A stretch of DNA of 64,000 nt from a virus, in IMG/VR virus record IMGVR_UViG_3300005077_000010, positions 27,660-91,659 of that record; one strand, 5' to 3'. Positions 1 to 64,000 of the stretch are shown piece by piece. The notes below the pieces were generated by a model, which ran no database searches, had not been told where the DNA came from, and worked only from the letters and a program-made list of their open reading frames with translations. The position numbers and the translations under genes are program-made. Numbering within the stretch: position 1 is the stretch's first letter; every line of letters starts with the position of its first letter.

Positions 1-272
1 CATACATTAGATCCTTTTAATTGGTATGCCCCTTTTAAAAATTTGGGGGAGTGTTCAAAATTTACTTTTCCTCCTGCGTGTATAATCTCACAAGGGACAG
101 AAGGATAAGTACATGAAGGAATTGTTATTATTTTATTTTTAATATCGTCAAACATTAGAGATAAAAATAATGCGTTAGATGCGTTATCAACTACAATAAC
201 ATAAGGAGCTTTAGTATAATTACTAATAGCTGCCTCAAATAAATTAGTTACTTCATATAATGGATCAGACAT
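1..272 (-). CDS. DegT/DnrJ/EryC1/StrS-family PLP-dependent sugar aminotransferase (N-terminal part, runs off window)
   Basis: Not in the ORF track. Manual translation from ATG at 272: MSDPLYEVTNLFEAAISNYTKAPYVIVVDNASNALFLSL...ITIPSCTYPSVPCEIIHAGGKVNF. This matches the DegT N-terminal pattern (FE..IA.Y..A.Y.V.V...T.AL.L.L / IP..TY.SV...I..AG). Confidence 0.75.
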   Translation of the reverse strand, partial: MSDPLYEVTNLFEAAISNYTKAPYVIVVDNASNALFLSLMFDDIKNKIITIPSCTYPSVPCEIIHAGGKVNFEHSPKFLKGAYQLKGSNV

Positions 273-273
273 T

Positions 274-798
274 TTATTTAATAGCCTCTATAATAAGTTC
301 ATGGTTATATGGGCGACATTCTAAATTTTGTAGTTCTATATAGTTACTTTCATGCCACATTACAGTTTTATAAGAACTAAACCCGCAGTTAAGTAAAACA
401 TTAGTTAGTTCATTGTAATCATATACAAATTTGTGTCCCCAATTATGTAAGCCTTCATTGACCATTTGACACGGGGTTTTGGGGGTCCAATCAACATTTT
501 TCCACTGATTAATTTTTTTTGATATATATTGGTGTATTAAGAATTCTAAATCTGGCGTAGATAGTCTTAAAATACCTGACGGTTTTAATAAAATATTACA
601 CTGTGTTAAAAACTTAATACCTTGTAGAAGCGTTATGTGTTCTATAAAATGTTCTGTAAATATAAAAGAAATAGTAGAAGGTTTAAATGGCAAATTAGTT
701 TTTGTGATATCTAATTTTAAGTCACAAGGCGGATTTATATCGATGTTTATCCAGTTTTTTATATAATTTTTTCCACAACCAATATGTAAATTTTTCAT
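274..798 (-). CDS. SAM-dependent methyltransferase (class I)
   Basis: LHIGCG motif I, WINID, EHFIEH, LKPSGILRLSTPD. Confidence 0.85.
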   Translation of the reverse strand: MKNLHIGCGKNYIKNWINIDINPPCDLKLDITKTNLPFKPSTISFIFTEHFIEHITLLQGIKFLTQCNILLKPSGILRLSTPDLEFLIHQYISKKINQWKNVDWTPKTPCQMVNEGLHNWGHKFVYDYNELTNVLLNCGFSSYKTVMWHESNYIELQNLECRPYNHELIIEAIK

Positions 799-1493
799 GT
801 TACCCCTTTAAACTCTTGTAAATGTGAACACGTAATTTTGTTAATACATATACTTTTTAAATTATTTTTTGAAATATAACGATGCATTCTTCTCCAAAGG
901 TCATAATCAGCCGGTAGATTTTCAGAATCTCTAAGTCGCAATAGGATTGTTTTATAATTATAACATGTAGCTGAGTGAATTACATCCTCTGGTTTAGGTA
1001 TGTAATCAACGTATAATTGATTTTTATTTTTAATATTCGGTAAAACTCTAGAAGTTGTTTTATGTGTAGATTTAGTACATATAAAATCTGCCTTATATTT
1101 GTGTATTACGTCATTAATTAAAATTAAATGAGTCTTATCCCAAATATCATCATGATCTAAATGGCATATATATGTGTATCCTTCGTTTAATGCTTGGTTA
1201 ACTCCGGTGTTACATGCAGTTACACCCCCATTATTCCATTTATATCTTTTATTATCTTTATATTTTGTGCGTTCAACGGCTATTTTAAGATTTGTTGTAT
1301 ATAACTCAAATTTATTAAAATACGCGTGTGAAAATTGTTCAAACTCGTTGTTATTAGTATAACAATCCCCAATAAGAAAAACTTTAAATTCTTTATGTAT
1401 TTGATTATATACTGAATCTAACGTTTTAGTTAATAATTCAGGCGTTGCCCCATCTGCCCGTTGATAAGTAGCAATTACAATAGCAAATTTCAT
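795..1493 (-). CDS. Glycosyltransferase, GT2/GT-A fold
   Basis: N-terminal FAIVIATY, IGD, DxD-like LDHDDIW, C-terminal ADYDLW. Confidence 0.85.
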   Translation of the reverse strand: MKFAIVIATYQRADGATPELLTKTLDSVYNQIHKEFKVFLIGDCYTNNNEFEQFSHAYFNKFELYTTNLKIAVERTKYKDNKRYKWNNGGVTACNTGVNQALNEGYTYICHLDHDDIWDKTHLILINDVIHKYKADFICTKSTHKTTSRVLPNIKNKNQLYVDYIPKPEDVIHSATCYNYKTILLRLRDSENLPADYDLWRRMHRYISKNNLKSICINKITCSHLQEFKGVT

Positions 1494-2080
1494 GGGTTCT
1501 CCGTACTTAGCAATTTTTTTTCTAAATTAAGAAGATTTTTAGAACGATTTTTAATCTTTTTAGCAGGAATTCCTGCATAAATACCCCAATCTGATAAATT
1601 TTTTGTAACTAAAGATAAAGCCCCTACGGCAACGCCCACCCCAACTGTAATATTAGGAAATACCACACAATTAGAACCAAGTATAGCATGTTTTTTAATA
1701 ATAACTGGACCTTTAGTTACATTTAAATATTTTTTTGGTATTGTAGGGCCAGTAAGAAATTCTCCACTGTAATCATCTGATCTGCTATAAATTTTTCCGC
1801 CTTGTGATAGCGCACTGAACGCTTCAAATTCAATTCCGTCTCCTCCTGATAAAAAACAATAACCTCCTATGTGTATGTAAGAATGTAGATTAATCCACCC
1901 ATTATCTGGAGCAATTAAAGAACAAAAAGGATCAATACGTATATTATTTCCAATAGATATGTTTTCTATCCCTACTATATTACAATTTTTGGCTATTAAT
2001 ACATTTTTGCCCAATGATTTAAATGGTACTGAGTTTAAATCGTGTTCCGTATAATAGCCAACTGAAAAAATGTTATTCAT
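1490..2080 (-). CDS. Left-handed beta-helix NDP-aminosugar N-acyltransferase, VioB/AntD/QdtC-like
   Basis: FKSLGKNVLI...NISIGNNIRID, DDYSG, hexapeptide repeats, GALSLVTK, GIPAKKIKNR. Confidence 0.85.
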   Translation of the reverse strand: MNNIFSVGYYTEHDLNSVPFKSLGKNVLIAKNCNIVGIENISIGNNIRIDPFCSLIAPDNGWINLHSYIHIGGYCFLSGGDGIEFEAFSALSQGGKIYSRSDDYSGEFLTGPTIPKKYLNVTKGPVIIKKHAILGSNCVVFPNITVGVGVAVGALSLVTKNLSDWGIYAGIPAKKIKNRSKNLLNLEKKLLSTENP

Positions 2081-2999
2081 TTAATATCTCCTGTAACTTA
2101 CAAATAAACTCTTGACCACGAATATCTGCTGTATGATTATTATGTACTAAATTATAACCGTTATTGGATAATTCATTTAGTTTATTTTTATCATTTAGTG
2201 TACAGGCTAATTGTTCTTTAATAGGTTTATCTAATGTTAATTCTATCATATTAACATCATTTATAAAACCTAAATCTGTTAATTCTGGAATATAGGAGGA
2301 ACATAAAATAGAATTACACGCGGGAATTTCAAATGTTTTTAGCACTACGTAATTTAAAATAGAAGTACAACTAATAGAATAAATTGATTTATTTAAAAGT
2401 TGAGCATATTGAATTTCCATAGGCCAATTATGAATAGATGCTGTATAACCAGGGTGGGGAATGTATGTATAACCAGAATATCCGCTTAGTTCTATATATA
2501 CTTTATTTCTTAGTGGGTAATAAGGAGTGGTAATTGCCCCAGTTTGTAAAATTATAAACTCTTTTTTAAGTTTATAGTCTTTAAATATTGCTGTATCAAT
2601 ACAAAACGGATTCCATATAATTTTTAGTTTTTTAAAAATATAAGGGTGTAAAGATTTTAAAGGAGAATAATAAGTGGTTGCCCCAGCATTAAATCCGTAA
2701 GCTATATAAGTAGCTATAGCATTTTTAATATATTTTCCGTGTAAGTCATTTAAAAAAAATATTTTAGGTATATTTATTTTTTTCCACCCTATAAAGTTCA
2801 GTAAATATATATCAGTATAAACAAGATCGTAATTATTGTTTATATATGTGTAATTTTGTAACAATTCTGGCGGGTTGTTATCATTTTCAACAAAAATTGA
2901 GGTAACATCTGCAAACTTAGACACAGCCAACCTAAATCCTTTAAAATAATGATTTAAAATTCTATTTGTTTTATCTCGTGTTACCCATAAAATTCGCAT
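2073..2999 (-). CDS. GT-B glycosyltransferase, CgeB/Glyco_trans_1_2-like
   Basis: DLH, ID..IF, YPLR, KTFEIPAC, GYNLVHNNHT...R. Paralog of 4972..5979. Confidence 0.75.
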   Translation of the reverse strand: MRILWVTRDKTNRILNHYFKGFRLAVSKFADVTSIFVENDNNPPELLQNYTYINNNYDLVYTDIYLLNFIGWKKINIPKIFFLNDLHGKYIKNAIATYIAYGFNAGATTYYSPLKSLHPYIFKKLKIIWNPFCIDTAIFKDYKLKKEFIILQTGAITTPYYPLRNKVYIELSGYSGYTYIPHPGYTASIHNWPMEIQYAQLLNKSIYSISCTSILNYVVLKTFEIPACNSILCSSYIPELTDLGFINDVNMIELTLDKPIKEQLACTLNDKNKLNELSNNGYNLVHNNHTADIRGQEFICKLQEILNE

Positions 3000-3011
3000 T
3001 AGTAACTGTCC

Positions 3012-3899
3012 TTATTTTTTTAATACGCTAATTTTTTTTAGTGCTTTTTCTAGATACATAGTATTTGAGTAATTATATTTTAAATCTTTTGCAACTTCTG
3101 TTTGAAATTGTATTCTTTCTTTTATATGTGTAGCCCAATAATTAATTGTAGAACTTAACTCAATATTAGGTGCTATAATCATATGTTTATTAGGAATAAA
3201 AGGATTATATGAGTTATGTTTATTACACAACACTAATTTGTGTTTACAGGCGATTAGTAAGTAGTGCAACGGCGGAAATTTATAATTTTCATAAGCTTTA
3301 ATTATTAAATTTATTTTAGAATTTAGTATTAAGTTATCTCTTATTGCTCCATAAACATTTGTATAATTAACTATTTTAAGTTTACTAACTACAATTTGCC
3401 GGTATTCTGTCATTGTCCCAAATGTAAATACCGTGTTTTGTTTACTATTTGGATATATTATACTACTGGAGTTATTATTGCTATAGGCTTGTGACCAGCC
3501 TAGGGGGCAAGAAATTAAATTCTGTGTTCTATTTAATAACTTATTAGGTAAAAATGTATAAAATATGTAATCAAACTTAATTTCTACTTTACTAAGGCGC
3601 TTTAATATACTCGTTTGTTCTAATAATACTAAAATATTAATAGAAGACCTGTAGCGTTTTATATACATATGTTGAAATCTTTCATGATGTAGTAGTTTAA
3701 ACCGTCCTACAATAAAAAAATTTAAGTCGCTTACAGGTGGTAGTTTGGTGCTATCCATATCTATAATAAATACTGTATTAACAACGTTTATTCCTAGTTG
3801 TGTTAATGATTGTTTATAGGCTTGTGCTAATTCAATAAAAGTTAAAGCACTACCAAAAATAATAAGATTACATTTAATCATTTTTGTCATTACCGCCAA
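3012..3899 (-). CDS. Putative GT-B glycosyltransferase-like protein
   Basis: FGTMTEYR, YGAIRDNLILNSKINL and the C-terminal helix pattern resemble the GT-B C-domain. Cluster context supports this. Start uncertain. Confidence 0.5.
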   Translation of the reverse strand: MAVMTKMIKCNLIIFGSALTFIELAQAYKQSLTQLGINVVNTVFIIDMDSTKLPPVSDLNFFIVGRFKLLHHERFQHMYIKRYRSSINILVLLEQTSILKRLSKVEIKFDYIFYTFLPNKLLNRTQNLISCPLGWSQAYSNNNSSSIIYPNSKQNTVFTFGTMTEYRQIVVSKLKIVNYTNVYGAIRDNLILNSKINLIIKAYENYKFPPLHYLLIACKHKLVLCNKHNSYNPFIPNKHMIIAPNIELSSTINYWATHIKERIQFQTEVAKDLKYNYSNTMYLEKALKKISVLKK

Positions 3900-4956
3900 G
3901 TATTAATCTATTATTAATTAAGTGTACCGTTGTAGTTTTTATGCTGTTGTCTCTTTTTTTATGTTTTTTATTTCGCATAGGTAACGCATTATATTCGTCT
4001 TTTGTCCTCCATAAATCTAAGGATTTCTTCTTCTTTTTTGGAACGGTAGATAAAGGTATTATAGGTGGCTGGATAAGTAAAGGTACGGGCGGATAAACTT
4101 CTTTATTTTCATTACCGTTTTCGTTATCGTTTTCGTTATCATTATTATTATAATCATAGAACCAATAATTATTTTGTGATTGGGTATCTGTACAAAATAT
4201 TTGATTATTTTTATTTCCCCATGAATATATTAAATTATTATGATGCTCTTCCCAATTATCTTTAGTAAACGACTTAAAAAGTTTTAATTTTTTTAACACC
4301 TGTAACTCTTTCTTAGTTGTTTTTGGGTGAAATAAATGCCATATTTCTTCATTAATTTGATCTAAAGTATACCCATATGCTTTAAGCTTAAATACAAAAG
4401 CATTATCTTCTCCTCCCCAAGACGGGTAAAAGTCTTCAGGAACGCCGTTAATACTAAAAAATACCTCACGCTTAACAACTGTAATTCCTCCAGCTGCGGC
4501 GGATACTTTAGGAATAAAAACCTTTGTAACCTCTAAATTATTCAGGCTCTTAGTGACCATGTATTTTTTAGTAGCATCGTCTGATAAGTAATTAATTTTT
4601 TTCCACCCAAACGCACAATTTCCAGTATACTTTTTCAGCTTTTCTACCCAATCAGTAGAAATTATAATATCATTATCTATTAATATAATATAATTCCCAA
4701 TAGATAAATAACGTACCGCTAAGTTTAATACCCACGCTCTATGAAATTCTCCTTCAGATTTTATGTATAAATATTTAATATTATTATCATTTATTAAATC
4801 TAAAGACTCTAAATAACTTTTCGGTCCTGTTTCACATATGCATATTTCAGAATTAATATTTTTAGTTAAGTTTACTAGTTGGTCAATACAAAATAAAATA
4901 TAATCATAGTTTTTACGTAATTCATGATATTTATAAGGTATAATAAACGAATACAT
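3874..4956 (-). CDS. GT2/GT7-like glycosyltransferase with low-complexity C-terminal tail
   Basis: SFIIPY, FHRAWVLN, DNDI (DxD), INGVPEDFYPSWGGEDNAF (GT7-type WGGED), HLFHP. Confidence 0.85.
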   Translation of the reverse strand: MYSFIIPYKYHELRKNYDYILFCIDQLVNLTKNINSEICICETGPKSYLESLDLINDNNIKYLYIKSEGEFHRAWVLNLAVRYLSIGNYIILIDNDIIISTDWVEKLKKYTGNCAFGWKKINYLSDDATKKYMVTKSLNNLEVTKVFIPKVSAAAGGITVVKREVFFSINGVPEDFYPSWGGEDNAFVFKLKAYGYTLDQINEEIWHLFHPKTTKKELQVLKKLKLFKSFTKDNWEEHHNNLIYSWGNKNNQIFCTDTQSQNNYWFYDYNNNDNENDNENGNENKEVYPPVPLLIQPPIIPLSTVPKKKKKSLDLWRTKDEYNALPMRNKKHKKRDNSIKTTTVHLINNRLILGGNDKND

Positions 4957-4971
4957 TTTTAGTTGGTTATC

Positions 4972-5979
4972 CTATAAAGAATTTAAAAACTTTGTGAACC
5001 TTTCACATCTAATTTGCATTGTATGGTATTTATGTACCATATTAAATCCGTTTTTTGTTATTTCACTTATGTCTTTACGATTAAGTATTGTAGTAATTTG
5101 CGAATTTAAATTAGTATTATTGTAAATTACACACATAGTACTGTGATTAAATCCTAGTTCTTCTAATTCTGAAGTTAAATTACCAATTAATAAAGTATAA
5201 CTTGCAGGAATTTCAAAATACTTACTAACCGCATAGTTATACACACTTGAGGTGCTTATTGCTCCTATATAAGTATTAAGTAACTTAGAATATTCTTGTA
5301 ATCTGTAAGGAGTTTGTGCTTTGTTATCTATAAAATTATTATGGTAATGCGGTAACGTTGTTATTAATTTTGAATTTATTTTACTTATTTTAAGTAACTC
5401 GCACCGTAATGGATAATGTCCTTTATTTATTCGTCCAGATAATAGTACATTATTTGTTTTTTTATTATTCCAATTTTTAAAAATAGTAGGATCAATTGCT
5501 AAAGGTAACCATAATGAATGTTTAATATGACTATATACTAAGTTAGTTAATATTTGTTGTTGTGTGGCGTATTTATATGTATAAACAAGATAATTGTACT
5601 TATGAAGCACCAAAGATTTTTTACGCAGTTTACTGATTTTATTATTATGCACATCATTAATTAATGCTATTTTAGGTTTATTAATATCATGAAGATTAAT
5701 ATCAGGGTAAACTCCCAATGCGTCAGTAATTATGCAGTCATAAGTGCTAGAATGTAACAAGTCATTTATATTTTGTGTATCAGGTAGTTTATTTATGTTA
5801 TTGTTTATGTTTATTATATAATTACTTTCTAAAGTATACTGTTCTGGTTCGCGTAAAACTACATGTATATTATGCTGCTTTTTCATATACTTTAATAGTA
5901 AAGGATAATATTGAAATGCCCTATGTGGTCGATTTACCGATAGCCATATGATATTTAAGGAATTATTATCCGCTGCCAT
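4972..5979 (-). CDS. GT-B glycosyltransferase, CgeB/Glyco_trans_1_2-like
   Basis: DVH, IDPTIFK, YPLR, KYFEIPAS, GFNMVHKYHT...R. Confidence 0.75.
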   Translation of the reverse strand: MAADNNSLNIIWLSVNRPHRAFQYYPLLLKYMKKQHNIHVVLREPEQYTLESNYIININNNINKLPDTQNINDLLHSSTYDCIITDALGVYPDINLHDINKPKIALINDVHNNKISKLRKKSLVLHKYNYLVYTYKYATQQQILTNLVYSHIKHSLWLPLAIDPTIFKNWNNKKTNNVLLSGRINKGHYPLRCELLKISKINSKLITTLPHYHNNFIDNKAQTPYRLQEYSKLLNTYIGAISTSSVYNYAVSKYFEIPASYTLLIGNLTSELEELGFNHSTMCVIYNNTNLNSQITTILNRKDISEITKNGFNMVHKYHTMQIRCERFTKFLNSL

Positions 5980-6764
5980 TTATTATAATATCTCTCTTTA
6001 CTAATTGTTGTTATTTTTTTATCGTGCCGTATCTTACTATATTCTTTAGAATTATGCCCTGTATTAACTGCTTTAAGTCCTTTAACAGCTAACATCGCAA
6101 TTTTCCAGTTGTTATGTACCATCTGCGCGCAAAAATCCATATCTCCCCATCCTATATAATATTCAGGATCTAAATTACATGTTTTAAATACTTCCTTTCG
6201 TACACACATTGTTGCTGATCCTATAGCTTTGACATCTTCTATAATTTTTTGTGGAGAACGGTGAACTAACATATTGTTTTGTTCTTCCCACACAGCCGTC
6301 CAAGGATCTAACCATAATCCTACTGCACCTATTGTTGGATTATCTACTAATATAGAAATTAAACTTTCAATACCATAACGCGGCATATGAATATCATCGT
6401 CTAATGTTAAAATAAATTCACTATCAAAATGATTTAATGCTCTATTAACTACATCGTGGCGCGGAATACCTGAACCGTGATTTTTATAAGTAAATTGCAC
6501 ATCATAATTTTTATAACCCCTATGTAGAAGTTCTAAAACTTTTAGTTGGTATTCTAATGGCATTTGATCAACCGCTTGTACTCTTAAGCAGATATTAATA
6601 GGGATACAGGCTGTTTTAGCATTAATTTTTAGTGTACTAAATAAATCTTTATACCTAAAAAGAGATAATGTGGCTAATGTTACTATTGGAGGATTATTAA
6701 TTATGTTAACTATTGTTTGTTTATTTAATACTCCTTCGCTATTAGCAATGATAACATCTAGCAT
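5955..6764 (-). CDS. Glycosyltransferase, GT2 family
   Basis: NHGSGIPR, ILTLDDDI, ATMCVRKEVF, IGWGDMDF. Confidence 0.8.
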   Translation of the reverse strand: MLDVIIANSEGVLNKQTIVNIINNPPIVTLATLSLFRYKDLFSTLKINAKTACIPINICLRVQAVDQMPLEYQLKVLELLHRGYKNYDVQFTYKNHGSGIPRHDVVNRALNHFDSEFILTLDDDIHMPRYGIESLISILVDNPTIGAVGLWLDPWTAVWEEQNNMLVHRSPQKIIEDVKAIGSATMCVRKEVFKTCNLDPEYYIGWGDMDFCAQMVHNNWKIAMLAVKGLKAVNTGHNSKEYSKIRHDKKITTISKERYYNKWQRIIIP

Positions 6765-7381
6765 TATTTTACTCCTCTGTAATTTAAATGTTCTAATATT
6801 AAATTATACAATATATAATCCTGTTTATTATAAGAACGTATAATTTCTTTATCACTATCCGATACTTTTTGTTTATTTATTCCTATATTATAATTAGGAT
6901 AAGAAGTCGGTAAAGATAAATTAAATACGTCCTGAAATCTTTTTAAAGAATCTGTATAAAATTCTTGAACTCCTATAAATGTGTATTTTGAAATATCATT
7001 TCCCATATACGTTGTCATTTGATTCGGGATTATGCGGGCAAATTCAGTAATACCTATTTTATTTTTAAACTTTTTTATTTGTGACGGCCCTATATTAACA
7101 TATTTTGTGTTTTCTGTGTAAAAAGCCCAAAAATAATGAGAAATTACTCGCTCAATGGGATCTCGTACCCATGTAATAAAAGACCGCGCACCTAACCCGC
7201 ATTTTATAGCTTTATCATAACTAAAATGCCCCAAAATAACATTAAATTGAGCAATTTGTTTATTCTTAGGTATTCCTTGAATATAGTGTTCTTGATATAT
7301 ATTTTTTATTAGTTTATGAAAGGTTCCACCCCCCGTTTTTGGTATATGAATAAAAACAAATTGTGGTAACGTTTTAGTCAT
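6764..7381 (-). CDS. Sulfotransferase (Sulfotransfer_2 / carbohydrate sulfotransferase-like)
   Basis: 5'-PSB loop FIHIPKTGGGTF, GHF, 3'-PB motif RDPIERVISHY, N..DY.LY. Start moved to ATG 7381 (TAATG overlap with the upstream gene, AGAGGA RBS). Confidence 0.85.
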   Translation of the reverse strand: MTKTLPQFVFIHIPKTGGGTFHKLIKNIYQEHYIQGIPKNKQIAQFNVILGHFSYDKAIKCGLGARSFITWVRDPIERVISHYFWAFYTENTKYVNIGPSQIKKFKNKIGITEFARIIPNQMTTYMGNDISKYTFIGVQEFYTDSLKRFQDVFNLSLPTSYPNYNIGINKQKVSDSDKEIIRSYNKQDYILYNLILEHLNYRGVK

Positions 7382-7947
7382 TATATATCCTCTGGTTTTC
7401 CAAACGATTTTTGCTGTGTTTGTGCCATTATATTGGTTAACCATCTTATTTTACTGCGGTCTAATTCGGATACTACACCTTCTAAAAAATCAAAATCTCC
7501 AGATACTCCTGTAGCACATAAATTAATATATTTTTTATATAATTCTGTTTTAACACAATAATTAAATGACCCAATTAAAAATTTTACAGGTTGGTCATTC
7601 CATCTAGTGTCAATAGGAGGAAGTACAAAATCAATTTCAGTAAAATATCCTCTCCAAATGATTAGTTCAGGAGAAAAAAACTTATCAACATTTTTAATTG
7701 TTTTAATAAAGCTTTTGTTAGTAATCATATCGTCATCGTCTAAAACTAATACAAATTTACCATTAATATATTCTTTATACTTATTTAAAGCCTTGTCTGC
7801 TGCGGCTAAACCATGCCCTACTTTGTCTACTATAAATATTTGTTCATAATCTGGATCTGTTTGTATTTTTAAAGATCGTATATTATTTTGTAGACATTTT
7901 GGTTTTTTATAACATCTAGTTACTACTGTTAGAAATGGAGAACTCAT
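7381..7947 (-). CDS. Glycosyltransferase, GT2-like (short)
   Basis: LTVVTR, QTDPDYEQIFIVD, LVLDDDD, GDFDFL. Confidence 0.75.
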   Translation of the reverse strand: MSSPFLTVVTRCYKKPKCLQNNIRSLKIQTDPDYEQIFIVDKVGHGLAAADKALNKYKEYINGKFVLVLDDDDMITNKSFIKTIKNVDKFFSPELIIWRGYFTEIDFVLPPIDTRWNDQPVKFLIGSFNYCVKTELYKKYINLCATGVSGDFDFLEGVVSELDRSKIRWLTNIMAQTQQKSFGKPEDI

Positions 7948-8543
7948 TCTTTTTGTCCTTTATCTTTCGTTTTATAATAATCAAAAATACTTTGCTCAAT
8001 TATATATTTCCTTGTTCCCATATCTGTATCAAGTATATAAACAGTATTATCAAAAGTCATATGTCCATCCATCTCAAATAACAATCCTTTTACTATATAA
8101 AATACTCTTAACTGCTCACAAATATCAGATGGAGACAATAAATCTTGCTGTACGTCAAATAAAGGATTTATACAAAAAATAATATCATAAGTTTTACGTG
8201 CATGAATTGTTGCTTTATGTTGGTAGTGTAAAACTTCAGTAGTATCTAAATTATTATTAAACGCTAGTAAATAACCTAAATTATCTAGTGTTGATCTATC
8301 TGATACAAATCCTTTACTCTTATGTTTAGTTTCCCAATATGTTTTATGATTTAATAACTCTTTTTGAAAATTAAAATTATCTTTTCTTGCATTTATTAAA
8401 CTTCCATCATATTGATCATTAATTAGTCTACGTGTTTGGTTTAAATAAGAATATTCATAATTATACTTCTTAATTACCCATTCTGCAAGCGTCGTTTTTC
8501 CACTACAATTTCCACCAACAAATACAATATTAGGTTTTCGCAT
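7944..8543 (-). CDS. P-loop kinase/ATPase (NadR/AAA_28 or thymidylate-kinase-like)
   Basis: Walker A GGNCSGKTT, FVSDRSTLD, YDIIF. Confidence 0.75.
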   Translation of the reverse strand: MRKPNIVFVGGNCSGKTTLAEWVIKKYNYEYSYLNQTRRLINDQYDGSLINARKDNFNFQKELLNHKTYWETKHKSKGFVSDRSTLDNLGYLLAFNNNLDTTEVLHYQHKATIHARKTYDIIFCINPLFDVQQDLLSPSDICEQLRVFYIVKGLLFEMDGHMTFDNTVYILDTDMGTRKYIIEQSIFDYYKTKDKGQKE

Positions 8544-8544
8544 A

Positions 8545-9570
8545 CTATTCCCCTTTTAAATTAAGTAGTTTAAGTAACCCAATCTTAAGATAATTTAAAA
8601 GATCTTCGTATTCTTCTACCGCTTCTTGTTTAAAATTACGCTTGTCTTGATCTAAATTTAAAGGACCATATTTAAATTGTCCTCTTTTGTACTTTAAAAG
8701 ACATTGCTCATCAATATGTTTTAAAGCCTGTTCTATTTGTGACTCTTCCATATCAGCACTAAATAACTGACGTTTATAACAAGTAGTATTAAATCCTGCT
8801 GCCGCTTTATGTCCTCCACCACCCATTTTAGATGCTGTTTCAGATACATCTACTATACCATCAGACCGTAAAGAATATTCTGTAATATTATCTTTATCAT
8901 AATATATTAAACCCTGGCCGTAATCAGTTGCTAATCTATTTCCTAATTCTGATTGCCACACAGGAGAATTAATAGCTTTAACCTTTTTATTATTAATCGA
9001 AATTTCTGTGGTATTATTATTTATGATATTATTAATTTTTCTGTCTACATACTTTTTAATTATAGTTCCTTGTTTAATTAACGTTTCAATTCCTTTATCT
9101 CCTAATTTAAATAGTCGATCAAATTCAGGAAATATACGAGGATAAGAGTCTAAAGCATAATAAACTTCATCAGTATTAGCAAGTATTTTTTTCCACAAAT
9201 CTATATCATCAATATATTCGTATAATAGAGGAGCTTTAACCCAAAAAAAGTGTTTCCATGTAGCTAAAGAAGCAGACATATTAGGATTATAATGAAAGTA
9301 AGAAAGATCACCTAATTTACGGTAGGCTGTTATATGATGGTCAATGATTAAAAGATTTTGTGCCAGTTCTTTTATCTTTAAAGTAGTAGCCAAATCAAAA
9401 GAAAAATCTAAGATGTAAACATTTTTATTTTTAACTAAGTCTAAATCAAGTTCTTTATCGTGGGTAAAAGGATAATAGTCTACTGCCCACTCATATTGCC
9501 TCCATATACAAAAAGCCGCCGCAAAACCGTCCCAATCATCATGGTAAATACAAATATCATGATTTTCCAT
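8545..9570 (-). CDS. DHH/DHHA1 phosphoesterase with extra C-terminal helical domain
   Basis: IYHDDWDG, LDFS, IIDHH, YSLRS, GGGGHKAAAGF. C-terminal extension G..KYG...EAVEEYEDLLNY. Confidence 0.85.
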   Translation of the reverse strand: MENHDICIYHDDWDGFAAAFCIWRQYEWAVDYYPFTHDKELDLDLVKNKNVYILDFSFDLATTLKIKELAQNLLIIDHHITAYRKLGDLSYFHYNPNMSASLATWKHFFWVKAPLLYEYIDDIDLWKKILANTDEVYYALDSYPRIFPEFDRLFKLGDKGIETLIKQGTIIKKYVDRKINNIINNNTTEISINNKKVKAINSPVWQSELGNRLATDYGQGLIYYDKDNITEYSLRSDGIVDVSETASKMGGGGHKAAAGFNTTCYKRQLFSADMEESQIEQALKHIDEQCLLKYKRGQFKYGPLNLDQDKRNFKQEAVEEYEDLLNYLKIGLLKLLNLKGE

Positions 9571-9574
9571 ATTA

Positions 9575-10315
9575 TTATTCCTTTCCTATATCAATAATTT
9601 CAATTTCTTTTGGCTTATTCCATTCAAGCTCCATTTCTTCTAGTTGTTTAGTAGTTAATTTTTCATTTTCTGAACACCATTTACGAAGAAAGTATAAAAA
9701 CATCTTTTCTTTTTTACTTAAATGCGGAGTGTAATTAGAAGGAATTTGAAATGCGTTTCCTAATGTAGTAGTAATTCCTGCTGTAGTAAATTCACGTTTA
9801 AGAGATGAGTGGGTAAAATTAATATAAAGATGTGTATATGCGCGGGTAATGTCAAAAGATACGTTAAAAGGCATAACATTAAACTGCTCAAATTGTAAAT
9901 ACGGATAACCTTCTTTACTAAATTGGAATTTTAGTGTTTCAATAACCCCATTAAATTTGTATGTTTTATCCACTTCAAGCCGTTCTTTTACCTTTTTAGT
10001 TCTTTTTACTTTTGTATGTGCGTTAGAAGCAATAAAATCTTCTGGAATACTATTTTGTTTTGTCGGTTTAACTTCTGTCGAAATTTTCGCTTTTTTAACT
10101 TTCTTCGTAAAAGATTTTGTAGTTAACTTCTTTGTTTTTTTAATGCTTTTAACCTTATTCTTTGATCCTTTTGGCCTACCACGTTTTCGTTTAGGTGGAG
10201 TAGTAGATTTTCGAGCCGCCGCGTATTCTACAGTAATTATGTCATCAAAATATACTTTTTCGGGCAAATCAAGTTTAACTGTATTCTTTGAAGTAATTAC
10301 ATTTACAATAGGCAT
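9575..10315 (-). CDS. AT-hook, Lys-rich putative DNA-binding protein
   Basis: KRKRGRPKGSK AT-hook followed by a Lys-rich tract. Confidence 0.6.
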   Translation of the reverse strand: MPIVNVITSKNTVKLDLPEKVYFDDIITVEYAAARKSTTPPKRKRGRPKGSKNKVKSIKKTKKLTTKSFTKKVKKAKISTEVKPTKQNSIPEDFIASNAHTKVKRTKKVKERLEVDKTYKFNGVIETLKFQFSKEGYPYLQFEQFNVMPFNVSFDITRAYTHLYINFTHSSLKREFTTAGITTTLGNAFQIPSNYTPHLSKKEKMFLYFLRKWCSENEKLTTKQLEEMELEWNKPKEIEIIDIGKE

Positions 10316-10332
10316 GATTTTTCCTTTCTATG

Positions 10333-10824
10333 TTATAAAATATCTCCATTAACATACTTTTCTAATAAGTTAACCGCCCTATCTTCACACTGCCTAATAT
10401 ACTCTCGTGATACTTTATATTCTTGCCCTATTTCATGTAATGTTTTTTTGCCGTAAAATCTATCACAAACTATTTTAGCTAACTTTCTGTTTTTGAATTT
10501 AAGAATAGCTGTTAGTTGTATTTCTGGATCTAAATTATGTGCTGTTAAACTATTTAAAAATTTTGAAATAGTTTCATATTTATCCTCCATGTGTGTTACT
10601 CGTTTAGGTACAAATAAAGATATTTCTATTTCTTTTTTACAGTTTGGACATAATAAATCTGTTTCTTGCTTTTTCGATATTATCTTTTCACATACTGAGC
10701 AACGTAATGGAGGGCTTTGGATTGCGCGTAAAAACCATCTGTAACAAGATAAACATAATCCAAAGGCGTAAGGTTTTTCTTCTTTATGACACCACCAACA
10801 CTTATGCATGACAAAATACTCCAT
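10333..10824 (-). CDS. Zn-finger protein with sigma70 region-4 HTH
   Basis: Four CxxC pairs. C-terminal TLHEIGQEYKVSREYIRQCEDRA resembles sigma region 4.2 (TLEEIG...TRERIRQIE..A). Confidence 0.7.
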   Translation of the reverse strand: MEYFVMHKCWWCHKEEKPYAFGLCLSCYRWFLRAIQSPPLRCSVCEKIISKKQETDLLCPNCKKEIEISLFVPKRVTHMEDKYETISKFLNSLTAHNLDPEIQLTAILKFKNRKLAKIVCDRFYGKKTLHEIGQEYKVSREYIRQCEDRAVNLLEKYVNGDIL

Positions 10825-10845
10825 ATCTAAAGGGATTTATACTCC

Positions 10846-10874
10846 TTTATACCACACTTTCGACCATTTGTCAA
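10846..10874 (-). promoter_or_regulatory. sigma70-type promoter for the leftward operon
   Basis: TTGACA-N17-TATAAA with extended -10 TGn on the minus strand. Confidence 0.65.
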
Positions 10875-10877
10875 GTA

Positions 10878-11342
10878 CTAAACAATGTAGACTGGGGTGT
10901 CGTTTTTATCTAGTATAACAACTTTTCCCCACGTTGACTGCACGGCGAACAACTTTTTTTCCACATTTAAAATTGCGAAATAAACATTAAATCTTTTCTT
11001 GCCGTCTTCTGTTACTTCATCCTGCCAAACATCAAGAATAGGATAAATTACATCAGAACTAAATTTTGCAACTTGGCCTAATTGAGAAATAGCATTATTA
11101 TTTAGTTCTAAGTTAATAAAATATTCTTCTCCATTTTCTGTTATATCTTCACACCATTTAGCAGGGATAACAAATGTATTTCCTTTATCATCAGGTATGG
11201 CAAAATAATAGATAAACTTTCTAGGAGAGGCAACATGAAGGTCTTTCCATTTACAAATAATAGGATATCGTGATAGTTTAGTATACTTTGCTAAATTTTT
11301 AAGTTTTTCTTTCCCGTATTCATTAATTCCTGTTTCAAGCAT
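10878..11342 (-). CDS. Hypothetical protein made of two tandem ~70-aa repeats
   Basis: Start at ATG 11342 with GGAGG RBS. Repeated AK(Y/F)....YPI..W.D.....YFAI......F.....W. Confidence 0.6.
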   Translation of the reverse strand: MLETGINEYGKEKLKNLAKYTKLSRYPIICKWKDLHVASPRKFIYYFAIPDDKGNTFVIPAKWCEDITENGEEYFINLELNNNAISQLGQVAKFSSDVIYPILDVWQDEVTEDGKKRFNVYFAILNVEKKLFAVQSTWGKVVILDKNDTPVYIV

Positions 11343-11383
11343 TCTAATACCCTCCAAAAAACTAATATTCTTAATAAAACTAG

Positions 11384-11412
11384 TTGACAAACATAATATA
11401 ATTATATAATAT
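11384..11412 (+). promoter_or_regulatory. sigma70-type promoter upstream of terS
   Basis: TTGACA-N17-TAATAT (or TATAAT with a shorter spacer). Confidence 0.5.
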
Positions 11413-11450
11413 AGAATTACTAAATGCAATAAAAAAGTTAAAGAGGTCAC

Positions 11451-12038
11451 ATGTCTACTTCAAAATTAGTTAAATCTACTAGAAATATTGAAGAGCATAT
11501 AGATAATTTAGTAGCAGTACAAGAAGCTAAAGCTAAAGGAAAAGCTGATAGTGTTATCTGTAAAGAACTTCAAATCAGTCATACCACACTACAAAAGTAT
11601 AAAGCTATATTAGTAGAACAAAGTTTAAAAACATTAACCCCTGAATATCAAGATGCTAAACGTTGTGAATTAGATGAACAAATACAAACAATAATTAGAA
11701 AAATATTCAGTGTAGTTAATACTGTAGATGACCAATATGATATTATACGAAGAGAAGTTGAAGATGCACTAAATGATCCAGAATTAGAACCAGAAAATAG
11801 ATTACGTTTAAGACGGGCTGCACGATATCCTGTAGAAGATATTGTGGAACTTAAGAAAATATTAATTTCTGCTGTTGAATTGCGATCTAAAGTATGGGGC
11901 TTAGATAAAGAAAATAATCAAAAAGTACAAATTAATAATAATCGTAAATTAATTTTCCAAGTAAACCATCAGTTGGAGGATAAAACAGGAAAATTAGATC
12001 AATTAGCTAATTCAATTATTTCTGGAATTAGTGAATAG
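11451..12038 (+). CDS. Putative terminase small subunit
   Basis: N-terminal HTH (ICKELQISHTTLQKY), helical body, RSKVWGLD, position just upstream of TerL. Confidence 0.65.
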   Translation: MSTSKLVKSTRNIEEHIDNLVAVQEAKAKGKADSVICKELQISHTTLQKYKAILVEQSLKTLTPEYQDAKRCELDEQIQTIIRKIFSVVNTVDDQYDIIRREVEDALNDPELEPENRLRLRRAARYPVEDIVELKKILISAVELRSKVWGLDKENNQKVQINNNRKLIFQVNHQLEDKTGKLDQLANSIISGISE

Positions 12039-12045
12039 GTGAATT

Positions 12046-12267
12046 ATGGGTTGTAAATGTAATGAGCGAAAAGAAAAACCTAAAAATCTATTAGTAGCTG
12101 TCAAATACATATACTGTCCTCAATGTAATAATGTCATTGTCGAACGGTTAACAGAAAGTGAATCAATAGGATATAAGTGTAAAAAGTGTAAAAGTAAAGT
12201 TGCTATTTTTATGCGCCCTCCTTCTCCTAATAGATTGAGTATGACCAAAGAAAGAATGGGAGTTTAA
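12046..12267 (+). CDS. Small Zn-ribbon protein
   Basis: CPQC...CKKC. Confidence 0.55.
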   Translation: MGCKCNERKEKPKNLLVAVKYIYCPQCNNVIVERLTESESIGYKCKKCKSKVAIFMRPPSPNRLSMTKERMGV

Positions 12268-12269
12268 TA

Positions 12270-14891
12270 ATGGCTGAATTAGAAGTAACTATGGAAGAAT
12301 GGTTACAATTATGCTATAAAAGACCTGATGTATTTGCACATTATTATTTTGATCATATAATTAGATGCCCTAGTAGTAAGTTTCATTTTTTACTTTATGA
12401 TTTAATCTATAAAATTAACCAAAGTAACTATTCTAATCGTGTTGCTATTGCCGCCCCAAGAGGTAACGCTAAAACACAAATTATTCATGTTATTCTACCT
12501 ATTTGGTGTATCGCGTTTGAACAAAAAAAATACATTGTAATGGTTAGTGATACAAGTAGAGCGGTAGAAGCTAATTTGGAATCTATTAAATATGAGTTAA
12601 CAACAAATGAAAAATTAGCAGAACATTTTCCTCATATAGTAGGGGAAGGGCCGAAATGGAAAAAGGAAGAAATTGATACAAATAATAATGTACGTATTGT
12701 AGCTTTAGGTGCAGGAAAACAATTACGCGGTACACAAAAAAAGGGTGCTAGAAGACCTGACGCAATCCATCTTGACGATCTCGAAAATGATGAGCATGTC
12801 AATACAAAAGCGCAAAGAGATAAATTAGAGGATTGGCTAACTAAAGTTATTTTAGGTATGGAGGGTGCAAAAGAAGAAGGTTATAAAATGGATGTTATTT
12901 TAACGGGAACAATTATTCATCCAAAAAGTTTATTAGCTAAATTAGTCAGCCCATCTGAGTTTTTAGGTTGGGATAAACATTTATTTAAAGCGGTTTATAA
13001 AGATTCTAAATCTCCATTATGGCAAACATGGAAAGACATTTATACTAATTATTCAGATAGTAATAGAATTGAAACAGCTGAATTATTTTTTAATACGCAC
13101 AAAAAAGAAATGTTAGAAGGGGTTGAAGTTTTATGGCCCGAAGGTGACCCATATTATAGAATACAAGAATATAAAATTAATGCCGGAATAAAAGCCTATA
13201 GTTGTTTTAAACAAGGCACTCCTATTATTTTAGAGGATTACAGTTTTAAAAACATCGAAGATATAAAAGAAGGTGATAAAGTAATAACTAAAGACGGAAG
13301 TTCACAAAAAGTAACATACGTGAATTCTAGGTATACCGATTCTGATATATATAAAATTAAAATAGCGGGGGTATCTCAAACAATAGAAGCAACTGAAGAA
13401 CATCCATTTTTAATTTGGCCCCAAGTAAAATATAAACAATACATACTAAATCACCAACATTTATCAGCATATTTAAGCGGATTTAATACTGAATATAAAC
13501 AGCAAACAGTAAATAACAGAATACTTACTAACGAAACCCGATGGAAGTTTGCAAAGGATATAAATGTCGGGGATGCTGTTATTATGCCACTACCGCCAAA
13601 AGTGCAGGGAAAACACCTATGTGACCCTGATTGGTGGTGGTTAATTGGGTATTATTTAGCGGAAGGGTGGACAAGTACAACAAATAATACAGTAAATTTT
13701 GCGGCTCATATTGATGAAATCCCATATTTTAATGAAGTAATTAGAATAAGTAAAAAATATAACTACGGACAAACTTTTACTATACGAGAAGGTAGTAGTG
13801 AAAGTGATAAGGTTATTACTTTAACTTTTAGTTCTCCTGAGTTATCACAGTATCTTAAATTATATGGAAAAGGAGCAAAGAACAAACATTTACCGTATAA
13901 TGAAATTAAATGTTTGTGCAAAGATTGTTTTTCTTCTTTATGGGGTGGTTATATTGCAGGAGATGGATATGACATTCGAGGTTATAAAGGAGTTAATAGT
14001 ATTAGTTGGCAGTTACTACATGATTTTCAAATTGGGTGGTTAAGACATAGAGAAATTACTTATATGTATAAAATGAAAGATCATGGAGAAATTAACTTTC
14101 GTGGGAAAACATATTCTACTCAGCCTTTATGGAGTTTACAAAAAATAGAAACTAAACGGGCAAAACAAGTTTGGATATATGAAGAAAATTTATACAGTAA
14201 AATTCAAAAGATAGAGAGAGTTATAACAAATCAGCCGACAAAAGTATATGGTATTTCAGTAGACGTTAACCACAACTACACAATTCCAAATGCGGTTGTC
14301 AAGAATAGCGAAAAACAGAATAATCCAATTGATCCAAGTTCTGTGCTATTTGATACAGAAAAAATAGTTTATTATAACAGAAGTGATATTGATTTAGATA
14401 CTTTAATTATTTATGGCGCAATTGATCCTGCTAGTGGAGATGCTAAAAAGAAAGGGGACTTAACTGCTATTGTAACTATCGGTAAAAGTCCTAAAACTGG
14501 TATAATGTATGTTTTAGATGTGAAAGCTGATAATACACTAAGCCCTTCTGATAGTATTAAATATATTAAAAGAATGCATGAATTATATGATTATAGATAT
14601 TTTGGTATTGATTCTGACGCATTGAAATTATATAAAGATTTAATATTACGAGAAGTACCTAGTTTAATGGGAAAACTAAAATTATATAACTTAAGAGTAA
14701 ATAAACGTTCTCGTATAGATAGATTAGAACCTCCCATAAATAGTGGATTAATACAAATACAAAAAACTCAATACGAATTACTAGATGAGTTAATGCACTT
14801 TCCAAAATCAGAATACGATGATGTACTTGATGCTTTGGAAATTGCGTCTACTGTAGCTGGTAATCGTAAATGTAGGATTTTAACATACTAG
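12270..14891 (+). CDS. terL: Terminase large subunit, intein-containing (about 505 aa after splicing)
   Basis: Walker A APRGNAKT, Walker B IHLDDLEND, ILTGTIIH, RNase H-like GAIDPA and DDVLDA. Confidence 0.95.
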   Translation: MAELEVTMEEWLQLCYKRPDVFAHYYFDHIIRCPSSKFHFLLYDLIYKINQSNYSNRVAIAAPRGNAKTQIIHVILPIWCIAFEQKKYIVMVSDTSRAVEANLESIKYELTTNEKLAEHFPHIVGEGPKWKKEEIDTNNNVRIVALGAGKQLRGTQKKGARRPDAIHLDDLENDEHVNTKAQRDKLEDWLTKVILGMEGAKEEGYKMDVILTGTIIHPKSLLAKLVSPSEFLGWDKHLFKAVYKDSKSPLWQTWKDIYTNYSDSNRIETAELFFNTHKKEMLEGVEVLWPEGDPYYRIQEYKINAGIKAYSCFKQGTPIILEDYSFKNIEDIKEGDKVITKDGSSQKVTYVNSRYTDSDIYKIKIAGVSQTIEATEEHPFLIWPQVKYKQYILNHQHLSAYLSGFNTEYKQQTVNNRILTNETRWKFAKDINVGDAVIMPLPPKVQGKHLCDPDWWWLIGYYLAEGWTSTTNNTVNFAAHIDEIPYFNEVIRISKKYNYGQTFTIREGSSESDKVITLTFSSPELSQYLKLYGKGAKNKHLPYNEIKCLCKDCFSSLWGGYIAGDGYDIRGYKGVNSISWQLLHDFQIGWLRHREITYMYKMKDHGEINFRGKTYSTQPLWSLQKIETKRAKQVWIYEENLYSKIQKIERVITNQPTKVYGISVDVNHNYTIPNAVVKNSEKQNNPIDPSSVLFDTEKIVYYNRSDIDLDTLIIYGAIDPASGDAKKKGDLTAIVTIGKSPKTGIMYVLDVKADNTLSPSDSIKYIKRMHELYDYRYFGIDSDALKLYKDLILREVPSLMGKLKLYNLRVNKRSRIDRLEPPINSGLIQIQKTQYELLDELMHFPKSEYDDVLDALEIASTVAGNRKCRILTY
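13203..14306 (+). mobile_element. Intein with LAGLIDADG endonuclease (368 aa) in TerL
   Basis: Block A CFKQGTPI...NIEDIKEGDKV, block B ATEEHPF, endonuclease motifs LIGYYLAEG and GGYIAGDG, C-terminus VVKN/S. Exteins rejoin as KAYS-SEKQNNP. Confidence 0.93.
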
Positions 14892-14903
14892 GAGAATAAC
14901 CAA

Positions 14904-16532
14904 ATGACAGAATTTAAAATTAAAGATCGCCGTCACCCTTTATATGATGCGTATATTGATGATTGGGAGTTCTATCTTCTAAGTTTTAATGGAGGAGATG
15001 AATACATTGAAACCCATTTAGAAACTCATAGACTTGAAAATCCTGGCGATTATACCCGGCGTAAGAATAGAGCATATTATCTAAATTATTGTAGTCCTAT
15101 TGCTACTATCCCTTCTGACTTTATTTATAAAAAAGAAGCCACTCGCCCCGCAGATAAAAAACTTACTATATTTAGAGAAAATGTAGATAGACGAGGAACT
15201 AATATTCATGAGTTTATGAGAAAAGTGTGCATTCTTGGGGCTTTATATGGTACTATTCACATTCTAATTGATAAACCAAATAAAACTAAAGAAATGCTCC
15301 AGTTAGAAAAAGAAGGAAAAAAGTTAACTAAATATCATAATTCTCTTTTAAACCCCTATGCTACTATTGTACAACCTCAAAGTTTATTAGATTGGTCAAT
15401 TAATCCAGAAACTCAAGAATTAAATTGGATTTTATTATGCGAAACTGTATATGATGATGCTGATTTTATGCAAGAACGTATAGAAAGTGTTCAATATAAA
15501 GTGTGGACTCCTAATGAATGGATTATTTATAATGAAAATAATGATGAAATTGACAGAGGATGGCATGGTTTAGGACGTATTCCTTTAGTTACGCATTACC
15601 ATAAAGATGTTGATTTAAATCTTGTTGGGGAAAGTATGATAAAGGATGTGGCTGAATCTAATAAAGCTATTTTTAATTGGTGTAGTACTCTAGATGAAAT
15701 GATTTGTAGACAAACTTTCTCTCAATTAATATGTCCAGATGATGGTTCTATGACTGCCGATGAAGTAGATGGAGAAGGTGGTTCAAGAGCATTAAAAGCA
15801 ATAGGAACAGCATCTGCATTTACATACCCTGCTGAAGCTAGACATCCTCCTGCATTTATTTCTCCTGATACTAAACAACTTCGTACTATTTGGGATATGG
15901 TAGTTAATCATGCTAGAGAAATGTTTAGATTATCAGGACTAGTATCGGCTAAAACTTCTATGATTGAAAAGACAGGACAAACGGGTAAAGCAGAAGAAAT
16001 GAAATTCTTAGATATGGCTGTATTTCTTGCTGCTAAAGCTAAAAGTCTAGAAAATACCGAAAATAAAGTTAATGAATTTGTGTATTTATGGCAAGGGGAA
16101 CCTAATATTATTCCTGAACGAGTACACTATCCTGATAAGTTTGATATTACTTCACCATTAGATATTGTTGATTTATATGTTAAAGTAACTACTAATGCTA
16201 TTTCTGGACGATTAAATAAAGAAATGGCAAAAAGATTAGTACATCAAGTATTACCTCACGCAGAAGATGAAATAGTTTCTGAAATTTATAAAGAAATAGA
16301 AGCTAATAAATATCTGGATGATCCCACTTTATTATATGATGGAGGAGGGAACACAAATACAGTAAGTGACACTATGGTAGGCAAAGAAGGGCAACAGTTA
16401 GCAACAGAAAATACCCAAAAAGTACAAGAAGAACAAAATAAACAAAATCCTAAGCGTATTACAGAACCTATTCCAAATATAAAAAAGCCGAGTAGACAAG
16501 CAAAATTTAGACGAAATAAAACGAGTGTTTAA
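14904..16532 (+). CDS. Portal protein
   Basis: HPLY, Y..R..RAYYLNY, NVDRRG, HGLGRIPLV. Follows TerL, 542 aa. Confidence 0.9.
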   Translation: MTEFKIKDRRHPLYDAYIDDWEFYLLSFNGGDEYIETHLETHRLENPGDYTRRKNRAYYLNYCSPIATIPSDFIYKKEATRPADKKLTIFRENVDRRGTNIHEFMRKVCILGALYGTIHILIDKPNKTKEMLQLEKEGKKLTKYHNSLLNPYATIVQPQSLLDWSINPETQELNWILLCETVYDDADFMQERIESVQYKVWTPNEWIIYNENNDEIDRGWHGLGRIPLVTHYHKDVDLNLVGESMIKDVAESNKAIFNWCSTLDEMICRQTFSQLICPDDGSMTADEVDGEGGSRALKAIGTASAFTYPAEARHPPAFISPDTKQLRTIWDMVVNHAREMFRLSGLVSAKTSMIEKTGQTGKAEEMKFLDMAVFLAAKAKSLENTENKVNEFVYLWQGEPNIIPERVHYPDKFDITSPLDIVDLYVKVTTNAISGRLNKEMAKRLVHQVLPHAEDEIVSEIYKEIEANKYLDDPTLLYDGGGNTNTVSDTMVGKEGQQLATENTQKVQEEQNKQNPKRITEPIPNIKKPSRQAKFRRNKTSV

Positions 16533-16540
16533 AATATACC

Positions 16541-16569
16541 TTGACTTTAATAATAAAATATAATACTAT
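16541..16569 (+). promoter_or_regulatory. sigma70-type promoter upstream of scaffold and capsid genes
   Basis: TTGACT-N17-TACTAT. Confidence 0.65.
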
Positions 16570-16672
16570 AATAATAGAAATGATAACACTGTGTAATACA
16601 GACAGAGTAAATAATTAATATTATTTACTTTTATTTTTAAGTAGCTCTGACGATTCGGGGCAGGAGGTTATA

Positions 16673-17578
16673 ATGGCAGATCCAATTAACCAAGAACTGA
16701 AGGCAACAGAAACGGGTGAACGAGGACGTAAGGTAGCAGACGATCCTGTAGATAAACAGATTGACCTTGAACGTAAGTATCAAGAAGCACTAAAACAAAA
16801 ACAAGGTTTGGCACAATCTGTAACTGAAGGAAAATCTACTCCCCCTGAAAGTGAAGATAGCGGTATGCATAAGGACGATGATAAACTTAATGTTGATCGT
16901 AACTATATTCAGCAGCTAAGAGAAGAAGCCCGAGAAACAAGAAAGAAATTAGAGGCTCAACAAAAGAAAGAGTCCGAATTTCAAAGTTTATTAGTTCAAC
17001 ATTTTGGTGTTGATAACCCTCAAGATTTAAAAGATAAACTTGAGGAAGCCCGACGATCTAAGGAGAAAGAGGACGAATCTAAACTCAGTCGGGTAGAAAT
17101 AGCAGAGAAACGTGCTAAGGAGTTAGAAAAGACTAAAGAAGAAATGAGAATTAAGTTTGAGCAACGTGAAAGAGAGTTAATCAAATCTCGTGATGAAACT
17201 ATCATTCAAAATGCTTTAATTCAAGCCGCAGTTGCTAATGATGTAGTTAACCCTAAACAACTACTACAACTCCTTAAACATGAATTCGTAGTTGATCAAG
17301 ATCGATTAATCCCAATTTATAAGGCAGAAGACGGTGAAATGTCTTTAAATGAGCGCGTAAAAGTATTTCTTGAAGACCCCGATAACTGGAATCTTGTTGG
17401 CTCCAAGGTTGCCGGTAGCGGAAGTGGGTCACAAGGAAATCTAGGCACAATCAGTGGCGGAAAACGCATGTTCTCAAAGGCTGAATTAGCTGATATGCGT
17501 AAAAATAGGCCAAAGGAATACAAAGAACGCCAGCGCGAAATTCTAAAAGCCTACAATGAAGGACGAGTACGAGAATAA
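16673..17578 (+). CDS. Capsid scaffolding protein
   Basis: Charged coiled coil (YIQQLREEA), GSGSG linker, short C-terminal helices. Lies between portal and MCP with an AGGAGG RBS. Confidence 0.85.
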   Translation: MADPINQELKATETGERGRKVADDPVDKQIDLERKYQEALKQKQGLAQSVTEGKSTPPESEDSGMHKDDDKLNVDRNYIQQLREEARETRKKLEAQQKKESEFQSLLVQHFGVDNPQDLKDKLEEARRSKEKEDESKLSRVEIAEKRAKELEKTKEEMRIKFEQRERELIKSRDETIIQNALIQAAVANDVVNPKQLLQLLKHEFVVDQDRLIPIYKAEDGEMSLNERVKVFLEDPDNWNLVGSKVAGSGSGSQGNLGTISGGKRMFSKAELADMRKNRPKEYKERQREILKAYNEGRVRE

Positions 17579-17620
17579 ATTGATCAACATTATTCATTAT
17601 GACCGTAGGAGGTTATACTA

Positions 17621-17677
17621 ATGGCTTTAGGTACAAGTTTTATAACACACGATGATGAAGTGACCTGCTTTATCCCT
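17621..17677 (+). CDS. Major capsid protein exon 1 (MALGTSFITHDDEVTCFIP)
   Basis: AGGAGG RBS. Joining to 18660 restores the conserved capsid motif FIPEIWADEVL. Confidence 0.9.
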
Positions 17678-18659
17678 AACCGTTAATCTTGGGGCTTATA
17701 TAGGTGACTATATAAGAAAACACTTTTAATTCAGGGAACATCCTATAAAAGGACAATCCTGAGCCAATCGGAGACGAAATGCAACAACAAAATCCTCTAT
17801 CATTAAAATATAATATATATGATTTTAATGCTAAGATTAGTAATGCCGTCTGCGAAGGTGCAACGACTATGGCTGGTAATAAAACAAGGGAGAAATGGTT
17901 CAAAGATGGACTAGCCCGTACAACGCATGTATTTAATTCCGCTATGCTTGGAATGTATTTAGGAGATAGTTACGGTCACCGATTAAAAAGTGGTAATATT
18001 GCACTATATATTCGGCACGGGGGTGACCAATTAGATTTAGTAGACGAAAAAGTAAAATTTTTATCTCCTTATATTAAACCAAAAAGTTTACGTACTTGTG
18101 TAGATAATAACGGATATAAATACAGATACGCATATTATAATGAAAGAAAACTTAAACATCTTTTTAATTTAATATATGGAAAAGGTGAACCAATAAAGCG
18201 AATTAATAGAAAACTTTTAAATCGTTTTACAGACGTTAGTCTCGCTTTTCTATATATGGATGATGGGCATCTTTCATTACGTAGGAAAAAAGAAACAAAT
18301 AAAATTCAAGGGCGTTATATATATTTAAATACCCAAGGTTTTACAGTAGAAGAAAATCAAATGTTTGCAGTAATGTTAAAACAAAAATTTGATTTGTCCT
18401 TTAAAGTGTCGTTTGATCATGAACACGCCAGATTGTGGTGCAACACGCAAAACGCACTAAAATTTATAAGTATTGTAAAACCTATAGTGTCTTTTTTTCC
18501 TACTATGCAGTATAAATTAGATCTTAAATACCAGCAACAAATAAGTGAGACTCATAATAACGAGTCTATGATACAGTCTGAACTACACGGAAACGTGTAG
18601 AGATAATTAGAGATAATTATCCGCCTAGTTTTAATACTAGGTCATAAAGTAACAGCGCG
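17678..18659 (+). ncRNA. Group I self-splicing intron (982 nt) in the major capsid gene
   Basis: The 5' splice U pairs in P1 (CCCU/AA with UUGGGG). P10 pairs AAUCUU with 3' exon GAGAUU. P2 has a GUGA tetraloop. Conserved elements: P AAUUCAGGGAA, Q AAUCCUGAGC, R GAAGGUGCAACGACU, S AUGAUACAGUC. P8 AGACUC/GAGUCU, P9 with GAAA loop, terminal G at 18659. Confidence 0.93.
17779..18600 (+). CDS. Intron-encoded double-motif LAGLIDADG homing endonuclease
   Basis: SAMLGMYLGDS and SLAFLYMDDG motifs, LNTQGFT, YKL terminus. Alternative start at 17869. Confidence 0.9.
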   Translation: MQQQNPLSLKYNIYDFNAKISNAVCEGATTMAGNKTREKWFKDGLARTTHVFNSAMLGMYLGDSYGHRLKSGNIALYIRHGGDQLDLVDEKVKFLSPYIKPKSLRTCVDNNGYKYRYAYYNERKLKHLFNLIYGKGEPIKRINRKLLNRFTDVSLAFLYMDDGHLSLRRKKETNKIQGRYIYLNTQGFTVEENQMFAVMLKQKFDLSFKVSFDHEHARLWCNTQNALKFISIVKPIVSFFPTMQYKLDLKYQQQISETHNNESMIQSELHGNV

Positions 18660-19499
18660 GAGATTTGGGCAGACGAAGTTCTAGATGCACTAGAACACAA
18701 CCTAGTCATGGCAAAACTAGTTAACACGAGTTATTCCGACCTAGTTCGTGGGAAGGGTGACACCGTTAATATTCCTACTCTATCTAATTTAACTGCTCAT
18801 GATAAGGCAGTAAAGACAGCTGTAACAGTTCAGGCACCCGACGAAAGTTGTCTAGCTATTACAGTAGATAAGCATAAGGAAACAAGCTTTGTGGTTGAAG
18901 ATTTTGTAGAGATTCAGACTTCTGTAAATCTACGTGGATCTTACACAAAGCGTGCTGGTTATGCGATTGCTAAAGTAATTGATGATGATTTAATTACAAA
19001 GGCGGGAACTTGTTTTGATTGTATCGATTCAACTTCCGTTGGTAACTCTAGTGTGCTTGATGAGAACGACATTCTACTTGCCAAGACTCTACTTGACGAG
19101 AATGATGTTCCTCCTGAAGATCGGCACCTAGTAGTAGCTCCCCAGCAATATAATGAGCTACTTAAGATTGCTCGTTTTACCGAACATCGTATGCTAAACA
19201 ATGATGGTATGCCTATTCAGAAGGGTCTACTTGGGACTATTCATGGGTTTACTGTATGGATGACTCAGCAATTAGCGGCTACTGGTACTGGAACATCTGA
19301 TACCATTAATACGCTAGCTTTTCATCGGGATGCTATTGCTCTACTAATGCAAATGAATCCTCGTGTACAGGCTAACTATATTCCTGAGTATCTTGCTTGG
19401 CTAGTAACGATTGACACTATTTATGGTATGGGGTGTTTACGCGCAGATTTTGGATTTATTATTCAGAACGACGCAATTACCTACTCATCTTGTACTTAA
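18660..19499 (+). CDS. Major capsid protein exon 2 (spliced product 298 aa, P22-coat/N4-gp56-like HK97 fold)
   Basis: EIWADEVL, KGDTVNIP, AGYAIAKVID, LDENDVPPEDR, GTIHGF, AFHRDAI, DTIYG. Confidence 0.93.
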   Translation, partial: EIWADEVLDALEHNLVMAKLVNTSYSDLVRGKGDTVNIPTLSNLTAHDKAVKTAVTVQAPDESCLAITVDKHKETSFVVEDFVEIQTSVNLRGSYTKRAGYAIAKVIDDDLITKAGTCFDCIDSTSVGNSSVLDENDILLAKTLLDENDVPPEDRHLVVAPQQYNELLKIARFTEHRMLNNDGMPIQKGLLGTIHGFTVWMTQQLAATGTGTSDTINTLAFHRDAIALLMQMNPRVQANYIPEYLAWLVTIDTIYGMGCLRADFGFIIQNDAITYSSCT

Positions 19500-19509
19500 T
19501 TTTTTGACT

Positions 19510-19550
19510 GAATAGGGGGGTAGGGGTAACTCTACTCCCCTATTCTATTT
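19510..19550 (+). terminator. Intrinsic terminator-like hairpin after MCP
   Basis: GAATAGGGGGGTAGG-GGTAAC-TCTACTCCCCTATTC followed by TATTT. Confidence 0.7.
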
Positions 19551-19571
19551 ATATATAGAAGGAGAATTAAA

Positions 19572-20006
19572 ATGCCCCTAGCAATACGGACAATAAAGAA
19601 AGTAGCAGACGGGTCTATAAAGAGAGTAAATGAAGGTGTTGCTGCTAATATGGTGGGAAAAGGATTATATGTATATGCAGATGACGGTCCTGATTTAAGT
19701 AGAGCATTTGTTGTTGCGAACTCTAAAACCCTTGACAAGTTAGAAAAGCGAGAGACTCCTATTGTAGATTTTAAAAAGGATTTAAAGCCTGTAAAGTCTA
19801 CTGAAGCAAAATCAACTACTCCGAAGAGAATTAAGAAAGAAAGTATACCAAAAGAGCAGATGGATGCGATTAAAGCTATTAATGCAGCACAACCATCTCC
19901 CGCAATTAATACACAAGCTGACGGATTTTCAAATTTAGTTAAACATGCCAAAGACAGATTAAAGAAAACCCAAACTAAAATTCCTCTAAAACTGCCAGAA
20001 AAGTAA
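19572..20006 (+). CDS. Hypothetical Lys/Pro-rich protein (post-capsid)
   Basis: AAGGAG RBS, low-complexity basic C-terminal half. Confidence 0.6.
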   Translation: MPLAIRTIKKVADGSIKRVNEGVAANMVGKGLYVYADDGPDLSRAFVVANSKTLDKLEKRETPIVDFKKDLKPVKSTEAKSTTPKRIKKESIPKEQMDAIKAINAAQPSPAINTQADGFSNLVKHAKDRLKKTQTKIPLKLPEK

Positions 20007-20020
20007 TAAAAGGTGAAGAA

Positions 20021-20860
20021 ATGAAAGAGAATAGAAAAACAGGCGCGATTCATCAACTAGATAAAAAATTAAGTGTTCCGAAACATAATATTATTGGATT
20101 AGATGGAAAACCCTTAAAGAAAGAATTTAGGCGGTTTGATGCTGATCCTGACAAAAAGAAATTGCTTTGTATTTATGTTCCTGTATCTATGCCTTTTGTA
20201 TACAGAAAGTTTTTTGCCAATTTTTTACGAATCATTCATCCTTCTCATTTTATTAATTGGAAAAAGTATGGTGTAGTAAGTTATTATACACAGATACAAA
20301 CGACATTTCCATTATGTAAAAATAGAAATGAAGCGGTATTAAAAGCATTAGAGCATGAAGCAGATTATATAATGTTTGTGGATGCTGATATGCAACATCC
20401 GGCAGAGATTATAACACAATTATTAGCGCATCAGTTACCAGTTGTTAGTGGTATGTATTTTCATCAAGCTCCGCCTCATTTACCTGTAGTTTATAAGCAC
20501 AAAGAAGGTATTCACTATACACATTATTATGATTATCCTAAAGATGAGTTATTTACTGTAGATTTAGTGGGAATGGGATGTATGTTGGTAGACACTAAAA
20601 TCTTTAAACATATAGAATTACCTTATTTTGGTTATCGGTCTAGTAGAAAAGATGGGATAGTTGAAGGGACAGAAGAAGTTATATTTTGTGAAAAAATTAG
20701 AGAAGCCGGTTTTGATATAGTTGTCGATCCAAAAATTCAGTGTACTCATTTTGCTATTGAAGATGTATCTGAAGTTTCATTTGACAGTTATATGAATGAA
20801 TACAAAACAGGGCAAGCATTATTAGAAAAATTTGGAGAAACTTATAGAAATGCTACTTAA
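20021..20860 (+). CDS. GT2-like glycosyltransferase in head module
   Basis: KNRNEAV, YIMFVDADM (DxD), VVSGMY, GMGCMLV, EEVIFC, VDPKIQCTH. Confidence 0.85.
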   Translation: MKENRKTGAIHQLDKKLSVPKHNIIGLDGKPLKKEFRRFDADPDKKKLLCIYVPVSMPFVYRKFFANFLRIIHPSHFINWKKYGVVSYYTQIQTTFPLCKNRNEAVLKALEHEADYIMFVDADMQHPAEIITQLLAHQLPVVSGMYFHQAPPHLPVVYKHKEGIHYTHYYDYPKDELFTVDLVGMGCMLVDTKIFKHIELPYFGYRSSRKDGIVEGTEEVIFCEKIREAGFDIVVDPKIQCTHFAIEDVSEVSFDSYMNEYKTGQALLEKFGETYRNAT

Positions 20861-21119
20861 TATAATTTTGTATATATTATGTGTTTATGGTATAGCAACA
20901 ATTATTTCTTCAGAATATATATTTTCATTAGTTATAGATAAATTTAAAAAATATAAAACTTTGTATTATTTACTAACTTGTAATAAATGTATGACAGTTT
21001 GGGTTGGATTTATAGTATCTTTATTAGGGTTTGGTATCATTAGTCCTATAGTTGACCCATTTATTGCTTATACATGCACACTATTTTTAAATAAATTTCT
21101 CGAAGATCCTGAAATTTAG
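20850..21119 (+). CDS. Small membrane protein with CxxC (DUF1360-like)
   Basis: Hydrophobic segments, YLLTCNKCMTVWVG. Confidence 0.6.
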   Translation: MLLNIILYILCVYGIATIISSEYIFSLVIDKFKKYKTLYYLLTCNKCMTVWVGFIVSLLGFGIISPIVDPFIAYTCTLFLNKFLEDPEI

Positions 21120-21148
21120 TTGATTATTAAATTTTAAAATGATATCAT
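21120..21148 (+). promoter_or_regulatory. sigma70-type promoter upstream of the endolysin
   Basis: TTGATT-N17-TATCAT with extended -10 TGn. Confidence 0.5.
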
Positions 21149-21187
21149 AATATAGAATGCTATAAATACGAAGGGAGTATTCTATCT

Positions 21188-21781
21188 ATGGATATCATAC
21201 TAAGTAACGCCCATTCTAGTTATGCTAAAGGTGCTTCTGGAGATTTTGGAGGCAAACTTTATGCTGAATATGATTTATCTGCCTCTATAAATAAATTATT
21301 ATACGATTTACTTATTAAAGCTGGGTTTACTACTACTATTATTGACGCTTCTCATATAACTCCATATTCAAAATCATTAGAATATAAAGCTAAAGCAATT
21401 AGTGATTACACCCCAAAAGTGGCAGTTGAAACTCATTTTAACGCAGGGCCGAATGTCGTTTTATCTAAAGTTAGTTGCGGAATGGAAATTGTATATACTG
21501 ATAGGCATACTAAACAATGTGAATTATTAGCTCAATGTTGTATGCAAAGTATGATACATTCACTGCCTTTTAAAATACGAAGAGATGGTAGTGGATTATA
21601 TAAACATAATAAAATTTATTTATTAAATACTGTTACATGTCCAATTATTATTGTCGAAGTTTGTTTTATTACTCATCCTATAGATAGATTATTTTTATTA
21701 CACCCTAGAGCTATTGATATTATTGCTAATAGCTTATGTACTGGCATTATTAATTTTTTAAAAGTTAACAAGGGGGAGTAA
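21188..21781 (+). CDS. Endolysin, N-acetylmuramoyl-L-alanine amidase (Amidase_3)
   Basis: IILSNAH, AEYDL, VETHFNA, IIVEVCFIT..D (Zn ligands H/E/H and catalytic E). Confidence 0.85.
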   Translation: MDIILSNAHSSYAKGASGDFGGKLYAEYDLSASINKLLYDLLIKAGFTTTIIDASHITPYSKSLEYKAKAISDYTPKVAVETHFNAGPNVVLSKVSCGMEIVYTDRHTKQCELLAQCCMQSMIHSLPFKIRRDGSGLYKHNKIYLLNTVTCPIIIVEVCFITHPIDRLFLLHPRAIDIIANSLCTGIINFLKVNKGE

Positions 21782-21782
21782 T

Positions 21783-22124
21783 GTGGGAGATAGTACATTC
21801 GGCAAAGAGGATATGTATTTATTTATGGAATCCCACAAGAATATGGTGGAACTCCATACTCTTGTGTTAACTCAACTTCAAGCTTTATTAAAAAGTAACG
21901 AAGAATCAGTTAAAAAAACAGATCAAGTATTACAAGCGATTAGTAATATGACAGATAAAATGGGAGATTATGTAGAAAAAGCTGGACAAATACAAATTGC
22001 AATGGCACAAAATCAATCTGAAAATACTAAAGCCCATGAAGCTATTAAAAATTATATGTATGTGGGTTGGGTAGGAATGGCAAGTATTATTTTATTACTT
22101 GTGTTAACATTTATAATAGTATAG
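21783..22124 (+). CDS. Coiled-coil protein with C-terminal TM helix (holin/lysis-associated candidate)
   Basis: Helical body plus terminal hydrophobic stretch, directly after the amidase. Confidence 0.5.
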   Translation: MGDSTFGKEDMYLFMESHKNMVELHTLVLTQLQALLKSNEESVKKTDQVLQAISNMTDKMGDYVEKAGQIQIAMAQNQSENTKAHEAIKNYMYVGWVGMASIILLLVLTFIIV

Positions 22125-22135
22125 CAGGATTAAAA

Positions 22136-23329
22136 ATGGATAAGATAGATCAAATTACAACGGCCACAATTCTTGATAACATTCCAGCATTAGTATACGT
22201 AAAAGATACCAATAATAGATTATTAAAAGTCAATAACTCATTAGCCGTTGCATTAAATCTACAAAAGGACAAAATAGAAAACAAATCATGTTGGGAGTTA
22301 TGTCCTCATGATTTAGCAGACATATATTGGGAACATGATCAACTTATCCAAATAAATGGCGAACCGATAAAAAATATTGTAGAAGAAATAGTAGTTAACG
22401 GGGTTAGACGATGGCATAGAACAGATAAATATCCATTAAAAAACGAAGCAGGAAAAGTAATAGGTATTGTGGGTATTTCAATTGATATCCACGCAAATAA
22501 GAAAGAACACGAACAATTAGTACAACTGCAAACAGCAATGGAATTTTCTCATAGTGTAGTAATAGTTACAGACACAAAAGGAATTATTACATATGTTAAT
22601 CCGCGTTTTACACAAGTTACAGGTTATACGCGAAAAGAAGCATTAGGTAAAAGTACTAGGATGCTAAAATCTGGTAAACTTTCTCCATCTATATATACAC
22701 ATTTATGGGATACTATTACTAATGGAAATGTATGGAGTGGAGAATTTTTAAATAAGACAAAATCAGGAGAATATTATTGGGAAGTAGGAAATGTAGCCCC
22801 AGTTAGAAATACAGAAGGAGAAATCACTAATTTTATTAAAGTATCTTCCGCATTAACTGATTTAAAACGTACTGTATTTAATGTTTGGAATGTATTTGAG
22901 GATTCCAATAATTTAATTGTCGTGCTAGATAAAACAATGCAAATAATTTATTGTAATCAAGCAGTGGCGTTTCAATTAGGATTCCCATCATCAAATGAAC
23001 TTATAGGAAAAAGTTGGAAAGAATTTATTCCTACAGAGTCAAAACATATTGTTGAATTAGTACATAGTGAATTAATTAAAGGATCATATAAAGTAAAAGA
23101 ATTTGTAAATGATATTCAAGATATTAATGGTAATACTTATATGGTACGGTGGTTTAACTCAAATATTAATGGAAATACGGGGTTAACTTTTAGTATTGGT
23201 GTAGTAGCAAAATCTACAATCAATATTAATGACTCTGTTGAAACTATACGTAAACATTTTAAAATGTCTATTGATAAAGATAAACATTTTATTTTAGCCA
23301 TGAAAAAAAGTTTACAACATGAAATATAA
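22136..23329 (+). CDS. Triple PAS-domain protein without output domain
   Basis: PAS1 NIPALVYVKD...KYPLKNEAGKVIGIVGISIDI. PAS2 VTDTKGIITYVNPRFTQVTGY...LWDTITNGNVWSGEFLNKTKSGEYYW. PAS3 VLDKTMQIIYCN...LGF...ELIGK. Start set at ATG 22136 (AGGA RBS). Confidence 0.9.
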   Translation: MDKIDQITTATILDNIPALVYVKDTNNRLLKVNNSLAVALNLQKDKIENKSCWELCPHDLADIYWEHDQLIQINGEPIKNIVEEIVVNGVRRWHRTDKYPLKNEAGKVIGIVGISIDIHANKKEHEQLVQLQTAMEFSHSVVIVTDTKGIITYVNPRFTQVTGYTRKEALGKSTRMLKSGKLSPSIYTHLWDTITNGNVWSGEFLNKTKSGEYYWEVGNVAPVRNTEGEITNFIKVSSALTDLKRTVFNVWNVFEDSNNLIVVLDKTMQIIYCNQAVAFQLGFPSSNELIGKSWKEFIPTESKHIVELVHSELIKGSYKVKEFVNDIQDINGNTYMVRWFNSNINGNTGLTFSIGVVAKSTININDSVETIRKHFKMSIDKDKHFILAMKKSLQHEI

Positions 23330-23654
23330 TAATAATACCAAACAACATATAGTATCAAATATGTTACGCCTTTCTTCAAATTATCAAAAATGGAGAAATG
23401 AAGTAATAAAAATACAAGGTAATAGATGTCAAGTATGTGGAACTAATAAATATTTACAAGTACATCATAAAACAGAAGTATCAGAAATATTATATAAGTA
23501 TTTTAAATATAAAAATCGCAAATATATAGATTTTCAAGAAACTTTAAAAGATTTAGATAATATTCCTGAATTATGGGAAACCTCAAACGGGGAAGTACTT
23601 TGTAAATATTGTCATGCAGCTGAACATCCTGATAACTTGGATATGTTAATTTAG
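23319..23654 (+). CDS. HNH endonuclease
   Basis: WR..V....CQVC...LQVHH...NGEVLCKYCH...H. Confidence 0.85.
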   Translation: MKYNNNTKQHIVSNMLRLSSNYQKWRNEVIKIQGNRCQVCGTNKYLQVHHKTEVSEILYKYFKYKNRKYIDFQETLKDLDNIPELWETSNGEVLCKYCHAAEHPDNLDMLI

Positions 23655-23664
23655 GAGATTTAAT

Positions 23665-23853
23665 ATGCCGAATGTACAAAAGGGCGAAAGCCAAAAAGAC
23701 TTTGTTTCACGGTGTATTCCTTATTTAATGAAACAAGAACAAAAAACTCAAGCACAAGCAACTGCCATTTGTTATAATTTATATAAACAAGCTAAAATTA
23801 AACCAAAACGCCGATCTAGAAAAAAACGTCAAACCCCAACAAAAAGGAAATAA
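23665..23853 (+). CDS. Small basic phage protein
   Basis: GES..DFVSRC...QATAIC motif with K/R-rich tail, AGGAG RBS. Confidence 0.65.
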   Translation: MPNVQKGESQKDFVSRCIPYLMKQEQKTQAQATAICYNLYKQAKIKPKRRSRKKRQTPTKRK

Positions 23854-23857
23854 TATA

Positions 23858-24052
23858 ATGGCAAAACCCTGGATTAAAAATGCTATTAAAAAGAAAGGGG
23901 CTTTACGTAAAACATTAAAGAAAAAGAAAGGCAAAAAAATTACATTAAAAGATCTAGCAAAAGCTAAAAAAAGTAAAAATCCTACTACACGACGTAGAGC
24001 AGCACTTGCTATGACTCTTAGAAAATTTAATAAAAAACAACATAAAAAATAA
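23858..24052 (+). CDS. Small, very basic phage protein
   Basis: WIKNAIKKKGALRK...RAALAMTLRKF. Confidence 0.65.
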   Translation: MAKPWIKNAIKKKGALRKTLKKKKGKKITLKDLAKAKKSKNPTTRRRAALAMTLRKFNKKQHKK

Positions 24053-24066
24053 ATAGGAGAACTACC

Positions 24067-24480
24067 ATGGGAGCTATTGCAGCATTTGTAGCTAAATTTG
24101 GAACTGCTATTCAGTTTCTTATCCCATTATTACGGCTACTATGGAAAATCTTGAATCCTAAAATTAAAGGAATATTAGATACTTTATGGGATTATACAGA
24201 AGATTATGTTGAAAAAGAATTACAAACACTAGAAAAGAAAAATTTAGGGGACTCAAAAAGTAAAATTAAAGAAGCTGTGTTTAATACAACTGCTAAAAAA
24301 GCGTTGTCATCACAAGGGTATTCATTAACTACAGCAGAACTTAATTTGGCTAGAGAACTTATACATTATAAAAAAGTTAAACCCAAAACTCGTAAAGTAA
24401 AATCGCGTAAACAAACAAAAAAGCAAACCAAAAAATCGTGTAAACAAACCAAAAAATCTAAAAGCAGTAATAACCAATAA
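24067..24480 (+). CDS. Amphipathic N-terminal protein with KQTKK-repeat tail (holin-like or hypothetical)
   Basis: Hydrophobic N-terminus, basic repeats, AGGAG RBS. Confidence 0.5.
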   Translation: MGAIAAFVAKFGTAIQFLIPLLRLLWKILNPKIKGILDTLWDYTEDYVEKELQTLEKKNLGDSKSKIKEAVFNTTAKKALSSQGYSLTTAELNLARELIHYKKVKPKTRKVKSRKQTKKQTKKSCKQTKKSKSSNNQ

Positions 24481-24491
24481 AGAGGACCACA

Positions 24492-27400
24492 ATGAAAAAA
24501 TTTACTTTTGTTATTTTACTACTCACACTTTTTATCCCCTTTAATGTTAATGCCGACCTTTCTCCCCCAGCTACTGTAGAAAGCGGATCTGTTACAACTG
24601 AAAAAGACCTTGTAACAGGTACAGGACTTACAGGGGGAGCAAATGATGTACTTGTTGGAGAAGACGGGGATGTTACAATTAGTACAGTACAAGATATCGC
24701 AACTACAGCAACTCCGTCATTTTCAGGTATTAATTTAACAGATGATACGGATCTCAACGGAAACGACCTTTCAGAAGTTGGAAATTTATCAGTAGAAGAT
24801 AATATAACAAGTGATGATAGATATCAGTGCGGAGCAGTTACGTCCGCACTTCTTAACGGTGCGCCAGTAGTTTATGATGGAACAGACTACCTAAATACAC
24901 CTGCTGAATCAGGATGTGCTAGCGGATACATTCTATTTCTAGTAGCAGAGGGAGAGCCGTCTTATGCTACATGTGATAGTCCATCTCTTGATATTTCCAC
25001 CGCATATACTGATCCAAATGGATTTTTTGATGATGAAGCGGATATATATGTTGCAGCAGTGAACCTTCCAGGTATGGGAATGCATGGTACTTTCTACTTT
25101 ACAAATTATACGGAATTTGCGGCTGTAGTAGAAATGTTGGAGGGATCGATTGATGCATATGAAGTAGCATTCAGTTGGAACAGTACAACTTGCGAATATG
25201 ATACCGAGACTTTATCAACTGTTTCATGGTATACAGACACGTGTAGCGGGGATGATGCAAACTGTCCTGCTACTACATTTCCTTCTCCTTCAGTTACGGT
25301 CACCGCATCACCAATTTACAGTTTTAACTTTGATGCTACCACGAAATCACTGACGATAGAAAATGATATAACTGCCGGTAACACTATAAGTGGAAGTACT
25401 CTTAATGGTACTTACTCTACAATTACTGATGGTGTAGCAGTTGGAGAAAATACAGAATTAGAAGTAGAGACTAATCTTAATCAGGCTGGGGTTGTTATAC
25501 ATAAAACTTATACAGATTATGATGAAAGTCTCTATGCTGGACCTGGAGAACCCAACTCAAATTATGTTAGGTCAGGGCTACGAATTCAAACGTTTGCCAA
25601 TCCTGCTACTGCATATGATGGATCAGGTTATTATCAGATTACATACGGACTACAAAACTTAGTTATGTCGGGTACGGCTAATAACATCGATCAGGTATAC
25701 GGAAGTTTAAACCAAGCTTACGTGTCTGGCGATGGTCAAACTGCTTACGGGGTTACAGGAGTTAATTCTCAGATTGGTACCACTCATGCTAACGCAACAA
25801 TTGCTTCAGGTTATCTATATAATGCTAGTATTGCTTTTGCGTTAGGAACTCATACGTCAGTGGTAGGGTATAACGTAGAAGATCTGACCACGAACGCAGT
25901 CACCGCTTGGGGTATTAAGTCAGCTACTGATATGTTAGCACTAGATAATATCGAATGGGTATTTGGGACTGACAGTGATATACGTATTGGTCATAACGGA
26001 ACGGCTGGGGAACTGACAATTGCTGACGGAGTGGGCGATCAAGATATTAAACTACTCTTTAATGGTACTACGAATGACGGCACTATTACATATATGGAAG
26101 ATGAAGATTTATTTAATTTTGATGAATCAATTACAACATCAGCATATTTAGGTTTAGGTGTACTAGCAGATGCCCCCGGAAGTACTAACGGTATAATATG
26201 GGTTGAAAGTGATGGAATACACGCTTATTATGGTGATACAGAACATACATTAGGAGTGTCTAATGTAGTTGTAGAAGATGACGCATATGGAAGCGGATGG
26301 GATGACGACACTACTAATGCCCCTAGCCAAAATGCGGTATATGATATTCTAAACCAATATGATACAGATGATGATGGAGATATTGATAATTTGGATTCTG
26401 GTGTAATAGTAAATACGGAGTGTACTTTAGTTTCAACATTTACAGATGATGCGATTAATACAGCAATAGACGCATTAACCGATGGCGGGTGTGTTCAATT
26501 ATTAGAGGGAGAATACGTAGTAGATACCGGAATTGTTATTACTAAAAGTAATATCACCATACAAGGGGTAGGCTGGAGTAGTATATTAAAAATTCCAACT
26601 AACACAAATACTGGATTATATCGTGTATTAAGTAACCGCTATGCAGCAGGAGCCGATCCTAATGATGAGTATGCGGTTAATAACTTAACACTTAAAGATT
26701 TTGCAATAGACGGCAATAATGCAAATCAATCTTCAGGTGATCATAACGGTATTGAAATTAGTGGTATGGATAATGTTATGATTGATCATTTATATATTCA
26801 TGATTTACTAGATCGTCCTATTAGAGTACAAGATAATAAAGCTACAGGTTTAGTAGATCCTGATAACTTAACAATAAAAAATTGTACATTAGATCGAGAA
26901 ACTGATACTGATCAAGTTATTTATATTACCGACGCTTCAGATGTTTTTATTACTAGCAATAAAATAATGAATGGCGATACGGCTATTATTATTTATTTAA
27001 ATGACGGAAAAGGGATTATAACAAATAACGTGTTTACAAATGTAAATGGCGCTATTTATACGGGTAATTCTATTGGGTATTATGTAATAGCTAATAATGA
27101 TATTTATGCGTCAGGTGGAGGTAATGATTACGGTATTCAATGTTTATCCGATAAATCCGTTATTCAAAGTAATAACATATATAATACATTAGCTGCTGGT
27201 ATTTATATTGACCAAAGTGATTATGTACTAGTGTCTAACAATTTATTATATGAGTGTGGAAATGAGTTTAATCACACACTTATAAATAGTGGAGATTACA
27301 ACTTAATTATAGGAAATTCAATAATTGACACTGTAGGAACACACGGCATATATATAATGTCAAATTCCGACAATAGCGTAATATCAAATAACTATGTGAA

Positions 27401-28295
27401 CGGCGCAAATGCTGAAGATATTGAAGATGATTCTTCTCCTGGTGATAGTTTTATATCATTTAATGCATCTTCTGCTAATAGGTATTTAAAAATAGGTGGT
27501 GGAGGAGGTACAGGAGGGACAGTTGAATTACCAGATAGGTTAGTCCACATAGAAGGGTACACAACGCTAACTAATACAGTTGATTATCCATTACGAATTG
27601 GTACAACTACAAACGGCACACCCGCAGCAAGTATCGGAGTCGGACTAGAAGCTGAAATAGAAACAGCGGCAGATAACTATGAAGTAGGAGGAACGCTTGA
27701 ATTTGCTGCTACAGATGTGGGAAATGCTAGTGAAGATTTTGACTTTATTGTTAAATTAATGGCTGGCGGATCTGCGGCGGCACAAATGTTTAAAGTAGAT
27801 AGTACAGGGACAGTAAGTGCTACTGATTATACTTCTGGAAGTGGTACAGGATCAGTTCCTACTTACTCATTTACATCAGATCCAGACACAGGAATGTATA
27901 ATGGATCTGGTGATGTATTATCATTTTCTGCTGGAACAGAAACTATAATGACAATTATAGAATCAGGAGTAGATTATGTAAATTTCGCAAGAAGTGTTGT
28001 TTATGCCCCAGCTAGTGTAACGTGTTCAGATCCTACGGATACTTGTACAGATGATGTAGGTAAAAGTACAGTTTATTTAACTACTGGATCGGATGGTCAA
28101 GCGGATACATGTACAGTAGCAGATTCTTCAGTAGATGGATTGAGAAAAACATGGTGGCATCTTGCGGGAACAGACTCCGTTACAATTGACACTGGCGGGG
28201 AAGATGTTGTACTTGCAGATCAATTTGATACAGTAACACTTGAATGGTTAGGATCTACTCATAAATGGCGGATATTAGCATCTTCGGGACTATAA
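24492..28295 (+). CDS. Large fibre/spike-like protein with right-handed beta-helix (pectate-lyase-like) domain and signal-peptide-like N-terminus
   Basis: MKKFTFVILLLTLFIPFNVNA. AINTAIDAL..GGCVQLLEGEY, IDGN and repeated I.NN beta-helix turns. Cys-rich module near the N-terminus. Confidence 0.75.
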   Translation: MKKFTFVILLLTLFIPFNVNADLSPPATVESGSVTTEKDLVTGTGLTGGANDVLVGEDGDVTISTVQDIATTATPSFSGINLTDDTDLNGNDLSEVGNLSVEDNITSDDRYQCGAVTSALLNGAPVVYDGTDYLNTPAESGCASGYILFLVAEGEPSYATCDSPSLDISTAYTDPNGFFDDEADIYVAAVNLPGMGMHGTFYFTNYTEFAAVVEMLEGSIDAYEVAFSWNSTTCEYDTETLSTVSWYTDTCSGDDANCPATTFPSPSVTVTASPIYSFNFDATTKSLTIENDITAGNTISGSTLNGTYSTITDGVAVGENTELEVETNLNQAGVVIHKTYTDYDESLYAGPGEPNSNYVRSGLRIQTFANPATAYDGSGYYQITYGLQNLVMSGTANNIDQVYGSLNQAYVSGDGQTAYGVTGVNSQIGTTHANATIASGYLYNASIAFALGTHTSVVGYNVEDLTTNAVTAWGIKSATDMLALDNIEWVFGTDSDIRIGHNGTAGELTIADGVGDQDIKLLFNGTTNDGTITYMEDEDLFNFDESITTSAYLGLGVLADAPGSTNGIIWVESDGIHAYYGDTEHTLGVSNVVVEDDAYGSGWDDDTTNAPSQNAVYDILNQYDTDDDGDIDNLDSGVIVNTECTLVSTFTDDAINTAIDALTDGGCVQLLEGEYVVDTGIVITKSNITIQGVGWSSILKIPTNTNTGLYRVLSNRYAAGADPNDEYAVNNLTLKDFAIDGNNANQSSGDHNGIEISGMDNVMIDHLYIHDLLDRPIRVQDNKATGLVDPDNLTIKNCTLDRETDTDQVIYITDASDVFITSNKIMNGDTAIIIYLNDGKGIITNNVFTNVNGAIYTGNSIGYYVIANNDIYASGGGNDYGIQCLSDKSVIQSNNIYNTLAAGIYIDQSDYVLVSNNLLYECGNEFNHTLINSGDYNLIIGNSIIDTVGTHGIYIMSNSDNSVISNNYVNGANAEDIEDDSSPGDSFISFNASSANRYLKIGGGGGTGGTVELPDRLVHIEGYTTLTNTVDYPLRIGTTTNGTPAASIGVGLEAEIETAADNYEVGGTLEFAATDVGNASEDFDFIVKLMAGGSAAAQMFKVDSTGTVSATDYTSGSGTGSVPTYSFTSDPDTGMYNGSGDVLSFSAGTETIMTIIESGVDYVNFARSVVYAPASVTCSDPTDTCTDDVGKSTVYLTTGSDGQADTCTVADSSVDGLRKTWWHLAGTDSVTIDTGGEDVVLADQFDTVTLEWLGSTHKWRILASSGL

Positions 28296-28298
28296 TAC

Positions 28299-31200
28299 AT
28301 GACTAAAATTTATACCTATATTATTTTATTACTACTATTGCTAATTGGAAATCCGTTAGTATACGCACAAAGCCAAGGGAATATATTAACTATTCCAGCA
28401 GCTAACAGATTATATTTAAGATTAGATGGGAGTAATGAAACGACGGGAGAAATTTATTTTGGAGGTGATCTTCATAGTGCCACAAAAAATGGATGCTTTA
28501 TTCCATCAGTAGCCACATTAAATGGTACTCCTTACACATATAATGGACATGATTATAATGGTCATCCTCTAAAAGGCACATTAAATTGCTCTGATCCAAA
28601 TTGTGACAAAGTAATTTATGCCTCTAGCCCAGATATGGAAGATACAGCCGTTATTTGCTGCGACAGTACTTCTTCAAATGTTATGGTACTATTTGATAAC
28701 GGAGGGAGTTATACTACACCTTATGATTTAGATGTATGTTTATTTACAGCAAGTACTATTGATAATGGAGGATTATATTTTGGTTCTTATCCTCGTTTCG
28801 CTACTATTATTAAAGCAGGAGAATGTGCAACTGCTTTAACCGCATGGAATATTTTAGGAGCAAATGCTGTTTTAGATACAACTTTAAGTGATGTTTATAC
28901 TTGGGATACTGATACGTGTTCATATACTTATAATTCTCCTTCAGGTGCTACAGAATGGACTAGTAATTGTGGTTCAGATTGTGCCAGTTCATCTTTCCCA
29001 GAAACACCAACATTTACTGAAAATTCTACTCCTATTTATAACTGGGAAATAGACGATTCTGAAGGAGATTATAAAGCCATTGGGGATATTGATATTGATG
29101 GAAATTTATCTCTTGATGGCAATTTAACTGTCGGGGGAACAAGTACATTTAATGGTGATGTGTATACTGATAGATGGTTAGGTTTAACTTCTAATTTATT
29201 TTTAGGACCGGGAGTTATAGGTGCAGAGAATATTACTACAGGAGCACAAAAAACTGTTGCTCTTGGTTCTGATGCTTTATACAATTTAGTAAATGGTGAA
29301 GGTAATGTAGGAATAGGTCAAAAATCATTATATTCTTGTACTGCTGGAGTGGGCAATTTAGCAATAGGACAAGAAAGTTTATATGACACTACAACTGGGT
29401 CATTAAATGTTGGATTAGGATGGATGGCAGGACACGCAAATACAACTGGAGGATTACAGGTTTATATTGGTGCAGGGGCAGGGCGATTTTGTAATACTGG
29501 TTCGTTAGGAAATACTGGATTAGGTGCCGTTTCTTTACAATACGCTCAAGGCAATTATAATACAGCAATAGGCATTTGGGCAGGATCAAATATAACAGGT
29601 GAAGGACATAATAACATATTTATAGGGAAAGAAGCTGGAGCATACTTAGCAGATACTTCCGTAGCAACAGACTTAAGTAATTGTACTTTTATTGGTACGT
29701 CAACAAAAGCTTATACTGATTTTATTAGCAATTCAACAATTATAGGTTATGATACTACAGGACACGGGTCAAATACAGTTACAATAGGAAATGATGATAT
29801 AACAGATACATATTTACGAGGAATACTACATTTAAATGGTGCTTATGCGTTTCCAATTATTGATGGGACAGACGGACAAACTCTCACAACTAATGGAGCA
29901 GGAGAAGTTTCTTGGGCTTCATCTTCTACAGCTTTAGATACGGTCTACGCTCGCCTTGACGGCACAAACACACCTACAACCGGCACGTGGGATTTCGGTG
30001 GTGACATCCTGACAGACAGATGGGACACAAACAAACGGAACGTCTTTATTGGAAAGGAAGTTGCTGGGGGAACAGGAACTAAGACAGGGGTTTATGAAAA
30101 TGTGCTAATTGGATATCAAGCCGGGTACAACATGACCCACAATTCTGGCTTTGAGGCTAAAAACCTTGTGGGGATAGGGTACAGAAGTCTTTACAGCAAT
30201 ACAACGGGGAGAGACAACACAGGGATAGGGTACGAGGCTGGAGGAAGAAACACTACAGGGTCGTATAACTTTTATTTGGGGGCTGAATCGGGAAGTTCAG
30301 GGCTACAAACTTGCAGCTGGAACACGGCCATAGGTACCAAAGCAATGCTTACAATCGGCGGGGATGGTGGAACCGCTATTGGATATCTGGCAATGGGACA
30401 AGCTTACAATGGCGGATACAATACTGGGATTGGGTACAGGGCTGGGGCCGATTATTGGTGGGACGATAGATGGGGACCGGGAGATCATGATATCGGAGCG
30501 GCGACAGAAGTCAGCAACATTACTATGATTGGGGCGGGTGCTGCTCCGCAATACTACACGGATACCAATGAGACGGCCATTGGGTACCACGCACACGGTA
30601 GAGGATCGAACACGGTTTCCCTTGGGAACAGCGATGTTACAGATACCTATGTGCGCGGATACCTCCATGTAAACGATGCCTACAAACTCCCAAACGCAGA
30701 CGGAACCGTTGGACAGATCCTAGCTACCGATGGGGCGAGTACTGTTTCTTGGGCCTCCTCTTCTTCTGCACTCGATACGGTCTATGCCAGACTCGACGGT
30801 ACTAATGGCCCGACACAAGGAGAATGGACATTCGAAGATTATGCAAAATTTGATGATGAACTTGATCCAGTAGGAATAGGGGACGATGGACAAGGTTTTT
30901 CTATTCTTGATGGATCTGGAAATGAAATGGCATCGGTTTCCTATTATCCCAGTGTAACTATTATGGGAGGTATTCCTGCTACCGGATTCATAGCTAATAC
31001 CAAGGAAGGTGGAATATCGGTTGTTCAACTTCGGGATAGTGACGGAGAAAATCCAGTTCAGATACTTGTAAACGAGGCGAATAGTTCATCATCGTTGCAG
31101 TTCTTTAATACAGTCGAAAGCCCACTGTCGTATCTCCAGTTTGGAAATGCTGGGGCCGATAAAATGATCAGGCAATATCTTGACGATACAAACGGATGGT

Positions 31201-33881
31201 ATTGCATTTATGGGTACGACGATAATGATGCGGGTATTCCAGGCATTGTTTTTGGGGCTGAAGATGGAGAAAACATTTCCGATCACGGTCTAAGTGAAAA
31301 TGATGTTGTAGTTAATAGGGATCTTGAAATTAATGGTAGTAGTTATTTTGATAATAATGTGTACGGGCCAGAGTCCGCGTGTACCACGCCTACCACACTG
31401 ACCATCGACGGTGCGCCTGGAGCGTATGGCGGCAACGACTATGATTATGACACAATGGGAGTCGGGTGCATTGACGGGGGCGTTGCGGTAGTAGACGACG
31501 GCATAACATCAGCGGTGGGATTTTGTAAGGGTGACCCAGAGAAAGAAATTAAAGATATTACCGGGCTGACACTTGGCACTGACAATATCAGGGCGTGCCT
31601 CTTTGATCTTACATCGGTTTTTGGTCCTGATGGATATGCTACATTTCTTATGCCGTCATCTGACTCTTGTGCAAATTTGCTTGACAGCGCTCTTGGCCCA
31701 GGCCACGGGCTGACGGCTGATGTGGACGACCCGGAGTTTTTGTCGTGGAACCCGGATACTTGTGAATATGATGATCGTAACAGATCCGAAACCTACACCA
31801 TTGTTAGTACATGGGATGACCCGATAGAAACAACGGACGATTCCGCTATGGAATACTTCTGGGCGGTCAATAGTAATGGGGAAGCGGAATTTGCTAGTAT
31901 TACTACGAATGCGGTTGTCGTTGGTACAACTGGCAGTGATTATGCAATGCCAGCAACTCGTGGGTTGGACTATCAAACGTTAACGACAAATGGCGACGAT
32001 ACAACGGCTTGGGAATATCCAGCCTACAATCCAACAATGTTCTACGTAGGTGTGAACCCGGGTTTTGTAACTGATGATGTGGGGATCGGAGCGTATAACA
32101 CAACGCAGGATAACAACACAACACCGTTTTTTTCTGGCCGGTTTGACGCTACTGCAACACACACGGTTTCGGCTAGAACAATCCCGATGAGTGGTATATT
32201 CGGATCAGCAAAATACGAAGGAGATCAGGAGCTACAAAGCAGTATATTAGGACTAAATTTTTATACGGAATATGCGGGATCGTATGATTCTGTTAATGGG
32301 TCCGCGTCTGGCATTATTGTAAATATGGTGCAGAGTGGAAGTGGAGACATCGGACTTATAACGGGCGTGACCCCAGTTATGTCTCATACAGGTACCGGAA
32401 ATGTCGCAACGGTGCGATATTTTTCTTTTGACGAAACGTCATCCCCGCAAGGCGCGTTAGCATACCAGACCGGCCTATATGTAAATACGCTAGAAAACGC
32501 TGATGTAAACATCGGCATTGAGATATCTGCATCTGCAATAACCGATAACAATGATTGGGGAATTACTAGCGAGATGCCGATGTTGGCAAAAGACGGTATT
32601 GCATGGTGGTTTGGGACAGAGCGCGATGTGGCACTTTCGGCCAGCATAGCAGATCAATTAGATTTTACGCCAAGCACTACAGACGGGGATGTAGCAATTA
32701 ATGTTATAGGCACAGGTGGTTTAACTATTGGTGATAATCTGTCATTAGGAGCATCTACGCATCTAGTATTACCGAATGACAATGATTCAGTAACTCCCAC
32801 ATTAGCATTCGGAGACGGGGATACAGGAATATACGAATCATTGGATGATGTATTAATATTTGTTGTTGAAGAACTTCCGGTGTTATCTTTAACATCCTCT
32901 GGAACATTAATAAGCGGAAGAACAGTGACTTCGACATTGGCGGGAGATGTAGCTTTAAATATGATAGGAATATATGAAAACAGTACAACGTCAGTAAGTG
33001 ATGCATATATAGGTGCCTTTCCAAGTTTATTTGGTGACATTTTATACTTTATAGGTGGGCCAAATGTTGCGACGAGCCTTAATGGCGGGTACCAATTTTC
33101 AATAGAAGATGGGACAGGCAACGCAAAGTTTTCCATACATAAAGACGGTTATGTAGGAATAAATAATGGAGGTCCAACTGTAGGATTACATATAGGAACA
33201 AATACCACAACCCACTCACTATCGGGAACAACAGCGATATTAATAACAGGTGATACTGAAATTGACGGTACTACATATTTAGATAATTTAGTGTATATAG
33301 CAAACGAGACAAAAATAGGTGATGGCGGAACAACGAATTATACTAAATTAGCTACAGACGGGGAAATAACATTATTTGGTACTGCTAGAGTATATAAAAA
33401 TGAATGGATAACAGTTGGAGCATTAAAGGCACCTGGGGTTAAACCGGCAGCTTATACTGATTATGGTATTTCTGGGGCATACGCTTTTGATGACTCTGAT
33501 GCCGAAGTGGTAGTTGCTAATATTAGGTTACCACAAGACATGGATAAAACAGTTGTTCCTGATATTAATATTGGGTGGGGAGCAAACGCCACAAGCGGAA
33601 ACGTAGTATGGCAAGTTGAATATTTATATAGAGCAGATAATGAAGCATTAGATTCAGGAACGCCGGATGACACGTTAACTGTTACATCTGGTGTTTCAGG
33701 AACCTCAGATGGGTTAGTAGTTTCTTCTGTAACACTAGCAGCACCGGGAAGTTCTGACAAATTATTACTATTACGCATTAAAAGACTAGGTACAGATGGA
33801 AGTGATGATTTATCAGGGGATGCTTATTTAGTAGGATGCGGGTTAAAATATACGGCAGATAAATTAGGTCAGGCGTATTAA
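28299..33881 (+). CDS. Very large mosaic fibre/adhesin-like protein with Gly-rich beta-roll repeats and signal-peptide-like N-terminus
   Basis: MTKIYTYIILLLLLLIGNPLVYA. N(T/V)(A/G)IG..(A/S) repeats, duplicated DG..GQ.L.T.G...SW...YARLDG linkers, C-terminal jelly-roll-like domain. Confidence 0.75.
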   Translation: MTKIYTYIILLLLLLIGNPLVYAQSQGNILTIPAANRLYLRLDGSNETTGEIYFGGDLHSATKNGCFIPSVATLNGTPYTYNGHDYNGHPLKGTLNCSDPNCDKVIYASSPDMEDTAVICCDSTSSNVMVLFDNGGSYTTPYDLDVCLFTASTIDNGGLYFGSYPRFATIIKAGECATALTAWNILGANAVLDTTLSDVYTWDTDTCSYTYNSPSGATEWTSNCGSDCASSSFPETPTFTENSTPIYNWEIDDSEGDYKAIGDIDIDGNLSLDGNLTVGGTSTFNGDVYTDRWLGLTSNLFLGPGVIGAENITTGAQKTVALGSDALYNLVNGEGNVGIGQKSLYSCTAGVGNLAIGQESLYDTTTGSLNVGLGWMAGHANTTGGLQVYIGAGAGRFCNTGSLGNTGLGAVSLQYAQGNYNTAIGIWAGSNITGEGHNNIFIGKEAGAYLADTSVATDLSNCTFIGTSTKAYTDFISNSTIIGYDTTGHGSNTVTIGNDDITDTYLRGILHLNGAYAFPIIDGTDGQTLTTNGAGEVSWASSSTALDTVYARLDGTNTPTTGTWDFGGDILTDRWDTNKRNVFIGKEVAGGTGTKTGVYENVLIGYQAGYNMTHNSGFEAKNLVGIGYRSLYSNTTGRDNTGIGYEAGGRNTTGSYNFYLGAESGSSGLQTCSWNTAIGTKAMLTIGGDGGTAIGYLAMGQAYNGGYNTGIGYRAGADYWWDDRWGPGDHDIGAATEVSNITMIGAGAAPQYYTDTNETAIGYHAHGRGSNTVSLGNSDVTDTYVRGYLHVNDAYKLPNADGTVGQILATDGASTVSWASSSSALDTVYARLDGTNGPTQGEWTFEDYAKFDDELDPVGIGDDGQGFSILDGSGNEMASVSYYPSVTIMGGIPATGFIANTKEGGISVVQLRDSDGENPVQILVNEANSSSSLQFFNTVESPLSYLQFGNAGADKMIRQYLDDTNGWYCIYGYDDNDAGIPGIVFGAEDGENISDHGLSENDVVVNRDLEINGSSYFDNNVYGPESACTTPTTLTIDGAPGAYGGNDYDYDTMGVGCIDGGVAVVDDGITSAVGFCKGDPEKEIKDITGLTLGTDNIRACLFDLTSVFGPDGYATFLMPSSDSCANLLDSALGPGHGLTADVDDPEFLSWNPDTCEYDDRNRSETYTIVSTWDDPIETTDDSAMEYFWAVNSNGEAEFASITTNAVVVGTTGSDYAMPATRGLDYQTLTTNGDDTTAWEYPAYNPTMFYVGVNPGFVTDDVGIGAYNTTQDNNTTPFFSGRFDATATHTVSARTIPMSGIFGSAKYEGDQELQSSILGLNFYTEYAGSYDSVNGSASGIIVNMVQSGSGDIGLITGVTPVMSHTGTGNVATVRYFSFDETSSPQGALAYQTGLYVNTLENADVNIGIEISASAITDNNDWGITSEMPMLAKDGIAWWFGTERDVALSASIADQLDFTPSTTDGDVAINVIGTGGLTIGDNLSLGASTHLVLPNDNDSVTPTLAFGDGDTGIYESLDDVLIFVVEELPVLSLTSSGTLISGRTVTSTLAGDVALNMIGIYENSTTSVSDAYIGAFPSLFGDILYFIGGPNVATSLNGGYQFSIEDGTGNAKFSIHKDGYVGINNGGPTVGLHIGTNTTTHSLSGTTAILITGDTEIDGTTYLDNLVYIANETKIGDGGTTNYTKLATDGEITLFGTARVYKNEWITVGALKAPGVKPAAYTDYGISGAYAFDDSDAEVVVANIRLPQDMDKTVVPDINIGWGANATSGNVVWQVEYLYRADNEALDSGTPDDTLTVTSGVSGTSDGLVVSSVTLAAPGSSDKLLLLRIKRLGTDGSDDLSGDAYLVGCGLKYTADKLGQAY

Positions 33882-33890
33882 GGAGTAAAC

Positions 33891-34385
33891 ATGGGTGAAA
33901 CTATTTATATAGGAGACACAATATATAGACAATTTACTATATTTAATACAGATGGTGTTACTCCTTTATCTGGTGAAAGTTACTCTGACTTCTCTATTTA
34001 TTACGTAATTAATAGTTCAGCTAAATCTTTTACACTAAGCGGAAGTAATTTAATTGAAATAGGATCTAGCGGCACATACAGTTTAGTAATTACTCCAACG
34101 GAAACAGGAAATCATTATATTCGAATTAAAGGTACAAATGACGTTTATGCCGCATGGAAAGAATTTTATTTTACAGTTAGTAATGTTACATCAGGTATTA
34201 ATATTATTGAAAAAATACTTACAAATAAAATGGTAATAAAAGCTCAAGGTGGACATTATTATCAAATTGTATATGATGATGATGGAACAACGGAATTAAT
34301 AAAATGGCGATTGTATACTTTAGCTGATGGTAATCCTACAATTGCCACAACTGCCCCTGCGTCTAGAGGAACGCCGATAACTTAA
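33891..34385 (+). CDS. Putative virion protein (Ig-like N-terminal domain)
   Basis: Beta-rich, EIGSSGTY, IVYDDDGTT. Structural-module context. Confidence 0.5.
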   Translation: MGETIYIGDTIYRQFTIFNTDGVTPLSGESYSDFSIYYVINSSAKSFTLSGSNLIEIGSSGTYSLVITPTETGNHYIRIKGTNDVYAAWKEFYFTVSNVTSGINIIEKILTNKMVIKAQGGHYYQIVYDDDGTTELIKWRLYTLADGNPTIATTAPASRGTPIT

Positions 34386-34386
34386 A

Positions 34387-34851
34387 ATGATTATTACCCA
34401 AGGTTATATTAGCGGAAATATGTGTACTCATGGTTATGGGGCCATGTATACCGAAGAACATATTAGTGAATGTAGATTTTTATCGTTTTATTTTGGAACA
34501 CTGGATACAAATTATACATTAAAAACATTGGGAGTAAGTACCTCATTATTAACTGATACTCAACTTTTAAACTGTGAAAGTACTTTATCAGCTATAAATA
34601 TGGAGGTTACGCATTTTAAAAAACTAAATTGTACTTATGTATTTTCAGTAATCAAAAAAAATAAAAAAGAAATTACACTAGATATCACGTTTAGTTCGTA
34701 TAATACAACAGAAACTTTATCCACTTTAGACTCAACAACAGTACAAACACCCCCATTAATTAGTACAGGGGATATTAAGTATTTATCAGTAGTTATAACG
34801 TTTAAAAAATATCATATGACTGCGGCATTTAAATGTGACCCGCAATTATAA
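34387..34851 (+). CDS. Hypothetical protein
   Basis: ORF in operon, IITQGY N-terminus. Confidence 0.5.
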   Translation: MIITQGYISGNMCTHGYGAMYTEEHISECRFLSFYFGTLDTNYTLKTLGVSTSLLTDTQLLNCESTLSAINMEVTHFKKLNCTYVFSVIKKNKKEITLDITFSSYNTTETLSTLDSTTVQTPPLISTGDIKYLSVVITFKKYHMTAAFKCDPQL

Positions 34852-34853
34852 GC

Positions 34854-34882
34854 TTGACAGACGTTTTAAATTTTACTATACT
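34854..34882 (+). promoter_or_regulatory. sigma70-type promoter
   Basis: TTGACA-N17-TATACT. Confidence 0.7.
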
Positions 34883-34913
34883 ATTTAAAACACATGTAAT
34901 AGGAGAATAAGCA

Positions 34914-35195
34914 ATGAAAAATTTAATGATTACTATTTTAATAATTATTTCTTTACTTTTTAGTGTAAGTGCTTTATGTCAAGATAATAAAACAGCATCT
35001 CAGGATACTTCACAATCTACAATAGATACAAAGTTAGAAAAAGTAAAGGCAGATTTAGATCAAGTTAATATAACGATTGAGAAACTACAACAGCAATTAC
35101 TACAGGCAAATAAACAGCTATTATTATTACAAGGGTATTATGCGGCACTTCAAGAAATTAATGCTGATAACGCCTCACAAAATCTTCCTAAATAA
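34914..35195 (+). CDS. Exported or membrane-anchored coiled-coil protein
   Basis: Signal-peptide-like MKNLMITILIIISLLFSVSA followed by heptad repeats. Confidence 0.6.
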   Translation: MKNLMITILIIISLLFSVSALCQDNKTASQDTSQSTIDTKLEKVKADLDQVNITIEKLQQQLLQANKQLLLLQGYYAALQEINADNASQNLPK

Positions 35196-35211
35196 ATGAG
35201 GATCAAAATAA

Positions 35212-35520
35212 ATGGAAGAAGTCAACGAGAAATCTACAGTAATCTTAACTTTAGCTTTTACAGATGAAGATGGTAACGCTTTTATTCCAGATAGTTTAAC
35301 GTATATCTTATATGACAAAATAAGTGGTACAGAACGAGCATCTGGGACATTAGTTCCTGCGGCATCTGTAGATTTAGAGTTAACACCGGCACACAATGCA
35401 ATACTCGATCAAAATAATAGATATGAAATTGCAGAAGTACAAGTAACATATGTTTCCGGTACAAAAACTGGAAGAAGTACATATGCGTATAAAATAATTA
35501 ATTTACCTAAAACTACATAG
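35212..35520 (+). CDS. Small beta-sandwich putative virion protein
   Basis: VNEKST..L...FTDEDG, beta-rich. Confidence 0.5.
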   Translation: MEEVNEKSTVILTLAFTDEDGNAFIPDSLTYILYDKISGTERASGTLVPAASVDLELTPAHNAILDQNNRYEIAEVQVTYVSGTKTGRSTYAYKIINLPKTT

Positions 35521-35531
35521 GAGAATATACA

Positions 35532-35924
35532 GTGAGTATAGGTAATAAACGACAAAAAAGATATGTTTATGACACAGGAACAGGAAGATATGAGGCTGTT
35601 CTTACAGGTGAAGGAGTAGGATCTGTTGGGCATAACACGACATTAGCATTAGCCAGCGGTGTGTGGAATAGCTGGACAATACCACTTGGAGCTAGAAATT
35701 TTACAATTCAGGCAAGAGGTGGTGCAGTAGTGCGAATGACATTTGATGTGTCTCATACTAATTATTTAACAATTAAAGCTAATGCGGTATTTAATATGAC
35801 TGAATTTTTTGGTCAAGGTGGTGCCGGATCAAATGGAGTGCGAATTTATTTTTATTGTGCTTCAAACGAGGTTTTAGAAATTTTGTATTTTACTGATGGG
35901 GCTGGTGGTGAATGCCAAAGCTAA
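35532..35924 (+). CDS. Putative virion protein
   Basis: AGGAG RBS, GTG start, beta-rich. Confidence 0.5.
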   Translation: MSIGNKRQKRYVYDTGTGRYEAVLTGEGVGSVGHNTTLALASGVWNSWTIPLGARNFTIQARGGAVVRMTFDVSHTNYLTIKANAVFNMTEFFGQGGAGSNGVRIYFYCASNEVLEILYFTDGAGGECQS

Positions 35925-35937
35925 TATTGAGGTATAA

Positions 35938-37077
35938 ATGGCATCTAGGATATTATTTATAGATGGGTGTAGTCAATATAGTACTAATCTAAGTTTATCT
36001 AATGACCATATTAAACTATATTATGACACAGTTACCTCTAATGTTGTTTGTGAAAATACATATCCTAGGCATACTGGTATTGGATACATAGTTGCGCCGG
36101 GTGCAGTTACAAATGAGTATTTTGAATTAAACCAATCAACAAGTGTATATACTTCAGCCGTACTTAGCTTTGCATTTATGGTAAAACCGTTATCTTCAAC
36201 AGCAACAATATCCAACTCATTTTACCACACGTTTTTAGTTATTTTAGGTACTCCTGGCGGTCCTGGTGCAGGGACCACAGGAGTATGTGTTATTTTGCGT
36301 AATGAATATGGGCGATTATGTGCCAAACATAGTTCTATTAGTGGTACTACTTTAGGTAGATCATCTGAAAAAATATTCAATTTTTATGAATGGGTTTATA
36401 TAGAAATGAAACTTTATTTAGGAGTAGCTGGTTCTATAGATGTCTACGCAAATAATACAAAATATATATCAGCAACTAATACGTTAACTATGCCTGTATC
36501 AACATATACTTATGCCACATACAATACTATAAGATTTCAAGGCGCAAGCGATCCCAATATAAAGCATTGTTTTACAGACATATCACTAAAATTGTCTACA
36601 GTAGCAAATGAAGGCACTATTTTAAATGATAGTATGGTGGAAACATTAAGACCAGTAGGTAATTCAGCACCATTAGAATTTCATGCGTCTGTAGGAACTA
36701 ATTATACGTGTGTAGACAAACAAAATTGGGAGAGTGATGCCCAATATGTGTGGGTTGACGCGGTACCTTCAGTTAATAAAACAGATATTTATATTTTTGG
36801 AGATATGGAAGCAATAGCCGGTTTTATTCATATACACGCAGTAGGAGTATTAATAATAGGAAGAAGTAATGATATATATACTCATGTTCGTGGTGCAGTA
36901 GATTATTCAACTACTACTTCATATAGTACTGTACCTAATAATTACACAATGGAAACACTACCCAATGATCCCCCTATGTATAGTTTTATTTGGGAACAAG
37001 ATCCTATAACTTCTCTTGATTGGACTTACACAAATATAAACAACAATAGAGGATTTGGGGTAGCTGTTTATATGTAG
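35938..37077 (+). CDS. ConA/LamG-like beta-sandwich virion protein, paralog 1
   Basis: FIDG, WVYIEMK, TDI, VETLRP, CVDK, WT..NIN motifs shared with the next two genes. Confidence 0.6.
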   Translation: MASRILFIDGCSQYSTNLSLSNDHIKLYYDTVTSNVVCENTYPRHTGIGYIVAPGAVTNEYFELNQSTSVYTSAVLSFAFMVKPLSSTATISNSFYHTFLVILGTPGGPGAGTTGVCVILRNEYGRLCAKHSSISGTTLGRSSEKIFNFYEWVYIEMKLYLGVAGSIDVYANNTKYISATNTLTMPVSTYTYATYNTIRFQGASDPNIKHCFTDISLKLSTVANEGTILNDSMVETLRPVGNSAPLEFHASVGTNYTCVDKQNWESDAQYVWVDAVPSVNKTDIYIFGDMEAIAGFIHIHAVGVLIIGRSNDIYTHVRGAVDYSTTTSYSTVPNNYTMETLPNDPPMYSFIWEQDPITSLDWTYTNINNNRGFGVAVYM

Positions 37078-37083
37078 GCAACT

Positions 37084-38166
37084 ATGGCAAAAAAATTTAT
37101 ATTAGTAGATGGAGTGTCTAATTATAATACTAATGATGCTATATATAAAAAATGGGATGCAGCTAGTAATGTGGTAGTAAGTACTTCTTCTTATAGGCGT
37201 ACAGGAACAAACAGTTTACAATTAGCAGCTGGTACAAGTTATCTTTCTAAATTTTTTGATATTATAGATGCTACTACTTTATATGAAAATACAATTACTG
37301 TAGGATTGGCAATAAAAGTTAATAATACAGCTGGGACCACACCACTTTTAACTTTTTTCTCGTTTAATTCTACTACAACAGGTCATGCAAATCAAATTTC
37401 GTTAATATTAAAAAGTAAAGAAGTACAAATTATTACTCCTGCATCAGTATTAATTAGTCGTTCTTACTTTCCTGTTATAACTAATTATAAGTGGCACTAT
37501 TTAGAGATGCAACTACGATTAGCTACAACAACAGGTGCGATTAGTGTTGCAGTTGATGGTATTACATATATAAGTATCGCGCATATAAATACTTATTATA
37601 ATTCTAGTTATACAGAATTAGCAGGAGTTCAAATAGGAGGAACAAGTATACCTGCTCAATTTACAATAACTGATATTTATATAGTAGCAGGGGGCACACA
37701 ATTTTATGGGCCTAGTGTAGTAGATACAATCCAGCCAGTATCACGAGGATCATCTGGACCCGTCTATTTTACACCTGTAGGCCAAACAAATACTTATCAA
37801 TGTATAGATAAAGTTAATCTTAATGATGATGCTTATTATATTGAGGGTTCTTTTTATGACCAAGCTTCAGAAACATACAATTTTGAAGATTTAGTTGCAT
37901 ATACGGATACAGGTTACGATATTAGTGTACTATGTATTACTATAGCAGCAGGAACAGTTTCACCAGGACACAGAAAGTTACAAATAAGAATAAATAGTAC
38001 AGTTATAACTGATGCTTATATGATATTTAGTGGAACAGAATATATATTTAAACAAGTATTTTTTGAGACTGATCCTTTTTATCCGGCATTAAAACCTAAA
38101 TGGTCTGTATCAGATATAAATGTTAGAAGTTTTGGCGTGTATGATACTATAGTCGCGTATTCTTAG
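37084..38166 (+). CDS. ConA/LamG-like beta-sandwich virion protein, paralog 2
   Basis: LVDG, WHYLEMQ, TDIY, VDTIQP, CIDK, WSVSDIN. Confidence 0.6.
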   Translation: MAKKFILVDGVSNYNTNDAIYKKWDAASNVVVSTSSYRRTGTNSLQLAAGTSYLSKFFDIIDATTLYENTITVGLAIKVNNTAGTTPLLTFFSFNSTTTGHANQISLILKSKEVQIITPASVLISRSYFPVITNYKWHYLEMQLRLATTTGAISVAVDGITYISIAHINTYYNSSYTELAGVQIGGTSIPAQFTITDIYIVAGGTQFYGPSVVDTIQPVSRGSSGPVYFTPVGQTNTYQCIDKVNLNDDAYYIEGSFYDQASETYNFEDLVAYTDTGYDISVLCITIAAGTVSPGHRKLQIRINSTVITDAYMIFSGTEYIFKQVFFETDPFYPALKPKWSVSDINVRSFGVYDTIVAYS

Positions 38167-38174
38167 GATTTATT

Positions 38175-39221
38175 ATGGCAACTACAACATTTTTAATGAT
38201 AGATGGTTGTGGACATTACGATACATCTACTGGTTTAGGAAGAAAATGGGATGTATTTGGTACTGTTAGCTTTTCTAATACCTCTCCACGGCGAACAGGA
38301 ATAGGACATATAAGAATAGGCGGGTCATATGATAATGAATGTGGTGTATATATTCCAACATTTTATAATACAATTACATTTGGGGCGGCAGTTAGATTGA
38401 ATGCTAGTTTAACTTCTGGACAATATGCTGGATTATTTATGGTTAAAACTGCTGGGGAAACCCGTCAAGTTTATTGTACTATAAGTTATGGTGGTAAATT
38501 AAGGGTAGGAAGACAAAAACCGGATAATGCGACAGATATAATAGCAACAGAAAGTACAGGATCAATAATAACAGGAACATGGACATACATTGAATTTAAA
38601 GTTTATTTAGCTAATACATCTGGGCGTTATGCAGTATACGTTAATGGTGTACAAAAATTGAATGGGTATGCTGACACGGTATATAGTGGAACAGAATATT
38701 TAGCTGCTTTTGTATCATTAATAGGAGGGCAGCAACAATTAGATTACACAGATATTTATATTAGAGGCAGTACCGCATTTGCTGGAGATTTTTTAGGTGA
38801 TTGTAGGGTAGATACATTGCGTCCACTAAGTGATGGTGGTATAATAGAATTTACACCATCAACAGGAACAAGTAACGCGGCATGTATAGATAATACAAAT
38901 GAAGATGATGATACCACTTGTATTTATGGGGCAACACAGAAAAAAGATGTTTATAATTTTTCTAGACTACCAGAAATTGGAGTTTCAACAGTTTATGGTT
39001 TAGGAATTACAGTGGCAGCAAAATTAAGATACAGTGATACAGGAAGTATAAAACAGCTTGCAGCAATGTGTGGTAGTGCAGTAAGTACACCAACTACTAT
39101 TTTGTCTACCGACCGTGTATTAAAGCAATTTTTATATACTCTTGCTCCTTTTGATGTTCCGGTAACTTGGACTGTTGACTATGTTAATACTTTTCAATAT
39201 GGCGTTTATGTTTACGCTTAA
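38175..39221 (+). CDS. ConA/LamG-like beta-sandwich virion protein, paralog 3
   Basis: MIDG, WTYIEFK, TDIY, FLGDCRVDTLRP, CIDN, WTVDYVN. Confidence 0.6.
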   Translation: MATTTFLMIDGCGHYDTSTGLGRKWDVFGTVSFSNTSPRRTGIGHIRIGGSYDNECGVYIPTFYNTITFGAAVRLNASLTSGQYAGLFMVKTAGETRQVYCTISYGGKLRVGRQKPDNATDIIATESTGSIITGTWTYIEFKVYLANTSGRYAVYVNGVQKLNGYADTVYSGTEYLAAFVSLIGGQQQLDYTDIYIRGSTAFAGDFLGDCRVDTLRPLSDGGIIEFTPSTGTSNAACIDNTNEDDDTTCIYGATQKKDVYNFSRLPEIGVSTVYGLGITVAAKLRYSDTGSIKQLAAMCGSAVSTPTTILSTDRVLKQFLYTLAPFDVPVTWTVDYVNTFQYGVYVYA

Positions 39222-39233
39222 GGGGTTTATAAA

Positions 39234-40010
39234 ATGTCATTAATTACTAAAGTAGCGGGGTCTACTACAAACTCTTATGTATCTTTAGTAGAGGCTAATG
39301 CGTATATTGCTTCTAGACCTGATAGTAAAAACTGGAGTGATAATGGGTATTTAGAACGCGAACGATTACTAAGGCAAGCTACTATTGATATTGACGTATT
39401 TAAGTTTAAAGGTGAAAAATTGTTTAAAGGCGGGTTTGGCGGTTTAGAGCCTGTACCATCTAACACGAGTATGTATGATTATTTAAATAACGGTTATCAA
39501 AATTTACGGTTTCCTAGATCTTGGCACGAACGGTACATAGGTAATCCTGATAGTGGGACAACTACGACTTTAGTGGATTCTTCATTTATTGGATTACCTA
39601 GAGATGATGATTATTTTAATTATGGAGCTATTTATATATTAAGTGGAACAAATATAGGGCAATCTAAAAGTATAACAGATTATGATGCTGCTACAGGAAC
39701 TTTTACAGTGGATTCAGCCTTTAGTAGTGCTATTAATTCAACAAGTCAGTATTTAATTTTAGCTCCTGTAGATAGATATGTAAAATACGCCACAATAGAA
39801 CAAGCATTATTTTTAAGTAATAGTTTAGAATTACAACAAGTAAAAGAATGGCAGCAGGCCGGAATAATTTCTAGATCTATAGGGGATGTAAGTATAAGAT
39901 TTGGAGATACCAGAGGATCAATGGACAAGGTTTTTGGATTTTTTGGGGCTAATGCTTATAAATATATACAGCAATTTGTAGATAAATCAGTATATTTAGG
40001 TAGAGCTTAA
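39234..40010 (+). CDS. Head-tail adaptor/connector protein
   Basis: NSYVSL.EA.AY, L.FPR, VKYATIEQA, SIGDVSI. Confidence 0.75.
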   Translation: MSLITKVAGSTTNSYVSLVEANAYIASRPDSKNWSDNGYLERERLLRQATIDIDVFKFKGEKLFKGGFGGLEPVPSNTSMYDYLNNGYQNLRFPRSWHERYIGNPDSGTTTTLVDSSFIGLPRDDDYFNYGAIYILSGTNIGQSKSITDYDAATGTFTVDSAFSSAINSTSQYLILAPVDRYVKYATIEQALFLSNSLELQQVKEWQQAGIISRSIGDVSIRFGDTRGSMDKVFGFFGANAYKYIQQFVDKSVYLGRA

Positions 40011-40012
40011 TA

Positions 40013-40174
40013 ATGGTGGTAAAAACTAAACAAGGATATTATGTTTATTCTGCTCCTTTATCGAATGGCAGACGAAAAAGATTAGGGGGACCATATCCAT
40101 CTAAGTCACAAGCAGATAGAATAAATAAAAGATCTAAATTACGCACAAAAAAACAAATGAGACGTAAAAGATAA
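40013..40174 (+). CDS. Small basic protein (53 aa, below the ORF-track cutoff)
   Basis: MVVKTKQGYYVYSAPLSNGRRKRLGGPYPSKSQADRINKRSKLRTKKQMRRKR exactly fills the intergenic gap. Confidence 0.65.
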   Translation: MVVKTKQGYYVYSAPLSNGRRKRLGGPYPSKSQADRINKRSKLRTKKQMRRKR

Positions 40175-40188
40175 AATTTGGAGGTGCT

Positions 40189-41226
40189 ATGGAAGAAAAG
40201 AAATTTAAGACGATAGCTTTTGCGGCTGGAGATAAATATGGATGTGGATATTATAGAATGTTTTTGCCGTCTGTAAGTTTATGCCGTATTGGAATTCCAG
40301 CCCATTTAATGACAATGGACCGTACACATTTATATGATATGGCAGATACACTTGTAATTCAACGACCAGCAGATCCGGGGTTAGAAACATTAGTTGATGA
40401 AGCACATTCTAATGGAGTTAAAGTTGTATTTGAATTAGACGATAATTTATGGAGTCTTCCTAAATGGAATCAAGCGTATCCTTTTTGGACTAAACATAGA
40501 TTAAGCGTGACAGAAAGAATTTTGGCTAAATGTGATGGTGTAACTACTACTACAGAACCATTAGCAGAAGTATTAAGTCAATGGAATGATAATATTACAA
40601 TTGTTCCTAATGCTATTTTTGATCATAATTATATTGAAATGCCACAAAAATTAGAAGTAAATAGAGGAATAATAATTGGCTGGATAGGATCGTCTTTTCA
40701 TATGCAAGATACTAAAGTATTTAATGATTTAATTCCGTTAGTACTAGATAAGTATCAGGATATTGGATTTTTAACAATGGGTGAGCCGTTACCTAAATCA
40801 CTTGGAGCATACTTTAATAGAGTAATATCTTTACCTTTTGTTGAAGCAATTTATTATCATACTATTTTATCAAGTTTTACAATGAATATAGGATTAGCCC
40901 CATTAGTAGTAAACGATTTTAATAGATGTAAAAGCCCTATTAAGTTGATAGAATATTTATATACTAACACATTTCCAATTTGTTCTGATATTGAACCGTA
41001 TAGAAGCGTTAAAAAAGAGTATAATGACTCTTGTATGTTAATTCCGACAAATGAACACCAAGCTGGAAGTGTCGATGATTGGATGGACGCAATAGATTAT
41101 TATATCAAAAATATAGATAAGTGTACAGAACAAGCGCAAAAGGGGCGAGAGTTTGTTCTTACTAATTATAATATAGAAACAGATAAAATGAGAAATTTGT
41201 ATAAAAAAGCGTATTTTATTGAATAG
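40189..41226 (+). CDS. GT-B (GT4-like) glycosyltransferase in neck module
   Basis: GCGYYRM..P, IQR, ELDDNLW, VPNAI, IGWIGS..H..D, IGLAPL...FNRCKS.IK.IEY. Confidence 0.85.
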   Translation: MEEKKFKTIAFAAGDKYGCGYYRMFLPSVSLCRIGIPAHLMTMDRTHLYDMADTLVIQRPADPGLETLVDEAHSNGVKVVFELDDNLWSLPKWNQAYPFWTKHRLSVTERILAKCDGVTTTTEPLAEVLSQWNDNITIVPNAIFDHNYIEMPQKLEVNRGIIIGWIGSSFHMQDTKVFNDLIPLVLDKYQDIGFLTMGEPLPKSLGAYFNRVISLPFVEAIYYHTILSSFTMNIGLAPLVVNDFNRCKSPIKLIEYLYTNTFPICSDIEPYRSVKKEYNDSCMLIPTNEHQAGSVDDWMDAIDYYIKNIDKCTEQAQKGREFVLTNYNIETDKMRNLYKKAYFIE

Positions 41227-41235
41227 GAGAATAAG

Positions 41236-42090
41236 ATGAAATATATTACTTTATTAGTAAAAGATGACGTTACAAATTTAATACACTTATATAAAAAATT
41301 ATTTAATACGTCGTATGATAGTGTAGCTTTATATACAGCTTACGATAGAAAACTAAAACAATTTTGTATTGATAGTGAATTAATTAAGCATTTTCCGAAA
41401 TTAACATATATTGGACCTACAGCAGTATATGAAGATTATGTAACGTTTGCTAATTTTCCTACATATACAGATTTAGAAGATTATCAAAATAATTTTATAA
41501 ATGTTAATATAATGGAGCATCTAAAAACAACACATATACAAAATATTTTTCCTAAACAAGAAACAATATATAAATTCCCATTAAATATAAATAAAACAGA
41601 ATTTGATAATATAGTACTTAACCCTGATAATTTCAATATTTGTATTAACATATTTGATATGATGTACGATAAGAGTTTTGCGTTACATTATAATTTAATT
41701 TATTGTTTAAGTGAATTAAATGAGCATTTTAAAAATATTGAAATACATTTAATCGGGTTACACAATGAAGGATTAAATGATATGGTGCTTACTAATGCAA
41801 GTGAAATAGCCGATACTGTTTCTATTAAATTAACAAACCATTTAAATGACTCTTTCTCTTCTCAAATGGGGGTATTACTTAAATCAAAAAAATTAATATC
41901 TAATCCATTTGGTTTTGGAGCTTTAGCTTATACTACTGGAGTAAATTCATTAATTATTTATCCTTTTTATGATGAACATTACATAGGAAAAACAATTGAT
42001 CCGACTAAAAATAACAAACATTATATTGAAAGTACAGAAGAAGATTATATCGACAATTTAGAATTATTTATTGAAAATATAAAGGAATAA
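41236..42090 (+). CDS. GT-B (GT9-like) glycosyltransferase-like protein
   Basis: C-terminal LLKSKKLISNPFGFGALAYTTGVNSLII resembles the GT9 A...I..DSG..HLA.A.G.P motif. Flanked by GTs. Confidence 0.5.
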   Translation: MKYITLLVKDDVTNLIHLYKKLFNTSYDSVALYTAYDRKLKQFCIDSELIKHFPKLTYIGPTAVYEDYVTFANFPTYTDLEDYQNNFINVNIMEHLKTTHIQNIFPKQETIYKFPLNINKTEFDNIVLNPDNFNICINIFDMMYDKSFALHYNLIYCLSELNEHFKNIEIHLIGLHNEGLNDMVLTNASEIADTVSIKLTNHLNDSFSSQMGVLLKSKKLISNPFGFGALAYTTGVNSLIIYPFYDEHYIGKTIDPTKNNKHYIESTEEDYIDNLELFIENIKE

Positions 42091-42091
42091 T

Positions 42092-42871
42092 ATGATAGCT
42101 ATTGGGATTGTCACATATAATGAGGTAATTGATAAAACAAAAAACGCAGTTGACATTTATGAGTTTGTATTACATTTAATTAATACAATACATACGTTTA
42201 CAACAGATGAATATGTATTAATTATTGTAGATAACGGCTCATTAGACTACAGGTTTCAATATTTAAATAAAGTTTTAAAAATACAATTTAAAGATATAAA
42301 CTCTATTTTTATACGAAATAACCAAAATGATTTAACAAGTGCATGGAATATAATTGTTGATACAGCATTAAATACATTAGACTGTTCTGGAGTTATATTA
42401 CTTAATCAAGATATATTATTAACAAAATATTGGATGCCATTTGTTAAAGCTGTACAGTATCAAGCTCAAGATGTTATAGCACCTATGGCAACTGGAGCGT
42501 GTTATCAACCGTTACAAGAAGTAAGTGAAAATAGTTACATAGTAGAAAATAAAATATTAGTTACAAAAGTAGTACAGGGATTTTGTTTTGGTGCGTCTAA
42601 AGAATGTTTTAAAAATAATATGTATAATAAGACTAACTATTTTAATCCTGGGTTTTCTTGGGATTTTAATGAGACAGAATTTCAACAAAGAAATAACAAA
42701 ATTGGTGGAAAGTCACTAATATTAAAAAACGCATATGTTATTCATCTTGATCAATGTTCTTGGTTACATGCCGGATTAAGAAGTCAACAAAAATTAGAAG
42801 ATTATACAGGCGAAGAAAGATTACTGGTTTTAGATAAATTTGCGTATTCAGCTTATTATAATTGTAAATGA
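42092..42871 (+). CDS. GT2-like glycosyltransferase in neck module
   Basis: IGIVTYN, LIIVDNGS, AWN, LLNQDI, QGFCF, YVIH. Confidence 0.8.
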   Translation: MIAIGIVTYNEVIDKTKNAVDIYEFVLHLINTIHTFTTDEYVLIIVDNGSLDYRFQYLNKVLKIQFKDINSIFIRNNQNDLTSAWNIIVDTALNTLDCSGVILLNQDILLTKYWMPFVKAVQYQAQDVIAPMATGACYQPLQEVSENSYIVENKILVTKVVQGFCFGASKECFKNNMYNKTNYFNPGFSWDFNETEFQQRNNKIGGKSLILKNAYVIHLDQCSWLHAGLRSQQKLEDYTGEERLLVLDKFAYSAYYNCK

Positions 42872-42890
42872 CACTATTATTTGATATAAT
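42862..42890 (+). promoter_or_regulatory. sigma70-type promoter
   Basis: TTGTAA-N17-TATAAT with extended -10 TGn. Confidence 0.5.
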
Positions 42891-42922
42891 ATAATAAAAT
42901 AATTAATATAGGGGATTTTATA

Positions 42923-43252
42923 GTGTCTATCGTAGATGGGATACTTAACCAAACACTAACTTCAATTTCTTCTACTACAAGAGACGGATATGGAAGAGTG
43001 GTATCAACAGAACTTTATACTAGTATACCATGTAGGTTTCAATCTAGATTTGATTTGGTTTTAGATAAGACAGGACAAGAATCTGTATCTAAAGCGCAAA
43101 TATGGATAAAAGATTCAATAGATGGGGAAGATATTACAGTAGATGTAGATTATATTTGTGTATATGGCGGAATTAATTATACAGTTATGGCATATGAATA
43201 TCATTATAATTTAATGGGAGAAGTAGAGTATATTAAGTTATACTTAAGATAA
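42923..43252 (+). CDS. Head-closure/stopper protein
   Basis: LNQT.T.....DGYG....IPCR...G...VS.A.I; size and position fit. Confidence 0.7.
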   Translation: MSIVDGILNQTLTSISSTTRDGYGRVVSTELYTSIPCRFQSRFDLVLDKTGQESVSKAQIWIKDSIDGEDITVDVDYICVYGGINYTVMAYEYHYNLMGEVEYIKLYLR

Positions 43253-43260
43253 TAAATACT

Positions 43261-43962
43261 ATGAGAGTACATTTATTAGATAGAGATAATCCTAATTTAC
43301 CCACGTATCAAACAGCTACTGGACGAATGCGTGGAGTATATAGTGTTGACACATTATTTAAAAATATAACAGGAGTAGTAGCTATAGGGATTAACAAAGC
43401 AATAATAAAAAATGCAAAAAGTATATTTGATTTATCTATGAGAATGGTTCCGGTTGATACAGGAAAAACAGCGCAAAGTGGGAGATTAATGGTAGCCGGA
43501 AGAACTGTAGGAGTAGGAGTTGTAGACGATGCGGAAAATGGAGTTACACACGCTGTTTATACGTTTAAAAGTGCTGAAGATGTTATACTTAAAGCGTCTA
43601 GTACTCCACAAGTAAACATTAGAATAGGATTTAGACGTTTTGATGATAAAACAGGCGAAAATATAATTGATAAAATTCACGAACTTGGTCCTTTAGGTAG
43701 TAGAAAAGAAAAGGCATTAAAACAAGGAAGATCTGGACATTTTATTACATTCCCTTTTTATCAATATTCTAAAAAAATAACATATGACATTCAACAATTT
43801 GTAGCAAGAGAATTAGGTAAAGTAACTTTTCATGGCGGTAGTGGGCCATATGTCCCTACTAGTGCATATACTAGCAAAGGGAAAATAAAAAAATCAACGG
43901 TTTCTGCGTACAAAGCTTATAAACACAGTCAAAGGGGAATACTTACCTTTTCAATTAAATAA
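43261..43962 (+). CDS. HK97 gp10-like tail completion/neck protein
   Basis: VPVDTG...SG motif, IHE. Confidence 0.65.
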   Translation: MRVHLLDRDNPNLPTYQTATGRMRGVYSVDTLFKNITGVVAIGINKAIIKNAKSIFDLSMRMVPVDTGKTAQSGRLMVAGRTVGVGVVDDAENGVTHAVYTFKSAEDVILKASSTPQVNIRIGFRRFDDKTGENIIDKIHELGPLGSRKEKALKQGRSGHFITFPFYQYSKKITYDIQQFVARELGKVTFHGGSGPYVPTSAYTSKGKIKKSTVSAYKAYKHSQRGILTFSIK

Positions 43963-43967
43963 ACTAG

Positions 43968-43996
43968 TTGACTTTTAATATACAATAAAATATAAT
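43968..43996 (+). promoter_or_regulatory. sigma70-type promoter upstream of tail genes
   Basis: TTGACT-N17-TATAAT. Confidence 0.75.
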
Positions 43997-44016
43997 TATA
44001 AATAGGGTAAAACTAC

Positions 44017-44403
44017 ATGGCAACATTATTAGACGAATTAAAAGACTATTTAGTTGCTCAAGGGGTTGGAACTTTTGGAACTAACCTCTTTATAGGGTAT
44101 GAGCCAGATACTCCTAAAGACGTTGTTTCACTTTTTCCTATAGGTAGCCAACAAGCTCCTAGTGCTGTGGGAGGTAAAGAATATCCTCTAATTCAAGTAC
44201 GAGTAAGAAGTGAGACGTATCCTTCTGGGTATAATAAAGCAAGGCAGATCTTTACTTTATTACACCAAGAAACAAATTTATTAGCTACTTTAAGAGGACG
44301 TTGTTATGCTTTAAGTAGCGAACCCCTTTTCTTAGGTCACGGGGATAATGGAGAATTCTTGTTCTCTCAAAATTATACATGGTATTTATCTAATTCCATA
44401 TAG
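44017..44403 (+). CDS. Tail terminator protein
   Basis: YL...GVGT.GT.LFIG..PD.P, P.IQVRVR, P..LG....E..FS.N. Confidence 0.75.
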   Translation: MATLLDELKDYLVAQGVGTFGTNLFIGYEPDTPKDVVSLFPIGSQQAPSAVGGKEYPLIQVRVRSETYPSGYNKARQIFTLLHQETNLLATLRGRCYALSSEPLFLGHGDNGEFLFSQNYTWYLSNSI

Positions 44404-44414
44404 GAGACAGTTAA

Positions 44415-44993
44415 ATGAGTTATGTCGATACCGATAACTATACCCTTGGAATGGCTAGATTATACTTCTATGAGGATACTACACCTACAGGCGCAGCTAC
44501 TCTATATGAGTGGGATATTGGAAACATTATTGTAGCTTCTATCTCTCCTGAAGTAACATATCTAGATCACTATACGGTATTAAATGGAACACGAAAGAAA
44601 GACCGTTCTTTAATTACAAACAAGGCCCTATCTGTAAACTTCACGTTTGATGAAATTACAGCTGGTGCCATGCAGGAATGGTTACTCGCTAGTGGTAGTT
44701 CTGCTGCTCCATCTGCAAGTGGTTACCGTATTTACCCGATGGCGCGTGGTGAAATCAAGGGTTGCGCTAAATTAACTTTTGATTCTGAATTTGGCCGCGA
44801 TTACACTTGGTATATTCCTTGTGCTAGTTTAAAACCTGATGGAACATTTGACTATAATGCTGAAGACTGGATGTCAGCTAAAGGAATCGTTGAATGTCTA
44901 GTAAACGATGCTACTGGCTTTGAAGATCAACCATTCGGATACATTGAGTTTGATGAACAAACTACAGGTACTGAAAACTACGAAGCAGTTTAA
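44415..44993 (+). CDS. Tail tube (major tail) protein
   Basis: Y.LG...LYF, DIGN, FTFDE, IP.ASL.PDG, P.G; position fits. Confidence 0.8.
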   Translation: MSYVDTDNYTLGMARLYFYEDTTPTGAATLYEWDIGNIIVASISPEVTYLDHYTVLNGTRKKDRSLITNKALSVNFTFDEITAGAMQEWLLASGSSAAPSASGYRIYPMARGEIKGCAKLTFDSEFGRDYTWYIPCASLKPDGTFDYNAEDWMSAKGIVECLVNDATGFEDQPFGYIEFDEQTTGTENYEAV

Positions 44994-45003
44994 TTAATGA
45001 TAG

Positions 45004-45042
45004 GTGGCTGGAAAACCCTTAAGGGTTTTCCAGCCACTTTTT
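45004..45042 (+). terminator. Intrinsic terminator formed by a perfect 34-bp palindrome
   Basis: GTGGCTGGAAAACCCTT/AAGGGTTTTCCAGCCAC followed by TTTTT. Confidence 0.8.
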
Positions 45043-45053
45043 AGGAGATAGAA

Positions 45054-45485
45054 ATGGTAGAAAATATCACAAACAAAGAAGAAGAACTTCCAACTATAGA
45101 ACCACCTGTTAATGAAAGTACTAAAAAGAAAACAGAAGACGAGATTCTTTTTCCTGAAGTAGAGTTAGATGGATTTATTATTAAACCGTGGACATTAGGA
45201 AAATTACGTAAAATAAATCCTCATATTGAAAACATATTCACTACTTTAAAAAATAAAGATATAGTTTTAACATTACAAAATGTAGAAAATCATTTAATGG
45301 ATTTATATTTTGCAGCTGTTCCTCAAATTATGATCATTTTAGCTATTTCTTTAGAGGTATCAGAAGAAGATCTAGAAGAAATACCTATTCCACAAGCTAT
45401 CCGTTTAATATATTTAGTTTTTAAGCAAAATGAGGAATCAATAAAAAACGTATTGAACCTTCTTCAACTAGCAGCTATTCGGTAA
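45054..45485 (+). CDS. Tail assembly chaperone (gpG-like)
   Basis: Between tube and TMP, with a slippery A AAA AAC near the 3' end. Confidence 0.75.
   Translation: MVENITNKEEELPTIEPPVNESTKKKTEDEILFPEVELDGFIIKPWTLGKLRKINPHIENIFTTLKNKDIVLTLQNVENHLMDLYFAAVPQIMIILAISLEVSEEDLEEIPIPQAIRLIYLVFKQNEESIKNVLNLLQLAAIR
45443..45449 (+). other. Programmed -1 ribosomal frameshift site
   Basis: Heptamer A AAA AAC in the correct phase. The -1 frame is open (RIEPSSTSSYSVNLVSL) into ORF 45497..45880. Confidence 0.75.
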
Positions 45486-45880
45486 ATTTAGTTAGTTTGG
45501 GGGAGGTTATTACATATCTTATTGAACATAATCATACTCTAGATGACATATATAATAAGTATACATTAGATCAAGTATGGCTTTTTTATGAAAAGTCTGT
45601 TATAATAGGTAAAAAGAAACAGTACGAAGAAACTGTAGCTTTTGCTCACTGTATGGGTCTGCCATTAGGAGGAAAAGAAGCAGTACAAGCGTTTAATAAA
45701 TTTTTAAAGTCGCTCCTTCCAACGGAATTTCGGCAAAAAGTTCATCAAGCCGAGAAGCAAGAAACAATTAGGAAAGCCCGCCCAGATAAGGTTTTAGGAA
45801 AATTAGGAATTCCTATGCCTGAACGTCCTACTCCACCAAAAGTTAAACAAAAACGACCACCTATACCTACTAAAGATTAA
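45449..45880 (+). CDS. Tail assembly chaperone, frameshift extension (gpT-like)
   Basis: No good RBS or ATG of its own. In the -1 frame from the upstream gene. Confidence 0.7.
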   Translation, partial: RIEPSSTSSYSVNLVSLGEVITYLIEHNHTLDDIYNKYTLDQVWLFYEKSVIIGKKKQYEETVAFAHCMGLPLGGKEAVQAFNKFLKSLLPTEFRQKVHQAEKQETIRKARPDKVLGKLGIPMPERPTPPKVKQKRPPIPTKD

Positions 45881-45895
45881 TAAGGATAGTACAAA

Positions 45896-48800
45896 ATGAG
45901 TAATTCTACCAATGTTGGGCAAATATATCTAGAAATGAATATGGGGCTAGAAAAGTTTTATGCCCGTATAAAAGAAGCTGAACGTGCATTAGCATCAATG
46001 ATAGAAAAAGTTGAAAACACACAAGTTAGTATGCAAATCGATGATCCTAAATTGCAAGAAAGTTTAGGAAAATTAAAGTCATTTTTAACGGTATCTAATG
46101 AAATATTTGCTAAAGCGACTAAAGTAATAGAAACATACCAACAAAAATCTGGTAGTGCAGCAGAAAGTACAAAAAAGGTTATTCAAGTTTTTGATCAATA
46201 CCACAAAAGTTTAAATAGTACCTTAAAAGGTTTATCATCAGTAAAAGAAAAAGTTGCGACTCATTATTCTGAAGTAGAAGCAGTAATGAAGGGCAATGTT
46301 AAAGATAGAGCTAGTATGACACTTTTACCATCAATGCCCACTCCGTTACTGCGACAAGGGGCGGATGAAGAAAAAATAGCGTTAATAGGACTAGAAACTA
46401 GGTTAAAAGCATATATTAAGCTAATAACTCAAGGAACACAAGAAGAAAAATCGGCATTTCAACAAAGAAAAACAGGATTAGAAACATCAATAAGAGTACT
46501 TACTAATTTAATTGGTACGTATGAAAATTTACAAGCAGTTATAAGTAGTGTTGGCGGAGCTAAATTTGATAGATTAATAAGTGTTCCTGGCATCTCAGAT
46601 GTAATAACGCCTATAAAACAAATGTCTGAATATTTAAGTGGCACATTAAGTAGGTCTATTGCTGGAATAGATGAGTTATTAACCGCTACATTTAACAATC
46701 CTCATGCGCTCACGGCGGAATCATTAGACTATTTCAATCAGCAATTACTAAAAACATACAGCTTATCTGCCAGAGTTGAAGGTATAATGGGGGCTATAAA
46801 CTCCATAGTACAAAAGTCTAACGCTATATTAACAGCATCTGGAGATAGTTGGTCACGTATAGGAAAAGAAGCTAATGCTGTCAGGTTTACAAAGATTACA
46901 AAAGAATTACAAGATGCAAATACTAAAATGCAGGAGTTATCTACAGTAGGACTAGGAAGTGACCAGAGTTTTTCAATATTAGGGCAATTAGAAAAATCAC
47001 TACATACGGCTCAAACAAGATTATCTAAAACATTCGGCACACCTATTAATCAATCATTTGAGCAAGCTATATTTTACTCAGAAAGTCTTAAAAAAACATT
47101 AGATTCTCTACAAGTCACAAGAGGAAAAAAGGATGTTAGCGAACTTACCAGTAATTTAAAAGCGACACTTAAAAATATAGAAGCTATTGAACGCCAAGCA
47201 ACAGATTTAAATTTAAGAGAGCTTGCTGGTGGATCAGAAACTGCGGCAAATGCAATAAAAGAAGTAAGAAATAGTTTAGAAGACGCAACAAGAGCAACAA
47301 CAGTAGTAAAAGAAAAAATTATGAGTTTAGGTGAAGCAATGAAACAAACGGCAGAAATATTTGGTAAGCCGTTTGTTAAAGCTGCTATGGATCAAAACAC
47401 CAAATCTATTGAAGCTACTTATATGGCATTAAGTAATTTAGATAAAATAAGAGGACAAAGCGATTTAAAAGCGAAAATTTTAAAAACTACTGACTTGGAT
47501 AAAAAAAGTTTTGCGCGAACCACTCTAGAATATGAAGGATTAGACCAATCTCTTTTAAAAGTTGCGTCTTCATTTACTAAATTAGCTAAAACGGGAAGAG
47601 AAACAGTATTTGATGTACTAGGCCCAGGATCAAGTGGTAAAGTAGCTGATTTAGTAAACCAATTAAAAATTCTAGGCTATAGTTTTGGAGATACATTTAA
47701 ATTAGGTACAACATACGCTATGGATTTTGCGTCACAACTTAGATGGATGCAAGCGGATATTGTTAATACAATAAACACCTCCAAAGAATATCAAGAATTA
47801 GTAAGTTCATTTGGGGCAACAGGGGCGCGACTATTAATTAAAAAAAGTGATACAGATACAGCAAGAAAAGGACTATTAGATTTACAAAATAAATTTACAG
47901 ACTTTTTAAATAGTATGGACGCACATGTAACAGTTAAAGGCCACACAATTACAACAAAATTAAGAGATATATTCGCTAAATCTGCACAAGAAGCAAACCC
48001 AAGGGCAATAAGTTCAGAAAAAATAGCACAAGATATCTCAAAAAGTGTTTTAGATTTCGCCTCTCCACTAAAAGAAGCGGAAAATACTGTAATACGAATA
48101 CAACGTGCATTTGTTCAATTAGTTAAAGAATCGTCAGGAAAAAATACATTCGCGGCAAAAGCAGAAGAAGTTAAAGTATTTCAAGATTCTTTAATTAATT
48201 TACAAAATGCTATTAATATGTTATATAAAACGCTTACACAGGCTGAAGGTGATGAGTTACAACAGCTATTAGTATTTAAAGATTCTGGCGTAGCAGAAAA
48301 AGCCATTTTAGATATTTATAATCTTACTGAATCAATAGGAAAATTATTTACAACAAAAGAAGGATTAAAAGATTTTGAAGCCGCTTGGCAATCCGGCGCT
48401 ATTATCCATATGATAAATGGGGTAGCTCAAGGTATACAAGAATTATCAGGGGTAACAAAAACCAAAACAAAAGACATGACGGCTGACGTTGAAGAATTTG
48501 TTAGCATAATCCGTTCGGTATTAGGAACTTTAAAGACTGAATGGGAGGAAATGGCGGCACTACAGCAGGTAACAAAATTTAGTTTTGGACAATTTGAAGA
48601 GTTTTATAAGACTAGTGCTTTAATAGACGGGAATACACAAAAAATTAAAGAAAATGTAGAAATGTGGGAAAGATATAACCAAGAATTATTAAATCTTAAA
48701 ACACAACCTGTAGAACAATTTATAAGTAATATGGGAAATAAAGCGCATACAACCGCATTACAAGTAGAAGAATTTGCTAGTAAATTGGCGTCTGTAGAAG

Positions 48801-51800
48801 AGTTGCAAAGTAAATTTGTTGCTGCTGGAGGTAGGGGCGTTGCAGGAAAAACAGCCCCTATGGAATTATACCAAGTTAGATACGCCGCACTACTAAAAGA
48901 TAGAATAAAAGCTACAAAAGAAACAGTAGATCGTGAGTATGAAAGTTATCACCGAAACGCCATAAAATTACAACAACTAGATAAGGGGACCGCAGAACAA
49001 CGAGAAGAATATTTACGTAAACAATTAGCAAGATTAATTGATGAACAAAATAAATACGGTGTGTCAGTAAAAAATATGACTGACCAATTAAGAGTATGGG
49101 AAAATATTCAAAGAGAGGTCGGGACATTAACAGCGGAAGAAACAAAAGGAATTGAAAAACTTAAAACGTCAATAGCGCAATTAGGAATAACTTTTAAAAC
49201 ATCAGCAGAGTTACAGACGCAGTTAAGTAAAGGATCAGCAGCGCCAGAGGCGATGGGATTAGCTTATACAGCAGCGACTAATAGGCTATCAACATATAAA
49301 AATACATTAGAGAGTTTAATAAATACAACAGCACAGTATTTAGGAACTAAAGCGGAAGTTACAGAAGTAGAAAAGAAATATGTACAACAGCAAACTAAGG
49401 TTGAACAAAAGTTAAATAATCAAATACAGTTATATAATACTTTAACAGAAGTAGAACAATTAGTAGGAAAAAGAACATCCGTAGTTAAAGAAGACCCTAA
49501 CACACAAAAGACAACAGAAGATTATAATATATTAGAGCAAGCGGTTAATGGGGTTAATAAGCAGTTAGAAATTCTTAAAAGTTCTACACGAATTAAATTA
49601 GATCCTGGTAATTTAAAAGATTTAATAACCCAATTAAATACTATTAAAAGCCGCTTATCTTCAAGTATGCAAAAAACTGTAGACGGGCTTACTGAAAAAT
49701 TTGGTAGTTTTAAAATAGACTTTACAGTTGAATCTCATAATGCTAAAGCTAATCAAGAATTAAAACAATCTACAGAACAACTTAAAACATTAGGACAAAT
49801 AGAACAACAAGATATACGTAATAAAGAAATACGTATACAAAGAATTCAAGCTCTTCAAAATGCTTATAAACATTTAGCTTTTCCTCAAGAACAATTAAAA
49901 GTATTTTTGCAAGACGAAATAGCTATTCAAGAAAAAAGATTACAGCAAATGAAAACAGAAAATACTCTACGAGGAGGAGGTATAGTATCAGCATTAGAGG
50001 AAAAACAAGCGCAAGTAGAATTAAATGACACAAAACTCTTATATAATGATGTTCTTAATGCTTCAGAACAAGGTACACGAAGTTATTTAAAAGCACAAAA
50101 AGAAGCAAGTGAATATTCTGAAAAATTAAATAACCAAGCAAAAGAAGCTACAGGACGTTATCGTGGAGTGCAAAAAGCATTACAAAGTATTTTCTCTGAT
50201 ATTAGAAACTTAATTCAAATCCAAATTAGATGGTATACTACCCAAGCTCTTATCTTTAAGTCATTAGAAGCATTTAAAGGGCTATTTACGTTTTATGAAA
50301 CAGTAGAAACTCAAGTTGCCAAAGTAACAACCGCTCTATTAGCTCAAGCAGATGCAACAAAAACCGCAGGAGAAGTACATAAAGTTTTAACTTCTGAAAT
50401 GATAAGAACAGGAAAGTCTGCTGAAGATTTGGCTACTATCATGTGGGAATTAGTATCCGCAGGTTTAAGTCATAAAGAAGCTATGGCTGGAGTTTCACAC
50501 ATCACTAATTTAGCAGTTGGTTCAGAACTAGATCTAAATGAAACTGTACGTATTACTGCCGGTTTATTTAGAATTTTTGGGGATGAATTAGACGTTGTAG
50601 GGGGCGCAACAGCAAAATGGAAATATATTGTTGACAGTTTATCCGCAACTTTAAATATTTCACAAGTAGATATGAACGGATTAATTGCTGGATTAGGATA
50701 CTTAGTAAATGAAACAGATGCGGCAGGTATAAAATTTGAAGAAATGTTAGGTATTTTGTCTGTATTAAATAACCGCTTATTATTAGGCTCAAAAGCTGGA
50801 AGGTCGGCTTCTCGTGTAATTACTCAATTAACTTCTAACGCTAAAGAATTAGTAAAAACTTTTGGATTAGAAATTGATTATACTAAACCTCTTGATATGT
50901 TAGACGTACTTACAAAATTAAATAAAGTACTAAAAGATAATACGGTAAATGGCGAAGTAACCGTAGAAACATTTGATAAACTCCAATCTATATTTGGACA
51001 GGTAGGAAAACGTGCCGCTATTGGACTAATTACTAATTTAGAGGAGCTAGAACACACAATACATAGACTGCGTTCTGGAGAATTTGAGGGACTTACTGAA
51101 CGCATGGCCGAAGTAAAATTAGAGCCTTTGGCAGTACAAGTAAGCAAGTTTACAGCGGCGTTAAAAACTCTTAGTGTAGCAGCTATTGAACCATTTGCGA
51201 TATCACTACAAAAAATATTAAGTCTGTTTAATGAATTAGTACAAATGATGGTTAACCTTCCAAGTTTTATAAAACAAATAGGATCATTAGGACTAGGGTT
51301 TGTTGGAGTATTAACAGGAGTACACGCTCTTGTATTAGGATTAAGAGCATTAAAAATCGGAGCAGCTGTAGGGACATTCGACGCTATAGGACGATTAACA
51401 GTTAGATTAATAGGATTATCTTCGGCTTCTAAGGTAGCAGGGACGGCGTTATCACTAAATCTTGTAGGTCGTTTAAAAAATTATATAACGGCGGCTAAAG
51501 CCGCTGCAACAGCAACAACAACGTGGGGGATCGCGCAAGCGTCACATATAGGAGGGATGGCAGCGCTAGGAGGAGTAGTTACTATAGTCATAGCAGCAAT
51601 CGTAGGATTAATAGTTATATTAAACAAATATTCACATAGACTAGAAAATACAACGGCAAAACTTAAAGAATTAAGAGACACTTATGCAGACACAATACAA
51701 AATATAGAAGTTGAAACTAATACGTTTTCTTCTTTGATTGATAAATACAAAGAAGCTACACCATACACAAATGAGTGGTTAAATATAAGAAATCAACTTT

Positions 51801-54800
51801 TATCAAAATACCCTGGTTTTCTTCACCAATTAGAAGCTGAATTAATGCTTACAGGAAAAACAACAAATACAATAAAAGATTTTGTAGCGGAAAAAGAAAG
51901 ACAAGCGCGAGTAGAAGCTCAACTTAATGATATCCATGCCGCCGCCGAAAAGCAATCAAAGCTAACAGAAGATAGGTTAGAAGGTTTAACAAATAGAGTA
52001 CAAAGATACAAATTATCAATCGCGGAAATGGGGGAAAAAACACAAGAGGCATTTAGATTGGCATCTGTTGGAGCACAGTATGTCGGCCAAGGTGCGGGCG
52101 GAGCAGGAATAGGATTAGCGGCATTAGGATTAGGAACAAGAATACCAACAAAAAAATCTATACAGGCCGAATTAAAATCTTCAGAAAAAGTAATTTTTGA
52201 TTATTTAGATACATATAAAAATGTATTTGGTAAACAACTACCGGAAGCTATTTTACCTTTTGCTTTATCAATAATGTCTATTAAATCGCCATTAGAAACA
52301 ATATTTACATTAACAGAGTCATTAAATAAAGTAAAAGGCAAAGGAATGGAAGTTACAACAGCGTTTGAGCAAGCATTTAATTCTCTAGATGAAAGTATTA
52401 AAAAGAATTTAAATACAAAAGTACAAGTTAAAGTCGGAACTACACTTAATAAAGATCAAGTTACTCAACTATATAAAGATTTGCACGCTGTGGTAACCAA
52501 AGTTGCTGGGGACGATATAGGTCAAACCTCTGTAATTAAGCAGTTTCATATTTTAGTAAAACAAATAGGACTTACGTCTAAACAAGAATTTAATAAAGCA
52601 AAAGTATCATTAGAAGATTATCAAGAAACAATGGATGAGTTTGTAACGAATTTTGTAACATCTAACTTTCCTCTTGCTGTTCAGGATATGCTAAAAAATA
52701 ATGGATTAGCTTTAAATGATATAGTAAGAGAAGCAATTAAAAATAATGAAGTTCTTATAATGAAAAGCACTCCTTCAACATTAAAAAGTGCATTAGACAA
52801 TATAATAGAAGAAGTTGAAGATAAATTTGACAAGCTAGCTAATGTAACGTTAAAGGCAGGATTTTTAGGTGCATCAAACAGTATAATAGAACAGCTTGCT
52901 AATTTAAATATTGAAGCGCCAGAGCTAATAGAAGAAACAAAAAAGAAAATACAGGCGGAATTAAATGCGTTAGGAGCAGAAGGAAGAAGAGTATTTAGAG
53001 ATCAATTAGGAACAGAGGGTGTAGAAGCATTAGATAGATTAATGACAACTACAGGATTAGCGCGTTATAATTTACAAGTACTCAGAGATACGTTTATTGA
53101 TGTCAGAAATGCGGCAGAAATCGCATCACCGGCATTAAAAAACGCGTTTGCGGATGCTTTAGATCCAGTAAAACAAATGAATAATGCCACTAGCCAATTA
53201 ATTGTAGCAATGGGACAGTTGGTTGGCGAAACTAGACCAGCAATGACGCGGTATTTAGAAACAAATAAGTATATTATAAATGAAGCTCTTAGATATTTAC
53301 CAGTAGAAGCACAAAAAATACTAAGTACTACTACTACGTTAGAGCAAGCTGAATTACTAAAAATGGTAAAAGAAACGAAGACAAAAATAAGGGAAGAATT
53401 GTCAGGATTAGGAGGGCAAGTTTCACCAGGGATGTCTGAATCTATAGCATTAAAGCACTATACTGAAATGTACAATAATATTAAATCTTCAGCTAAGGAT
53501 GCTTTTGATACACAAAGACAATTAAGAGAACAATGGAGAAGTGAAACTGTAGCTGCATTAGAAGGAATACACACAGAAGAATCTAGTTTAGTAATCGCTC
53601 AATCAGAATACGCAGAAGAAAAAATTAAAATATTAAGGGATTTTGAGGAAAAGCGTAAGAAGTTAGAACAGGCATATAAGGCAGAAGAAATATTAACATT
53701 TCCTCCTAAGATACTGCAAGATTATACGGCGGCAACTACAACAACTGAAACTTTACAGCGGTCATTTGAAGAATTAACAGATAAAATAAATATGAATAAT
53801 GATGCTTTAATTTCAGTAACAAAAGGTTATGATTTACTAAAAGAAAAATTTACAACTATGGGGCAAGCTAAAATTTTAGTAGAACATAATCTATTTAAAG
53901 ACCACAAAGATGAATTAGAGAGATTTGTAACTGCACGGCCACAAGAAGTTGAAACAACATTTAAAAATATTTTTAATAGTTTATCAAGTAGTCAACAAGT
54001 ATTTTTTAATGAGTCTATAGAAATTATTAAAGCTTATCAAGGGTTAAATAGTCAACAAGCGTTACAATGGATGCAAAATTTAGTAAGTGCTGCGCTAGGA
54101 GGAGATAAAGCAACATTAGATGAAGCTATAAAAGTTTTAGTGGAAAACATCAAACAAGATATAGCAACAACTGAAAGAGTACGTTCGTCTGTATCCAATG
54201 ATATAGTTAATGCACAAGTAGATGCCGCCGCCGCGTATCAAGCTGGAATGGTTAGGGCATCAAAAACGAGTGATGCTTTACAAAATGTTAAAGATGAACT
54301 GAAAAAGGCATCACTACAAATGCAATTACAACTAAATGCTGACGAATATGCCGCACAAAAAAATCATTATAAGCGACTTGAAACTATTAGAGAAACGGAA
54401 TTAAAAGACTTACAATCATATATGTCAACATATCAACATCTTCTAGATCCTACATCTATTCAACAACTATTAGAAAAAGATTTACAAATTAATGCTAAAA
54501 TATTTGAAGAAAAGCGTAAACAGCGAGAAACAGATATAAAATTTACTTCATCTATGTATAATATAAATAAGCAATTAGCTGAAATTGAATTAGCGCGATC
54601 AGAAAGATATGCTTCTACACTTTCACAACAAACGCTAGAGCAAATAAATAAAATTGATCAACAGCTGAAAGAACTTGAGGAAAGAAGGGAAAATGCAACA
54701 GCGCAAGCACTAGCTAAAGTGACTACAACGACTCCGCTAATGGGTAAAGGATGGCACCTATTTGGATTTGGGGAAGAAGATACAACAATTGAGCAAAGAG

Positions 54801-56944
54801 TCGCAACAGAGAAAGAGAAAATTATTGACGCACTTAATATCACGAAGGCTGATTTACTTAATAAAAGAATGGAGATAGTAAACGAAGAGCGAAAAGCAAA
54901 TGAAACTTTAATAACCCGGCAAAAACTTTCAAATGAAAAGATGCACGAAGAATTTTCGTCATCTGTAAATACGTTCACAAAAGATCTTGCTAAATTAACA
55001 CAACAAGAAATTGAAATGCTTACTAATCATGTTAGCACAGGGTTTAAAACACTAAGAGAAGAAATGACACAAGAATTATCCCAGATATTTGGTAGTTTAA
55101 ATACTGTACAGCTTAATTTAAATTTAAACGAACTTGGGGGATTAGAAGTATGGAAAGAAGAAACTAAAACGCGTTTAACTAATTATGCAAACGAAATAAC
55201 AAATAGATTTTATAATGTTTTAGGTGAAGGACTTAGCTACGGGATGACTAATACACAGATAAATGAAGCGGCAATTAATTTTGAAAACCAACTAACTGCC
55301 ATGTATACTGAATCTTTTACGCATCTTGAGAATAGTGCTGATGAGGAGAGGGAAAAAGCACAAGAGAAGTTACAGCTACTAACCAAGGCTACAATGGCGA
55401 TAAATCCACAAGAATTGAATCAAGCGGTATTACAAAATTTAAAAATAGACATACAGGATGTATATAATTTAGAAAGTAAGCTAGTTACGTCATATAAAGA
55501 GCAGAAAGAGGAAATAAGACAAGTAATTCAGGCTAATTTAGAACGGATACGCACAAGTAAAGAAGCCTATGAAATTGCACTACGGTCCCAACAGAATGAA
55601 ATTGCCAATTATAATAAATTAATAGCCGTAGTACAAAAGGAATCACCAAAAGCGTCAAAAGACATTATTCAGCAATACGTAACAGCAAAAGTAGCATTAG
55701 AAAGAGCACATAGTAAATTATCAAGTGCTGAAACAGACGAAGAAAGAGAAAAGCAAACCAAGGTAACTAACGCGATAGCCGATAGAATAAAATCTATGGA
55801 AACTGAATATCACTTAACAGGTATGACAAAGGACGAAGTACATGAGATATATGACGCGTATGTTAGTATAAAAAGAGCAGATGCCGATATTCTTATAAAA
55901 ATGAGGCGTGTTAATGAGGCAACAGAGGAGTTTAAAGATAATTTAGATGAGGCAGCAGAGAGAATCCGTCGTATTGGGTCACCGTTTGAAAAATTTGTAT
56001 TAGGAATGAGAGAATCAGCACAAGAATTAATGCAAACCGCTTTAGATTTAGAGCAGATTGGAAAAGACGTAATATCAGGATTATCTTCCGCATTACAAGA
56101 AGGTTTTAGTAATACAATTAAGGAGTTAGCACTTGCTTTTTCTGGGGCAGCTACAGAAGAAGAAGTAGGATTACAAGAAAACATAATGGAAAAACAAAAA
56201 GAAATTAATGAAATACAACAAAAAATTGCAGATTTAGAATTAGGAGGAGTTGACTACGGGGAAGTAAGTGAATTAGAAAACTTACAAAAACAATTAAAAG
56301 AGGCACAAAAAGAAGCTGCTAAATTTAATCAGGAACTCCGAGTAGCAGGAGATCATAGTAAAAGATTAGCGGAAATATGGAAACAAGTAGGACAAGCTAT
56401 AGTAGACCAATTAATTCAAATAGCAACTCAAATGATGGTAAACGTAGCTATAGGACTAATTTTCAAAGCGATATCAAGTATAGGAGGCACAAGTAGTCCA
56501 GGTGAAGGATTTACAGGAAACTTTTCTGAATTCAGTAAAAATTTTAGATTTAATTTAAACACGCGTGCAAAGGGAGGAGTACTTGAAGGCGGATTTTCTA
56601 ACTTGACAAATAATAAAGAAACGTTTAATATGGTAGAAAAGTTATTTGGGGCTAAGTTATTCTCTTCTGGTGGTATAGCGAATGGCCCTGTTCTAGGAGT
56701 AGTAGGAGAAGGAAGTAGAAGCGAAGCTGTTGTACCTTTACCGGATAATAGAAGTATTCCTGTTACATTTACTGGAGATAAACAAGATTCTGGAGTTAAA
56801 ATTATGAATATTGTTGATCCTATGATGGTTCCTTCTGTATTATTAGAAAATCCTGAAACTGTAATTAATATTATAGGACAAGATATCCAAAAACGCGGAC
56901 CTACTTATCACGCATTTAAAACTATAGCGACGGAGAAAAGATAA
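45896..56944 (+). CDS. Tape measure protein (3682 aa)
   Basis: Long helical protein with an internal TP901-type core (TGKSAEDLA...LVSAGL...GSKAGRS), hydrophobic segments, and C-terminal GGI..GP...VGEG...EAVVPL. Confidence 0.93.
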   Translation: MSNSTNVGQIYLEMNMGLEKFYARIKEAERALASMIEKVENTQVSMQIDDPKLQESLGKLKSFLTVSNEIFAKATKVIETYQQKSGSAAESTKKVIQVFDQYHKSLNSTLKGLSSVKEKVATHYSEVEAVMKGNVKDRASMTLLPSMPTPLLRQGADEEKIALIGLETRLKAYIKLITQGTQEEKSAFQQRKTGLETSIRVLTNLIGTYENLQAVISSVGGAKFDRLISVPGISDVITPIKQMSEYLSGTLSRSIAGIDELLTATFNNPHALTAESLDYFNQQLLKTYSLSARVEGIMGAINSIVQKSNAILTASGDSWSRIGKEANAVRFTKITKELQDANTKMQELSTVGLGSDQSFSILGQLEKSLHTAQTRLSKTFGTPINQSFEQAIFYSESLKKTLDSLQVTRGKKDVSELTSNLKATLKNIEAIERQATDLNLRELAGGSETAANAIKEVRNSLEDATRATTVVKEKIMSLGEAMKQTAEIFGKPFVKAAMDQNTKSIEATYMALSNLDKIRGQSDLKAKILKTTDLDKKSFARTTLEYEGLDQSLLKVASSFTKLAKTGRETVFDVLGPGSSGKVADLVNQLKILGYSFGDTFKLGTTYAMDFASQLRWMQADIVNTINTSKEYQELVSSFGATGARLLIKKSDTDTARKGLLDLQNKFTDFLNSMDAHVTVKGHTITTKLRDIFAKSAQEANPRAISSEKIAQDISKSVLDFASPLKEAENTVIRIQRAFVQLVKESSGKNTFAAKAEEVKVFQDSLINLQNAINMLYKTLTQAEGDELQQLLVFKDSGVAEKAILDIYNLTESIGKLFTTKEGLKDFEAAWQSGAIIHMINGVAQGIQELSGVTKTKTKDMTADVEEFVSIIRSVLGTLKTEWEEMAALQQVTKFSFGQFEEFYKTSALIDGNTQKIKENVEMWERYNQELLNLKTQPVEQFISNMGNKAHTTALQVEEFASKLASVEELQSKFVAAGGRGVAGKTAPMELYQVRYAALLKDRIKATKETVDREYESYHRNAIKLQQLDKGTAEQREEYLRKQLARLIDEQNKYGVSVKNMTDQLRVWENIQREVGTLTAEETKGIEKLKTSIAQLGITFKTSAELQTQLSKGSAAPEAMGLAYTAATNRLSTYKNTLESLINTTAQYLGTKAEVTEVEKKYVQQQTKVEQKLNNQIQLYNTLTEVEQLVGKRTSVVKEDPNTQKTTEDYNILEQAVNGVNKQLEILKSSTRIKLDPGNLKDLITQLNTIKSRLSSSMQKTVDGLTEKFGSFKIDFTVESHNAKANQELKQSTEQLKTLGQIEQQDIRNKEIRIQRIQALQNAYKHLAFPQEQLKVFLQDEIAIQEKRLQQMKTENTLRGGGIVSALEEKQAQVELNDTKLLYNDVLNASEQGTRSYLKAQKEASEYSEKLNNQAKEATGRYRGVQKALQSIFSDIRNLIQIQIRWYTTQALIFKSLEAFKGLFTFYETVETQVAKVTTALLAQADATKTAGEVHKVLTSEMIRTGKSAEDLATIMWELVSAGLSHKEAMAGVSHITNLAVGSELDLNETVRITAGLFRIFGDELDVVGGATAKWKYIVDSLSATLNISQVDMNGLIAGLGYLVNETDAAGIKFEEMLGILSVLNNRLLLGSKAGRSASRVITQLTSNAKELVKTFGLEIDYTKPLDMLDVLTKLNKVLKDNTVNGEVTVETFDKLQSIFGQVGKRAAIGLITNLEELEHTIHRLRSGEFEGLTERMAEVKLEPLAVQVSKFTAALKTLSVAAIEPFAISLQKILSLFNELVQMMVNLPSFIKQIGSLGLGFVGVLTGVHALVLGLRALKIGAAVGTFDAIGRLTVRLIGLSSASKVAGTALSLNLVGRLKNYITAAKAAATATTTWGIAQASHIGGMAALGGVVTIVIAAIVGLIVILNKYSHRLENTTAKLKELRDTYADTIQNIEVETNTFSSLIDKYKEATPYTNEWLNIRNQLLSKYPGFLHQLEAELMLTGKTTNTIKDFVAEKERQARVEAQLNDIHAAAEKQSKLTEDRLEGLTNRVQRYKLSIAEMGEKTQEAFRLASVGAQYVGQGAGGAGIGLAALGLGTRIPTKKSIQAELKSSEKVIFDYLDTYKNVFGKQLPEAILPFALSIMSIKSPLETIFTLTESLNKVKGKGMEVTTAFEQAFNSLDESIKKNLNTKVQVKVGTTLNKDQVTQLYKDLHAVVTKVAGDDIGQTSVIKQFHILVKQIGLTSKQEFNKAKVSLEDYQETMDEFVTNFVTSNFPLAVQDMLKNNGLALNDIVREAIKNNEVLIMKSTPSTLKSALDNIIEEVEDKFDKLANVTLKAGFLGASNSIIEQLANLNIEAPELIEETKKKIQAELNALGAEGRRVFRDQLGTEGVEALDRLMTTTGLARYNLQVLRDTFIDVRNAAEIASPALKNAFADALDPVKQMNNATSQLIVAMGQLVGETRPAMTRYLETNKYIINEALRYLPVEAQKILSTTTTLEQAELLKMVKETKTKIREELSGLGGQVSPGMSESIALKHYTEMYNNIKSSAKDAFDTQRQLREQWRSETVAALEGIHTEESSLVIAQSEYAEEKIKILRDFEEKRKKLEQAYKAEEILTFPPKILQDYTAATTTTETLQRSFEELTDKINMNNDALISVTKGYDLLKEKFTTMGQAKILVEHNLFKDHKDELERFVTARPQEVETTFKNIFNSLSSSQQVFFNESIEIIKAYQGLNSQQALQWMQNLVSAALGGDKATLDEAIKVLVENIKQDIATTERVRSSVSNDIVNAQVDAAAAYQAGMVRASKTSDALQNVKDELKKASLQMQLQLNADEYAAQKNHYKRLETIRETELKDLQSYMSTYQHLLDPTSIQQLLEKDLQINAKIFEEKRKQRETDIKFTSSMYNINKQLAEIELARSERYASTLSQQTLEQINKIDQQLKELEERRENATAQALAKVTTTTPLMGKGWHLFGFGEEDTTIEQRVATEKEKIIDALNITKADLLNKRMEIVNEERKANETLITRQKLSNEKMHEEFSSSVNTFTKDLAKLTQQEIEMLTNHVSTGFKTLREEMTQELSQIFGSLNTVQLNLNLNELGGLEVWKEETKTRLTNYANEITNRFYNVLGEGLSYGMTNTQINEAAINFENQLTAMYTESFTHLENSADEEREKAQEKLQLLTKATMAINPQELNQAVLQNLKIDIQDVYNLESKLVTSYKEQKEEIRQVIQANLERIRTSKEAYEIALRSQQNEIANYNKLIAVVQKESPKASKDIIQQYVTAKVALERAHSKLSSAETDEEREKQTKVTNAIADRIKSMETEYHLTGMTKDEVHEIYDAYVSIKRADADILIKMRRVNEATEEFKDNLDEAAERIRRIGSPFEKFVLGMRESAQELMQTALDLEQIGKDVISGLSSALQEGFSNTIKELALAFSGAATEEEVGLQENIMEKQKEINEIQQKIADLELGGVDYGEVSELENLQKQLKEAQKEAAKFNQELRVAGDHSKRLAEIWKQVGQAIVDQLIQIATQMMVNVAIGLIFKAISSIGGTSSPGEGFTGNFSEFSKNFRFNLNTRAKGGVLEGGFSNLTNNKETFNMVEKLFGAKLFSSGGIANGPVLGVVGEGSRSEAVVPLPDNRSIPVTFTGDKQDSGVKIMNIVDPMMVPSVLLENPETVINIIGQDIQKRGPTYHAFKTIATEKR

Positions 56945-56945
56945 C

Positions 56946-57626
56946 ATGGCATTACAAGTATCTGATATATTTCCTCTTTGTCCTATTCAAGGAACAACTA
57001 ATAATGCTAGGATACTAGAACCCCATAAGTGTAGAAAAGAAGTAGTTTATCCTACACATATGGCAGAATCAATAAGTAGAACAATTTTTAGAAAACGTGT
57101 GGGAAGACCTTACGTAGAAATAGCGTATGACTACGAAAATATAACACAATACGAATATGATTTAATAAATTCGTTTTATAGGCGTATGAAAGGGGCTTAT
57201 GATAGTTTTTATGTGGTTGATTGGTCTACTCCATATAAAATTAAGTCTTTTCCAACTAGTAGCCAAGCTTTACTTTATACTGTAACAGACTTAGATCTTA
57301 CTACAGGATTTGCAGGAAATACCGTTTTATTTTATAATAGTGGGATAGTAGAAGCGCAAAATAAAGAAATTAAATATATTTCTAACATTTCTAGTTACAC
57401 TATAACTTTAAGTACACCTATTTATGCCGGGTTACGAACTACTAGTGCTGTGGTATATTTACTATACCCTTGCATTTTTAAAACAGATAAACTAACTCCG
57501 ACAATTAACGATTTTTGTGTAGAAAAGCAAGCTGTAACAGTAAAAGGTCACGGTACTAGAACTTTATTTGGCCCTATTAGCAATATAACAGTTACATTTA
57601 CTTTATTAGGATCTATTAATGTATAG
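56946..57626 (+). CDS. Distal tail protein (gpM/DUF2460-like)
   Basis: I.SFY.RMKG.YDSF...DW, directly after TMP. Confidence 0.6.
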   Translation: MALQVSDIFPLCPIQGTTNNARILEPHKCRKEVVYPTHMAESISRTIFRKRVGRPYVEIAYDYENITQYEYDLINSFYRRMKGAYDSFYVVDWSTPYKIKSFPTSSQALLYTVTDLDLTTGFAGNTVLFYNSGIVEAQNKEIKYISNISSYTITLSTPIYAGLRTTSAVVYLLYPCIFKTDKLTPTINDFCVEKQAVTVKGHGTRTLFGPISNITVTFTLLGSINV

Positions 57627-57637
57627 GAAACGAAACA

Positions 57638-59626
57638 ATGGTTGAAAGAACTACAAATACTGATATTATCGAACAATTATTATCTTATAAGTCATCTCAA
57701 ATTTTATTATATGAAATTGAGTTAAAAGATACAGGTACAGGTTCATTTGGTGGATCGGGAGGAGTGGTATTAACAGACGCTTCAGAAACCACAAAGCAAT
57801 GGATAACAAATGAGTGGGCTACGTCAACAGCTTATTTAACTGATGCGGATGGTGTTTCTTATAAAATACTATCTAATACTGCTACAACTATTACTATTAT
57901 AAAAGAATCTGGAGATCCTACTCCTACAAATGGAGACTATTCTTTACATAGATGGTTTTATTTGGCCCAACATGTAGAAGGATATAATGAAAACGAAGAT
58001 AAGCATAGCGAAATTGAATTTGGAGTAGATAGTTTTAGTAGACCAAAATATTATATTCCTTATCCAATACAGCATCAAAGTTTTGAAGATGCGGAATTAG
58101 GTAAATTTCCTCAAGTTACGTTAGAGTTATTTAATCCTGGTTCTGCTGTTATTGCTGATAATTCTGTGCTAATTGATTTTAATTTTTATTCATATTTTGA
58201 GTTGTATCAAGGATTACAAGGAAATATAGTTAATATTTTAATAATTTTTATTAATTCTAATGGTGTAATAATTAGTGACCCGACAGCTTATTTAAAAACA
58301 AGTTATACTATTGTAGGAAGCGTAATTAGCGATGCCACAATAAAATTAACTTTAAGTAGTTACGGAAATTTAATTAATAAAAAAATTCCAGTTAGAACTT
58401 TTTCAAAAAATAGTTGTTCTTTTATATATAAAGATGAGTGTTGTGGATATACAACTACTTATTTAAGTCCCACATCTGAATTAGTGTTACCTAAATGTAA
58501 CAAGTCATTTAGAACATTTCTTTTTGGATCAGCTAACTCAGTTGTTTTATTAACAAAAACAAATAGTTTAAGAACTTCAAGAGTTTATACTTTGCCAGCA
58601 ACAATAACTACAGATAACCCTACTGAATTTTCTGCGGCATTATTACATAGCGTAGTTGAACATAAGTCCACTCCGTATTTATGGCGTATTACGGCTGTTA
58701 ATGCTAGTGTATCGCCTATTCAAATTACTATAAATAGTTTTGATACTAGTGTAGATCATTTAGAATTATTTGATATAATGTCACAGGTTGAACAGGCTGC
58801 TACTAACCCTACAATTAGTGTATCTATATTAAGTAGAGAATGCTGTGTCGGGCATACAGATATGGGGTTTAAAAATGTAATAAGCACATACGCTTTAGAA
58901 AAACCTGACTCGTATAAACCTTACTGCTTACCAAATGATTTAGTATTTAATGGAGATTTTACCCAATTAAAAAATGAATCAGGCTATTTACAATATAAAG
59001 AATGGGCTTATACGCCTAATATTATTTATTTTGTAAATGGTACTAATATGGCAGACGGAGTTTTTTATATAGATTGTGAAAAAATGCATCCTACATATAC
59101 TACAATGACATTAGACCAAACTATATACGATAGAACTAAAATAACGTCTAATTACTATAAAACTGGAGCAGAAATAGAATTTGGGCAAACTTTACAATTA
59201 ATTATTAATCATTATACAGCTAAGTTATTAACGCCTTCTACAGGTACATTTGGATATATATTTAGAGCTATTTCAACTACAGGTACTACTAGATATTGGT
59301 CAGCAACAACAAATAGTTGGAATGTAGCATGGACAACTAATTATATTGATATACGTGAGTATAATGAATCACTAAATATGGCAGTGGTAGCTTCTGGGGC
59401 AGATTTTACTTCTTTTAGATATATAAAATTTGATAATCACATGTGTAAAATCTTATTAAATAATCCTTTTGGAGTAACTACAAGCCCTATTGGTAGTCTC
59501 TGGATACGCTTACGCTGGTTTGAGTGTACTTCTTTAGTTGATCGAGTGTCTGTACAACTATATAAACAATATGAACGTTATGGTGGATTTCCTAGTATTC
59601 CAACCTCAAAATATTGGAATTTATAA
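57638..59626 (+). CDS. Tail tip protein, lambda gpL-like, with large insertions
   Basis: LLYEIEL, Y.PYPI, P.R.F..N.C.F.YK...CGY, CNK, terminal RYGGFPSIP. Confidence 0.7.
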   Translation: MVERTTNTDIIEQLLSYKSSQILLYEIELKDTGTGSFGGSGGVVLTDASETTKQWITNEWATSTAYLTDADGVSYKILSNTATTITIIKESGDPTPTNGDYSLHRWFYLAQHVEGYNENEDKHSEIEFGVDSFSRPKYYIPYPIQHQSFEDAELGKFPQVTLELFNPGSAVIADNSVLIDFNFYSYFELYQGLQGNIVNILIIFINSNGVIISDPTAYLKTSYTIVGSVISDATIKLTLSSYGNLINKKIPVRTFSKNSCSFIYKDECCGYTTTYLSPTSELVLPKCNKSFRTFLFGSANSVVLLTKTNSLRTSRVYTLPATITTDNPTEFSAALLHSVVEHKSTPYLWRITAVNASVSPIQITINSFDTSVDHLELFDIMSQVEQAATNPTISVSILSRECCVGHTDMGFKNVISTYALEKPDSYKPYCLPNDLVFNGDFTQLKNESGYLQYKEWAYTPNIIYFVNGTNMADGVFYIDCEKMHPTYTTMTLDQTIYDRTKITSNYYKTGAEIEFGQTLQLIINHYTAKLLTPSTGTFGYIFRAISTTGTTRYWSATTNSWNVAWTTNYIDIREYNESLNMAVVASGADFTSFRYIKFDNHMCKILLNNPFGVTTSPIGSLWIRLRWFECTSLVDRVSVQLYKQYERYGGFPSIPTSKYWNL

Positions 59627-59627
59627 C

Positions 59628-60032
59628 ATGCTATCTGTTAATGACCTAATAAATAAGTATAGTAATATAAAATATAGAAGAAACGGTAGAAATCCTGAAA
59701 GCGGTCTTGATTGTTGGGGAGTAGTATTAAATATAGTAAAAGATATATATAACATAGAATTACCGGATACAAATTATGAATTACGCAGTTTATTAAAAAC
59801 TAAACACGATATTTTTGGTGATTTTAATATAGAAAACTGGTTACAAAAAGTAGAAGAATTAAAATACGGAGATATAATTCTTTTTTACTCATTATATAAT
59901 CTTCCCATTCATGCTGGAATATATTTAGGAAGACAAAGGTTTATTCACTCCGCTATGCCGTATGGTACAAGAATAGAAGATTTACAAGTACATAAACAAA
60001 AAATTGCTGGATATTATAGGGTAAAAAATTAA
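59628..60032 (+). CDS. NlpC/P60 tail protein (gpK-like)
   Basis: GR....GLDCWG, GDIILF, HAGIYLG..RFIHS. Start moved to ATG 59628. Confidence 0.85.
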   Translation: MLSVNDLINKYSNIKYRRNGRNPESGLDCWGVVLNIVKDIYNIELPDTNYELRSLLKTKHDIFGDFNIENWLQKVEELKYGDIILFYSLYNLPIHAGIYLGRQRFIHSAMPYGTRIEDLQVHKQKIAGYYRVKN

Positions 60033-63000
60033 TGATTAAACTTATTATAAAGCCTAACCCTTTAGAGAACAAAGAAAATGTATATTTCTTAAACTATATT
60101 CCTGAGTTTACTATTTATGACTATATAATAGGTAGAAAAAGTGATTCACCTATTATAAAAGACGAATTAGTATATTTAGATAAGTTGGAAGCTTTACTTA
60201 ACCAAGATACGATAAAAATATTAGTAAATAAACATTATATTCCTATTAACCAGCTTAAAACAACTTTAGTAAAAGATAATGATGAAATTTTAATCTCTTA
60301 TAACGTACAGTTTCAAGCTGTTATAGTTCCGTTATTAATTAGTTTAGCATTAACCGGCCTTTCTGTCGGTCTTCAAATGCTATTACTAAAAAAACCTCAC
60401 GCGCAATTTATAGAAAATGAATCTGAATTACCAGAATCTGCTACTTATAATTGGGATGGCCCTGCGACTTCTTACGCGCTTGGTAGACCTGTTCCTATTA
60501 TTTATGGTAAACACGGTACTGGGGGTACTTTAATTAACGCATTAACAGAAGGAGTTCCATATAACACAGATCCGGGTTGGAGATCTTGCCGTAATACTGG
60601 AAGTAGATTAACTCCAGATTTGCAGTATCAAGCTAATGATACATATTGCGCTAGTCGAGCACCAGGACTTATAAATTCTAATATATTAAGTTTAGATGTC
60701 ACGCAGGGGGCACGATTAAATGCGTGGAATATGTTTTTTAAAAATCAAAATATGTTTAGCACCCCTACCGCACACGGTTTATTCTTAAGTCAAATACATA
60801 AAGCATGTTTTTGGTACGAGTTTGATTTACTTACAAAAGCATTTTGTGGTGGAGGGCTACCAAAAGAAAGTCCTGTGTATTCTACATATTTTCGTATTAA
60901 CAGTAATGGATTAACAAAAGCTAGACCGACGGCACACACTAACTTTGTTATTACTATGTTTGGGTGGAAAAGATGGGTTAGATATCTAACTTATGATTTT
61001 TCATTAGAAGACGGACAGCAAAAAGCAAGAATACTTAGTATTTCTGAAGCACCAGCTGTTCCATCGTTTGATAATAGAAATTTAGGATGGGAAGTTGACT
61101 TAATATGGGCGGATGGGGCTAATTCGTTCTTAACATCAGCCCCCGATGTTACTACACATAATAAAGGAATGCACTTTGACGGGTCTGCCGTTGTATTTAG
61201 TAGTTTTCCTGCTACTTCTGCAATGGCATCAAAATATATGGGTTTAACTGCGGGAACTACTGTATGGACTGAATATATCTATGAGGGCATATTTTTATCA
61301 AATTATAAATTAATAACTGGGGCATTACCTACTCCACCACTACCTACACTTGTCCCTTGCATTTTATACGGGTTACCACCTTTTGAGGATGTAGAAATAT
61401 ATAGTTACGGAGAGCTTCAAGCTAATTATAACGAAGAACGATTTTATTCAACTGCTAGTGGATTACGTATGACTATAGCACTAGCAGACGGAGAAATATG
61501 TTCTGTAGGAAGAGCGCCGATAGAAGTAAGTACAAATTCAAATGACCCCAGAACAGAAAAAGAATTTACTAGTATATTATTAAACGACATACCAATTGAA
61601 AAATTATATGATTTACCTAATGTAGCCGGGTTTGGTGCGCCTATAGATATGGATGTAACAAAAGGTGGATTATATCCTGAAATAAGAAACGCGCCTAAAG
61701 ACTTCAGTAATTTAAATCTATTAGATAAGCGTTTAAATAATTCAACTTCTTTAGATTTTCTTATAGGAAATCCTTCAACGTCTACAGGACAAAGATTAGA
61801 GTTTGAAACACTTAGTATTTGTTCTAGTATAGAAATTAATTTAGGATTTAAACAAGGGTTATATACATATGATAAAGAAAATGGAGAATTTAAGGATGCT
61901 ACTGTAAGTTTTTATATTTTTTATAAACCGAAAGGCGCAAGTACTGGACTATATTGGACACGTGCGGGAATGCCTAGCGCAACAGAAGTACCATTTGTTA
62001 TTAATGATAAGAAAACATCTCCTTATTCATTAATAATTAAATTAGGGTCACTAGAAAACGCACTTCCTGCGGCACAATATGAGTTAATAATTTATAGAAA
62101 TGATATTCCTTCGCAGGGGCCGAATACATGGAATAGCGCGTGGGTAGAAAAAATAAGCGAGTTTAGTTTTGATTTTTTACGCCATCCAAATACGGCATTA
62201 ATTGGGATGCGCTTACTCCCAACGGATGTATTAAACGGATCTGAACCTAAATTAAATACAGTTGTAGAAGGAAAATTTATAAAAGTTCCTATTCCTAGAG
62301 TAGATAACCAAGTTGTACCGTTAGAACTTTGTTATACTATATATGATGAGAATACAGATACTTATACATGGAAATATTTAAATAGCTCAATAGATGTTAC
62401 TGTTTCTTCTCTATATACAATGTTTCAATATACAAGTAACCCAGCTTTTATAATTTATGATTTACTAACAACACAAGAATTATACCCTTTTATAACAGAA
62501 GAGACATTAGTATGGGAAGATTTTGTTTACGCCGGAGAATTTTGTTGGGAATATGTAGCAACACAAACATTAGATAGTAAAACAGAACACAGGTTTGAAT
62601 GCAATATTGTATTAGACGGTAGTGTCGATGCTACTACGTTATTAAATCAATTTTGTGCTATGTTTAGACTTAGATTAGTATGGGTAAATGATAAATTAAG
62701 ATTACTTGTATTAAAACCAGAAACTCCAATTCAACGATTTACTAATGCAGATATAATTCCTGAGTCTTATAATGAAAATTACCATGAACTAATTAAGATT
62801 CCTAATACACTTGAAATAACATATTACGATGAGAGTAATAAATATAAACAAGAAACTGTCCAAGTTACACGGCAAGATACGCAAATTAATAAACTTGAGA
62901 TTGTAAAAGAAAGTGTAAGTTTAATAGGAACAACAAAAACATCACAAGCAAAACGAATAGCGAATTATTTATTAGCCAATTTTGGAACAGCCTTAAAAAC

Positions 63001-64000
63001 CGTAACTTTCCAAACATCTTTACGAGGATTAGTTAGTGTCCCTGGAAATGTAATAAGAGTAGAAACAAGCCCCTCAACGTATACGCATTCAGGACATTTA
63101 AGAGCAGATGGAGCGGTTAATAAAGTATATTTTGATCGTCCTATAACAATTTTAGCAGCTAATATAGGAACATACAGTTTACAAATTCAATCTTCTGTTA
63201 CTGGAGAATTATATACGGTTTCTGGAGGAGGAACACCAACAGTAACGTTTACAACGGCGGTAGACCATACATTTACTTGTTTAGGCTCAGGTTGTATTTG
63301 TAGTTGTGGAAGTACTCATTCGTTTACTCCTAATTTATTATTAGCTCCTGATAATGAAGATACTTGGCAATTAATTCCGTCTGGGGCTACACTATATGCT
63401 CATGATTATAGAGTAGAAGAAATAAAAACAAATATGTCTTCTAATATATGTACTATAACATGTACCCCTTATAATGAATCTGTATACGATGAAAGTGGAT
63501 CTTGGGTAACAACAACTTACGTACAACCGGGTCCAAGACCAGAACCAGAAAAATATCCAGCTGATGTTGAAAACTTACAATTATTTAGACTAGAACAAGA
63601 TGAAGTGGCAATAAAAGTATCTTATTTAATCCCTCAAAGTTCTGAAACCACCCTATTTAAAGGAATAGTAAAAAGCGTTGAGGAATTACATGTATGTGAG
63701 TATGTAACCGCTCATGTGGGAAGTGAAGCTACATGTGATTACTCTTGTTCTGAATTTTTAATTCCTCCTTGTCCATATGGATCAATAACTTGTACTACAG
63801 GTACTTGCGCGTATGCTCCTTCTTCTATACCAGTTACAAATTATAAAGTAGAATTTACGCAAAATATCACTTCTGGTGACTTAAAAACTTTTAATACGGT
63901 TCAAATACGTTCTTCAACAGGAGTTTTAAAAGGGTATACTAGTATATTTACATCAAGTGATATAAATACAGCAACCGCTATTTTAACTAGAGTTGAGGGG
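60032..64000 (+). CDS. Central tail fibre/host-specificity protein (gpI-like N-terminus fused to gpJ-like body), runs off window
   Basis: Manual translation starts MIKLIIKPNPLE and includes TYNWDG......GRPVPIIYG...GG, HPNTALIG, SNPAFIIYDLL, RFECNIVLD. The frame is open at the window end. Confidence 0.85.
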   Translation, partial: MIKLIIKPNPLENKENVYFLNYIPEFTIYDYIIGRKSDSPIIKDELVYLDKLEALLNQDTIKILVNKHYIPINQLKTTLVKDNDEILISYNVQFQAVIVPLLISLALTGLSVGLQMLLLKKPHAQFIENESELPESATYNWDGPATSYALGRPVPIIYGKHGTGGTLINALTEGVPYNTDPGWRSCRNTGSRLTPDLQYQANDTYCASRAPGLINSNILSLDVTQGARLNAWNMFFKNQNMFSTPTAHGLFLSQIHKACFWYEFDLLTKAFCGGGLPKESPVYSTYFRINSNGLTKARPTAHTNFVITMFGWKRWVRYLTYDFSLEDGQQKARILSISEAPAVPSFDNRNLGWEVDLIWADGANSFLTSAPDVTTHNKGMHFDGSAVVFSSFPATSAMASKYMGLTAGTTVWTEYIYEGIFLSNYKLITGALPTPPLPTLVPCILYGLPPFEDVEIYSYGELQANYNEERFYSTASGLRMTIALADGEICSVGRAPIEVSTNSNDPRTEKEFTSILLNDIPIEKLYDLPNVAGFGAPIDMDVTKGGLYPEIRNAPKDFSNLNLLDKRLNNSTSLDFLIGNPSTSTGQRLEFETLSICSSIEINLGFKQGLYTYDKENGEFKDATVSFYIFYKPKGASTGLYWTRAGMPSATEVPFVINDKKTSPYSLIIKLGSLENALPAAQYELIIYRNDIPSQGPNTWNSAWVEKISEFSFDFLRHPNTALIGMRLLPTDVLNGSEPKLNTVVEGKFIKVPIPRVDNQVVPLELCYTIYDENTDTYTWKYLNSSIDVTVSSLYTMFQYTSNPAFIIYDLLTTQELYPFITEETLVWEDFVYAGEFCWEYVATQTLDSKTEHRFECNIVLDGSVDATTLLNQFCAMFRLRLVWVNDKLRLLVLKPETPIQRFTNADIIPESYNENYHELIKIPNTLEITYYDESNKYKQETVQVTRQDTQINKLEIVKESVSLIGTTKTSQAKRIANYLLANFGTALKTVTFQTSLRGLVSVPGNVIRVETSPSTYTHSGHLRADGAVNKVYFDRPITILAANIGTYSLQIQSSVTGELYTVSGGGTPTVTFTTAVDHTFTCLGSGCICSCGSTHSFTPNLLLAPDNEDTWQLIPSGATLYAHDYRVEEIKTNMSSNICTITCTPYNESVYDESGSWVTTTYVQPGPRPEPEKYPADVENLQLFRLEQDEVAIKVSYLIPQSSETTLFKGIVKSVEELHVCEYVTAHVGSEATCDYSCSEFLIPPCPYGSITCTTGTCAYAPSSIPVTNYKVEFTQNITSGDLKTFNTVQIRSSTGVLKGYTSIFTSSDINTATAILTRVEG

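Follow-up and report, generated by a model that had tools for sequence, protein, structure and literature searches.

For a lytic phage, the timing of lysis is the main life-history decision. To our knowledge, none of the lambda S107 antiholin, the T4 proteins RI and RIII, and P1 LydB reads metabolic state through dedicated sensor domains. Lysis inhibition in T4 involves the holin T and two antiholins, RI in the periplasm and RIII in the cytoplasm; these small proteins of the phage bind a lysis protein in the membrane and, on a signal, shift the time of lysis (PMC11413866). In vibriophage VP882, a phage PAS receptor, VqmA-Phage, couples a small-molecule signal to the lysis decision (PMC8284805), and in PBSX the lysis cassette has the order xhlA-xhlB-xlyA (PMC6834076).

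The closest described sensor proteins come from elsewhere. NifL of Azotobacter vinelandii, which acts with NifA, is a cytoplasmic protein with several PAS domains, the first sensor PAS being the one that binds FAD (PAS1-FAD, PDB 2GJ3, 9QQ6), and it relays its redox signal through stoichiometric binding to a protein partner and not by phosphotransfer. Aer is a membrane-tethered FAD-PAS protein that senses respiratory-chain redox state (PMC9668731). Short LOV and stand-alone PAS proteins consist of a flavin-type PAS with flanking helices and no output domain (PMC4335406, PMC4416707); they are thought to signal via partners, and likewise the short PAS-only proteins of uncultured phages (BFVD).

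The locus described here lies in a stretch of 64,000 nucleotides (the window) that is part of an IMG/VR virus record, in agreement with its earlier description as phage-borne. That preliminary description had reported an amidase, then a transmembrane coiled-coil protein, then a 397-residue protein made of three PAS domains and a short helix, and this layout was confirmed by open reading frames, Pfam, AlphaFold2 and hydropathy (Table 1). We call the second protein TACC, for its tail-anchored coiled coil, and the third the sensor, the length of which is counted from the ATG (the list of open reading frames begins it at an upstream TTG, 22067). The gaps are 1 nt between the amidase and TACC and 11 nt between TACC and the sensor. 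No further terminator-like site was found between 19545 and 24600, and co-transcription is supported because the genes are closely spaced and this interval is free of such hairpins. The single promoter that had been placed before the three genes fared less well, with promoter-like sites in the region being fewer (20) than expected from shuffled sequence (30.6). The order glycosyltransferase, TM95, Amidase_3, TACC, PAS, HNH is constant in all related contigs that reach far enough (the window, L007, L002/L008/L011, L003 and L093/L094). Where mobile elements have inserted into the cassette, they occupy the TM95/amidase or the amidase/TACC gap and never the TACC/sensor gap. The glycosyltransferase gene is the first gene of the window's block.

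Table 1. Features of the locus (positions in the window)
Feature	Position	Strand	Basis or remark
Terminator-like hairpin, 16-bp stem	19510..19545	+	Directly 3' of the major capsid gene
TM95, 95-aa two-TM protein with CxxC motif	20832..21119	+	No Pfam family; weak phrog_781
Promoter-like site TTGATT-17-TATCAT with TG	21120..21148	+	Consensus match only; in the 68-nt gap 5' of the amidase
Amidase_3, 197 aa	21188..21781	+	Pfam PF01520, E 1.5e-17, full length; phrog_435 endolysin, 6e-20
TACC, 113-aa tail-anchored coiled-coil protein, GTG start	21783..22124	+	Open reading frame, hydropathy
Sensor, 397 aa, PAS1-PAS2-PAS3-helix	22136..23329	+	Open reading frame, Pfam, AlphaFold2
PAS1, residues 3-117, PAS_4 type	22142..22486	+	Pfam, AlphaFold2
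PAS2, residues 119-239, NifL/MmoS/Aer-like flavin type	22490..22852	+	Sequence matches
PAS3, residues 240-357, first part of the core	22853..23206	+	AlphaFold2, family comparison
C-terminal helix, residues 368-396, second part of the core	23237..23323	+	AlphaFold2, alignment
HNH endonuclease, 111 aa	23319..23654	+	11-nt overlap between HNH start and sensor stop

Pfam matched the sensor to PAS families only, over three stretches (PAS_9 5e-34, PAS_4 4e-31, PAS 3e-28), and neither the sensor nor seven further family members had a Pfam match to HisKA/HATPase, GGDEF, EAL or HTH, which bears out the earlier view of a sensor devoid of kinase, GGDEF and HTH domains. In the AlphaFold2 model (mean pLDDT 89.6) there are PAS folds at residues 3-117, 119-239 and 240-357 and, at lower confidence, the C-terminal helix, which follows the conserved pattern D/S..R..F/Y-K..I..D-K/R..I. 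Hydropathy indicated no transmembrane segment. PAS1 is an accessory, dispensable input; it is missing in two sublineages and had no sequence match in the PDB. The family comprises about nine clusters at 50% identity, with the same terminal helix in all of them and an output domain in none, and its full-length PAS-only members are 36-49% identical to the sensor. A single-sequence scan of viral contigs gave no match, and tblastn against INPHARED yielded Aer-like and kinase PAS domains only, with no family members. When the search was restricted to residues 240-397, nothing but the query itself came back because of the limits of the word index, known relatives being missed as well. The capsid-based scan of GTDB genomes led to one short MAG contig, which gave no clue to the host.

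The preliminary description had assigned the middle PAS to a flavin-binding pattern, and this assignment holds at the sequence level. PAS2 matches MmoS PAS-A (3EWK, 2e-30), the Aer PAS (8DIK, 4e-18) and NifL PAS1 (2GJ3, 6e-14) in gap-free alignments that rank above LOV domains, and a family profile of PAS2 gave 1.5e-34 for 3EWK and 1e-23 for 2GJ3. FAD-binding PAS domains of the NifL/MmoS/Aer type form clusters 4, 9 and 14, and their determinants are a Trp in helix F-alpha (Aer W70, the primary one) and an Asn (PMC10468136), the latter (Aer N85, MmoS N164) contacting the isoalloxazine ring (PMC10468136, PMC9668731). Both residues are kept in the sensor, where W191 aligns with Aer W70 and N206 with Aer N85, each invariant in 15 family sequences, and we infer from them that PAS2 binds a flavin. 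A His and an Arg that lie close to the flavin N5 (Aer His53 and Arg115, MmoS His132 and Arg195; PMC9668731) are not kept, their places being taken by T174 (T, A or P in the family) and S237 (S or A in the family), and therefore flavin binding or redox tuning may differ; NifL, with a Glu at the position aligned to His53, likewise lacks the His. The photoactive Cys of LOV domains (motif N-C-R-F-L) is absent too, its aligned position again being T174. The short LOV and stand-alone PAS proteins differ from the sensor also in having a single PAS and no described conserved membrane partner.

By fold, the model of the whole sensor matches the NifL-NifA entry. Unlike the sensor, NifL retains H and GHKL domains and acts on an activator of transcription, whereas the constant partner of the sensor is TACC. 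With Aer and MmoS PAS-A providing the best sequence matches to PAS2, the pair of TACC and sensor could rebuild the arrangement of Aer from two genes; however, Aer possesses a HAMP/kinase-control module that the pair lacks, and in the pair a second protein supplies the membrane anchor.

The family of TACC has no name and comprises at least 73 clusters. By hydropathy it has a single transmembrane segment (residues 90-113) at its extreme C-terminus, preceded by a conserved juxtamembrane stretch, a helical middle part and a conserved N-terminal motif, D-L/M-x-L-x-M-E-S-Y/H-K-N-x-I/V-E-L. TACC and core proteins from six lineages had no match among PHROG lysis families, and TACC is not recognisably a holin or antiholin by its sequence. 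XhlA, likewise small, combines a coiled coil with a C-terminal membrane anchor, adjoins an amidase and is required for lysis; it resembles TACC by architecture only and has no sensor partner. A relationship with XhlA (PF10779) was rejected, five TACC proteins giving no match at E up to 10, as was a lead from the ESM Atlas to DUF7201 (PF23831), for which neither the window's record nor five records carrying TACC gave a match at E up to 1.

Scans based on the separate parts revealed what is constant in this locus. Nine additional phage contigs were found with TACC alone, and in all nine the gene following TACC matches only residues ~240-391 of the sensor. The reciprocal scan with this region, PAS3 and the helix (the core), yielded one more contig, of 268.8 kb, again with TACC directly upstream. 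Altogether, 11 of 11 distinct TACC-core pairs, ten of which are loci that came from TACC-alone or core-alone searches, are adjacent and in the same order, spanning eight phage lineages with junctions of -16 to +25 nt; the core occurs in one copy per record. A family member (P0002) and a TACC (P0272, 61% identity) both come from one 14,677-bp JGI contig, suggesting that the pairing exists there too. PAS3 plus helix is the sole part of the sensor common to the partners of all other TACC genes, while the N-terminal input attached to it may be nothing, REC, a flavin-type PAS, an extra PAS or GAF. A REC input with its acceptor residues present is found in L102 (Pfam 4e-15), GAF in P0086 and four PAS domains in P0085; in L094 PAS1 has been deleted in frame, and the core of L094 is sister to that of P0085 (96/94 support). 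Since only the core is shared and the inputs vary, the real unit is TACC plus a core with a variable input, an undescribed module characterised by strict pairing and input swapping. The most likely partner of the sensor, judging from this genomic arrangement, is therefore the adjacent TACC. A complex prediction for sensor residues 119-397 (9-row alignment) with TACC residues 1-90 (5-row alignment), run with no controls, scored 0.06, a value that speaks neither for nor against binding.

In the window, the Amidase_3 protein, an N-acetylmuramoyl-L-alanine amidase in which hydropathy revealed no signal peptide and no N-terminal transmembrane segment, is a likely endolysin, and TM95, 45-57% identical within the window's lineage and always located 5' of the amidase, is a candidate holin. 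The earlier proposal that the sensor controls lysis timing is only weakly favoured by the survey: in three of eight lineages the pair has a gene for a peptidoglycan hydrolase within 3 kb, and none was recognised near it in the other five, which are all represented by fragments. The three enzymes are the Amidase_3, a GH19-type endolysin (PDB 9EOI, 3e-47) 2.8 kb upstream of the pair in L115, and a TM-anchored SLT 0.85 kb from it in L103. This proximity makes a role of the module in lysis plausible, and the five lineages without a recognised hydrolase indicate that the link may be phage-specific or a matter of late-gene clustering. In the other pair-carrying records, which are mostly rated as small genome fractions (8-49%, CheckV), no match came from searching with Amidase_3, Amidase_2, Phage_lysozyme, Peptidase_M15_4, GH108 or the GH19-type endolysin; the GH108 search also failed in its control.

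With this in mind, one may propose that the sensor is the cytoplasmic subunit of a two-gene module with TACC that sets the timing of lysis, a tentative explanation to which, taken as a whole, we would give slightly less than an even chance. According to this proposal, the fixed part would be TACC together with a PAS-like domain and its C-terminal helix (here PAS3 and helix), and the swappable part the N-terminus of the sensor, here a flavin-type redox PAS2 preceded by a second PAS. The core would bind the cytoplasmic part of TACC, and a change in the input would alter this contact and thereby the action of TACC in the membrane; in this phage the input would probably act through the redox state of bound FAD, reporting the energy state of the infected cell. 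Since the pair sits in a tight late block with an amidase and a two-TM protein, the membrane event would most likely be holin-type permeabilisation, the timing of which, and with it that of lysis, the pair would set as an antiholin or a holin cofactor does. Both the physical contact of sensor with TACC and the lysis output are thus what we infer. T4 RIII, a cytoplasmic cofactor, has the same role as that proposed for the sensor, but RI and RIII show no sequence or domain similarity to the pair (the PHROGs search was empty), contain no PAS, REC or GAF, and respond to superinfection. VqmA-Phage differs in having a DNA-binding HTH output, acting on transcription, and belonging to a temperate phage, whereas the sensor has no HTH and pairs with TACC.

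Other explanations start from the sensor itself. Its lack of any output domain would suit a functionless, decaying piece of a captured host kinase, and the preliminary description had named a one-off truncated kinase fragment as the finding that would speak against a function. This is hardly credible given that frame and length are kept across relatives at 36-49% identity, orthologues occupy a fixed position, 29 columns are invariant in the alignment of 15 sequences, and dN/dS is 0.28 between L007 and L010 (dS 0.88) and 0.13 between L002 and L003, close to the values of the amidase (0.17-0.28). The sensor is thus a genuine, conserved and selected sensor-type protein and not a broken kinase. 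An improbable alternative, also raised in the preliminary description, is that the sensor acts as a decoy, forming heterodimers with multi-PAS kinases or cyclases of the host and blocking the signals they send. PAS domains often dimerise, and many bacterial kinases and GGDEF proteins have PAS domains that share 40-47% identity with PAS2, but the part that is kept is PAS3 with the helix and not the kinase-like PAS2; this kept part has no close cellular counterpart in the region-restricted search, the sensitivity of which was limited, and is always paired with the phage membrane protein. Moreover, PAS1 can be dispensed with and relatives swap the PAS inputs for REC or for nothing, which a PAS decoy could not tolerate, and the jamming of host kinases thus finds no support. 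Regulation of the overlapping small HNH endonuclease, for example in DNA packaging or cleavage of host DNA, is very improbable. In all members of the window's lineage the gene of an HNH protein of 111-131 aa overlaps the PAS stop and is inherited vertically (33-50% identity), but a profile of this HNH found none 3' of the core in ten of ten loci of other lineages, where the downstream genes scanned with Pfam are DUF1353 or have no HNH match, and HNH is therefore outside the conserved unit. Small HNH genes in phages are frequently packaging accessories or mobile genes.

A rather unlikely possibility that nevertheless deserves serious weight accepts the signalling module and assigns it another output in the membrane or envelope, such as superinfection exclusion, control of glycan export or envelope modification via the many glycosyltransferases of the phage, or the bringing of a complex to the membrane; proximity to the amidase would then be incidental late-gene clustering. 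The five lineages with no muralytic gene found close to the pair fit this possibility, their neighbours being tailspike/depolymerase genes, glycosyltransferases (including a 930-aa GT1-methyltransferase-GT9 fusion), a SET-domain protein and DUF1353, as do the glycosyltransferase that opens the window's block and the lack of a match between TACC and any holin family. It is opposed by the presence, in three unrelated lineages, of three unrelated muralytic enzymes within 3 kb of the pair, and by the tight packing of the pair after the amidase in the window's lineage.

Should the module set lysis timing as proposed, burst timing could be altered by redox state, by oxygen or by two-component signalling of the host along a route that is open to testing. 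Through the module, what happens at the membrane, for instance the bursting of the host, may be coupled to the redox or signalling state of the cell. Phages would then have evolved sensory wiring of their own, with flavin-PAS, GAF and REC inputs on one membrane-bound effector, and the compact, naturally modular sensor-to-membrane switch could be used in engineering. Even with an output other than lysis, there are two unnamed families here, TACC and the PAS-like core, each clearly predicted to be the partner of the other. A broader reading, which we consider possible but doubtful, is a modular signalling system of the phages' own, in which TACC and a PAS-like adaptor would take interchangeable inputs (flavin-PAS for redox, GAF, extra PAS, or REC phosphorylated by host or phage kinases) and gate the membrane event that times lysis; such a lysis clock driven by sensors would be unlike all holin-antiholin systems described so far. 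The phages embraced by this reading extend from siphovirus-like phages of ~100 kb to jumbo phages of ~360 kb. Several of the ten added contigs are apparently pieces of very large phages.

The 397-aa sensor of the window, with its PAS folds PAS1 to PAS3, is more aptly seen as one member, with flavin-PAS input, of a two-gene phage module, in which a tail-anchored coiled-coil membrane protein (TACC) is paired with a PAS-like core (PAS3 and the C-terminal helix) that may carry different inputs. This undescribed module is modular, and its composition, its conservation, the pairing of its genes and the swapping of its inputs are matters of direct observation. The source IMG/VR virus record is 91.7 kb long and rated ∼80% complete, and the window encodes a terminase, a portal, a scaffold, tailspike-like giants, a tape-measure-like protein and a major capsid gene that is split by a LAGLIDADG gene. 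The sensor gene belongs to a tightly packed plus-strand block 3' of this capsid gene and of a terminator-like hairpin. In a consensus scan of the region, promoter-like sites were rarer than in shuffled sequence, which gives the single promoter of the preliminary description no backing above chance.

Features of the gene block downstream of the capsid gene
Feature	Position	Strand	Remark
Strong terminator-like hairpin	19510-19545		Downstream of capsid gene
144-aa ORF		+	First in block
Glycosyltransferase (GT)	20021-20860	+	
TM95, 95 aa, two TM segments, CxxC motif	20832-21119	+	
Amidase_3 enzyme	21188-21781	+	68-nt gap after TM95
TACC, 113 aa, single TM at extreme C-terminus	21783-22124	+	1 nt after amidase
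397-aa PAS protein	22136-23329	+	11 nt after TACC
111-aa HNH endonuclease	23319-23654	+	11-nt overlap with end of PAS gene

A search of 5.8 billion proteins yielded three full-length PAS-only relatives (397-419 aa, 40-49% identity), and an exhaustive profile search extended the family to ∼9 clusters at 50% identity, all of whose members end in the same C-terminal helix and none of which carries an output domain. In related contigs, fetched via the PAS and capsid proteins, the order GT, TM95, Amidase_3, TACC, PAS, HNH is common to every contig that is long enough (L007, L002/L008/L011, L003/L091 and L093/L094). Mobile elements entered this block in two places, neither of them between TACC and the PAS gene: an RRXRR-HNH gene (452 aa, L002 5778-7136) separates amidase from TACC in L002/L008 and is absent from L011/L003, and a trypsin-like, intein-bearing gene (476 aa, L094 12568-13998) separates TM95 from the amidase in L093/L094. 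Nei-Gojobori dN/dS of the PAS gene, calculated for unsaturated pairs only, was 0.28 (L007-L010) and 0.13 (L002-L003), compared with 0.17-0.28 for the amidase. The gene is thus not a truncated host fragment free of selection, the alternative considered in the preliminary description.

That description also gave the sensor three PAS domains and a short helix, correctly so: PAS families are its sole family matches, and the AlphaFold2 model (mean pLDDT 89.6; fold match to the NifL-NifA entry 9QQ6) assigns residues 3-117, 119-239 and 240-357 to PAS folds and 368-396 to a helix. PAS1 has no sequence match in the PDB. PAS2 aligns without gaps to MmoS PAS-A (3EWK, 2e-30), Aer PAS (8DIK, 4e-18) and NifL PAS1 (2GJ3, 6e-14, improving to 1e-23 with the family profile); FMN-binding LOV domains rank below these three FAD-binding domains, and the LOV cysteine is absent from the PAS2 alignment. 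In these PAS clusters, the primary FAD determinant is a tryptophan in the F-alpha helix, with an asparagine as secondary determinant in the NifL and Aer clusters and a histidine in the Aer and AerC clusters (Xing et al., PMC10468136). Alignments map W191 and N206 of the sensor to W70 and N85 of Aer, and both are invariant among 15 family sequences. The flavin N5 neighbours of Aer, H53 and R115 (PMC9668731), are replaced in the family by T/A/P and S/A. Retention of the tryptophan and asparagine, together with loss of these neighbours, agrees better with the NifL type than with the Aer/MmoS subtype. We consider it slightly more likely than not that PAS2 binds flavin.

The 13 aligned TACC proteins all share the N-terminal motif D-L-x-L-L-M-E-S-Y-K/R-N-x-I-E-L-N-T, a helical middle part that is long but varies in length, a conserved juxtamembrane stretch and a single TM helix, after which 0-28 residues follow. 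With this topology, most of TACC lies in the cytoplasm, alongside the TM-less sensor. At 90% identity the family forms at least 73 clusters, all metagenomic and without Pfam domain or meaningful name; membership in PHROG lysis families, XhlA or DUF7201 was considered, and TACC matched none of them. In L007, L094, L099, L101 and L103 the TM is followed by a short conserved extracytoplasmic tail, I/L-x-K-I/V-A-x-K/H-L-G-V, which is missing from the window copy.

With the TACC alignment as the sole query, a search of viral contigs recovered nine more contigs from other phages (L099-L107). Five of these records span 23.5-80 kb yet are rated 8-23% complete by CheckV, so that several probably represent fragments of very large genomes. 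In all nine, the next gene downstream of TACC matches the window protein solely over residues ∼240-391, which make up PAS3 and the helix (phmmer 4e-12 to 4e-29). A reciprocal scan with the core added one locus, on a 268.8-kb contig (L115, rated 74% complete), with TACC directly upstream. The core occurs once per record, TACC is its sole constant neighbour, and the order TACC to core holds in all 11 distinct pairs from 8 lineages, with -16 to +25 nt between the two genes. The part N-terminal to the core varies. It is absent or a short coiled coil in L099, L101, L103 and L105; in L102 it is a receiver domain (Pfam 4e-15) that has the acidic pocket and the acceptor Asp, Ser and Lys; in L104, L107 and L115 it is a degenerate receiver-like region recognised by eye (sequences inspected for L104 and L107 only); elsewhere it is PAS2 alone; PAS1 and PAS2; PAS1, another PAS and PAS2 (P0085); or PAS1, GAF and PAS2 (P0086). 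PAS1 is missing in two sublineages, and in L094 what is left of its first strand runs on in frame into the beginning of PAS2; PAS1 is therefore dispensable. In a maximum-likelihood tree of the core, two-PAS L094 groups with four-PAS P0085 (support 96/94), three-PAS L007 with GAF-bearing P0086 (88/84), and the input-less proteins fall into a single clade (97/97). Such variation of inputs on a fixed C-terminal module is the hallmark of a signalling protein in which this module provides the output.

Gene neighbourhood bears on what this output may act on. In the window lineage the pair is packed behind an amidase that has no export signal by hydropathy, and the enzyme would therefore need a membrane lesion to gain access to the wall. 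In L115 a GH19-type endolysin (PDB 9EOI, 3e-47; SPN1S endolysin 4OK7, 7e-36) lies 2.8 kb upstream of the pair, with six small ORFs in between, of which at least three have a TM or signal-like segment by prediction; this region (2677-6034 of the jumbo-phage contig) looks like an extended lysis cluster. In L103 an SLT protein of 224 aa, with a TM at its N-terminus, is encoded 0.85 kb from the pair on the opposite strand. Three unrelated muralytic enzymes near the pair in three unrelated lineages are more than chance would lead us to expect in genomes of this size, and they speak against the main rival, in which the module acts on some other membrane or envelope process. The sample is small, however, and late genes tend to cluster in any case. 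The rival is favoured by the other five lineages, where no wall hydrolase was recognised near the pair and the genes nearby encode tailspikes, a GT-methyltransferase fusion, a SET-domain protein and DUF1353. For these reasons we regard control of lysis timing only as a tentative reading, somewhat short of an even chance. The earlier proposal of a PAS-only sensor tuning lysis timing stands in part: the sensor is selected and conserved and its PAS2 is of flavin type, and its function is what we infer. In the large-phage fragments L099 (4508-9321) and L101 (852-5851), the pair is flanked by a SET-domain protein, DUF1353 and a 930-aa GT1-methyltransferase-GT9 fusion.

We propose the following mechanism for the module. 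The core would bind the cytoplasmic part of TACC, and the input state, FAD redox here and phosphorylation in receiver-bearing variants, would alter this contact; the membrane segment of TACC, alone or with TM95-type proteins, would then shift membrane permeability or holin triggering. Each step has a precedent: NifL relays a flavin redox signal via NifA binding, Aer senses the redox state of respiration at the membrane (PMC9668731), T4 RIII acts in the cytoplasm as a cofactor of a holin-antiholin complex (PMC11413866), and a PAS receptor decides on lysis in VP882 (PMC8284805). None of these unites the features of the TACC-sensor module.

Several further observations concern neighbouring genes. 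TM95 and its relatives (L007 4475-4786, L002 4736-5044, L094 12196-12498) are two-TM proteins of 95-103 aa that have no family name, conserve C-x-x-C and lie upstream of the amidase in every case; their 45-57% identity exceeds what is usual for holins. The small HNH gene overlaps the PAS stop in all window-lineage members (33-50% identity; 89% for L007 vs L010), and none lies beside the core in other lineages. The 3682-aa protein (window 45896-56944) matches tape-measure PHROGs 167 and 1272 across ∼1900 residues, which would imply that the tail is unusually long or that the tape measure has several domains. PHROG matches of the 873-aa large terminase (12270-14891) are interrupted by a stretch resembling an intein-bearing ribonucleotide reductase family, probably an inserted intein. 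Finally, in L004 (2908-4628), L005 (9779-11469) and L006 (1104-2824) the gene of a PAS protein of 417-428 aa, anchored by a TM, precedes a receiver-like gene of 145 aa, and this pair is a separate phage signalling system. Ribonucleotide reductase genes lie in its vicinity, as does a 307-aa ORF whose N-terminus is of the peptidoglycan-binding type.
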